DNA of 41,849 nucleotides from Candidatus Kapaibacterium sp. (GTDB taxonomy: Bacteria > Bacteroidota > Ignavibacteria > Kapaibacteriales > Kapaibacteriaceae). Positions 1-41,849 of the stretch are shown here, in pieces. The translations under genes were made by a program, and so were the position numbers. The stretch is from contig JAURNF010000138.1 of assembly GCA_030830285.1 (NCBI GenBank), positions 1 through 41,849 of the forward strand, read 5' to 3'. The stretch's first letter is position 1, and the number at the start of each line of letters is the position of its first letter. The notes under the pieces were generated by a model, which worked only from the letters and a program-made list of their open reading frames with translations, was not told where the DNA came from and did not search any database.

Positions 1-204
1 GCATTCAGCACGATCAACGAACCAGATGGATCGCGAACAGATCGCGGAAAAATCTATGTTCTCTATGGTCAGCCAACAGAGATATCGAAAGATCTCAAAG
101 CCTCGTCGCCACGTGAAGTGTGGAAGTATAAGAATGCTCCCAAGCAGACATTCACGTTTGAGGTCAGTGATCGCGGTCTCTACAAGCTGGTAGATGTAAA
201 GTAG
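1..204 (+). CDS. 3' end of a GWxTD-domain protein (partial; start lies outside the window)
   Basis: Frame 1 is open from base 1 to TAG at 202-204. It is absent from the ORF track because no start codon is in the window. The translation ...EPDGSRTDRGKIYVLYGQPTEISKDLKASSPREVWKYKN... resembles the GWxTD C-terminal motif (G-x-x-TDRG-x-IY-x-x-YG-x-P-x-E). Confidence 0.5.
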   Translation, partial: AFSTINEPDGSRTDRGKIYVLYGQPTEISKDLKASSPREVWKYKNAPKQTFTFEVSDRGLYKLVDVK

Positions 205-231
205 ACTACGGCTGGCATTTGCAGTCAGTCG

Positions 232-633
232 TTAGCGTGGTTCCCAGCCCTCGCCTTCACATGGCGGCTCATCGGATACGACGTGTTCGTCGAGAATCAT
301 GCATAGCTGATTCGTTCCATTAAAGTGTCTGCACGATCCGCACAGCGTTCCCTCGGTTACGCGCTCTACACGCTCGTGATGCTTGTCGTATTGCAGCCAT
401 GCTGGATACAGGCCAAGACCCCATAGTCCAAGCATTGCCACCCACCACGTGGTAGTACTTGACATATGCGGACGCAGCGTCATGGTAACGACAGCGATAA
501 CAGCAACGCGCATTAGCGCAGCAGCAACGATTGATCCTGTTGTGTAGAACGGTTGATCTACTGCATACTCAGGGTCGCGTGTTCGAAGTAAGAACAAGTC
601 GAGGAGCTTCTCCCCATTTGATGGTTCACGCAT
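232..633 (-). CDS. hypothetical small membrane protein with a C-terminal four-Cys cluster
   Basis: Taken from the tracked ORF 232..681. The start was chosen at the internal ATG (MREPSNGEK...), which overlaps the upstream GT2 stop by 8 nt. Two hydrophobic stretches are present (SIVAAALMRVAVIAVVTMTL and WWVAMLGLWGLGLYPAW). The C-terminus carries CGSC-x11-C-x14-C. No family recognised. Confidence 0.5.
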   Translation of the reverse strand: MREPSNGEKLLDLFLLRTRDPEYAVDQPFYTTGSIVAAALMRVAVIAVVTMTLRPHMSSTTTWWVAMLGLWGLGLYPAWLQYDKHHERVERVTEGTLCGSCRHFNGTNQLCMILDEHVVSDEPPCEGEGWEPR

Positions 634-1807
634 GATGCGTCCCTTGTTGTGAGTATGCACGTCCCTTCCATGTTGCACCACGACGTGAATATGCCCAGCG
701 TATTGAGTTGATCCCTATGAACATCGACCACACGCCTGTAACTGGCGCCAGGAATATGTGCCACCAAGGCATCGAGAACCGATACGCAATCATCCCACGG
801 ATGAGCGCCAGCGCAACGAGCTGAATGCCTGCCAGGAGAGCAAGGTCTTCACGAGAGGCGGCGATTCCGGCAACGAACACGCCAACGGGAGCTACGTAGG
901 TTGTGAACAGATGGCCCAAGAAGAGCAGCGTGAGCGGGATGCTATAAGATGTAGCAGGGAAGAAGTTCTTCGAGAATCCCTCTGTGACTTCGCGTGCATT
1001 CGTGTACATACGACACGACACTGCATCGGAACCATCGACAAGCGAAATGCGAAGACCAGCCCTCTTTACCGCCTTTGCAAGGAATACATCTTCAACCAAC
1101 GAATTCTTCACACACTCGTGTCCACGCACGGTCTGATACGCCGAACGTGTAAAGCACATGAACTGTCCGTTTGCTGCCGAAAACGACACACTGCGATGGT
1201 GCAGGATGAGATCGTTTGGTAGATAGGCAAAGTAGAGTGTGTGCACCATCGGGATCACGACGTGTTCGCCAAAACTGCCGAGTTCTTCAAACGGAACCAT
1301 CGTAAGAAGCGCAACATCGTGTGTTCGCATATACTCGCGTGTGCGACGCACTGTCGTTGGTGCATGCTCGGTGTCAGCATCAGTGAACAGCAGCAGATCG
1401 CCAGTAGCTGCCTTGGACAATTGATCACAGGCCCACGATTTGCCGATCCATCCTTGCGGCAATGGCTGTCCAGTGATGACGCGAAGTGCAGGAAACTCCT
1501 GCTGCAAACGAGCAAGGATCTGCGGCGTTGCGTCAGTCGATCCGTCGTCGAGAACGATCACCTCGGTATTGAGGTCGTCCTGCAGGCAAAGTGACCTGAC
1601 GCAGGCCTCGATACAGCGCTCTTCGTTTCGTGCCGGGACGAGGACCGAACAGCGTGCTGACTCAGGTTGTGGGGTGCTAACCTTTGGTAGGCGCGGGAAT
1701 CTGGCAAGATTCAGGAGTCCAATCCCCAGCAGGCCGCACGAGATAGCTGCCAGGGCAATCGAGATGATGGTATAGGCATCGAAGTACATCATGCAATCTA
1801 CGGGCAT
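626..1807 (-). CDS. family-2 glycosyltransferase with a membrane C-terminal half, CruC-like (possible carotenoid glycosyltransferase)
   Basis: GT2 motifs VLVPARNEE, VLDDGSTDAT, GWIGKSWAC and FTDADTEH. An N-terminal TM helix plus several C-terminal hydrophobic segments. Divergent neighbour of a CrtC-like hydratase. The start could also be ATG 1792 or 1789. Confidence 0.8.
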   Translation of the reverse strand: MPVDCMMYFDAYTIISIALAAISCGLLGIGLLNLARFPRLPKVSTPQPESARCSVLVPARNEERCIEACVRSLCLQDDLNTEVIVLDDGSTDATPQILARLQQEFPALRVITGQPLPQGWIGKSWACDQLSKAATGDLLLFTDADTEHAPTTVRRTREYMRTHDVALLTMVPFEELGSFGEHVVIPMVHTLYFAYLPNDLILHHRSVSFSAANGQFMCFTRSAYQTVRGHECVKNSLVEDVFLAKAVKRAGLRISLVDGSDAVSCRMYTNAREVTEGFSKNFFPATSYSIPLTLLFLGHLFTTYVAPVGVFVAGIAASREDLALLAGIQLVALALIRGMIAYRFSMPWWHIFLAPVTGVWSMFIGINSIRWAYSRRGATWKGRAYSQQGTHHA

Positions 1808-1814
1808 TCACACG

Positions 1815-1822
1815 TACTTTTG
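1815..1822 (+). promoter_or_regulatory. TAnnTTTG (-7 type) box, TACTTTTG, 4 nt upstream of the ATG at 1827
   Basis: Exact match to the Bacteroidetes-type -7 consensus TAnnTTTG. Its position implies a transcript that starts at or next to the start codon. Confidence 0.4.
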
Positions 1823-1826
1823 TCGC

Positions 1827-2840
1827 ATGCAACTCCTCACCGGACCAGACCACGACACGTGCCATGCGCTCAATGGCGCCGGCGCATATGAGTGGTGGTA
1901 TACCGACGCACTTACGGCCGATGGCGAATGGGGGGTTGTTGCCATTCTCTTCCGCGGTATGCCGATGTCGCCTGCATATCTGGCAGCGCCATCATCGATG
2001 GCAGGCGGATACGCTGTGAGCGTCTACCACCGTGGAACTCGAATTGCGTTTGCATTCGGTGATGTACCATTGGAACAATGCGCGTTTTCCAGCAGCCGCG
2101 CAGATGTGCGTGTTGGTGATGCAACCCTGTCGATGCATGCCGACGGTACCATGGATCTCGCGATAGGTCGAATCGGTCGCGACATGGAGCGATCGGTTCA
2201 CGTTAACCTTCGTGTCCATTCCTCGGCCACACCATCGTCAAGTGACGCATTTAGTGAAGATCATGGTTGGGTGCTTGCTCGACCACGCGCTACGGCCGAG
2301 GTATCAATAGCATTGGGTGAGGGAAATGGGCAAGCGCAATGCAGATTCGAAGGATCGGCAATTGCATACCACGATCACAACATGGGCGTGCGCGCCATGA
2401 GTGCAGACTTCGGCGATTGGTATTGGGGACGCGTCCATGGTCCAACGTCGTCGATTGTGTTTCTGACCACACCGGATTCGCCACATGCTACAACACACAT
2501 TGTTGATGTGACGTCCGACGGCGTCATAGAACCGTGGACAACATCGCGAGTACAGTTCAAGCGGCGCAGTGTAAACTTTATGGGACTTGTCATGTTCCAG
2601 AAGGTCCTCCTCGAAGGCATTGATGCCCATGGGCGACAGCGCTCCGTTGTCTGCGCGAATGACATCGTCTGTGAGGATGGTCCATTTTATCAGCGCTACA
2701 TTTCACGTTGGACGGAATCGGGTGCGCTCATTGGTCTGGGGATGTCGGAATACATGGATGTGCAGCGATTACGCGCGCCATGGATTCGACCGTTCCTTCG
2801 GCTGCCATGGATCGATCACGCTGTGAGGGGGCACGCATGA
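1827..2840 (+). CDS. crtC: carotenoid 1,2-hydratase (hydroxyneurosporene synthase, CrtC family)
   Basis: GAGAYEWWYTDALTADGEWGVVAILFRGMPMSPAY fits the CrtC N-terminal signature G-x-Y-x-WWY-x-DA-x3-DG-x-G-x3-I-x-F-x-G-x3-SP-x-Y. Start chosen at ATG 1827 rather than the tracked 1791, which would overlap the divergent GT2 start; the TAnnTTTG box also supports 1827. The stop overlaps the mutL start (ATGA at 2837-2840). Confidence 0.6.
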   Translation: MQLLTGPDHDTCHALNGAGAYEWWYTDALTADGEWGVVAILFRGMPMSPAYLAAPSSMAGGYAVSVYHRGTRIAFAFGDVPLEQCAFSSSRADVRVGDATLSMHADGTMDLAIGRIGRDMERSVHVNLRVHSSATPSSSDAFSEDHGWVLARPRATAEVSIALGEGNGQAQCRFEGSAIAYHDHNMGVRAMSADFGDWYWGRVHGPTSSIVFLTTPDSPHATTHIVDVTSDGVIEPWTTSRVQFKRRSVNFMGLVMFQKVLLEGIDAHGRQRSVVCANDIVCEDGPFYQRYISRWTESGALIGLGMSEYMDVQRLRAPWIRPFLRLPWIDHAVRGHA

Positions 2841-4612
2841 GCATGCAGAAAATTCACATTCTGCCAGACTATCTCGCGAATCAAATCGCAGCTGGCGAAG
2901 TTGTGCAGCGTCCCGAATCAGTCGTGAAGGAGTTGGTTGAGAATGCCATTGATGCTGGAGCGACCAGCGTTACCGTCATCGTGCGTGACGCAGGGAAGCA
3001 ACTCATCCACGTCATTGATAACGGAACCGGCATGTCGCAAGATGATCTCCAGCTTGCGCTTGTCCGTCATGCAACCAGCAAAATCTCCAGTGAACACGAT
3101 CTTCATGCAATTCGTACGCTTGGCTTTCGTGGCGAAGCAATGGCGTCGATTGCTGCTGTCGCTGACGTTGAGATACGGACGAAACAACGTGATGATGACA
3201 TGGGGTGGACGCTGCAACAGCGACCAGGTCATGCCCCAGAGATGAAACCGGCAGCACACGATGGCGGCACACAGGTATTGGTGCGAAATCTGTTCTACAA
3301 CGTTCCTGCACGCAGGAAGTTCTTGAAGGCAGATCTCACGGAGTTCCGCCACATCTCAGAGACGATGCAGAAGCTCGCGCTGTCACGACCAGACGTGCGC
3401 GTTGTGCTGTACGACAATCAGACGCTTGTCTTTGATGCAAAGCCGTCTGACCAGCGACGCCGCGTAGCAGATGTGTTGTCACTTGATCCACATCGTGCGT
3501 TTGTAGAGTTCGACGCAGAAGATAGCGGTATTCGTGTGCAAGGATATGCTGGGCTCCCGCATGTTGCTCGCCAGAGCCGCAGCGGACAGTACGTGTTTCT
3601 CAATACACGGCCAATTGTGAGTCGATCGATTGCACATGCTGTAGCATCAGCATACGAACACTTGCTCGATACTGGCCAGCATCCGGTGTTCGTGTTGTTC
3701 ATCACGATTGATCCAGAGCGTGTCGACGTCAACGTACACCCACAGAAGCACGAAGTAAAGTTCGATGACGAACGTCAGATCTACCTTCTCGTACAACAAG
3801 CTGTCTCGCGAGCTCTTACGCAGGCACAGGTGATACCAAGTTTTCTCGGTGATGTTGCACTTGCACACCGTCCGTTGCAGTCGCTCCCATCAAGTCCAGT
3901 CGGTACATCGATGGTGATCAATCGACTCACTGGTGAAGTGCTGCAGCAAGGATCGCCGCGGAGCAGCGCTCCAGATCATCGCACGGGCTCGCAACCCGCA
4001 CCACAAGCGCTGCACGAAGCATTCGACCAGCTCTTTGCTCGGCGCCAAGAACACGAGACTACTGGAATTCTTCATGCGGGCGGACAGTATGTAATCACGA
4101 CGAACAGTGAAGGCTTGGTTGTTGTCGACCAGCGCGCTGCGCATGAGCGCATCATCTACGAGCGTGTACTAGCGCGCAAGGGTGAGGCAGTTGCTCAGTC
4201 ATTGCTCTTTGCTGTAGTCGTCCGACTGAGTCCGTCGCGGGTTACGCTTATGCGTGAGTACACTGAGGAATTGCGCGATCTTGGGTTCCGCTGCGACATT
4301 GAACATGACGGACGTGTCCAGGTCCATGCCGTGCCTTCCGATATCAAGCCAGGTAATGAAGAGTCGGCGCTGGAAGACTTGCTGCAGGCACTTGAGGATG
4401 TGCATGCGTCGCCAACTGTCCAACGTAGTGAGCGGGTCGCTCTTGCTTTTGCATCGCGTCATGCAGTGCGTCGTGGTGAACAGCTCACGCACGACGAAGC
4501 CTCAGCACTCATACGCGATTTATTCGCCTGTGCCGTCCCACACCATTCTCCGAGAGGAGAGCAGACATACATGCTCATTCCATTCGACGAACTAGCCCAA
4601 CGATTCCGATGA
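2837..4612 (+). CDS. mutL: DNA mismatch repair protein MutL (endonuclease-type)
   Basis: GHKL ATPase N-terminus MQKIHILPDYLANQIAAGEVVQRPESVVKELVENAIDAGA, plus DNGTGM. C-terminal VVDQRAAHERIIYE matches DQHAxxExxxxE. The tracked ORF start at 2708 is an upstream extension. Confidence 0.95.
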   Translation: MSMQKIHILPDYLANQIAAGEVVQRPESVVKELVENAIDAGATSVTVIVRDAGKQLIHVIDNGTGMSQDDLQLALVRHATSKISSEHDLHAIRTLGFRGEAMASIAAVADVEIRTKQRDDDMGWTLQQRPGHAPEMKPAAHDGGTQVLVRNLFYNVPARRKFLKADLTEFRHISETMQKLALSRPDVRVVLYDNQTLVFDAKPSDQRRRVADVLSLDPHRAFVEFDAEDSGIRVQGYAGLPHVARQSRSGQYVFLNTRPIVSRSIAHAVASAYEHLLDTGQHPVFVLFITIDPERVDVNVHPQKHEVKFDDERQIYLLVQQAVSRALTQAQVIPSFLGDVALAHRPLQSLPSSPVGTSMVINRLTGEVLQQGSPRSSAPDHRTGSQPAPQALHEAFDQLFARRQEHETTGILHAGGQYVITTNSEGLVVVDQRAAHERIIYERVLARKGEAVAQSLLFAVVVRLSPSRVTLMREYTEELRDLGFRCDIEHDGRVQVHAVPSDIKPGNEESALEDLLQALEDVHASPTVQRSERVALAFASRHAVRRGEQLTHDEASALIRDLFACAVPHHSPRGEQTYMLIPFDELAQRFR

Positions 4613-5247
4613 TCAACATTGTAGCTGCCCTACTTCTTCTTCTCGCAGGAGCGTCTGCGTCGTCACAGACAGCTTCATCGACGACCAAGAAGGATGTCGA
4701 TCTCGAAGTACTCGCGGCATGGCTCGAGGGCTCATTCTCAAGTCAAGCCCAGGCCGCCGGCGATAGCACGTATTTCGACATCCGCCTTCGCATGAAGCGT
4801 ATATGGTATGATCGTACCGATGGTTATTGGCTCGTTGTTGAGCAGGCCATGGCAACATCGCAGGATGCACCATATCGTCAGCGTGTCTACAACGTCCGCC
4901 GCGTAGAAGAGAACATGATCGAATCGCGCACGTTTACGTGGATGGACCCTGCTCGTGTGATCGGGGCATGGAAGGACACAACCCTCGTTGACGGGATGAG
5001 TCCGAGCGACCTCGTTCCACGTCGTGGATGTGAAGTGTACATGCAACTTGATGCGCGGCACTTCTTCGGCTCCACGCATGGCACTGCATGCAGCAGCGAG
5101 CTGCGCGGCGCATCGTATGCAACGTCAGAAGTAAAGATCTATCGCGATAGGATTATCTCGTGGGACCGTGGCTTCTCGTCAGACAACGTGCAGGTTTGGG
5201 GCGCTACGAAGGGAGGCTACGTGTTTATCCGACAAGAGGGTTGGTAG
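4609..5247 (+). CDS. secreted CpcT/CpeT-family (DUF1001, lipocalin-like) protein
   Basis: Signal peptide MINIVAALLLLLAGASASSQ. LAAWLEGSFSSQAQA ... WLVVEQAMATSQDAPYRQRVYNVRR matches the CpcT hallmarks (W-x-G-x-FSNQ-x-QA and EQA-x-n-PYRQR-x-Y). ATGA overlap with the mutL stop. Confidence 0.65.
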   Translation: MINIVAALLLLLAGASASSQTASSTTKKDVDLEVLAAWLEGSFSSQAQAAGDSTYFDIRLRMKRIWYDRTDGYWLVVEQAMATSQDAPYRQRVYNVRRVEENMIESRTFTWMDPARVIGAWKDTTLVDGMSPSDLVPRRGCEVYMQLDARHFFGSTHGTACSSELRGASYATSEVKIYRDRIISWDRGFSSDNVQVWGATKGGYVFIRQEGW

Positions 5248-5263
5248 GGGCAGGCCCCCTTCC

Positions 5264-5271
5264 TAACTTTG
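5264..5271 (+). promoter_or_regulatory. TAnnTTTG box (TAACTTTG), 37 nt upstream of ATG 5309
   Basis: Exact consensus match in the 61-bp intergenic gap. A TTG lies 20 nt upstream (5241-5243). Confidence 0.45.
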
Positions 5272-5308
5272 TAGCCCGAACGTTTTCCGCACACAACAGT
5301 TGGCAACC

Positions 5309-6121
5309 ATGGCATCGCAACAGTACGTTTTGATTCTCGGTGTATCCAGTGGATTTGGTCGCGCAGCAGCAAAGGCGCTCGCAGCAGACGGATTCCATAT
5401 CGTAGGGGTTCACCTCGATCGTGCCGCAGGCCTTCAGCAGGTGGAAGAGCTTAAGACCGAGCTGCAGGGCATGGGGGTTCGCTCGCTGTTCTTCAACATG
5501 AATGCCGCAGACCCAGATCGTCGCGCCGAAGTAATGGCTGCCATCAAGGATGAGTTCGCCAAGCACGAGGGTGCCACGCTTCGCATGATGTTGCATTCGT
5601 TGGCCTTCGGGACGCTCAAGCCATTTATCGCAGATCAGCCAAACGATGCGATTTCGCAGAAGAATCTGGATATGACGTTGGATGTGATGGCTAACTCGCT
5701 GATCTACTACACACAAGACATCGTTCGCAATGGCCTTATGGGAGCGGGCGGTCGTGTCGTGGGTCTAACGAGCGCCGGTGCTACGCGTGTGCTTCCGATG
5801 TACGGTGCCGTCTCAGCTGCGAAGGCAGCGATGGAGTCATACTGCCGTCAACTTGCACTCGAACTTGCACCACACGGTATCACCGCGAATTCGATCCGTG
5901 CGGGCGTGACGTACACACCTGCGTTGTCGAAGATTCCGGGCAGTGATATCATCATGAACAATGCGCTTATGCGCAACCCATACCATCGTCTCACCACGCC
6001 TGAGGACATCGCAAACGTCTTGCGATTGCTTGCAAAGGACGAGGCGCAGTGGATCAATGGTGAAGTTCTTGGTGTTGACGGTGGTGAAGACGCAATCGAT
6101 CTTACCTGGTACAAGCCGTAA
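5309..6121 (+). CDS. SDR-family oxidoreductase, enoyl-ACP reductase-like (FabI/FabL-type)
   Basis: Gly-rich loop LGVSSGFGRAAA. Catalytic YGAVSAAKAAMESYCRQLALELAPHGITANSIRAG (YxxxK plus a FabI-like downstream block). The tracked start at 5300 is TTG; the ATG at 5309 is preferred. Confidence 0.7.
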   Translation: MASQQYVLILGVSSGFGRAAAKALAADGFHIVGVHLDRAAGLQQVEELKTELQGMGVRSLFFNMNAADPDRRAEVMAAIKDEFAKHEGATLRMMLHSLAFGTLKPFIADQPNDAISQKNLDMTLDVMANSLIYYTQDIVRNGLMGAGGRVVGLTSAGATRVLPMYGAVSAAKAAMESYCRQLALELAPHGITANSIRAGVTYTPALSKIPGSDIIMNNALMRNPYHRLTTPEDIANVLRLLAKDEAQWINGEVLGVDGGEDAIDLTWYKP

Positions 6122-6129
6122 CGCGCGGC

Positions 6130-7491
6130 TTAAAGGTATTCCAAGACGTCGTGGCGGGTAAGCACGCCTGATAGACGGCCGAACTCAGAAACAACGATCA
6201 TCGGTGATGATTTCAGCATGCCGATGGCTGCTTGCACGTGCTCGTGCGCATCAACGATCGGTGCTGGCTGCTCCATGAGGTCTGCAACTGGACGTTCCAA
6301 GACCAAGCGGTCGCCGATCACAGCCGACATCAGCTTGGCTTCGCGTGTCGTTCCAACAAGTGTGTCGCCATCGACCACAGGGAGGTCGCTCACTTCGTAT
6401 GAGCTCATGAGTGACAGTGCCTCGTTCACCGTGGCAGTGCTTGGTAGACTTACCAGAGATGGCAATGTGCCACGCGTGCGCTTTGCAGCAATGACGTCGC
6501 GAATCATGAAACGATCTTGCTCGAGGAGATTCTTTTCGGTCAGCCACTCATCGGAGTGGTGCTTTGTAAGGTAACGCTCGCCGGTGTCGCACACAATCGC
6601 CACAACAACAGCGTCGGCTGGGAGGAGCTTCGCTACCTTCACGGCGGCGGCAACATTCATTCCTGAAGAACCACCGCAGAAAATGCCCTCGTGGCGTGCA
6701 AGAGCACGAGCCATCATAAAGGCTTCTTTATCGTTGATGTTCATGAACTCATCAACCAAGTTGACATCCAAGTTGAGCGGGATGCGCTCTTGTCCGACAC
6801 CCTCTACGAGATAGGGAAGCGGCTCGATGATACGTCCCGTTTCCTTGTACGTCTTCAGGATCGAGCCAACTGGGTCGGCTGCGATCACCTTCAAATGCGG
6901 GTTCTGTGACTTCAGGTAGCGCGCCGTGCCGGTGATCGTGCCACCGGTGCCGACGCCAGCGATGAAGTGTGTGACCGTACCATCGGTATCATTCCAAATC
7001 TCCGGTCCAGTTGTGCACTCGTGGATCGCCGGATTAGCCGGGTTGTCATACTGATTCAGCATGATCGCATTTGGCAGTTCCTCGCTCAATCGCTTGGCTG
7101 TGTTCCAATAGTACTCTGGCGAGCTCATCTTTGCTGCGCTCGACACGATCAAGACGTCGGCGCCGAGAGCCTTCAGGTAACGGACGCGCTCTTGTGAGGC
7201 CTTGTCGGTCATCACGAACAGACAGTTGTATCCCTTGAGCTTTGCAGCAAGTGCCAGACCAATACCCGTATTGCCGCTGGTTGGTTCAATGATCAACGAA
7301 CCCGGCTTCAAGCGTCCATCGCGCTCGGCGGCCTCAATCATGGCGATACCAATACGGTCCTTGACAGAACCGCCAGGGTTCATGTTCTCAAGCTTCACGT
7401 ACACTTGTGCTTCGATACCCTTCGTGACGTAGTTGAGTTTGACAAGGGGCGTTTTACCAATCAGCTGAAGAACGCTTGCGTAGGTATTCAT
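6130..7491 (-). CDS. PLP-dependent cystathionine beta-synthase / cysteine synthase with a C-terminal CBS-domain pair
   Basis: GGSVKDRIG (PLP lysine), EPTSGNTGIGLA and GTGGTITG. The C-terminal approx. 120 aa has a tandem CBS-like layout (VSDLPVVDGDTLVGT..., MIVVSEFGRLSGVLTRHDVLEYL). Confidence 0.85.
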   Translation of the reverse strand: MNTYASVLQLIGKTPLVKLNYVTKGIEAQVYVKLENMNPGGSVKDRIGIAMIEAAERDGRLKPGSLIIEPTSGNTGIGLALAAKLKGYNCLFVMTDKASQERVRYLKALGADVLIVSSAAKMSSPEYYWNTAKRLSEELPNAIMLNQYDNPANPAIHECTTGPEIWNDTDGTVTHFIAGVGTGGTITGTARYLKSQNPHLKVIAADPVGSILKTYKETGRIIEPLPYLVEGVGQERIPLNLDVNLVDEFMNINDKEAFMMARALARHEGIFCGGSSGMNVAAAVKVAKLLPADAVVVAIVCDTGERYLTKHHSDEWLTEKNLLEQDRFMIRDVIAAKRTRGTLPSLVSLPSTATVNEALSLMSSYEVSDLPVVDGDTLVGTTREAKLMSAVIGDRLVLERPVADLMEQPAPIVDAHEHVQAAIGMLKSSPMIVVSEFGRLSGVLTRHDVLEYL

Positions 7492-9251
7492 GACAGTTGC
7501 TGTTCTAATTGTTGACGTTCAAACATTGCGGCATAGGTGCCATTGCGTTGGACAAGTTCGGCGTGCGAACCGGATTCGATAATACGACCGTTCTCGAGAA
7601 CAATGATCGTCGTGCATTGTTGAACGGTTGAAAGGCGGTGCGAAATGATCATCGTCGTTCTGTTTAGCATGATTTGCTGAAGCTCACGAAGAACGCGATC
7701 CTCTGTATCGGCGTCGATAGCCGACAGTGCGTCATCAAGGATGAGGATCTTCGGATCTGCCGCAATTGCGCGGGCGAGAGACGTCCGCTGCTTTTGTCCA
7801 CCCGAGAGTGTGACACCACGTTCGCCTACAACCGTATCGTACCCCTCGGCGAGTTGCATGATATCGCCATGCAGTTGCGCACGCGTTGCAGCGAGCACAA
7901 CGTCGTCGTCGGAGGCGTCTGGGTTACCAAAGCGAATGTTGTCGCGAATTGTCTCCGAGAAGAGGAATGCCTCTTGCGGAACCACGGCTATAGCCGAACG
8001 GAGTGTATGGAGATCGATCTCTCTCACATCAACGCCGTCTACGAGCACGCGGCCTGAGCTCACGTCATAGAGTCGTGGAACAAGACCAACGAGCGTGGAT
8101 TTTCCGCTACCAACCGCGCCAACGACACCGAGACTGGTACCAGCTGGAATAGTGATCGAGATATCGTCGAGAACTCGCGTCGTACCATCGTACGAGAGTG
8201 ACACGTGGTCGAAGGTTACGATGCCAGAAATCGCTATGTCACGTGGCACCAGAGGGGATGTCACATCTGACGGAGCATCGTAGAGTGCGCCTAGACGTCC
8301 AATCGATGCCGCACCGCGCTGAATCATGCTCGTCACCCATCCAATGGCGGCAATCGGCCATAGAAGCTGGTTGAGGTAGATGAAGAACTGTGTTAGCTCA
8401 CCAACTGTGAGGGCTTTCTGCATCACTTGGTAGCCGCCCACGGTGAGGACGATGATGTAGCTAATGTTGAACAGTACCGTCATGCCCGGCATCATCAACG
8501 ACTGCACGCGTGCGAGCTGCATGTTGCGTTCGTAGTATGACTTGCTCAGCGTATCGAATCGCAGTGCCTCGAACGCTCCTCGCACATATGCGCGTATGAC
8601 GCGGATACCGGATGCCGTTTCTTGTGCATGGGTGGTGATGTGTTCGTATTCCTGCTGAACAACCTTGTAGGTGGAGTGAATCCGCTTACCAAGTCGGTAG
8701 GTGAGTGTTGCAATAAGTGGAACAGGTATCAGGATCGCAGCCGTCAGAAGCACGTCAAGTGATGTCATCCACGAGAGCGCAAAGGCGAAGGTTGTGATCG
8801 TGTTCGCCGTGTACATGATTGCAGGGCCGATGAACTCGCGGACCGATCCAATATCATTCGAGAAGTGCGCAAGGATCGAACCTGTTGAACGCTCGTTAAA
8901 GAACCGTTGTGATTGATCCTTCACGGCTGCAACTACGTCGTTGCGGAGCGCTTCTTCGATGTAGCGCGACATCACGATGATTGTGCGGCGCGTGGCGAAC
9001 ATGAAAAATCCACTACCTATTGTCAGCGCGAGGATCTTCGCAATCAGCCACGCGACGTCGGTCGACGTGAAAGAGGACGATCCAAGGGTGTCGATTGTGG
9101 AGCCAACAACGTACGGGATCGTTGTTGAGCAGATGTTCGAGATCGTGATAAAGATCAGACCAAGCACAACAAGCTTGGTGTGCTTCCGAACATAGGGAAT
9201 CAGGCGGCGGAGCTCATGGAGTGCGCCACCGCGTGGTGAGGTGTCCGACAT
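7488..9251 (-). CDS. ABC transporter, fused permease/ATP-binding exporter (MsbA/MdlB-like)
   Basis: Six-TM N-terminal half. Walker A GAVGSGKST, signature LSGGQKQR, Walker B ILILDDALSAID. ATGA overlap with the downstream CBS gene start. Confidence 0.9.
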   Translation of the reverse strand: MSDTSPRGGALHELRRLIPYVRKHTKLVVLGLIFITISNICSTTIPYVVGSTIDTLGSSSFTSTDVAWLIAKILALTIGSGFFMFATRRTIIVMSRYIEEALRNDVVAAVKDQSQRFFNERSTGSILAHFSNDIGSVREFIGPAIMYTANTITTFAFALSWMTSLDVLLTAAILIPVPLIATLTYRLGKRIHSTYKVVQQEYEHITTHAQETASGIRVIRAYVRGAFEALRFDTLSKSYYERNMQLARVQSLMMPGMTVLFNISYIIVLTVGGYQVMQKALTVGELTQFFIYLNQLLWPIAAIGWVTSMIQRGAASIGRLGALYDAPSDVTSPLVPRDIAISGIVTFDHVSLSYDGTTRVLDDISITIPAGTSLGVVGAVGSGKSTLVGLVPRLYDVSSGRVLVDGVDVREIDLHTLRSAIAVVPQEAFLFSETIRDNIRFGNPDASDDDVVLAATRAQLHGDIMQLAEGYDTVVGERGVTLSGGQKQRTSLARAIAADPKILILDDALSAIDADTEDRVLRELQQIMLNRTTMIISHRLSTVQQCTTIIVLENGRIIESGSHAELVQRNGTYAAMFERQQLEQQLS

Positions 9252-10315
9252 TAGGCGATTGTGACGTCCTTGCAGAGGTACACGTCTTGAATCGCATTAA
9301 GTAATGCCACGCCCTCGTTCATCGGACGTTGGAACGCCTTACGTCCGCTAATCAATCCCATACCACCGGCACGCTTGTTGATCACTGCCGTTGTGATTGC
9401 TTCGGCCATATCGTTGTTACCAGAAGGTCCGCCGCTGTTGATGAGTCCGACACGACCCATATAGCAGTTCGCAACTTGGTATCGACAGAGGTCAATTGGA
9501 TGGTCGGACGAGAGTTCAGTGTACATACGCTCATCGAGCTTGCCATAGCTTGAACTGCCCATGTTGAGGGACTTGAATCCACCGTTGTTCTCTGGCATCT
9601 TTTGCTTGATGATGTCTGCGCCAAGGGTCACACCAAGGTGATTAGCCTGGCCCGTTAGGTCGGCCGACACGTGATAGTCCTTGTCTGACTTAAACGCGTT
9701 GTTGCGGATGTAACACCAAAGGATTGTCGCCATGCCAAGTTCGTGAGCGCGAGCAAATGCTTGTGCGATCTCAACGATTTGACGTGAGCTTTCATTCGAG
9801 CCGAAGTAAATCGTAGCACCCACGGCGGCAGCACCCATATCAGCTGCTTGCTCGACTGTGCCGAACAGTATCTGATCGAACTTATTCGGATACGTGAGAA
9901 GCTCATTGTGGTTGATCTTCACCACAAACGGAATCTTGTGAGCATATGAACGTGCAACATTGCTCAGCACGCCAAATGTTGATGCCACTGCATTGCACCC
10001 ACCCTCGATTGCCAGTTCCACAATGTTCGCTGGGTCGAAGTAGGCAGGGTTCTTTGCGAATGACGCACCAGCGCTGTGCTCGATGCCTTGATCTACCGGA
10101 AGAATCGACACATATCCTGTGCCTGCAAGTCGACCAGTGTTGTTGATCCACTCCAGACTACGAAGGACGCGATTGTTCCGATCTGAACCGCCGAAGAGCG
10201 TATCAACGGATGTCGGCGACGGGACATGAATCATCGACGAAGGAATCGTCGTTGATGTGTGATTCAGATAGTAGGCGGCCTTATCGCCGAGAGCCTGCGT
10301 GATGCGATCGATCAT
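9251..10315 (-). CDS. fbaB: class I fructose-bisphosphate aldolase (FbaB/DhnA type)
   Basis: 354 aa with an FbaB-like N-terminus ([12 protein letters not shown]...[17 protein letters not shown]), [13 protein letters not shown] and FVVKINHNE. One-nt overlap (TAATG) with the ABC gene start. Confidence 0.8.
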
Positions 10316-10340
10316 GACGGTATCGAGGAATGTGAATCCG

Positions 10341-10348
10341 CAAAGATA
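10341..10348 (-). promoter_or_regulatory. TAnnTTTG box (TATCTTTG on the minus strand), 25 nt upstream of the fbaB ATG
   Basis: Exact consensus match. It sits between the upstream terminator hairpin and the fbaB start, which is the expected terminator-promoter-gene order. Confidence 0.5.
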
Positions 10349-10381
10349 CGGGCTTCTTGGCGACCATTGCTCGAAATGACA

Positions 10382-10413
10382 AGCGGCGTGACACCTAATG
10401 GTGTCACGCCGCT
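10382..10413 (-). terminator. stem-loop terminator downstream of the giant vWA gene
   Basis: Perfect 14-bp GC-rich inverted repeat AGCGGCGTGACACC-TAAT-GGTGTCACGCCGCT, 33 nt past the stop at 10446. On the minus strand it is followed by TGTCATTTCG, so the U-tract is only short. Confidence 0.6.
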
Positions 10414-10445
10414 GGATGGATACGTATGCAAGGGAAGGGCAGGTA

Positions 10446-13400
10446 TTACTTCACGACCACGAACTGCGTGCTGGCGGTATACGGACCGCTCTGCATGCGG
10501 AGGAAGTAGACGCCCGATGCGAGCGACGATGTGTTCGCTTCGAAGATGTACGAGCCAGACGGAGCAACGGCACCTGTGGCCTCGATCACGACATTGCCCA
10601 TCGCATCGACGATCTGGAAGGTCGTCGCTACGGTGATACCTGTTGTGTACGCAACGACAAGTTCATCACGAACAGGGTTGTTGCGTGGGTTCATCAGACC
10701 GAATTGCTGACTACCGAAGCGGACGAGGCGTCCTTCCGTGAAGCACACGAACTTCATCGTGATTGTCGTTGCATCTCCCGACGTCACCAGACACGACAGC
10801 GGTGTTGTAACTATCATCGACATAGGAAGCGTTGAGTCTGCGTTCAGATACGTGTTGAACGTCGGCGTTACGAATGCGCCCTGCGTAAGAACACCCGTTA
10901 GCGACTGAGCGCGGATGACCACATTGCCCACACTAGGTGTTGATGTGAATGTCCAGCCAGCCATTTCTGGTTGTGCAAAGCCAGCGAACGACATTGCCTC
11001 AGGATCATGCGTGATCGTGATGTCGAACTGTGTTGGCAATGCGCCGGCAAATTCTCCAGCGTTGTACGCGACTGACACAGGTGTCGCTGTTACTTGTCCA
11101 GCTTGTGCCTGTGCAATTGTACCGTAGCGGAAGTTGACTGGCGTTGAGATACCCTTTCCAGTCATCGTTACGTTGAGCTTAAGGTTCTGATCGTTCGTGA
11201 ATGTGAACGTAGCAGTATAGTCCTGCACAGCCGTTGGACGGAACGTTACGATGATGGTCTTTGTAGCGCCCGGAGCTACGGTGAAGGCCGCCGTTTCACT
11301 GAGCGCGAATGCTGCAGCATCGCCTGTTCCTACCGGTGCCTGAACGTTGAGAGGGAACTGACTAGGATTGACGATGTCGAACGAATCGACACGTGTAGCG
11401 CATGTGAGCGTGTTTGCAAACGCAATAGGCGGGATGCCGGACTGATCCAGGCCAATGCCCTTTACCTCAACGCATGTTGACGCGAATGGTGGAACTGGGC
11501 CAGGGCCTGGCTTGCCATCATGCTCGATGCAGACGTTGATTGCATTGTTGCCTACGACTGCCGGAGTAAACGAAACGGTCAACTCGAGAGTGCCACCAGG
11601 AGCAATCGTTTGCGGGAATGTTGGCTTCGTGCCTGTCCATGCAAAGACTGTTGTTGCTGCCTGGAAATCAACCGCATTGATGGTGAGCGCTGCGTCCGTG
11701 TCTGTGTTGCGAAGCACAACCTTGCCCGCCTCTGGTGAGGTCGTGCTGATTGGCCAAGCCTTGAACGTATAGCCTGCTGGGTCCAGAACTGGCTGGAAGC
11801 CGACGCCGCGGATAAGGCCCACGAGCGGCGCGCTCTGACCCTGAACCGTTGCATTGACAGTGATGCTGTGAGCGCCACGAGTTTGAGGGGTGTACGTCAC
11901 AGGGATCTTGACTGAAGCGCCTGGGGCAAGAACTTGTGGCGCAGGCAATGTGATGCCGCTGAAGTTTACGTTTGTTGGATCGCTAATGCTGTAGCCGGTG
12001 ATCGACGCAGGATCGGTGTTGAGGTTGGTGATCGTGATGTTGCCGCTCACTGGAGTGAGAAGGCGAACACGACCGAAGTCGATGCTGTCAATCGCTACGC
12101 GAGGCTCGACAATTTCAACGGTGATTGTTGACACGGCGCTACCACAATCAGCTGCGAGACCGAAGTCAACGATACACGTTTTCAGGCCTGGCGACGCAGC
12201 AGCAATGTCGAGATCAAGGTTAAAACAGCCACCATTAGCTGCAAGCGAGAACGCTCCTTGATTGCGCACGGTGATGTCTGGATCTGGCTTCGTAACTGTC
12301 ACCTTGCCATTCAGCGCAAGCGGGCCAGTATTCTTCAGCACACATGTGACGGTTCGTGACGCAGGTTGTCCAAGGGGGACCTTGCCAAGCGCGACCGTCG
12401 ACTGGCTTTCCCAGACGCATGGAGCCAGACCAGTTCCCTCAAGAACCAATTGCGTGTTTGCATTGCAATTGCCAACGACCTCCAGAATCGCCGTGCGGAG
12501 GCCAGTTCCCTTTGGCTCGAACGCGAGCTCAAGCGACAGTGTGCGACCAGTGTCGAGACGGATCGGGAACACTGTAGGGGAGATGACGCGGAAGTCCGCA
12601 GCATTTGCTCCAGCGATGGTAATGCGCTGAATCGTAACAGGGAACGACCCGCGATTTCGCACAATGGATGTGAGAGATACCGGATCTGATTGCCCTTGCG
12701 GGGTGCTCTTAAAGACGACTTTTGGCTGAGCGACGGTCAACTGCGGAGCAAGGACTGAGAAGTTTGTTTTCGATACGTCGTTCGATGCAGGCGATGCACC
12801 GTTCTTGTTCACGAAGACGTCCGTGAGTCCGTTGTTCGGGAGTGTGATAGGCGGAGGTGTGAACGACTTCGGTCCCGTATACGAATCTGTCGCGTAGGTG
12901 AAGTTGAGAGCATCCTTAACCGTCTTTGCCTTGTACACAAGTCCACCAGCTGTAGGAGCTGCGGCGTTTGCCGTCAGGCGTGGATAACCACCGGCATCAT
13001 AGATCACATAGTAGTTTCTCCACGTGGTTGCAGCGGTGCCAGTGTACGGACCGTTGCGCTCGATTGTGCCACCACGGCTGATGCCAACCTCGATGTACTT
13101 CTGGAAACGACCTACGACGATGATTTCTGGATTGCCAGATGCGTCATAGCGGATGCCAATGTCAGAACAGTCAGCAATCGAGCTCGAAGTGCTTGAACCC
13201 TTGCTAATGTTTGACCACTGAAGCGAACCGTCTGGAGCAAACTTGTAGACGAACATGTTTCGCGTGTCGAGTGGTCCAGGTGAGAGTGGGAACCCACCAA
13301 ACGATGCTGCCTGACTCGAGAAGTATCCCGCGACATAGACGTTGCCGTCCTTGTCCGTGACTGCTCCGATCACGCGCTCGTCGTTTGATGCACTACCCGT

Positions 13401-15188
13401 GAGAAGCATCGTATTCGTGATGTTTCCATCAGAGTCGAACTCTGTGCAGTACCCGTCAATGTTGCCAGATTGATTGTTGACGGTAGTCGAGCCAAACTTG
13501 GCTGGACCATCGAAGTATCCAGTGGCGAACACCTTGAGTCCGTTCGGCGTAACAGCAACCGAAGTTGCTGTCTCTGCGCCAGCTCCACCCAGCTGCTTTG
13601 CCCACACGTACTGTGCGATTGGCGACACGCTGACGCGCACACGATAATTGACGCCAGCTGCTGGAGGAAGCCACTTATAGACAAGACCTGTCGCCGTGTT
13701 GGTGATGTTTGTCCAGTTCGTCCCACCGTTGGTCGAGTACTCAATGGCAACCTGTTGTGTTGGCAGCACACCGGCCCACTTGATTGTAACCGTGTCGCAG
13801 GTCGAGAACAGTTCTCCACCGACAGGGGATTGCAGAAGAATAACACCTGTGCCACCGACCAATGTCACGCTTGGCGGACATGGTGTGCCGGAGAATGCTA
13901 GTTGAGCCTGGCGGAACGACTGCATGTTGCCTTGGGTGAACTCAACGCGAATCACGCGCTTGCCATTTGGGGCAAGGTTGAACGGTGCGAATGTTGCCTG
14001 ATTGAGAGGGAAGTTCCAGTCGACTACCTTGAAGTATGTCGCCGGTGATGGCTGTGGCGCTGTCGTTACCGAGAACGGTGCGTTCAGCGCTGTCAGTGTA
14101 AAGTTCGCGTACGACTTTCCATTCGGAGCTGGATCGCCACAGAAGAGGATTGGATCACTGACTTCAACCTTTGCAAGAGCGGATGCAGGCGCTTGGTAGG
14201 GAATCGTTGCACTTGGATTTGTTCCACGCTTCATTGTGATGCGTGCAGTGCGGCTAAGTGCCTGCTCAGCGCATGCGTACGGCGATGTCCACGTGATTTG
14301 ACATGTCTTTGTGACCTGCGTCTCAAGCGCAAGCAGCGAGAGAATATCGAGCAGACGAGCTTCGTTGGTGAGGATCGACTTTCCACCGGTAGCGCGAGCA
14401 AGTGCATCGAGAGTCCAGTGTGTAGCATCGAGGTTGATCGTGATGGCAAAGAATCGAATGCCTTGCGCCTGCATGAGCTGCGTGTTGTCGTTCACAAACT
14501 TGGTTTCGTTTGGAATGCCAGGATTTGGGGTTCCGTCTGTCAGGAAGAAGACAAACTTTGGAATGCTCGCAGGACGTCGCTTGAAGAGTTCGTAAATGTT
14601 GTTGCCAGGTGCTTCAAACGGGAGTGCATAGTTCGTCACAGTCTGGATCTTAAGATCCTTGAGCGAGTCAAGAATTGGCTGCTTGTTGTTTACCCATTCG
14701 TTGATCACCTCATACGTGCCAGCGAACGAGACCAGCGAAACGCGTGTTTCGCCAACGAACTTCAGCTGGTTCACAAAGGCGCGAACAGCGTCTTTGACAA
14801 TGTCCCACCGCTGACGATTCGCACCAGGAATGACGTCGCGCATCGAGTTTGATCGGTCAAGGATGAAGATGATGCTCGCTTCAGGATCCTTGTTCTGGTC
14901 CACACATGAGTGCTTGATCGTCGCAGTGAGATCTTGTGGGCCCAGACCCTGAGGCGTTTCAACAACAGAAAAGTCCTTCTCTGTGAGATCCGTTATAGGG
15001 TTGCCTGCGGCATCCAGTGCGACATAGTCAGCGACGATCTTTGGGAATGCGGTGGCATTGATCCCATAAATGTTGATCGTCTGTGCCTGCATCACTACTG
15101 CTGCACACATCGTTGCGAGAACGAGGAATAAACGCATGCTCTTCGAGTGCATGGTGGTTCCGTGAGATAGGAAGAAAAAGTTTTTCAT
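10446..15188 (-). CDS. giant secreted surface protein: vWA (MIDAS) + SBBP beta-propeller repeats + Ig-like ASH/choice-of-anchor-D modules + cohesin-like module + T9SS C-terminal sorting domain
   Basis: Signal peptide (...[19 protein letters not shown]). vWA region approx. 14319-14876 ([29 protein letters not shown]). SBBP-like repeats ([32 protein letters not shown]). Repeated approx. 100-aa modules of the type [28 protein letters not shown]...[20 protein letters not shown]. Cohesin-like block approx. 10800-11138. Sorting domain approx. 10449-10703, ending [25 protein letters not shown] 15188 has AGGAG 9 nt upstream and overlaps the upstream stop (ATGA). Internal ATGs at 15152 and 15137 are alternative starts. 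Confidence 0.85.
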
Positions 15189-16231
15189 CGTTTGGAGCTC
15201 CTCTCCCCGGTGGCGGGCTCGAGAAGCGTGAGCTGTTTCTTGGTCGCATCGAGCTCTGCACGAATGCCGAGAGGCAACGTGAGCTTGCTCTTGACATGAC
15301 CAAATGGAAGACCGTATACAGCGGGGATGCCTAATGGCGCGATGCGCTCATGAAACACCTGCTCAAGTGTGAACGACGGTCCTGTAATAGAGATTCCCTT
15401 TGACTCGCAATTGCGGAAGTTCCCGAATGCGATGCCCTTACATGTCTGAAGTTTGCCGGCCAACCAGAGCTGTGTGAGCATCCGATCAATTCGGTACGGC
15501 TCCTCGTTGATCTCTTCGAGGAACAGAATGGCATCCCGCGTGTCGATTTCGTAGCGGGTTCCAAGCGTGCTGACCACCATTGCGAGGTTGCCACCCGTTA
15601 GGCGACCCTGAGCTATGCCCGGTTGGATCGTTGTCAGACGTTGGTCTTGAAATACCTGTGTGGGTTGTGTTCGCAGCACGACGGATTTCAACGATTGAAT
15701 CGTGAAGGAGTCAAAGCTGCTCGACGCAACAGGGCCATGAAATGTGACAAGTCCGCTCATCTGATTAACAGCAACCAAGAGGGCGGTGATGTCGCTAAAG
15801 CCCATGATAACCTTGCTGGCCTGGCGAATCGCCGAGAAGTCCAGCAGGGGAAGGATCCGCATCACACCGTATCCGCCACGGGCGCAGACGACGGCATCGA
15901 TTGAAGGATCCTCGATGCACTCCATGAACTCTGCAGCGCGATGCTCATCCGAGGCCGACAGGTAGCCCGACCGGCGAGAGATGTTGCGTCCGAGTTTGGT
16001 TTTGATGCCCCATGATGAGCAAAGCTCCATGAAGTCGCGCACTTCAGACGAAAACGCAGCACTCGCAGGGGCAACGATACCAATCGTTGAACCGGGCCCG
16101 ATTCCCTTCGGCAGAATGCGACTTCGCTGCGCTACCGAACCAGTGTCGGTATCGCTGGTGCCGCCGGCGCTTAGTACATGCTGTACTGCCGGGACGGTCG
16201 CAAGTGTCTGAAGAAATCGGCGTCGTAACAT
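15185..16231 (-). CDS. LD-carboxypeptidase (peptidase S66, muramoyl-tetrapeptide carboxypeptidase family) with a twin-arginine signal
   Basis: S66 catalytic blocks GFSDITALL (Ser), LFLEEINEEPYRIDRML (Glu) and YGLPFGHV (His). The N-terminus MLRRRFLQTLATVPAV looks like a Tat signal. The tracked start at 16261 is a GTG extension; ATG 16231 is preferred. Confidence 0.8.
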   Translation of the reverse strand: MLRRRFLQTLATVPAVQHVLSAGGTSDTDTGSVAQRSRILPKGIGPGSTIGIVAPASAAFSSEVRDFMELCSSWGIKTKLGRNISRRSGYLSASDEHRAAEFMECIEDPSIDAVVCARGGYGVMRILPLLDFSAIRQASKVIMGFSDITALLVAVNQMSGLVTFHGPVASSSFDSFTIQSLKSVVLRTQPTQVFQDQRLTTIQPGIAQGRLTGGNLAMVVSTLGTRYEIDTRDAILFLEEINEEPYRIDRMLTQLWLAGKLQTCKGIAFGNFRNCESKGISITGPSFTLEQVFHERIAPLGIPAVYGLPFGHVKSKLTLPLGIRAELDATKKQLTLLEPATGERSSKR

Positions 16232-16274
16232 GGTCGTTTGGGTATAGTCCACCCCCACCACGGAGTATGGCCAT

Positions 16275-16282
16275 CAAAGGTA
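16275..16282 (-). promoter_or_regulatory. TAnnTTTG box (TACCTTTG on the minus strand), 43 nt upstream of ATG 16231
   Basis: Exact consensus match. The 12-mer GTCGTACCTTTG is identical to the one at the hflX box (28938-28949). Confidence 0.45.
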
Positions 16283-16382
16283 CGACTTTCTCCGTATTGC
16301 TCAGCAGGATTGCGGTGGTGTCTATTTCAATAACCCGTCCAGTTCTATAGTGTTACATCGATTCAGCGTATATTGCAGGCTC

Positions 16383-16469
16383 GGAAAGGTGCAAGAGTGG
16401 TTGAATTGGCACGCCTGGAAAGCGTGTGTACCGGTAACGGTACCGCGGGTTCGAATCCCGCCCTTTCCG
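16383..16469 (+). tRNA. tRNA-Ser (anticodon GGA)
   Basis: Acceptor stem GGAAAGG/CCTTTCC. Anticodon stem CACGC/GCGTG with loop CTGGAAA. Long variable arm TGTACCGGTAACGGTAC. T-arm GCGGGTTCGAATCCCGC. Discriminator G. No encoded CCA. Confidence 0.9.
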
Positions 16470-16515
16470 CAACACGACTTAACGGGGCGCGTTGCGCCGG
16501 CAGGATGAACGTTGT

Positions 16516-17154
16516 ATGACCGATACTCCGCAGCAGGCGGCTGAGTCGTCCGCAGAGGACGAAGCAGCGATTCGAGAGGTCCTTGCGGGGGATACGAATG
16601 CCTTTGCACGACTCGAACGCAAGTATCGGCGCATTGTAACGTTTCTCGTCAGGAAGATGGTGTCCCAGCAGGACGATGTCGAGGACTTAGTGCAAGACAC
16701 CTTCGTGAAGGCATACCAGGCATTGCCGAGCTTTCAGTTCGAGTACCCATTTTCACGGTGGCTGTACAAGATCGCGTCAAACCGCTGCATTGACTATCTG
16801 CGCCGCAGACGGTTCGCAATGGTGTCCCTTGATCAGCCGGTAACAAGCCGTGAGGGGTCTGACTACGTCTGGGAGCCTCGTGACTCAGGGCCAACTCCTG
16901 AGGCGGTTGTGCTGTCACAAGAACGGGCTGATATGATTCGGGACGCACTTGCCGCGATGCCTGCCAAGTATCAGGAAGTGATCCGAATGCGGCACGATGA
17001 GGAGCTGGAGTACCAAGAGATTGCCGATAAACTCGGTCAGCCACTTGGCACTGTGAAGGCAAACCTGTTCCGCGCTCGCAAGAGGTTGGTTGTGCTTCTT
17101 AAGCGGCATGGTCGACATTTTGAAGAATACATGGCTGATGAGGAGGGCGAATGA
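16516..17154 (+). CDS. ECF-type RNA polymerase sigma-70 family factor
   Basis: Region 2: DLVQDTFVKAYQALPSF...FSRWLYKIASNRCIDYLRRRR. Region 4: YQEVIRMRHDEELEYQEIADKLGQPLGTVKANLFRARKRL. Start taken at the ATG for MTDTPQQ; the tracked 16492 start is an extension. Confidence 0.85.
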   Translation: MTDTPQQAAESSAEDEAAIREVLAGDTNAFARLERKYRRIVTFLVRKMVSQQDDVEDLVQDTFVKAYQALPSFQFEYPFSRWLYKIASNRCIDYLRRRRFAMVSLDQPVTSREGSDYVWEPRDSGPTPEAVVLSQERADMIRDALAAMPAKYQEVIRMRHDEELEYQEIADKLGQPLGTVKANLFRARKRLVVLLKRHGRHFEEYMADEEGE

Positions 17155-17588
17155 CAGACGAACGCAAGCCTCTGTGGCCATGGATCGTGATGATAACACT
17201 CGGCGTTGTCGTGATTGTTGCCATTGCTTCACTCGTCTGGCGGTTTGTGAATCCGCCGGTGAGCCCCCTGGCAAATGAAGAGGACCCTCGCAGTGTGATC
17301 CAAGTTGAGGTTGTCAACGCCTCCGGGAGGTCGGGTGCGGGTCGACAAGTGATGGAGTTTCTTCGACAACGTGGATTTGATGTAGTGGAGATCGGGAACG
17401 ACACTGCGCGTCCTCGTCGCTCAAGCGTCATTGATCGCGTAGGGGATCGCACCTCAGCGCGAAAGGTCGCACAGAGTCTCGGCATTGCTGATTCGCTCAT
17501 CACCACAGATCTTGATTCTATGCGGTTTCTTCAGTCGTCGATCATTATCGGCGCTGATCTTGATAATCTTGAACCATTTGCAGAATGA
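17151..17588 (+). CDS. single-pass membrane protein with an extracytoplasmic LytR_C domain
   Basis: ATGA overlap with the sigma gene stop. TM helix WPWIVMITLGVVVIVAIASLVW follows only about 8 cytoplasmic residues. LytR_C-like block IQVEVVNASGRSGAGRQVMEFLRQRGFDVVEIGN...SSVIDRVGDRTSARKVAQSLG. Confidence 0.7.
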   Translation: MTDERKPLWPWIVMITLGVVVIVAIASLVWRFVNPPVSPLANEEDPRSVIQVEVVNASGRSGAGRQVMEFLRQRGFDVVEIGNDTARPRRSSVIDRVGDRTSARKVAQSLGIADSLITTDLDSMRFLQSSIIIGADLDNLEPFAE

Positions 17589-17606
17589 TGAATAAAGGAC
17601 GTTTCA

Positions 17607-18023
17607 TTGGCAACTTCTAAACCACGCACCGTAAAGGGGCGAGCGGTCCTCTGCGCTCGTATTGCGCAAGAGAAGCTCGCGCACGACATCCTCGCGCTCG
17701 ACCTTAGCGACATTGAAGCGGCTCCGGCCGAATACTTTGTGATCGCGTCGGTCGACTCCGACGCGCAACTTCGAGCTACAGCTGACGCGATCGAGGATGC
17801 GATGCGGTCCTTGGGTCTGGGCTCGCCACGCTCCGAGGGACGTGGCACATCGACGTGGGTGATCTTGGATTACTTCGACATCGTCGTGCACCTGATGCTC
17901 AGCACGACACGTGAGTTCTATAAGCTTGAACGCCTATGGGGCGATGCGAAGGCATACACGCTCACGGAAAAGGGCACGGCAAAGGCAACAACGATCTCGA
18001 CAAAACGGACAGTAGAACCATGA
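17607..18023 (+). CDS. rsfS: ribosome silencing factor RsfS
   Basis: ILALDLSDIEAAPAEYFVIASVDSDAQLRATADAIED...WVILDYFDIVVHLM...REFYKLERLWGDA matches RsfS/Iojap hallmarks. The apparent start is TTG, with AAGGA 8 nt upstream; no in-frame ATG is nearby. Confidence 0.85.
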   Translation: MATSKPRTVKGRAVLCARIAQEKLAHDILALDLSDIEAAPAEYFVIASVDSDAQLRATADAIEDAMRSLGLGSPRSEGRGTSTWVILDYFDIVVHLMLSTTREFYKLERLWGDAKAYTLTEKGTAKATTISTKRTVEP

Positions 18024-19666
18024 TGATGCAGAAGTATATCGCGCCATATCTCGATGCTGCTCTCGCGCGTGTCGGTGTGGAGCTGAGTGGTGAAGTTGCA
18101 TTCGGCGTTCCACGTCAAGAGGGCCATGGCCATCTCTCGACGAACGTCGCGATGATGTATGCCAAGGGGCTCGGCAAGCAGCCACGTGTGTTTGCTCAGG
18201 AATTGGTAGACGCACTGGGAACGGTGCCGATGGTTTCTGCCATCGAGATTGCTGGACCAGGATTCATCAACATTACCTTCGACAACAGTGTCTATCATGC
18301 AATGCTGCGTGATATGGATGCGATGGGTGATTCGATTGGTCGATCCACTGTTGGTTCTGGCAAGTCGGTCAATGTCGAATACGTGAGCGCAAACCCAACG
18401 GGTCCGTTGCACGCTGGACACGGACGGAATTGTGCCGTTGGCGATACGATCGCGAATCTCTTTGCGTGGAACGGGTATGCCGTAACACGTGAATACTACT
18501 TCAACAATGCGGGCAACCAGATGTCGAAGCTCGCCGAGAGCATCTATGCTCGCGTGCAGCATCGTCTCGGCGCATCCGACTATCCATTCCCAGAGGATGG
18601 ATATCACGGCGAATACATTCATGAAATCGCGGACAACATTGTTGCACAGCATCGTTCAAACGTTGAGGGTGCTGCCGAAGATGAAGCACGAGCCTTCTGT
18701 AAGAAGCAGGGGGAACTTTGGTGTTTCGGCTCGATCAAGCGCACGTTGTCTGCATTGAACATTCATCATGATGAGTACTTCAACGAGGACTCGTTGTATC
18801 ATGATGGGAAGGTCACAGCGACGATCGCAGACCTCCGTGAACGCGGTCTGGTATACGAGCAAGACGGTGCAACGTGGTTCGCACTCACGCAGCTCGGCCA
18901 ACAGCAAGACAAGGTGATTGTGAAGTCGACGGGAGAACCAACCTATCGTCTGCCAGACATTGCATACCACCGTGATAAGCTTCAGCGTGGATTCGATATT
19001 GTTGTCGACATCTTCGGTGCAGACCATATCGCGACAATTGCAGACGTGCTCGCTGGTGTCCGTGCACTCGGATATGATACTGATAACGTGAAGACGGTGA
19101 TTCACCAGATGGTGACGTTTGTCGAGAATGGTGAAATCGTCAAGTTCTCGAAGCGCAGCGGAAAGTCATTCACGCTTGATGAGCTCATCGATGAAGTTGG
19201 AGCTGATGTTGTTCGGTTCTTCTTCGTGATGCGAGCTGTTGGCACCCATCTTGAATTCGATCTCGGACTGGCGAAAGAGGAGGGTGACAAGAACCCTGTG
19301 TTCTATCTGCAGTATGCACACGCTCGTATTTGTTCGATCCTTCGCAAGGCAGCAGAACGCGACCTCCGCGTCAGTCATGACGCAGACCTGTCGGTGCTTA
19401 CGCATCCGCGTGAGATCGAACTGATTGGCCTGATCTCTCGCATGCAGTCGTCGATCGAGCGAGCCTGCGAGAACCTCGAACCACATACGGTGGCTGAATA
19501 CCTTCGTGATGTTGCGGCAGCGTACCACAACTTCTATCACGACTGTCGGATCCTCGGATCGGAACCACATCTGGAGGCAGCTCGCTTAGTCCTCGCCGAT
19601 GTCACTCGTCGTGCGATGCGGAACGGTCTGCTCTTGTTGGGTGTTGGAACGCCGGAATCTATGTAA
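18020..19666 (+). CDS. argS: arginine--tRNA ligase
   Basis: Class I HIGH region SANPTGPLHAGHGRN. Arg-tRNA synthetase anticodon-binding C-terminus (EPHTVAEYLRDVAAAYHNFYH...). Start at MMMQKY overlaps the rsfS stop (ATGA). The tracked 17936 start is an extension. Confidence 0.95.
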   Translation: MMMQKYIAPYLDAALARVGVELSGEVAFGVPRQEGHGHLSTNVAMMYAKGLGKQPRVFAQELVDALGTVPMVSAIEIAGPGFINITFDNSVYHAMLRDMDAMGDSIGRSTVGSGKSVNVEYVSANPTGPLHAGHGRNCAVGDTIANLFAWNGYAVTREYYFNNAGNQMSKLAESIYARVQHRLGASDYPFPEDGYHGEYIHEIADNIVAQHRSNVEGAAEDEARAFCKKQGELWCFGSIKRTLSALNIHHDEYFNEDSLYHDGKVTATIADLRERGLVYEQDGATWFALTQLGQQQDKVIVKSTGEPTYRLPDIAYHRDKLQRGFDIVVDIFGADHIATIADVLAGVRALGYDTDNVKTVIHQMVTFVENGEIVKFSKRSGKSFTLDELIDEVGADVVRFFFVMRAVGTHLEFDLGLAKEEGDKNPVFYLQYAHARICSILRKAAERDLRVSHDADLSVLTHPREIELIGLISRMQSSIERACENLEPHTVAEYLRDVAAAYHNFYHDCRILGSEPHLEAARLVLADVTRRAMRNGLLLLGVGTPESM

Positions 19667-20559
19667 TGGGCCATGCTGTGGTGCGAGACTACTATTACGA
19701 CCTGAGTGACCGTGGTGTACTCACGCTTGATGGCGTCGTACAGGACGATCCTTGGTTCTGTGATTTTATGTTTCGGCGCCTTGCACCAACAGCAAATCCG
19801 GAGTATCCAGAGTACCCCTACGTGTGTCGATGCGGCGACGAGATGAATTACCTCCGTCCATCAGATACGCCAATTGTCTACACTGGGTTTGATGGTTCAC
19901 GGTTGTTCTATGGATCATCGCTGTCAACTCCATTTGCACCCGACCGCCTATCGTATTCGCACGATGGCGTTCTGTATCATTGGGCTCCGATTGGAGATGT
20001 CGGACGAATTGTGCCGCATGTAGCAACAGAAATCGCCAAGTACATCGAGCCATGGGGACCCTACTACGCGTATTTGGGTGATGATGGACGTGAGAAGATT
20101 CCTGTGTTACCACGAGATCTTTCTCCGTCGATCAGTGTGCTGCGTCCGCGAAAAGACAATGCCTGCGTTGGATGCGGACAGGCGAATCCGTTTTCACTTC
20201 GCCTCTCGTTTGTTGTCAACAGCGATGACGCTTCCGTGTCGACATGGATCACACCCGATGTGCGATTCCAAGGTGCACTCGAGACCACCCATGGTGGCAT
20301 GATCTCATTGCTCCTCGATGAGGCAATGGGCAAGGCCCTCAGTGCGCAAGGAATCAAAGCACCAACCGCTCATTTAGGCGTCAATTTTCGCCGTCCGATG
20401 ATCCTTGGCGAGGAGTATCACATACGCGCGTGGATTCGCGAGCAACAAGGCCGGAAGAAGTTCGTCAGTGCAGAAGTGCGCGCTTGGAATAACCCCGATG
20501 TGGTGGTTGCAGATGCTGACGCACTCTTCATTGAACGTGTCACGACCCCCAGCGCATGA
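19666..20559 (+). CDS. fusion protein: N-terminal DUF4505/UPF0598-like domain + C-terminal PaaI-type hotdog thioesterase
   Basis: N-terminal half: VRDYYYDLSDRGVLTLDG...FCDFMFRRLAPT...CRCGDEMNYLRPSDTPIVYTGF...PFAPDRLSYSHDGVLYHWAP, which as I recall parallels the eukaryotic UPF0598 (C8orf82) family. C-terminal half: CVGCGQANPFSLRLSF...HGGMISLLLDEAMG (hotdog). TAATG overlap with the argS stop. Confidence 0.65.
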   Translation: MGHAVVRDYYYDLSDRGVLTLDGVVQDDPWFCDFMFRRLAPTANPEYPEYPYVCRCGDEMNYLRPSDTPIVYTGFDGSRLFYGSSLSTPFAPDRLSYSHDGVLYHWAPIGDVGRIVPHVATEIAKYIEPWGPYYAYLGDDGREKIPVLPRDLSPSISVLRPRKDNACVGCGQANPFSLRLSFVVNSDDASVSTWITPDVRFQGALETTHGGMISLLLDEAMGKALSAQGIKAPTAHLGVNFRRPMILGEEYHIRAWIREQQGRKKFVSAEVRAWNNPDVVVADADALFIERVTTPSA

Positions 20560-21809
20560 GCCAACAGCCGAGTATCATTCTCTTTAGTGTCGTCTTCGGT
20601 ATCGTGACGATGCTGATTGACGTTTACGTGCTCTATGCATGGATGCGCCATGTGCGCAGCCGCGCGTTTTCGCCCTGGTTGTATCGCGTGCCGTGGATCA
20701 TTGCTGGTGTGGTGGGAGTTGTCTACTGGTACGTGGTGTACCGACGACACTTCTTCCGGATGGATGGCTTCGACGTCACGCTCTTTGGGATGGTATCGCT
20801 TTGGTACCTGCCGAAGCTGGGAATACTTCCGTTCGTTGTCATTCGCGATGCGATTGCTGGTGTTCGTAAGCTCGCAACACGGAGGCGATGGAGCGAGCCT
20901 GAGCCACCTTGCGTGGATGTGTCGACATCACGCCGTGCGTTCCTTGGAACAACGACGTGGTCGATGGCAGCTATACCTTACGTGATGGTTGGCCAGGGGA
21001 TGTTCAGCACGTTGTATGATTTCGAGGTTACACGGATTCCTGTCTATTTGCCGCGACTTCCGAAGGCCTTCGACGGCTTTCGCATTGTCCAGATTTCAGA
21101 CATCCACGCGGGCTCGTTCCCAGACCATCGTCCGTTTGAAGAGGTCCGTCGAATCATCGACACGCTCAAACCAGACATGGTGGTTGTCACTGGAGATTGG
21201 GTAAACATGCAGCCACAAGAAATGGCTGTGATTGCTCGTGAGGTGCAAAAGCTTCGAGCGCCATATGGTGTGCGAGCTGTGTTAGGCAATCATGATCACT
21301 ATCACACGCCCGAAGAGCACGATAGGTTGATTTCAACGATTCGTGGGCTCGATATCGACTTGTTGATTAACGAGCATCGTCGCATTACCGTCGGCAGTGA
21401 AACACTGATTCTCGCAGGGACTGATAACACGGGGTTCAAGCAGAACTTCGCCCGACTCGACCAAGCACTTGCGGGCGTCGTTGGTGACGAGGCGACGATC
21501 TTGCTAGCGCATGACCCTACCTTCTGGGACATGCATGTAGTTGGTAAGCAGCCGATCGATCTTATGCTGTCTGGCCATACCCACGGTGGACAGTTTGGTG
21601 TGCAGGTGTTGGGTGTCGATTGGAGTCCAGCACAGTACATCTACAAGCAATGGGCCGGTTTGTACAGAACTGGCGAGCAACAGCTCTACGTCAATCGTGG
21701 GGTAGGTACTGTTGGACCGCCGCTTCGGATTGGCATTCGCCCAGAAATCACGCACTTCACGTTGCATTCAGTCGGTGCTTTTGACCATCTTGCAGGATAC
21801 TACAACTAA
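20556..21809 (+). CDS. membrane-anchored metallophosphoesterase (YkuE-like)
   Basis: N-terminal TM segments followed by calcineurin-like motifs ISDIHAG, VVTGDWVN, LGNHDHY and GHTHGGQ. ATGA overlap with the upstream stop. Confidence 0.85.
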   Translation: MSQQPSIILFSVVFGIVTMLIDVYVLYAWMRHVRSRAFSPWLYRVPWIIAGVVGVVYWYVVYRRHFFRMDGFDVTLFGMVSLWYLPKLGILPFVVIRDAIAGVRKLATRRRWSEPEPPCVDVSTSRRAFLGTTTWSMAAIPYVMVGQGMFSTLYDFEVTRIPVYLPRLPKAFDGFRIVQISDIHAGSFPDHRPFEEVRRIIDTLKPDMVVVTGDWVNMQPQEMAVIAREVQKLRAPYGVRAVLGNHDHYHTPEEHDRLISTIRGLDIDLLINEHRRITVGSETLILAGTDNTGFKQNFARLDQALAGVVGDEATILLAHDPTFWDMHVVGKQPIDLMLSGHTHGGQFGVQVLGVDWSPAQYIYKQWAGLYRTGEQQLYVNRGVGTVGPPLRIGIRPEITHFTLHSVGAFDHLAGYYN

Positions 21810-21818
21810 CGAGGTCCC

Positions 21819-22361
21819 ATGCGTAACGTCGTCAGCGTTCTTGTTGCATTCCTTCTGTGCAGCACCATAGCACCAGCACAACGATTGATTGAACTCGGCA
21901 TCAAGGCTGGAACAAATACCACAGCACCAGGTGGCTTGCCGAGCGGTGTTCATGGAACTGCAGGATTTGGCTATCAGGTTGGTGGCTCACTCCAAGTTGG
22001 ACTGTTCGATGTAGTTGCCTTGGTGGGGGAGCTGACGTTTGACCGACGCACGTATCATCTTCATAGTTCAGCGCGTGAGTTTGATGTTGCGACATCTTCG
22101 ATCAACGTGCCGATTCTTTTGCGCATTGGCCTGCCGCTGAAGTTGATGCTCGAACTTGGTCCGCAATACACACACTTCCTGTCGACGAACAATGCAACGA
22201 CGACTGACGGCGAAGGCTTCGCTGTGATTGGTGCTGTGTGGAAACCATTCGATTTGCACATCGGCGTCCGCTACATGCGCGGCCTCACATCGATTACGAC
22301 GTCACTCGACAACGATATCACCAACAGCGTTACGCAGATCTATCTCTGCTACGTGCTGTAA
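21819..22361 (+). CDS. small outer-membrane beta-barrel protein (OMP_b-brl_2 / porin-family type)
   Basis: Signal peptide MRNVVSVLVAFLLCSTIAPAQ. Alternating hydrophobic beta-strand pattern (GFGYQVGGSLQVGL, INVPILLRIGL, LHIGVRYMRGL). Confidence 0.65.
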   Translation: MRNVVSVLVAFLLCSTIAPAQRLIELGIKAGTNTTAPGGLPSGVHGTAGFGYQVGGSLQVGLFDVVALVGELTFDRRTYHLHSSAREFDVATSSINVPILLRIGLPLKLMLELGPQYTHFLSTNNATTTDGEGFAVIGAVWKPFDLHIGVRYMRGLTSITTSLDNDITNSVTQIYLCYVL

Positions 22362-22367
22362 CGACTA

Positions 22368-23540
22368 TTACCGTTGCGTCGCTAGGTACGTCTGCGCCGA
22401 TTCAATGAGAAGTGTTGTGCCGATGATCATTGCCTGCTCGTCAGGAGCGAAGGCAGCGTTGTGCAATCCAGGCATTGTTGCTTGCGACGCTGGACGTCCG
22501 CCAAGCATCCAGAAACACACCGGCATCTGCTGCGAGTAGAACGCAAAGTCCTCGGCCCACATCTTGGGCTCAAACTCACTGATCGATTCTGCGCCCAGTG
22601 CTGATGCTGCCACAGAGCGAGCAAACGCTACGGCATGTTCATCGTTGACGAGCGGTGGGTAGCCTTTGACGATGTTGAGCTCGCCCTCGCAGTTGTACAG
22701 TGCGCAGTACGCGCGCGTTTGCTCTTCGAGCCAGGTCCATGCAAACTCGCGCCATTCATTGTTGAAGGCGCGAAGGGTTCCTTTGAGCTCAACAACTTCC
22801 GGGATGATGTTGGTTGCTGAGCCGCCATGAATACTGGTAATCGTCAGAACACCTGGATGCAGCGGATTGCGTCGTGCTGTGATCAATGATCGCAAGTGAT
22901 GCACGAGTCCGGTTGCTGCGAGGAGTGGATCATTTCCCTTATGCGGCTGCGCAGCGTGAGCTCCAAAGCCGCGAATCGTCCAGTACAGCTCGTCAGCCGA
23001 TGCAAGTGCTGGTCCAGCCACAAACTGTACGTTGCCGACAGTAGCATCAGGATAGATGTGCTGTCCGAACATGATTTCAGGACGCGGATTCTCAAGTGCT
23101 CCGTCCGCGATCATCATTGTTGCTCCACCGGGAGAGAGCTCCTCGCCTGGTTGGAAGATGAGTTTCACCACACCGTTCAGTTCATGTTCTCGCTCTTTGA
23201 GAATGCGTGCTGCACCAAGGAGCATCGTTGTATGTGTGTCATGACCGCATGCATGCATCACGCCTGGACGTTCTGATGCGTAGGGCAGGCCGGTCTCTTC
23301 CAATATCGGCAGTGCGTCGATGTCGGCTCGAAGCGCTACACAACGGTCGCCTGACCCAACATGCGCCACGATGCCCGTGGTAGCCATGCGTTGGTGCGGT
23401 ATCCCAAGCGACGTGAGCTGTTCGGCAATGAATGCTGACGTTTCGTGTTCGTGAAACGAGAGCTCAGGGTTTCGATGTAAATGACGTCGAAGCTCAACAA
23501 GCTCCGGAAACATCTGTGTAACGCGTTCACGAGTTGTCAT
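22368..23540 (-). CDS. M20-family amidohydrolase (N-acyl-L-amino acid amidohydrolase / hippurate hydrolase-like)
   Basis: LRRHLHRNPELSFHEHETS, MHACGHDTHTTMLLG and FQPGEE. ATG 23540 has GGGGAG about 9 nt upstream. The tracked 23726 start runs through dapF. The gene overlaps the dapF stop by 14 nt. Confidence 0.85.
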   Translation of the reverse strand: MTTRERVTQMFPELVELRRHLHRNPELSFHEHETSAFIAEQLTSLGIPHQRMATTGIVAHVGSGDRCVALRADIDALPILEETGLPYASERPGVMHACGHDTHTTMLLGAARILKEREHELNGVVKLIFQPGEELSPGGATMMIADGALENPRPEIMFGQHIYPDATVGNVQFVAGPALASADELYWTIRGFGAHAAQPHKGNDPLLAATGLVHHLRSLITARRNPLHPGVLTITSIHGGSATNIIPEVVELKGTLRAFNNEWREFAWTWLEEQTRAYCALYNCEGELNIVKGYPPLVNDEHAVAFARSVAASALGAESISEFEPKMWAEDFAFYSQQMPVCFWMLGGRPASQATMPGLHNAAFAPDEQAMIIGTTLLIESAQTYLATQR

Positions 23541-24315
23541 AGATGGCATCTCCCCGCAGAATGCAGGTAGTAAGTGTGGAATCAGAGTGAAGCAGCGACA
23601 CCACGAGTGGTCGCTGTGATGGGGGAGTGATGGTAACAACATCCTGGCAGCGTCCGTTGCGCCATAGAGCAATTGCAGCACTGATCGCTCCCGTCCCGCA
23701 CGCACCAGTGATGGCTTCAACGCCACGTTCGAATGTGGCTATGGTGAGTTGCGTAGGCGAGACAACACGAACCATGTTGACGTTTACGCCGCGCGGAAAC
23801 GCAGGATGATGGCGCAAGACTTGCACAATGGGTCGGCTCGCATCACAGGGTCCATCAATCACAACGTGGTCGCTGTTGACATTGACGTAGTACACTGGAA
23901 CATCAACGTTCGCAAGGGTTCCGATTGGAAATGAATGCTCTTCCTTCGGTGCGGCAAACGCAATCGAAACGCTGGCATCATCGTGTAGGTGCGTAATGTA
24001 CTCGGCTTCGTTGAGTACGAGTTTGAGTTCAACATTGCTTGGAGCGCCATGATCACAGGCGTATCGCACCACGCACCGCGCGCCATTGCCGCACATCATG
24101 CCGTACGATCCGTCAGGATTGTAGAAGTCTGCTATGATGCGCGTGCCGTCAATCCCACGAAGGACCAGCACACCCTCAATGGCAGCTCCATCAGTGCGCG
24201 GGTGCTGCGCGATGAGTGACCGAATAGAACCGGGCGGCAGCAACGAGATGTTCTCGCGTCCATCGGCCACAAGAAATGTATTGCCGGCGCCGCTCATGTG
24301 AACGATTTCACGCAT
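23527..24315 (-). CDS. dapF: diaminopimelate epimerase
   Basis: MSGAGNTFLV (a variant of the GNDF block). Both catalytic Cys contexts are present: MCGNGARCV and GACGTGAISAA. Confidence 0.9.
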   Translation of the reverse strand: MREIVHMSGAGNTFLVADGRENISLLPPGSIRSLIAQHPRTDGAAIEGVLVLRGIDGTRIIADFYNPDGSYGMMCGNGARCVVRYACDHGAPSNVELKLVLNEAEYITHLHDDASVSIAFAAPKEEHSFPIGTLANVDVPVYYVNVNSDHVVIDGPCDASRPIVQVLRHHPAFPRGVNVNMVRVVSPTQLTIATFERGVEAITGACGTGAISAAIALWRNGRCQDVVTITPPSQRPLVVSLLHSDSTLTTCILRGDAIYDNS

Positions 24316-25096
24316 TCGCGTTCTCGATGATGGACGTCAGCTGCTGATGAATGCGTCCGTTGCTTGCCAGGATACTGTCACGACCAAGAGAAAACGCACG
24401 ACGTCCGTAGTGGGTAACTGTACCGCCTGCCTCTGTAACCAGAAGAACGCCGGCAGCCATATCCCATGGTTGGAGTTCAACCTCCCAATAGCCATCGAAG
24501 CGCCCAGCTGCAACGTAGGCAAGATCTAGAGCTGCACTGCCAAGTCGACGAATTGGAATGCCGAGAGAAAGCACGCGACCGAAGGTGTCGATGCACTTGC
24601 GAGGGTTCTCGTGAACATTGTAGGGGAAGCCCGTAACCAAGATCGCATCTTGAATCTGTGGCGTCTTCGAGACGTGAAGTGGTTCGCCATTGAGGAACGC
24701 GCCACCACCCAGGACTGCTGTAAACGTCTCGTTCTGGAGTGGATGATGAATCACACCTGCGACGATTGTTCCATTGATCACGGCAGCAATTGACACGCAG
24801 AAGATGGGGATGCCGTGGGCAAAATTGACCGTGCCGTCGAGAGGATCAACAACCCATGTTACTTCGCCAGAACCGGCATGCTCACCACTTTCTTCTGTAA
24901 GAACAGCTGCAGTGGGTGTATATGACTGGAGAACGTTGATAATGCAGCTTTCACTTGCGAGGTCGTACTCAGTGACCAGGTTGTGTCGACCTTCCTTGGA
25001 TGCAATGTCGAACGTCGTCCCATACCCCTGCTCGAGAATGCGGCCGGCCTCGGTTGCTGCATGGAGCGCTGCTTCGAGAAGCAAACTGTGTGTCAT
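24308..25096 (-). CDS. inositol monophosphatase family protein (SuhB/CysQ-like)
   Basis: EESGE, WVVDPLDGTVNFAHG and QPWDMAAGVLLVTEAGG. Start at MTHSLLLEAA (25096), leaving a 4-nt gap after the upstream stop. Confidence 0.85.
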   Translation of the reverse strand: MTHSLLLEAALHAATEAGRILEQGYGTTFDIASKEGRHNLVTEYDLASESCIINVLQSYTPTAAVLTEESGEHAGSGEVTWVVDPLDGTVNFAHGIPIFCVSIAAVINGTIVAGVIHHPLQNETFTAVLGGGAFLNGEPLHVSKTPQIQDAILVTGFPYNVHENPRKCIDTFGRVLSLGIPIRRLGSAALDLAYVAAGRFDGYWEVELQPWDMAAGVLLVTEAGGTVTHYGRRAFSLGRDSILASNGRIHQQLTSIIENANA

Positions 25097-25100
25097 GCCG

Positions 25101-25730
25101 TTACCCAAGGAACGTGTTCGCTTCCGAACGAATGGCAGACGCAAGTGTATACAAGCGCTGATTTCCCGATGCTTCTGCTAGGGGAACGTATCGTTCGAGC
25201 GTGTTGGTGATATACACTATTGGGTTTTTCTTCAGGTTGAATGACAGGCAGCGAATGTTGTCGAGTCGTGCTGCAAGCTTGATGATGAGACAATCAGCGC
25301 TTGCCGAAGCAAGGCGAGCGACGTGAACCAAGTCAATGCCATCTGGATCAATGCGAGCCTTAGCGAGATCCTTTGTGAGCATTTCGACCACATATGCCAC
25401 ATACGAACCGAAGTTGTACTCGATGATGCCCTTGGTGATCGTCTTTGAGTCTTCTAACACATCGTGCAAGAAGGCTGCGATAATCAGGTCGGTATCGAAC
25501 GCATGGAGCTCGTCCATGAGAATGCGGACTGTACGAGCACTGTGGTCAAAAAACGGCGTGCCATCGTTGCGTGTCTGCTGGGCATGGACACTACGCGCCA
25601 TCTCGTAGGCATCGAGAACCTTCGACAGAGCAATTGAATCACCATGCTTGAGAAGACGCTCTTCGAGTTCCTCGATCGATAGACTTCGTCGATTGTACTC
25701 CTGATGCGATGGGTCGAGTAGGTGTTCCAT
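25101..25730 (-). CDS. HD-domain (p)ppGpp hydrolase-like protein (small alarmone hydrolase type)
   Basis: HAQQTRNDGTPFFDHSARTVRILMDEL...DLIIAAFLHDVLEDS matches the RelA/SpoT HD hydrolase block. About 209 aa with no synthetase domain. Confidence 0.7.
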   Translation of the reverse strand: MEHLLDPSHQEYNRRSLSIEELEERLLKHGDSIALSKVLDAYEMARSVHAQQTRNDGTPFFDHSARTVRILMDELHAFDTDLIIAAFLHDVLEDSKTITKGIIEYNFGSYVAYVVEMLTKDLAKARIDPDGIDLVHVARLASASADCLIIKLAARLDNIRCLSFNLKKNPIVYITNTLERYVPLAEASGNQRLYTLASAIRSEANTFLG

Positions 25731-25743
25731 AGCGGAAATCCAG

Positions 25744-27429
25744 TTACCGTTTTGCCCGCGTGGCTTTGCCACGAGGTTGAGGTGACATGAGTTCTCGTGC
25801 CCCTGAGAGCGACGAGTCGGTGACATGTTCACCACTCAGCAATTTCGCAACTTCTACAAGCGCTTGATCTGCATCGAGTCGCCGAGCATCGACAGTTGTC
25901 TGTCCGTTGTGTTCTGATTTTACCACCTGGACGAAGTGATCCGCGAGAGAAGCGATTTGTGCGAGGTGTGTGATGCACAAGATCTGATGTGTGGATGAAA
26001 GCGACTTCATCACCTCACCCACGGTGCGCGCCACTCGGCCACTAATTCCCGTGTCAATCTCATCGAACACCATCGTGCCGTGTGATGCATGCTGCGCAAG
26101 TGCCTGTTTTAATGCCAGCATTACGCGAGAAAGTTCACCACCAGAGGCCACCTTCCCCAACACGCGAGGTGGTTCGCCCGCGTTACTTGAAAACAGAAAC
26201 TCCACAGCGTCACTTCCTGAAGCAGAGAGCTCGCATGGTGAGAGTCGCACCTCGAACGTTGCCGATGGCATGCCCATCCGACCCAGCACATCAGCAACTG
26301 TTTGTGCAAGTGAGTCGACACGCGACGCTCGGAGGGAGCGGAGTTCGTTCGCGCAACGAACAGCATCAGCATGCGCACGCACGCGCGCAGCCTCTGCGAT
26401 GTCAAGTTGATCGTCGACGTTGTCGAGAAGCGCCATTTCATTGCGTGCACGGTCGTGCTCCTCGCATGCATGCTCAAGCGATCCGTACTTACGCAACAAG
26501 CGTTGCAGCAGCAGCTGCCGCTGACGCAGAGACTCAAGTCGTTCAGGTGAGAAATCTTCTCCATCGGCCAAGTGAGCTACCGAGGCGGCAGATTCCTTGC
26601 ATGAAACGCGTGCGCTCTCGAGATCGGCGATCGCGCCATCGAGATCAGGTTGAAAGGGAAGTAGATTCCGAAGGCCGTTCAGTGCGATCTGAATCTGATC
26701 GTACGCAGATGTATCGCCAGCGTACAGTGCGTCGCGTACGGCACGTGCATGAGCAACGACGGCTTCTTGAGACTCAGCGCGGCGCAACTCAGCGGCAATC
26801 TGCTCATCTTCACCCGGTTGCGGTGAAATCGCTGAGATCTCGTCCACAATGAATGCAAGGCGAGCACGATCCGCATCTGCAGTTCGTGCACGATCGCGCA
26901 GACCTTCCAGCTCGCGCTCACGTGTGCGGAGTGCGATCCACGTTTCTCGCATTGCAAGACGATGCGCGTCGGTGAGTGCCATCATGTCGAGCACTGCGCG
27001 ATGAGTTGCGACGTCGAGGAGACCATGCGTGTCGTGCTGACCGTGGAAATCGATCAGGTCGGAAGCAATTTCTTTAACTGTCGTAGCTGGTGTCGGTGTG
27101 TCGTTAACGAAACACCGTGACGTGCCCGATGCAGTGAGCTCACGTCGGAGAATCAACTCGTCGTCACTCCAATCGAGCTGATGACGATCAATCGTCGTGC
27201 GAACTGGATGCGCTGCAGACACGGTAAACACTGCTTCAACAACGGCCTTTTTCGCGCCGCTACGAAGTGATTCCGCCGAGAGACGTTCGCCCAACGCAGC
27301 GGCCAACGCATCGATGATGATTGACTTTCCAGCACCCGTCTCACCAAGTAGTACAGTCATACCATCGTCAATTGTCAGTTCGATTGACTCGATGAGTGCA
27401 AAGTTGGATATCGATAGTCGACGCAGCAT
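25744..27429 (-). CDS. recN: DNA repair protein RecN
   Basis: MLRRLSISNFALIESIEL, Walker A GETGAGKS, a long coiled-coil middle region, ASGGELSRVMLALK, and Walker B MVFDEIDTGISG. Confidence 0.95.
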   Translation of the reverse strand: MLRRLSISNFALIESIELTIDDGMTVLLGETGAGKSIIIDALAAALGERLSAESLRSGAKKAVVEAVFTVSAAHPVRTTIDRHQLDWSDDELILRRELTASGTSRCFVNDTPTPATTVKEIASDLIDFHGQHDTHGLLDVATHRAVLDMMALTDAHRLAMRETWIALRTRERELEGLRDRARTADADRARLAFIVDEISAISPQPGEDEQIAAELRRAESQEAVVAHARAVRDALYAGDTSAYDQIQIALNGLRNLLPFQPDLDGAIADLESARVSCKESAASVAHLADGEDFSPERLESLRQRQLLLQRLLRKYGSLEHACEEHDRARNEMALLDNVDDQLDIAEAARVRAHADAVRCANELRSLRASRVDSLAQTVADVLGRMGMPSATFEVRLSPCELSASGSDAVEFLFSSNAGEPPRVLGKVASGGELSRVMLALKQALAQHASHGTMVFDEIDTGISGRVARTVGEVMKSLSSTHQILCITHLAQIASLADHFVQVVKSEHNGQTTVDARRLDADQALVEVAKLLSGEHVTDSSLSGARELMSPQPRGKATRAKR

Positions 27430-27445
27430 TTGTTGTGGAACCCGC

Positions 27446-27610
27446 TTACAGTCGTGTGAGGCGCGCCTGGAAGAGCTTGTACGCTCCGTAGGCAACACCA
27501 ACGAAGAGTGCAATCGCAGCAGTTACGTGCACCTCTTGGCCAACCACAACAAGACTAATCGTGATGAGGTACGTCGCAACGATGAGGATCAAGATCCAGA
27601 GTGCAGCCAT
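27446..27610 (-). CDS. untracked small (54 aa) two-TM membrane protein
   Basis: ATG at 27610 and TAA at 27446-27448 on the minus strand. Translation by hand: MAALWILILIVATYLITISLVVVGQEVHVTAAIALFVGVAYGAYKLFQARLTRL. Below the ORF-track size cut-off. It fills the hflX-recN gap exactly (4 nt after the hflX stop, 16 nt before the recN start). Confidence 0.5.
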   Translation of the reverse strand: MAALWILILIVATYLITISLVVVGQEVHVTAAIALFVGVAYGAYKLFQARLTRL

Positions 27611-27614
27611 AATC

Positions 27615-28913
27615 TTATGATTGAAGTGAAGTGGACTCCGACACTACGGCGTAGCGACCATAGCGCGACGTGAACAATGGCAATTTATCGGAGGGAATAC
27701 GCACAGACAAGCGTATTGCGCTTTCACCATCCAGACGGTGAAGAACCTCGAGGTCCTCGTACATCTTACTTACGATGCGCATGTCCTCGTATGGGATCTC
27801 CAGGACATGCATGGTAGCAGACTCATCATACGCCTCCTGCATGCGCTGAAGCAGGCGCAACATGTTGAGTCCGCGCTCCGCAGAAACAAACACGCATCCC
27901 GGATACTCTGCCTCGGCGTCATTTATCAGGAAACGGTCGTCAATGAGGTCGATCTTGTTAAAGACCAGAATCTGCGGAGTATCGAGCGTCCCGAGTGCTT
28001 CAAGTGTGTCTTGAACGACGCGGATGTGATCCCTGAAGTGCGGATGGGCGATATCGACGACATGGAGAAGAACGTCGGCTTCGAGAGTTTCCGACAACGT
28101 CGAACGGAACGAGGCCACAAGCTGCGGTGGAAGCTTCCGAATAAATCCGACCGTGTCGGAAATCAACGCCCGCTGACCGGAGGGCAATTCTAAGCTACGT
28201 ACAGTGGTGTCGAGTGTAGCAAAGAGACGGTCCTCAATAAACACATCAGCTTGCGTGAGCTGACGCATCAAGGATGACTTGCCAGCGTTGGTGTATCCCA
28301 CGAGTGCAAATCGAGGCAGCCCCTCACGTCCTTTGCGCTGCACGACGCGCTGTGCATCGATGTCGCGCAACTTCTCGCGCAGACGCTGCATCCGCGTACG
28401 GTACATGCGTCGGTCGGTTTCGATCTGTGTTTCGCCTGGACCCTTGGTGCCGATTCCACCGAACTGCTTTGAAAGGTGCGTCCACATCCGAGTGAGCCGC
28501 GGAAGGAGGTACTCGAGCTGAGCGAGTTCGACTTGCGTTCGAGCTTCGACAGAGCGAGCATGGGCTGCGAAGATGTCGAGGATCACACCGCTGCGATCCA
28601 GAACCTTGATACTCAGCTCCTTCTCGAGATTTCGGACCTGAGCAGGGGAGAGTTCATCGTCGAACACGACCATATCAGCCGGATTGAGTTCAAGAAGCTC
28701 CTTGAGTTCTTGCACCTTGCCCTTGCCGAAGGCTGTCGAGATATCTGGTCGCTCCCGTTCCTGTGTGATCCGTCCCACGACATTTGCACCTGCGGTATCG
28801 AGCAGGAGTACAAGTTCGTCCAGGTGCTCACGTACAACCTCTGGATCGGCTCCCTTCTTTACAACTGCCGCAATAATTGCCCGTTCTCGTGGGCGAAGTC
28901 CTACGTCGTGCAC
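27615..28913 (-). CDS. hflX: GTPase HflX
   Basis: HflX N-domain (ERAIIAAV...ELVLLLDTAG). G1 GYTNAGKSSL, G3 DTVGFI, G4 NKID. The apparent start codon is GTG; no in-frame ATG is nearby. Confidence 0.9.
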   Translation of the reverse strand: MHDVGLRPRERAIIAAVVKKGADPEVVREHLDELVLLLDTAGANVVGRITQERERPDISTAFGKGKVQELKELLELNPADMVVFDDELSPAQVRNLEKELSIKVLDRSGVILDIFAAHARSVEARTQVELAQLEYLLPRLTRMWTHLSKQFGGIGTKGPGETQIETDRRMYRTRMQRLREKLRDIDAQRVVQRKGREGLPRFALVGYTNAGKSSLMRQLTQADVFIEDRLFATLDTTVRSLELPSGQRALISDTVGFIRKLPPQLVASFRSTLSETLEADVLLHVVDIAHPHFRDHIRVVQDTLEALGTLDTPQILVFNKIDLIDDRFLINDAEAEYPGCVFVSAERGLNMLRLLQRMQEAYDESATMHVLEIPYEDMRIVSKMYEDLEVLHRLDGESAIRLSVRIPSDKLPLFTSRYGRYAVVSESTSLQS

Positions 28914-28937
28914 ACATCCTCAGCTAAAAACAGTATA

Positions 28938-28945
28938 CAAAGGTA
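28938..28945 (-). promoter_or_regulatory. TAnnTTTG box (TACCTTTG on the minus strand), 24 nt upstream of the hflX start
   Basis: Exact consensus match in the 70-bp divergent intergenic region. Confidence 0.5.
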
Positions 28946-28969
28946 CGACCCGCAGATCAGCTCACGACG

Positions 28970-28977
28970 TAGATTTG
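28970..28977 (+). promoter_or_regulatory. TAnnTTTG box (TAGATTTG), 6 nt upstream of ATG 28984
   Basis: Exact consensus match, back-to-back with the hflX box. Its position implies a leaderless or near-leaderless transcript. Confidence 0.45.
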
Positions 28978-28983
28978 TGGCCC

Positions 28984-30273
28984 ATGCAACGCTTCCTTGT
29001 CACCTGTGCGCTCATTGCAAGTCTCGTCCTGGCCTCGCAAGCTCAGGACCGCGACGGTCCGGCACTGCCCATCATTCTCGATCAAGCAGATTCAATCGTA
29101 GGATCGGGTCCGATCGCAACCGGGACACGTGAGTTTGTTGGACACGTGCGGTTTACGCAGGGGAACGTGACTGTTGAATGTGATCGAGCGATTCATAACG
29201 TGGCGTCTAACAGTGTAGAACTGTTCTCTAACGTCAAGATTCAGCAGCAGGGCCTTGTGCTTCTGGCTCCGTACGTGACCTACAGCGGAACGACGAACAT
29301 CGCTGTTGCTCCACGCGGAGTGACAGTGCGTGATAAACAGTCGACAATTCAATCCCGATATGCAACGTATTCCACCACCACGCACATCGTGGTGTTCCGT
29401 GATAGCGTGTTAGCACGTGATTCAGCGCAGTTGTGGGCAGATACGCTCGTCTACGATAGGGATGCAGACACGACGGTGGCGACGGGGCGTGTGATGATTG
29501 TTGATACCATGCAGCATTTGGTAACGAAAAGTGCCTATGCATTTCGTGATCCTGCACTGAAGATCATGCGGCTCCGTGGTGATGCGCACGTGTGGCAGTG
29601 GTCTGAGCCAAGTGAGGCAACAAAGGCCGGTGACACGCTCTATCTCAATGCAGATCGTATCACATCGAAGACTGACGAGGGTGGCACAAGCTATCTGGCT
29701 GAAACGAGCGTCGCAATGACCCGCGGTAATGTTGCTGCGCGGTGCGATTCGCTGCTGGCAAATCGCGCTGCTGGACGTACCGATTTGTTCGGTCACCCAG
29801 TTGTGTGGTCGGATTCGATGCAGCTTCATGCAGACACCATTGTAGCGTCGGGTGAAGCCGACCAGTTGCGGTCGGTGGTTGGCCGTGGTTCGGCGATTTT
29901 GGTGTCGCAATCCGACTCGGTGCGAACCGATCGGTACGATCAGATCGCTGGCTCGGTTGTTTCGCTCGCCATCGAGCAAGACACGATCCGCAACCTCGAG
30001 GCAGTTGGTGACGCGCAGAGCATCACCTTCCGGACAGAGGATGAGCAAGCCGAGGGACTGGCCAAGGTCGCATCAGACACCATTCGTGTGCTCTTTGACA
30101 ACGGTCAGCTCACGGATGTGGTTTGGTTAGGGGGCGTTGAGGGAGAGCACCACCCAGAGCCTGTTGTAGCTGGCAAGGCAGAAACGTATCGCCTGCCACA
30201 GTTCCGTTGGCGGACGGATCGTCCGCGTGCGCGCCCCCTTCCACAAGCGCCCGTTGTCCGTCTGCGGAAGTAA
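28984..30273 (+). CDS. OstA/LptA-like beta-jellyroll repeat protein (periplasmic)
   Basis: Signal peptide MQRFLVTCALIASLVLASQAQ. Repeated OstA-like segments of the type ADSIVG...REFVGHVRFTQGNVTVECDRAIHN, LWADTLVYDRDADTTVATGRVMIVD and MQLHADTIVASGE. The tracked 28684 start is an antisense-overlap extension. Confidence 0.6.
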   Translation: MQRFLVTCALIASLVLASQAQDRDGPALPIILDQADSIVGSGPIATGTREFVGHVRFTQGNVTVECDRAIHNVASNSVELFSNVKIQQQGLVLLAPYVTYSGTTNIAVAPRGVTVRDKQSTIQSRYATYSTTTHIVVFRDSVLARDSAQLWADTLVYDRDADTTVATGRVMIVDTMQHLVTKSAYAFRDPALKIMRLRGDAHVWQWSEPSEATKAGDTLYLNADRITSKTDEGGTSYLAETSVAMTRGNVAARCDSLLANRAAGRTDLFGHPVVWSDSMQLHADTIVASGEADQLRSVVGRGSAILVSQSDSVRTDRYDQIAGSVVSLAIEQDTIRNLEAVGDAQSITFRTEDEQAEGLAKVASDTIRVLFDNGQLTDVVWLGGVEGEHHPEPVVAGKAETYRLPQFRWRTDRPRARPLPQAPVVRLRK

Positions 30274-30322
30274 CCTATTTTCCTGCGTTGGGTCTTCCTA
30301 CCTCACCCTGCAGGCCCGTGTC

Positions 30323-33300
30323 ATGTCGCTTCGGCGGATCATCCCATATGTTGTCGTCCTCCTCGCACTTGTTACACACAGTGTTGCGCAGGTCGAGCGT
30401 GTGCTGCCCCGAAGGGGTGGTTCCTCGCTGGAGGGGACGTCGTTTGTTGTGGGGTTTATGGCGAACGAGATTCTCGAGGTAGGCGAAGATCCGCGGGTAC
30501 AGATCTTCATCTCGTCGCAGTTCGACGCCACGGTGACGATAAGCTCGCCACTTGCCAGTCCGGTCACGTACACCATTCCAGCATCCACCGTTCGTGTGTT
30601 CAGCATGAATGCGATGCATGTGGTCAACGCATCAGAACAGAAGTCGCCAAAAGCCATCTTCATTGATTCTGATGTGCCAATTGTGGTGTACACACTTAAC
30701 TCGCTGGCATTGTCGACGGATTCCTACACTGCGATCCCAATCAAGAACTGCGGCACGGATTACTTCACGGTAAATCGACCAACAGATTGGTACCGACCAG
30801 GTCGGTCGTTCAATCCACTCGACAGGGCGCCGCGTGTTGGCGAGTTTATGATCATGGCCACACAAGACGGCACAGATGTGGTGATTGACCCTCGCGTAGC
30901 AACCAAGGGTGGAAGATCGGCGGGGCAGCAGTTTTCGGTGCAACTGAACAAGGGCGACTGTTACCTCGTGCAGGCGCAGGCGACGAGACATGGCGGTGAT
31001 GACTTGACAGGTTCGTCGATAAGTTCGAACCTCCCAGTAGCGGTGATTTCTGGTCATATGCGGTCGAGCGTGCCAACGGACTCGACCATCAGTAAGGATC
31101 ATCTTGTTGAGCAGCTTCCCCCTGTGGGTAAGTGGGGCCGTGCCTACGCCACCTCTCCGCTAGCGCAGATCGTGCGTCCAGACGCATTCCGGATTGTTGC
31201 GTCGCGGCAGAACCAACTTGTTCGCCTGACCACGAGGTTTGGGTCAACCACCTTCACGTTGTCCACGCCGGGTTCTTGGCGCGATACCACGTTGAAGGAG
31301 CCAGCGTCGTGGTCGAGCGACGCGCCATTTCTGCTCACACAGTTTATGAGTAGCTCCACCTCCGGAGCGTATGGCGATCCGGCAATGGTGATCGTTCCAC
31401 CGACTGAGCAGTTCGTGAATCAGACGATGTTCCAGTTTCCTGTCCTAGAGGAGTCTGGACTCGACAATCAACACTTCTACTATTTCATCAACGTAGTTGC
31501 TGAGGCGTCCGCGCTATCGACGCTGCGTGTCAACACTACGTTGGCAACAACTATTGCGCCTGGTCTGCAAACGCAGACTATTCCGGGGACATCGTTGCAC
31601 TGGGCAACATTGCAATTGAGGGAAGGCGCATACACCATGCAAGCGGATACGGGTCGGTTCAGCGGTGTGATGTATGGAACATCGATTGTGGACTCGTATG
31701 CGAACATGGTTGGTGTGGCATACGACAGTATCCGTGTCGATGATGTTTCACCCCCGATGTACCGTCTCGCGGTTGGATGTGGCGAGGTCAGTGGTATTGT
31801 TCGCGATACGTCGAACATGCGCGCGAAGCTCGATGCTGTTCGCGTGATCACATCGCGCACGACAAACTATCGATGGTCGATTGTGCCAGCGCTTGATGAC
31901 TCAGCTGTTGCGGAAGTATGGGCGCAGGTGAAAGATCTCTGGCGTGATGCGCAGATAGTGCTCCATGCATATGACGATCAGGGGAACGGACGCGAATGGT
32001 TGTACACCTATGATGCTCCAAATGTTCAGGTCCCGGCTGATGTGGTCATTGATGCCACGAGCGCTGGAGTGCAATGCACCACGGCTGTGTTTCGCAACCG
32101 TGACACAACGCCCGTTACCATAGCGCGCGTATCGATCAATGGCGATGCGCGGTTCTCGCTTGCTGGACCGATCTTCCGTGATACGGTGATTGCACCTGGG
32201 GACTCGCTTGTGATTACCGTGTGCATGCAACGTACGGCTGATACATCGCAGGCTCGAGGCACAATTATCGTTGAATATCCATGTCGATTGCAGCGCTTCG
32301 TAAACGTCCGATCTGCGACGGTAGCAGCACTGTCCACAGTACTGCTCGACTTCGGAGATATCCGCGCAGGGGACACCGCATGTGGACGTCTGCCGATTGT
32401 CAACAGTGGTCCGTCGGATGTGACAGTAACTGCACTGCTTATTGAACGGCAGTGGCCACAGTTCCGCATCAACCTCAGCAGCCTGCGATTGCCAAGGTTG
32501 CTTCGTCCGCGCGACACACTTTGGGTTGATGTCTGCTTTACACCCGACTCAGCGATACGATACGAGCGTAACGACACCGTGCGATCGTCGCCTGACTGTG
32601 GTCTGCGAACAACTATTGTTGGTCGTGGGGTACGCCCCGACGTCGCCTCGATTACCATTGATTGGGGTCGGCGACGTATTGGAGTGTCGTACGATTCGAT
32701 TGCGATACTCCGAAATCGGGGGGATGGTTGGATCATCCTTGATGGTTGGACGGCATGGTCGGATTCGATTATTCGTACATCTGGTCCAGGATCGCCGCAA
32801 CGTCTCAATCCTCAGGACACCGTATCTCTGGGTATAGTGGCCAGACCAGAACGTCGCGGACTATTAACGCAGATCGACACTGTCCAACGCGATTGGACGC
32901 GGCATCAGCCGATAACTGTGCGGCATATCATCCAAGGAGTTCAGCCAGAGCTCAAGGGTATCGATACCGACTTTGGAACTGCCCTTATCGGGGAATCGAA
33001 GGACAGTGTCATCGACCATCTGATCAGCGGAAGCGATGGGGGCAATGGTCCGGTAGTCATACGATCCATACGCGTGCTTGGACCAGATTCTGCTGCGTTT
33101 AGCATCCCACAGAACGCTCTCACACACCCTTCACTCGCCGCGGTTGACACGCTGCGCGCTCGTACAGGATTTGCTCCACTCCGGTCTGGACCGCACGTAT
33201 GCGTTGTTGAGGTCACACATGACGGAGCATATGGTGCAGGGGATTCTGTCACACGCTATGTGCTTCGTGGGGATGGACTCAAGCCAGTGAGCTCAAAGCT

Positions 33301-34303
33301 TGGCCTGAGAGTCTCCTATGAGGCACAAGTACCCGTGTGCACCGATCAACCAATTGTGATCGTCGTGAAGAATGAAGGCGACGGCCCAGGGCGTATCGAC
33401 ACTGTGGACGTTGTTACGGACAACGGGCGCCGTCGTGTCGTGTACGATAGCCCTGGTGTCGAGATCTTGCCAGGGGGCCAGCACAGCTGGACTGTTGATT
33501 GGATGTGGATGAGAAACTCAAATCGCACGCTCATCGTGCGTGTGGTCGATGCCACCGGTGTCGAGCTCTTTGATACAGTTGTCGTGGATCTCTATGTACC
33601 GAAGGTTCAAGCAACATTGACGGTGCAGGGGGCTCCCTTACTTGAAACTGGACCTACTGAGCTACTCGTCGATGTGCAACTCGCATCTCCTGATGCTCTA
33701 GTGCAGCAGGCCAACCTCAGTGTGTACGTTCCTCGCACGCGGTTTGTCCTGTTTTCTCCCACCGCACGTGTGATTGGAACACAGCGTGGAATCGCCATCG
33801 ACACAATAGTGCCGGCAGAGCAGAGAAATGATTCTGTCAGAACAATACTGCCAATGAGCTCCGGACCATGGACGTATAAGGTTGTGTTCGCTGGGGTGTT
33901 CCTTTGGCAGGATCCGCAGACCTTCTCCATCGCGGTTACCGTGGACACAACGCAGTGTTTCGATGGGGCAGCCGATGAAGTTGTTGATCTCGCACTCACT
34001 CCGTGCGGATCCGGGGCCCGTGTTGTTCGGCTACAGGGTCGCCCCTCGATCAAGGCAACCGTTCTTAGTACTCCAGTGCATGACAATCTTTCGCTACGGC
34101 TTGAAACAGAGGCTCCAACGCGCATCAGAATAGCCGTGGAGACCCTCACAGGACAAAGTTTTACCCTTGTTGAAGGTTTCTCTTTGCAAAAGGGGGTCGA
34201 GCATTGTAATTTTTCGTGTTCCGGGTGGGCATCTGGAGTTTACCGTGTACTTGTACAGGGTAGTTCTGGAGAGACGGATTGCAAAGTCATCATCGTCAAC
34301 TAG
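30323..34303 (+). CDS. giant secreted surface protein: IgGFc-binding-N-like head + Ig-like ASH/choice-of-anchor-D modules + cohesin-like module + T9SS C-terminal sorting domain
   Basis: Signal peptide MSLRRIIPYVVVLLALVTHSVAQ. Head: EGTSFVVGFMANE...PVAVISGHMRSSVP...DHLVEQLPPVGKWG...GDPAMVIVPPTEQF...FSGVMYG. Repeated modules such as LDFGDIRAGDTACGRLPIVNSGPSDVTV. Cohesin-like block approx. 33595-33960. Cys pair (TTQC...TPCG). Sorting domain approx. 34061-34300 (ASGVYRVLVQGSSGETDCKVIIVN). Confidence 0.85.
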   Translation: MSLRRIIPYVVVLLALVTHSVAQVERVLPRRGGSSLEGTSFVVGFMANEILEVGEDPRVQIFISSQFDATVTISSPLASPVTYTIPASTVRVFSMNAMHVVNASEQKSPKAIFIDSDVPIVVYTLNSLALSTDSYTAIPIKNCGTDYFTVNRPTDWYRPGRSFNPLDRAPRVGEFMIMATQDGTDVVIDPRVATKGGRSAGQQFSVQLNKGDCYLVQAQATRHGGDDLTGSSISSNLPVAVISGHMRSSVPTDSTISKDHLVEQLPPVGKWGRAYATSPLAQIVRPDAFRIVASRQNQLVRLTTRFGSTTFTLSTPGSWRDTTLKEPASWSSDAPFLLTQFMSSSTSGAYGDPAMVIVPPTEQFVNQTMFQFPVLEESGLDNQHFYYFINVVAEASALSTLRVNTTLATTIAPGLQTQTIPGTSLHWATLQLREGAYTMQADTGRFSGVMYGTSIVDSYANMVGVAYDSIRVDDVSPPMYRLAVGCGEVSGIVRDTSNMRAKLDAVRVITSRTTNYRWSIVPALDDSAVAEVWAQVKDLWRDAQIVLHAYDDQGNGREWLYTYDAPNVQVPADVVIDATSAGVQCTTAVFRNRDTTPVTIARVSINGDARFSLAGPIFRDTVIAPGDSLVITVCMQRTADTSQARGTIIVEYPCRLQRFVNVRSATVAALSTVLLDFGDIRAGDTACGRLPIVNSGPSDVTVTALLIERQWPQFRINLSSLRLPRLLRPRDTLWVDVCFTPDSAIRYERNDTVRSSPDCGLRTTIVGRGVRPDVASITIDWGRRRIGVSYDSIAILRNRGDGWIILDGWTAWSDSIIRTSGPGSPQRLNPQDTVSLGIVARPERRGLLTQIDTVQRDWTRHQPITVRHIIQGVQPELKGIDTDFGTALIGESKDSVIDHLISGSDGGNGPVVIRSIRVLGPDSAAFSIPQNALTHPSLAAVDTLRARTGFAPLRSGPHVCVVEVTHDGAYGAGDSVTRYVLRGDGLKPVSSKLGLRVSYEAQVPVCTDQPIVIVVKNEGDGPGRIDTVDVVTDNGRRRVVYDSPGVEILPGGQHSWTVDWMWMRNSNRTLIVRVVDATGVELFDTVVVDLYVPKVQATLTVQGAPLLETGPTELLVDVQLASPDALVQQANLSVYVPRTRFVLFSPTARVIGTQRGIAIDTIVPAEQRNDSVRTILPMSSGPWTYKVVFAGVFLWQDPQTFSIAVTVDTTQCFDGAADEVVDLALTPCGSGARVVRLQGRPSIKATVLSTPVHDNLSLRLETEAPTRIRIAVETLTGQSFTLVEGFSLQKGVEHCNFSCSGWASGVYRVLVQGSSGETDCKVIIVN

Positions 34304-34314
34304 GGTGCAGGATT

Positions 34315-35130
34315 ATGAGGAGATTCGCTACCGCCGTCTTTGCGGTATTCCTCGCGGCGACGGGGAGCATGGTCGCACAGCAAGAGCTTGGTGCTCGTTC
34401 GAATCCGCTTGTTCCGGAGCGAAGCGCACCGCGCATCTACCTGGGACCAGTTGTGGGATACAACAGGTCGTTGCACTCTTCCGGCTTTCAGTCGGTAGCC
34501 GGTGACGTCCTTTGTCCGCAGTTCGAACAGGGTACCGACAACGGCTTCTATGTGGGCATGTCGTTCGAGTACTTGTTGGGCAAGCCGCGCGATTCGAAGT
34601 CATCGATTATCGCTCGCGTCCTGTACAACAACCTTCCGGCAGCGTATACCGTGCCTGGCGACACACTTCCGTCGCTCAGTGCCTCGGGTGAGGTTGTCAC
34701 ATCGGTTGTTGACCACACGGCAGACATCAAGTATGCGCTCCTCGATATCGAGGTGATGTACAAGTTGAATCTCTTCAACTCGAACTTTGGTGTTACTGTA
34801 GGTCCAGCTGTTGGTTATGTTCTCACAGCGCAGCGTGTACAGGCGATGAACCTTGTACAGCCGTTGAACGCACAGTTCGACCCAACGTTCTGCCCTGAGT
34901 GCGAGTACGTCAATGACGGTCGCACGGTGATTACAGCGCGCGATGACATTCCTGGGCACTCTGCGATTCGCGTTGCGATCAAAGCGGGCGCACAGTACGA
35001 AATCCCAGTGGGGCGTCTGCTTCTTGTACCAGCGATCTATTACAACTTCGGAGTAACAGAAGTGAGCGCAGCAGACAACCTCCGAATCAATGCATTTCAG
35101 GCTGGTATCGACCTGCGATTTGCACTGTAA
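34315..35130 (+). CDS. outer-membrane beta-barrel protein (OMP_b-brl_2-like)
   Basis: Signal peptide MRRFATAVFAVFLAATGSMVAQQ. Alternating beta-strand pattern (FYVGMSFEYLLG, YALLDIEVMYKLNLF, AIRVAIKAGAQYEI, LLLVPAIYYNFGV, AFQAGIDLRFAL). It starts 11 nt after the giant gene stop. Confidence 0.7.
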   Translation: MRRFATAVFAVFLAATGSMVAQQELGARSNPLVPERSAPRIYLGPVVGYNRSLHSSGFQSVAGDVLCPQFEQGTDNGFYVGMSFEYLLGKPRDSKSSIIARVLYNNLPAAYTVPGDTLPSLSASGEVVTSVVDHTADIKYALLDIEVMYKLNLFNSNFGVTVGPAVGYVLTAQRVQAMNLVQPLNAQFDPTFCPECEYVNDGRTVITARDDIPGHSAIRVAIKAGAQYEIPVGRLLLVPAIYYNFGVTEVSAADNLRINAFQAGIDLRFAL

Positions 35131-35158
35131 AGTCAGACCACAACAACGATAGAATGAT

Positions 35159-35182
35159 CGATGCCCGCCTCGGCGGGCATCG
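35159..35182 (+). terminator. stem-loop terminator after the OstA-like / giant / OMP unit
   Basis: Perfect 10-bp stem CGATGCCCGC-CTCG-GCGGGCATCG, 29 nt past the stop, followed by TTGTATGT. Confidence 0.6.
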
Positions 35183-35204
35183 TTGTATGTAGAAGGTCTC
35201 AAGA

Positions 35205-35705
35205 ATGGAACATCTTTGGTCGCCGTGGAGAGCTGCCTACGTCACGGATGAACATAGGCACACGTCAACAGACTGTTTTCTCTGTTCGGCTGCGGAAGAG
35301 GGGGCGGACGATGCTGAGTGGCTCGTGGCCGCCCGATTTCCATCGACAATCGTCGTGATGAACCGATTCCCGTACAATGCCGGACATGTCCTCATTGCCC
35401 CAAAGGTGCACGAAGGCAATCTTGCCCGTTTGACTGATGCGCAATCACAAGAGCTCATGACAGTTACACGACTCGTTATTCGCGCAATTGAAGACGAGGT
35501 TCGTCCTCATGGCTGTAACATTGGAATCAACATGGGATCTGCCGCTGGTGCTGGTGTGCCAGACCATCTTCATGTGCATTGCGTGCCTCGCTGGAATGGC
35601 GACACCAACTTCATGCCCGTGTTGGGTGAAACGAAGGTGATATCAGAGTTACTTCCTGAGATGCGCGAGAGGATTGCGCAAGCTATCGCGCGGGTTCGTG
35701 TCTGA
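35205..35705 (+). CDS. HIT-family protein (Ap4A phosphorylase / nucleotidyl transferase-like)
   Basis: N-terminal LWSPWRAAYV. NRFPYNAGHVLIAP. Histidine triad HLHVHCVPRW. Confidence 0.8.
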   Translation: MEHLWSPWRAAYVTDEHRHTSTDCFLCSAAEEGADDAEWLVAARFPSTIVVMNRFPYNAGHVLIAPKVHEGNLARLTDAQSQELMTVTRLVIRAIEDEVRPHGCNIGINMGSAAGAGVPDHLHVHCVPRWNGDTNFMPVLGETKVISELLPEMRERIAQAIARVRV

Positions 35706-36538
35706 TGAAATCATTCGCTCCCAAAAAAGAGTTTAGTCAGAACTTCTTGACTGATCGAGGCATTGCGGACAAGATTGTTGCTGCCGCTGAGTTACGCCCC
35801 GGAGATCATATCGTGGAGATCGGACCTGGGAAAGGCGTGCTGACCGAGCGAATGGTTGCATCTCAATGTGATCGACTGCTTGCCGTTGATCTCGATGAAC
35901 GTGCAGTTGCATTTCATGCAACACAAGCATGGAATCGACTGCCACGTTGTGAAGTTCGCCTCGGTGATGTATTGCGTATTCGACTTCAGGCAGAATTCCC
36001 TTCGTGTACGCGCCAGAATCGAGTTATTGTCGGCAACATACCGTATGCCATCACAAGCGATCTCATCTTCTGGGCTTTGGAACAGCATGCATCGGTCGAT
36101 CGCGTCGTGATGATGATGCAGCGGGAAGTGGCAAAGCGATGCGTTGCTGTGCCGCGCACGAAAGAGTACGGAATTCTTACCGTTGCAACATGGCTATATG
36201 CCGAAGCGAAACTCCTGTTCAATGTGCAACCTGGATCGTTCTTCCCGCGCCCAGCAGTCACATCATCAGTTATACGGTTTGTTCTGCGCGAGCAGCCAGC
36301 TGCTGATGTAGATCCTGTTGCATTTATGAAATTTGTTCGAGCTGCATTCTCGCAGCGACGGAAGATCCTACGTAATAGCCTCCAACAGTGGCTCATCAAT
36401 AATCGGATTGCGATTCAAGAGGGCGTGCAACTTTCTACATGCAATCTCGGTATGACGCGAGCTGAAGAGCTTCTGCCGCAGCAGCTCGTTGATCTCTACA
36501 ATGAACTGCGTTCCCTGACCACATCATCTCCATCGTAA
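35705..36538 (+). CDS. rsmA: 16S rRNA (adenine1518/1519-N6)-dimethyltransferase
   Basis: FSQNFLTD, SAM site VEIGPGKGVLTE, VGNIPYAITS and AAFSQRRK. One-nt overlap (TGATG) with the HIT gene stop. Confidence 0.9.
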   Translation: MKSFAPKKEFSQNFLTDRGIADKIVAAAELRPGDHIVEIGPGKGVLTERMVASQCDRLLAVDLDERAVAFHATQAWNRLPRCEVRLGDVLRIRLQAEFPSCTRQNRVIVGNIPYAITSDLIFWALEQHASVDRVVMMMQREVAKRCVAVPRTKEYGILTVATWLYAEAKLLFNVQPGSFFPRPAVTSSVIRFVLREQPAADVDPVAFMKFVRAAFSQRRKILRNSLQQWLINNRIAIQEGVQLSTCNLGMTRAEELLPQQLVDLYNELRSLTTSSPS

Positions 36539-36545
36539 TGTCTGC

Positions 36546-37505
36546 ATGAGTTCGTCTCCTATTCTCCATCTCCGTGACGTCTGGGATCGCATTCGAGGCA
36601 ATGCGCTATCAGTGGATGTGTACACGTTCATTGTGGTGGTACTGTATTCTATCGCCACTCTGATTTTCTATCCAAGAATTCCGCTGGCCACCAGCATCTT
36701 GTTCCAAAATGCTCTCATCGTCTCGGTCGTTGGTGCATCAATCCTACTGACATCAATGACGGGTTTGCAGCTGTTCCGATTCGTTCGGTACTTCTACATT
36801 GTTCCAGTGATCTACATGATGTACAATCAGACCAACCTGATTGTGCATGCAGTTTATCCAACCACCCTCTACGATGGCATGTTGATCAGTGCCGATCGGT
36901 TCTTGTTCGGTGTTGACCCAACTGTATGGTTAGGGCAGTATGCGGTACCTGCCATCACTGAGTACCTGCAAGTATGTTACTTCCTCTTTTACCTGCTGCC
37001 TGTGCTTCAAGCCATTGAGTTATGGCGACGCGGTGATCTGGAAAAGCTTGCTTCGTTTGGTACGGCAATGGCCTTCTGCTACTTCATCTCGTATCTCCTT
37101 TACTTCGCAATGCCAGCCATCGGACCTCGGTTTACACTGCATGCGTACGAGTCGATTGGTACCGAACTGCCAGGCCTGCTGCTCACGGACATCCTCCGGG
37201 GCCTCGTTGATGCAGGTGGGGGAATACCTCCAGGAGCTCTCGAGCCGGCGCGATGGGTAAATCGTGACTGTATGCCAAGTGGTCACACGATGCTAACGAT
37301 AACCAATATCATCCTAGCGTTCCGAAACCGCAGTCGACTCCGTTGGCTCTTTGTGCTGATCGGCGGAAGTCTAGTGTTCTCAACAGTTTACCTTCGGTAC
37401 CACTACGTGGTGGATGTCCTGGTTGGAGCTGCACTTGTGGCCGTCTGTCTGCCGTTGGAGCGGCCCGTTGATCGTTGGATCAAAACTCGACTCCAAATCA
37501 CGTGA
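36546..37505 (+). CDS. PAP2-superfamily integral membrane protein (PAP2_3 / Aur1-like subtype)
   Basis: Multiple TM segments. PAP2 C2/C3 motifs CMPSGHTM and LRYHYVVDVLVG. Confidence 0.7.
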   Translation: MSSSPILHLRDVWDRIRGNALSVDVYTFIVVVLYSIATLIFYPRIPLATSILFQNALIVSVVGASILLTSMTGLQLFRFVRYFYIVPVIYMMYNQTNLIVHAVYPTTLYDGMLISADRFLFGVDPTVWLGQYAVPAITEYLQVCYFLFYLLPVLQAIELWRRGDLEKLASFGTAMAFCYFISYLLYFAMPAIGPRFTLHAYESIGTELPGLLLTDILRGLVDAGGGIPPGALEPARWVNRDCMPSGHTMLTITNIILAFRNRSRLRWLFVLIGGSLVFSTVYLRYHYVVDVLVGAALVAVCLPLERPVDRWIKTRLQIT

Positions 37506-37515
37506 AGTTCACGTG
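37499..37515. promoter_or_regulatory. perfect 17-bp palindrome CACGTGAA-G-TTCACGTG spanning the PAP2 stop codon
   Basis: 8+1+8 perfect dyad verified by hand. It contains two CACGTG hexamers 11 bp apart. Confidence 0.4.
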
Positions 37516-37530
37516 GAAAAGTGTGTATCC

Positions 37531-37560
37531 CACGTGTGTAACCTTTTTCACGTTTTCGTG
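37531..37560. promoter_or_regulatory. third CACGTG hexamer (37531-37536) plus split dyad CACG-TTTT-CGTG (37549-37560)
   Basis: Read directly from the sequence. With the 17-bp palindrome, this gives four CACG/CGTG dyads within 62 bp. Confidence 0.35.
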
Positions 37561-37568
37561 TTTTCGTT
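37545..37568 (+). repeat. three tandem T-tract octamers TTTTCACG / TTTTCGTG / TTTTCGTT
   Basis: Read directly from the sequence. The first two octamers overlap the split dyad. Confidence 0.5.
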
Positions 37569-37629
37569 ACTGTGGGGCAAAATCCGTAACAGGCTAACCC
37601 TCACTGTTTAATAGGCGTTCCGATATGTC

Positions 37630-37659
37630 TTGAACATGTCAGGATTTGTCTTATTTTAC
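37630..37659 (+). promoter_or_regulatory. candidate promoter for the third giant gene: TTG-N19-TATTTTAC (also readable as TTGAAC-N16-TATTTT)
   Basis: The geometry fits both a -33/-7 and a -35/-10 layout, but the -7 box is imperfect (TAttTTac versus TAnnTTTG). It would give an approx. 80-nt leader ending in AGGAG (37731-37735), 8 nt before ATG 37744. Confidence 0.3.
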
Positions 37660-37743
37660 GATGCTACCCGGTGTGCGTAATACACGCTGTGTTCCAACTT
37701 CTGAATATCCAACCCACTTTTCAACACGCCAGGAGAAAGTCCG

Positions 37744-40700
37744 ATGAGACTTGTTTCCACCACGATGAAATCGATGATCGCTGTCGTCATGATGACGATC
37801 CTCGGTATTGGGGTGATTTCGGCACAAGACGTGACCGAACGCCGTGGTACAATGGTCCTCACTGAAGGTCGCAAGTATATTGTTGCGTTCCCGCAGGTGA
37901 TTGCCAGCCCGACAGAGAAGCCGATGCCGCAGCCTATGCAGCTGCTCATCTCTTCGAAGTCAAAGACAACTGTCCGTGTTCAGACGCCAGCCGGTATTAA
38001 CGATGCTGCGCGTATGGACAAGGAATACACTGTTGAGGCCAACAAGGTTCTCAAGATTCCAGTGTCTACGGCATACATGAATACCGAGTCGGAAACCCGC
38101 AAGGGCTACGGCATCATGGTTACGTCGAAGAAGCCGATCTCGGTTTCGACGTACCAGGCGTGGATGGGTAATGGTGAAATGGCTCGTCACCTTCCAGTTG
38201 AGGGATGGGGCAAGAACTACTACTCAATGAACTTCTATCAGGATCGATACGGCAATAGCTCAGGCTACAAGTACCGTCCAGCACAGATCCTTCTGGTAGC
38301 AGACAAGGATAACACTGTTGTTTCGTACACACCGACAGTTGATACTGAGGGTGGAGTTGAAACACCAACTGTGCGCAAGGGTGCAACTCAGACGATTACA
38401 CTTGAAAAGGGTGAAACATTCCTGATCAAGGCGAAGATCATCGAAGACCAGAACAAGGAATGGTCAACAGACCTTACAAGCACATGGATCCGCGCAAGCA
38501 AGCCAATCGGTGTTGTTTCGGGTCACACAAAGGTTGCGATCATGCGCTACCCAGACGTGCTCCCTCCAACTGGTATGTTCGCAGCTGAAGCGCACTTCGT
38601 CCGTAGCAACGTACACGATGCGATGCTTCCGCTTGAAATGGCTGGCAAGAAGTTCGTGACAACTCCTTGTATGTACACACCGACACGCGTTGTTGGTCAA
38701 GCATCTGTCGAGTTCGGTATCGACGATGACCGCGGTGATGTCATCCGCGTTATTGCACTTGAGGATGGAACAACTGTCAAGGCGATGCGTCAAGACGGTA
38801 GCGGCCTCATGAACAAGTGGATCCTCAAGAAGGGTGAAACGCGTCTCGAGACAGCTCTTGAAGTTGCAACGTATTGGGAATCAGACAAGCCGATCCTCAT
38901 GGGTCAGTACGGCAAGTCGTACGCAAAGATTCTTCCACCAGCGTTCCTCCCTTCGGGCGGAAAGAGTGGTAAGAATGGTGAAGACGCACAAGGCCACCCA
39001 ACTGTTGAGTCGGGCATGCCAATGTTGCAGTACGTGCCTTCAGTAGATCGTTGGGCAGACTACGGTGTGTTCCACGCTCCAGAGGGCATGGACAACTTCT
39101 TCAACATCGTGTTCAAGTCGTCTGAAATCGGCAAGATCAAAGTTGACGGTCGTTCGCTGACATCTGCATTCGGTGGTGCAATGCGCCTCCTCAAGGGTAC
39201 AGAGTATGCGTTCATCCGCACACCTATCGGTGCTGGTGATCACTTCATTGAAACAACAGATCCTAACGTACGCTGGGCAGCTTGGAACTACGGTTCGCTT
39301 GATGGTCTCCAGCAGGGCCGTGCATACGGTACACCAATCTCGATCGACATGACCATCCCATGCGATGACTCGTTGTCGGTTAAGGAAGAGCTCGTTTGTG
39401 GTGATGTAAAGGCAGAAGGCAAGATCCTTCCAGAAAACACATCATGCGGCTCAATCTTTGCAGTCTACCCAGAAGAACTCAACAACTATGAGCTCATCGT
39501 TGACGAAGAGTTCACAAGTGGTGACAAGAAGGTAACCTTCGAAGTCAAGGTTCTTGATAAGACAAAGGATGCGACAGCAACGATCCGCGTTGTGTCACGT
39601 TCTGGCAAGTACATCGAGAAGACGTACACATACATCGCAGACAAGATCAGCTGGACTCCATCGAAGCTCGAATTCGGTACGATTCCATTCAATACGCCAA
39701 CGTCAATGACGTTCACGATCAAGAATGAGAAGACAGACCGTCCAGTCAACATCCGCAAGATCCGCGTGATGGGTGGCGATCAAGTCTTCCTCACAAATCC
39801 AACTGGTCCGATCACACTCGGCCCGTCGGAGTCACGTGAAATCACAGTAACAGCACAAATCAAGACAGCTCCACTTGTGGTTGACACAGTGATCTGTGAA
39901 CTTGACTGTTATGATCAAAAGACGGTAGAACTCCGTGTTCGCGGTGAAGAACCGAAGATCTATGTCAGCGACGTAGACTGGGGAACAGTACCAGCAAGCT
40001 CACCTGGCATCGAGCGCGTTGTTTCGATCCAGAACGGTAGCCGCGTTGTTCTGAACGTCACAGGCTTTGATGAAAAGCTTCTTGACGGCAGCAACAATGG
40101 CAAGTTCTTCAACCCAGTTACAATTGATGGCAAGCCACTCAAGTCTGTCTTCCCACTTGCAATCCCTGCAAATGGCACGTACGACTTCAAGGTGACATAC
40201 AGCCCTAAGGGTGAAGTTTCAGTTGCACACCGTGTAGACGTTCCGTTCTACTCGAACGCAACTGGTGTTGACAACATCGCAGTGCTTAAGGGCTCTGGTA
40301 ACGACGTGAATGTCCAAGCGTACACAACACCATGGATTGAGCGCGTTATCGACGTTATTCAGACATCGCAGAACATCAATGAGTACACACAGCGTGTATC
40401 GTTTGAGAACCTCGGTGATCAGCCTGTAACGTATGAAGCACCAGTTATTCGTGGCACAGATGCTGCGAACTTCCGCATCGTCGATAATGGCAATGTTGGA
40501 ACATTCCCAGTGCAGCTCGTAAAGGGTGCATCGAATCAGACACGTTATGTGACGGTGGCATTCGTTCCAACAGAACTTGCAAACCGTGCAGCAGAGCGTA
40601 CGTACAAGGCTGAAATCGTCTTCGCGACGACAGGCGCTGATGGTGCAAAGAAGGATGTCGTCGCTGCGCTTGATGGAACTGCATGGCAGCCACAAGTCAA

Positions 40701-41849
40701 GGGCGAAAACCTCGACTTCCCAGGCACAATGAATGTTGGTGACGCAGCGAAGGTTCTTTCGATTCCAATTTCGAACGAGCACTTCATGGGTCAGTCAAAC
40801 CCAACATCAGGTACACCTTCGGGTACATACAATGTTGTGATCACAGACATCAAGATCACAGACGCTGCTACGAAGTTTGAAATCCTCAATGCACCAACAC
40901 CTGCTAACCCATGGGTTATCAAGCCAGGTGAAGCACCAGTAGAACTTCAAGTTCGTTTTGACCCATCGGTCTCTGGCAACTTCGAGTCGCCATATGTGAT
41001 CAGCACAAACGTTGGTACAAAGGGTCAAGCACCGTACGAGCCAACGTACAAGATCACAGCACGCGTTCAAGGTGGTGAGTTCACTGTTACAGATGCAGAT
41101 GCAGAGCAGTATGTCTTCAACACCAAGGACATGTCTATTCGCATCAAGCACACAGAGAACCAGACAATCCGCTACAATATCGCTCAGCCAACAGGCGCAG
41201 ATGCTTCACGCTTTGTCATCGTTGATCAATACGTCGACGTTGCTCCAGGTAAAGAAGTTTCGGTCCCAGTTATCTTCATGCCTGACTTCGTAACGAAGCT
41301 CCGCAATGGTCAATCAGACCTCAAGGATGCGAACAACGAGTGGACAAAGAAGGCAAAGACTCAGGGCATCATGTGGCGCAATGGTCAGTTCGAGGCAGAA
41401 GTTGTGATCTCTGACGACCGCAACGCAGCTAAGACAAAGACTGCTAAGCTCACAGGTAATGGTCTCTTCCTCGAGACAACGAACCTCATCAAGGATAGCT
41501 ACTCGGTTGCACCGGGTGCATCGGTGAACATCCCTGTAGAACTCAATGCAACACCAGAGGCACTTGATGCCGTTGGTATGACTGAGCTTCGCGTTCGCTT
41601 GAGCTGGGATCCAAAGCTTGTTCGTCCACGTGTAAACCCTGCAGACTTCATCACAGCAGGATTCCAGGCAGAAGGTTGGACAATCCGTGCGACACCAGTC
41701 AACGGTAAGCCAACAGATGCATCGAACTCAGTTGAAATCGATCTCTGGGATGAGCGTGCGACACCAGTTGCACTCAAGAACAACGGCACACCAGTGTTCA
41801 GTGTGAAGTTCGACGCATTCCTTGATAAGGGTGTAGCTGGAACATTCAC
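37744..41849 (+). CDS. giant secreted surface protein (5' part, >1,368 codons, runs off the window): IgGFc-binding-N-like head + at least four Ig-like ASH/choice-of-anchor-D modules + start of a cohesin-like module
   Basis: Not in the ORF track. I read every in-frame codon from 37744 to 41849 and found no stop; the frame is closed upstream by TGA at 37702-37704. Signal peptide MRLVSTTMKSMIAVVMMTILGIGVISAQD. Head parallels the 30323 gene (EGRKYIVAFPQ..., PIGVVSGHTKVAIMRYP, HDAMLPLEMAG, MPMLQYVPSVDRW, WAAWNYG). Modules such as LEFGTIPFNTPTSMTFTIKNEKTDRPVNIRKI. The C-terminal visible part, APGASVNIPVELNATPEALDAVGMTELRVRLSWDPKLV...GWTI, is cohesin-like. Confidence 0.85.
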   Translation, partial: MRLVSTTMKSMIAVVMMTILGIGVISAQDVTERRGTMVLTEGRKYIVAFPQVIASPTEKPMPQPMQLLISSKSKTTVRVQTPAGINDAARMDKEYTVEANKVLKIPVSTAYMNTESETRKGYGIMVTSKKPISVSTYQAWMGNGEMARHLPVEGWGKNYYSMNFYQDRYGNSSGYKYRPAQILLVADKDNTVVSYTPTVDTEGGVETPTVRKGATQTITLEKGETFLIKAKIIEDQNKEWSTDLTSTWIRASKPIGVVSGHTKVAIMRYPDVLPPTGMFAAEAHFVRSNVHDAMLPLEMAGKKFVTTPCMYTPTRVVGQASVEFGIDDDRGDVIRVIALEDGTTVKAMRQDGSGLMNKWILKKGETRLETALEVATYWESDKPILMGQYGKSYAKILPPAFLPSGGKSGKNGEDAQGHPTVESGMPMLQYVPSVDRWADYGVFHAPEGMDNFFNIVFKSSEIGKIKVDGRSLTSAFGGAMRLLKGTEYAFIRTPIGAGDHFIETTDPNVRWAAWNYGSLDGLQQGRAYGTPISIDMTIPCDDSLSVKEELVCGDVKAEGKILPENTSCGSIFAVYPEELNNYELIVDEEFTSGDKKVTFEVKVLDKTKDATATIRVVSRSGKYIEKTYTYIADKISWTPSKLEFGTIPFNTPTSMTFTIKNEKTDRPVNIRKIRVMGGDQVFLTNPTGPITLGPSESREITVTAQIKTAPLVVDTVICELDCYDQKTVELRVRGEEPKIYVSDVDWGTVPASSPGIERVVSIQNGSRVVLNVTGFDEKLLDGSNNGKFFNPVTIDGKPLKSVFPLAIPANGTYDFKVTYSPKGEVSVAHRVDVPFYSNATGVDNIAVLKGSGNDVNVQAYTTPWIERVIDVIQTSQNINEYTQRVSFENLGDQPVTYEAPVIRGTDAANFRIVDNGNVGTFPVQLVKGASNQTRYVTVAFVPTELANRAAERTYKAEIVFATTGADGAKKDVVAALDGTAWQPQVKGENLDFPGTMNVGDAAKVLSIPISNEHFMGQSNPTSGTPSGTYNVVITDIKITDAATKFEILNAPTPANPWVIKPGEAPVELQVRFDPSVSGNFESPYVISTNVGTKGQAPYEPTYKITARVQGGEFTVTDADAEQYVFNTKDMSIRIKHTENQTIRYNIAQPTGADASRFVIVDQYVDVAPGKEVSVPVIFMPDFVTKLRNGQSDLKDANNEWTKKAKTQGIMWRNGQFEAEVVISDDRNAAKTKTAKLTGNGLFLETTNLIKDSYSVAPGASVNIPVELNATPEALDAVGMTELRVRLSWDPKLVRPRVNPADFITAGFQAEGWTIRATPVNGKPTDASNSVEIDLWDERATPVALKNNGTPVFSVKFDAFLDKGVAGTF

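Follow-up and report, generated by a model that had tools for sequence, protein, structure and literature searches.

A likely major T9SS-exported surface protein of Kapabacteria with homologues in large phages

The window (the whole stretch analyzed, 41,849 nucleotides from Candidatus Kapaibacterium sp.) ends inside a large plus-strand gene (Table 1). The original prediction held that frame 1 stays open from the ATG at 37744 to the last base, and we found no stop in its 1,368 codons. The ORF was absent from the ORF list because the lister leaves out ORFs that run off the source; the sole listed ORF in this region is a 187-aa shadow ORF on the minus strand (40219-40782). The gene is complete in relatives, at 1,505 aa, and the window protein and orthologue P0001 (1,505 aa) share 99% identity over the first 1,368 residues. 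A complete orthologous gene spans positions 10001-14518 of locus L001. The proposed AGGAG-N8-ATG start is present as described, in a genome that is SD poor (an SD-like motif of any kind was seen at 4 of 17 checked window genes). As claimed, the protein starts with a signal peptide: MRLVSTTMKSMIAVVMMTILGIGVISA/QD follows the n/h/c plan of the Sec type, with a basic n-region, a 15-residue hydrophobic core and an ISA/QD cleavage site, all read from the sequence. The mature protein (162 kDa, pI 5.5) is acidic and contains few Cys and His residues.

Of the 34 upstream regions of orthologues, 32 contain a TTG-N17-21-TAnnTT motif, located 50 to 131 nt (mostly 70 to 100 nt) before the ATG, compared to 4% of random 230-nt windows. 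This conserved motif probably acts as a promoter. A GC-rich hairpin of 16 bp, resembling a terminator, lies directly 3' of the stop codon. Together, the putative promoter, the SD sequence and the hairpin are consistent with a transcription unit that is independent and strongly expressed.

Table 1. Features of the surface protein gene and its distant paralogue
Feature	Position	Strand	Basis or remark
Distant paralogue (1,326 aa) with a PF17517 head, Ig domains and a degenerate CTD-like end	30323..34303	+	
Promoter-like motif TTGAACATGTCAGGATTTGTCTTATTTTA, TTG-N19-TAnnTTTA, Bacteroidota sigma-A type	37630..37658	+	85 nt upstream of ATG
Shine-Dalgarno AGGAG	37731..37735	+	8 nt before ATG; almost all orthologues keep GGAG here
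Coding sequence, codons 1-1368 of 1,505-codon gene, cut by window end	37744..41849	+	Open frame
Sec signal peptide, aa 1-27, predicted cleavage ISA/QD	37744..37824	+	Sequence features; N-terminus conserved in orthologues
Conserved all-beta head, aa 28-545	37825..39378	+	AF2 model, pLDDT 81.7, pTM 0.83
PF17517 IgGFc_binding, aa 150-507, within head	38191-39264	+	Pfam, 1.4e-41
Cys-containing neck domain, aa 546-635	39379..39648	+	Region identities
About five Ig-like domains (ASH/PapD-like, choice-of-anchor D), aa 636-1210	39649..41373	+	HMM matches
Cohesin-fold beta-sandwich, start (aa ~1215-1385)	41386..41849	+	Remainder past window end
Type-A T9SS CTD, aa ~1400-1505	Beyond window		PF18962 in 99%-identical orthologue P0001

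The N-terminal head matched Pfam model PF17517, as had been suggested, at 143.1 bits (cutoff, 25.6) over profile positions 6 to 290 of 297. PF17517 is the N-terminal domain of animal FCGBP, but the head, at about 520 aa, is larger than the Pfam domain. For many bacterial members of this family the annotation says no more than T9SS sorting-domain protein or choice-of-anchor D protein, and the NCBI names of the orthologues are just these generic labels; a literature search found no described function for any of the bacterial members. PDB profile and fold searches returned no characterized relative of the head by sequence or structure (TM of ≤0.15 against PDB folds). Its best viral fold match is an uncharacterized phaeovirus protein (TM of 0.42). 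Mean identity of the head among cellular copies is 0.69, and polar residues H261, K263, R268, D271, H284, R287, N289 and H291, together with D292, E298, H418, E422, H500, D520 and R526, are invariant in 42 cellular and phage sequences. C540, C552 and C568, which mark the Cys-containing neck domain, are likewise invariant (alignment A2).

Behind the head and neck, the predicted array of Ig modules was recovered with the choice-of-anchor D model NF012200 (aa 628 to 705; 55.1 bits, cutoff of 45) and Pfam HYDIN, Cep192 and DUF1573 matches; a PDB profile search likewise gave HYDIN matches (profile positions 627 to 770 and 1022 to 1128). The AF2 model of aa 1141 to 1505 (pLDDT 89.7) contains the cohesin-fold module and the CTD. 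The cohesin-like label given earlier holds at the level of fold, as the module superposes on cellulosomal scaffoldin cohesins (Foldseek against 5lxv, 5nrm, 6kgf and 4dh2; TM of 0.54 to 0.64, rmsd of 4.3 to 7.4 Å), but not at the level of family: PF00963 gave no match at an E value of ≤0.01 with the window protein or ≤0.001 with P0001, identity to cohesins is 11 to 14%, and there is no known dockerin partner. The model points to a common beta-sandwich fold and does not support membership in the cohesin family.

The suggested test for a C-terminal sorting domain was positive in the full-length orthologue, with PF18962 at aa 1427 to 1492 of P0001 (28.3 bits, cutoff of 27). The window protein would share this CTD and its anchoring, judging from the 99% identity. 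Two marks of type-A T9SS cargo are present, namely, a CTD above the cutoff (in P0001) and an N-terminal Sec signal peptide (from the sequence). Two other CTD proteins are encoded at the locus, a VWA protein (10446-15188; TIGR04183, 28.7 bits, cutoff of 23) and a downstream GSDH protein. Core por/gld genes were not found within the window, but these two cargo proteins lend indirect support to a T9SS in the organism.

Next, we focused on codon usage, for which extreme translational bias had been proposed. The hand counts were exact (86 AAG and 3 AAA in the gene; 10 AAG and 4 AAA in mutL), and the preferences for TTC, TAC, AAC, GGT, ACA, CCA, GCA and GTT are all real, with CGA, CGG, AGG, ATA, CTA, TTA, CCC, AGT and GGG almost wholly avoided. 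The effective codon number (Nc) is 37.8, versus 44.9 to 60.3 in 25 other window genes; rare codons make up a fraction of 0.013 versus 0.05 to 0.14, and the scaled chi-square is 0.231 versus 0.06 to 0.125. "Extreme" is accurate relative to this genome, but the Lys codons alone overstate the contrast, because most window genes favor AAG too (81% pooled). The GC contrast (50.5% versus 51 to 56%) is likewise real but modest, below what the lines sampled originally had implied. On a codon usage axis built without the target gene (PC1, just 15.6% of the variance), the gene scores -2.78, past FabI, CysK, FBA and ArgRS (most extreme, -1.72), which are within-window references only presumed to be well expressed; RsmA, an ECF sigma factor and HIT occupy the opposite end. 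No ribosomal protein, EF-Tu or chaperone genes of the lineage were present in the 1.34 Mb examined. In 31 of 33 species, with locus GC contents of about 44 to 60%, no other gene of the locus has an Nc as low as that of the orthologue, and in all 33 the GC content of the orthologue is below that of its neighbors. Because the bias exaggerates the genome's own codon trend, it is not the mark of a foreign donor. The strongest bias of a region, running along the genome's main trend and kept in orthologues, is the pattern of translationally selected genes. High expression of the protein is well supported in this way, though still indirectly. The dS of 0.227 (0.19 to 0.36 in neighbors) is not reduced, which counts against high expression, since a lower value might be expected if synonymous sites were very strongly selected. 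A literature search returned no expression study and no transcript or protein abundance data for any family member.

The gene is evidently under strong purifying selection, with a dN/dS of 0.033 (0.05 to 0.06 between species) versus 0.118 in the paralogue. Its neighborhood is the same in relatives with 45% to 99% protein identity, and the gene was therefore vertically inherited. The suggested paralogy with the upstream gene was confirmed but is distant (BLASTP, 23% identity over 745 aa, E = 6e-27), and the paralogue indeed lacks the codon bias (Nc of 53.8). Four unrelated genes separate the two, with the paralogue in a context of its own. This order is constant in all chromosomal loci whose gene content was read.

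Homologues with export signals also occur in two lineages of large phages. These copies are full-length T9SS cargo of 1,400 to 1,500 aa that adjoin an endolysin gene, in large genomes of apparently lytic type. The head is conserved (identity of 0.67 between phage and cellular copies) and still under purifying selection after capture, whereas the other regions have diverged (0.21 to 0.40). Phage homologues have a GC content of 38 to 43%, and their codon choice is opposite to that of the host gene, which is enriched in both codon classes measured (C-ending two-fold codons at 0.40 to 0.41 versus 0.72; AAG at 0.51 to 0.67 versus 0.97). On two independent phage contigs, an allele with 96% identity to a host chromosome now stands in place of the phage copy, indicating that phages overwrote their own copy with the current host's allele at least twice. 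All transfers observed ran from host to phage, with the captured alleles standing out as GC-rich islands in phage DNA, and none of 52 chromosomal loci carried a phage-type allele. A literature search returned no report of a phage-encoded T9SS cargo.

We consider it probable that this is a core gene of uncultured Kapabacteria, present in single copy and very highly expressed, and that its product is a cell surface protein exported by the T9SS and built as a conserved head on a stalk. It is best described as the lineage's major T9SS-anchored surface adhesin or coat protein, where "adhesin" is inferred from the architecture. The protein could instead be a true S-layer subunit, with T9SS-exported, LPS-anchored monomers forming a two-dimensional crystalline lattice, possibly together with the upstream paralogue. 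TfsA and TfsB of Tannerella forsythia, of 133 and 151 kDa, are paralogous, heavily O-glycosylated major surface proteins and outer-membrane-anchored T9SS cargo, and our pair (144 and 162 kDa) follows a similar export logic, in which large paralogous surface proteins combine a Sec signal peptide with a sorting domain at the C terminus (PMC4175972, PMC12175726). The codon bias and regulatory signals would suit the most abundant protein of a cell, an acidic protein poor in Cys and His is in keeping with an S-layer, and a phage switch to the host allele would make sense if its copy had to coassemble with host subunits. Among the Ig-type fold matches of the C-terminal region are the S-layer proteins 7ptu, 9g93 and 5ftx, but with a TM of ≤0.21 they reflect generic Ig domain similarity. 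TfsA/TfsB form a p4 lattice and are densely glycosylated, whereas no lattice is known for the present protein and it has fewer D(S/T)(A/I/L/V/M/T) O-glycosylation sequons than its composition predicts (2 in 1,505 aa, versus 5.7 expected; 2 to 6 in relatives). Just one paralogue of the pair is codon optimized (Nc of 37.8 versus 53.8), a poor fit to an equimolar two-component lattice, and the two are split by unrelated genes; we found neither dense sequons nor two coexpressed subunits of the TfsA/TfsB type. No Tannerella protein was among the best 120 matches listed. S-layer proteins are usually far less conserved than this one, whose head is 69% identical across the class with a dN/dS of 0.03 to 0.06, and a head on a stalk points to a fibril or adhesin, not a tile. 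The S-layer-like designation of the original prediction found no direct evidence; the conserved head, the few sequons and the unbiased paralogue argue against it, and we regard an S-layer as unlikely.

Hydrolases borne on Ig/CTD stalks are common among T9SS cargo, and the head could correspondingly be a catalytic or substrate-binding domain, presented by the stalk, of an abundant secreted or surface enzyme or nutrient capture protein, carried by phages as an auxiliary gene that feeds the infected cell. The unusually dense invariant polar residues of the head, and its being the only part conserved in the phage copies, where it stays under purifying selection, would be explained by such a role. 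However, no enzyme family was matched in Pfam, NCBIfam, PDB sequence or fold searches, and PF17517 is known solely as a binding-type domain, making this reading quite improbable. Finally, the odd codon usage and low GC content might stem not from expression but from a foreign origin or ongoing gene flow from low-GC phage alleles, given the lower GC content in all 33 species and the recombination between host and AT-richer phage copies. The host-to-phage direction of the transfers, the lack of phage-type alleles at the 52 chromosomal loci, the opposite codon choice of the phages, the alignment with the genome's own axis and the constant neighborhood down to 45% protein identity all speak against this, and it is already close to refuted.

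As a major surface protein, the product would be made from its own transcription unit, with a Bacteroidota-type promoter about 85 nt upstream, an SD leader and the 16-bp hairpin, all presumed functional from their conservation, and with codons apparently tuned for fast translation. It would cross the inner membrane through its Sec signal peptide and the outer membrane through the T9SS by its type-A CTD. By analogy with other type-A cargo, the CTD would then be removed and the protein attached to the outer membrane surface. According to the AF2 models and HMM matches, a long stalk (the cohesin-fold module, about five Ig-like domains and the neck) may hold the 520-residue head off the cell. The head would be the functional part, and its most likely activity is to bind a ligand or partner that is itself conserved. 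Among the stalked T9SS-anchored adhesins of Bacteroidota, SprB and RemA of Flavobacterium johnsoniae are similarly exported and surface displayed, with a distal functional module on a long Ig-like array. SprB is a motility adhesin whose CTD is of type B and which has its own PorP/SprF partner, whereas the CTD of the present protein is of type A, SprB repeats are absent from it and nothing ties it to gliding.

Phages infecting these bacteria may keep an exported copy because the function of the head is important enough. Other phages, too, remodel the infected cell or lysogen with homologues of host outer-surface proteins, examples being the OmpC-like porin Lc of phage PA-2 and the seroconverting phages. 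Like these, the phage copies described here are exported homologues of a major host surface component, but they are T9SS cargo with a conserved head and a diverged stalk and anchor, repeatedly overwritten by the host allele. We tentatively propose that Kapabacteria could have in this protein both their dominant surface coat or adhesin and a focal point of phage-host conflict, in which at least two lineages of large phages export their own copy, with signal peptide and CTD, through the host T9SS during infection, keep the head, change the stalk and anchor, and periodically match the allele of the current host, remodeling or maintaining the surface of the infected cell. Superinfection exclusion, keeping progeny off infected cells and debris, and lattice or partner compatibility are candidate purposes. 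If true, this would be the first described phage-encoded T9SS cargo and the first described case of phages engaging in recurrent "allele matching" with a host surface protein.

The plus-strand frame from ATG 37744 contained no stop over the 1,368 codons up to the window end, so the original prediction of a giant ORF running off the end was correct. The ORF list for this stretch contained only a 187-aa minus-strand shadow ORF, because a mechanical list omits ORFs that run off their source; lists that drop contig-end ORFs can conceal a region's most highly expressed gene. The canonical Shine-Dalgarno sequence claimed for this gene (here, the target) was found as AGGAG at 37731 to 37735, 8 bases ahead of the ATG. 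The claimed signal peptide was likewise present, the N-terminus MRLVSTTMKSMIAVVMMTILGIGVISA|QD having a Sec layout when read from the sequence. A homology search returned P0001, a 1,505-aa orthologue that is 99% identical to the target, and on its contig the gene stops 137 codons past the window end. Extending the contig had been proposed as a way to find a T9SS C-terminal sorting domain (CTD), and P0001 does end in a type-A domain of this kind (PF18962, 28.3 bits; curated cutoff, 27).

The family consists of proteins of ~1,470 to 1,560 aa with 40 to 99% identity and generic names, all from Kapabacteria or "Ignavibacteria" MAGs among the matches listed. The gene order HflX, LptD-like protein, paralogue, 271-aa OMP-like protein, HIT, RsmA, PAP2, and target, followed 3' by GSDH-CTD, KdtA, ECH, NAGPA, NamZ, and XerC/D, was unchanged among species spanning 45 to 99% protein identity. 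When species-representative genomes were scanned, 52 chromosomal loci were recovered, all in MAGs of the Kapabacteria group. The shared neighbourhood and the restriction of these loci to one group point to a vertically inherited core gene of Kapabacteria. Several locus-bearing MAG records (L015, L022, L023, L027, L028, L036, and others) have implausible names (Melioribacter sp., Melioribacter roseus, Chitinophaga pinensis, Hyphomicrobiales, Bradyrhizobiaceae, Patescibacteria, and Didemnitutus), which suggests that bins were mislabelled or contigs are contaminants. The trio around the paralogue, which has a PF17517 head and a degenerate CTD-like end, kept its order in every chromosomal locus read for gene content. 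We rejected a PorP/SprF-like identity for the 271-aa protein, which had no NCBIfam match and only a sub-threshold match to Pfam OMP_b-brl.

The mature target protein (~162 kDa, pI 5.5, 0.5% Cys) is an uncharacterised member of known families. Both the IgGFc_binding (PF17517) and choice-of-anchor D HMMs, suggested earlier as checks, matched it, in the head and in the Ig-like region, respectively. Of the proposed cohesin-like module, the fold was recovered by structural comparison, but the Pfam cohesin model gave no match, and cohesin membership by HMM was rejected. A sequence-profile search of the PDB matched HYDIN/ASH Ig domains and nothing else. The whole head model scored a TM of at most 0.15 against PDB folds, with only a ~120-residue likeness to TM1070 and weak cupin matches; among viral models (BFVD), it resembled one uncharacterised phaeovirus protein (TM 0.42). 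These likenesses are uninformative on function. Cellular copies of the head share a mean identity of 0.69, and many His, Asp, Glu, and Arg residues are invariant. The dN/dS ratio in comparison with a sister strain was 0.033 for the target versus 0.118 for the paralogue, and the target ratio between species was 0.05 to 0.06. The function of the head is evidently under strong selection. A literature search on bacterial PF17517 proteins and Kapabacteria T9SS found no relevant report. Some Kapabacteria genomes also contain a third, short form of ~920 to 940 aa (loci L060, L063, and L064; proteins P0111, P0113 to P0115, and P0118), encoded on a contig other than that of the full-length gene. It covers approximately the first 850 target residues at 52 to 56% identity, in most cases with a CTD.

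Coordinates of features in the window, the target protein, and homologous loci (L0xx)
Feature	Location	Strand	Remarks
VWA T9SS protein	window 10446-15188	-	1,580 aa; VWA domain, five choice-of-anchor D Ig domains, CTD
tRNA-Ser(GGA)	window 16383-16470	+	between LD-carboxypeptidase and ECF sigma-factor genes
Paralogue trio	window 28984-35130	+	LptD/OstA-like gene, 1,326-aa paralogue (30323-34303), 271-aa OMP-like protein
Promoter-like motif	window 37630-37658	+	TTG-N17-21-TAnnTT
All-beta head with PF17517	target aa 28-545		143 bits; AF2 pLDDT 81.7, pTM 0.83
Neck	target aa 546-635		invariant cysteines (alignment)
About five Ig-like ASH/choice-of-anchor D domains	target aa 636-1210		HMM matches
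Cohesin-fold beta-sandwich	target aa ~1215-1385		TM 0.54-0.64
T9SS CTD	target aa ~1400-1505		PF18962
Short-form gene	L060 351-2861
Phage homologue	L009, L011 ~10001-14400		clamp loader, exonucleases, helicase, GH19 endolysin, large terminase, tail sheath
Phage homologue	L012, L014 ~10001-14400		peptide deformylase, NUDIX, GH19; L012 also GroEL/ES (Cpn60/Cpn10); L014 additionally NUMOD3, Toprim
Phage homologue	L010, L068 ~10001-14400
Phage homologue	L013 1839-6080		phage lysozyme, glycosyltransferases
Group-B secreted pair	L012 8249-9861; L010 8270-9891; L072 710-2304; L014 8415-9891; L068 ~8316-9790
Phage GroEL/GroES	L012 21156-23080	-	64.5% identity to E. coli GroEL
Captured tract, phage L067	L067 10075-14560		IMGVR_UViG_3300037041_002705, 133.7 kb; flanks ~83% nt-identical to phage L009; GC ~50% in 39-45% background; closest chromosomal allele MAG L016 (95.7% nt identity); breakpoints at signal peptide end and just past host terminator hairpin
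Captured tract, phage L072	L072 2466-6975		JGI Ga0181358_1002640, 8.0 kb; flanks ~80% nt-identical to phage L010; closest chromosomal allele MAG L018 (96.3% nt identity); breakpoints at start codon and just past stop

The lysine codon counts that first drew attention to the gene were exact (86 AAG and 3 AAA, versus 10 AAG and 4 AAA in mutL). AAG is preferred by most window genes too (pooled, 81%), and the real codon signal is broader than lysine. The claim that codon usage differs sharply from the rest of the window was borne out by Wright's Nc, which was 37.8 in the target versus 44.9 to 60.3 in 25 other genes; the paralogue, as predicted, was not codon-optimised. Thirteen codons that the target largely avoids made up 1.3% of its codons versus 5 to 14% elsewhere, and full-length P0001 has no CGA, CGG, AGG, ATA, CTA, TTA, CCC, or AGT and a single GGG. 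The scaled chi-square against the pooled background was 0.231 (other genes, 0.06 to 0.125), and the GC content was 50.5% (other genes, 51 to 56%). AT skew over the target (38001 to 41000) was +0.07 to +0.13 versus about -0.1 in the 6 kb before it, a sign change that fits the use of A-ending four-fold codons (ACA, CCA, and GCA) together with GAA and AAG.

The window has no ribosomal, EF-Tu, or chaperone gene as a highly expressed reference for CAI, and tblastn searches of 1.34 Mb of fetched sequence with EF-Tu, GroEL, DnaK, L7/L12, S12, L2, and RpoA queries found only a phage GroEL. Translational selection was tested indirectly, by a target-blind PCA, a 33-species comparison, and the direction of the bias. 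The PCA axis of RSCU, built on 33 other genes with the target left out, runs from FabI, a VWA-type giant T9SS protein, CysK, FBA aldolase, and ArgRS to RsmA, PAP2, an ECF sigma factor, and HIT, with loadings that set CGT/CGC against CGA/CGG, CAC against CAT, ATC against ATT, and AAG against AAA. The target projects at -2.78, the most extreme other gene being at -1.72. Since the target lies beyond the end of this axis, its bias is an exaggerated form of the genome's own trend. In 31 of the 33 species with usable flanks, no gene of the locus had a lower Nc than the orthologue, and in all 33 the orthologue had less GC than the locus median (locus GC, ~44 to 60%); a foreign signature would not be expected to last so. 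Moreover, the target is rich in C-ending two-fold codons (0.72) and AAG (0.97), opposite to low-GC phage alleles (0.40 to 0.41 and 0.51 to 0.67, respectively). A foreign donor, raised earlier as an alternative source of the bias, was rejected on these grounds, as was a phage origin. As a caveat for translational selection, dS between the target and the sister strain (0.227) was not reduced. The VWA T9SS protein is second only to FabI on the axis (PC1, -1.69; Nc, 45.9) and may also be well expressed, because its codon bias is among the stronger ones when the target is set aside.

A TTG-N17-21-TAnnTT motif, which we take to resemble the Bacteroidota sigma-A promoter consensus, precedes the ATG by 50 to 131 nt (mostly 70 to 100) in 32 of 34 species and occurs in 4% of random windows; a sigma-70 promoter scan gave only chance-level results. 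The GGAG Shine-Dalgarno core is conserved among orthologues. It stands out because, of 17 window genes checked, only 4 show an SD-like motif no more than 20 nt from their start, few such motifs being the expectation for Bacteroidota. Directly 3' of the target stop codon is a 16-bp GC-rich hairpin. From these signals, the target appears to be an independent transcription unit with hallmarks of strong expression. Rfam and ARAGORN scans of the window found nothing besides tRNA-Ser(GGA).

The best explanation, and in our view a probable one, is that the target is an abundant T9SS-anchored surface protein, with an expression level that we infer; a literature search for Kapabacteria expression data found none of relevance. 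The original prediction had also called it S-layer-like. Functionally, the closest precedent is the TfsA/TfsB pair of Tannerella forsythia (133 and 151 kDa), paralogues that are exported as CTD cargo and build a glycosylated lattice (PMC4175972, PMC12175726). The export logic and size of the target are similar to those of this pair, but the target has fewer O-glycosylation sequons than expected (2 versus 5.7) and the paralogue lacks the codon bias, both of which weaken a two-component S-layer model of the TfsA/TfsB type. The head-on-stalk shape, moreover, resembles a fibril or adhesin, and S-layer proteins are usually far less conserved than the target. A true S-layer protein is thus unlikely. 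Because of these misfits we name the target a major T9SS-anchored surface protein, keeping the S-layer as a rival; the earlier claim is partly supported, its surface part as probable and its S-layer part as unlikely.

Homologues of ~1,410 aa form a large clade sister to the cellular one, and all examined contexts of this clade and of its deep relative P0119 were large phage genomes. The carriers belong to two large-phage lineages with contigs of up to 253 kb and locus GC of 36 to 41%; three of the contigs are in IMG/VR (39.8, 133.7, and 253.4 kb). In every examined context the homologue lies immediately 5' of the endolysin gene. The phage proteins are full-length, 39 to 45% identical to P0001, and have signal peptides, with one above the T9SS CTD cutoff (TIGR04183, 23.7 bits versus 23); they are predicted to be exported. 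Head identity between phage and cell (0.67) is close to that between cells (0.69), whereas in other regions it is 0.21 to 0.40 versus 0.40 to 0.66. The family was not found in PHROGs v4, and we found no literature report of phage-encoded T9SS cargo. Group-B phages carry two signal-peptide proteins just 5' of the homologue, of ~140 to 144 aa and ~350 to 388 aa. The smaller has a clear T9SS CTD (TIGR04183, 31.7 bits), the larger has no family match, and neither has a host counterpart in the fetched loci. Together with the homologue, the pair would constitute a phage "secreted cargo" module adjoining the endolysin. Besides GroEL/GroES, phage L012 encodes peptide deformylase, NUDIX, several glycosyltransferases, and nucleotide-sugar enzymes, traits of large phages that reshape their host's physiology and possibly surface glycans.

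In two phage contigs, L067 and L072, the phage gene has been replaced by a host allele. The closest chromosomal alleles are in ordinary chromosomal loci, since both are collinear with the window locus, and L067 has carried along the host terminator hairpin. An assembly chimera was considered for L067, whose junction k-mer was found in its own contig only; L072, an independent recombinant in another phage lineage and from another host, makes a chimera very unlikely. With two events, two phage lineages, and two host species, an artefact is very unlikely even when judged from the contigs alone. The captured alleles are under purifying selection (dN/dS, 0.08 to 0.16), with excess amino acid change in the Ig stalk (0.12 to 0.25 versus 0.05 to 0.06 between hosts), and are probably functional. 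The replacements indicate that phages of this type infect the window's lineage and would need an exported copy of the target, possibly for surface remodelling or superinfection exclusion, to keep up an abundant coat, or to stay compatible with a host partner.

The ~4.5-kb tracts at 96% identity link host-less phage genomes (36 to 44% GC) to hosts of 48 to 54% GC, and this phage-Kapabacteria link holds despite a gap of 5 to 10 points in GC. Phages can encode T9SS cargo, and the repeated, precise swap of a phage gene for a host allele is unusual and open to experiment. Phage-borne, host-matched copies raise the interest of the target beyond its own lineage. Kapabacteria are an uncultured class, and if the target is their most abundant surface protein, it would be a marker antigen to image or sort their cells and a natural phage-receptor candidate, and its strongly conserved 520-residue head, of a fold class without a known match, would be an object of study.
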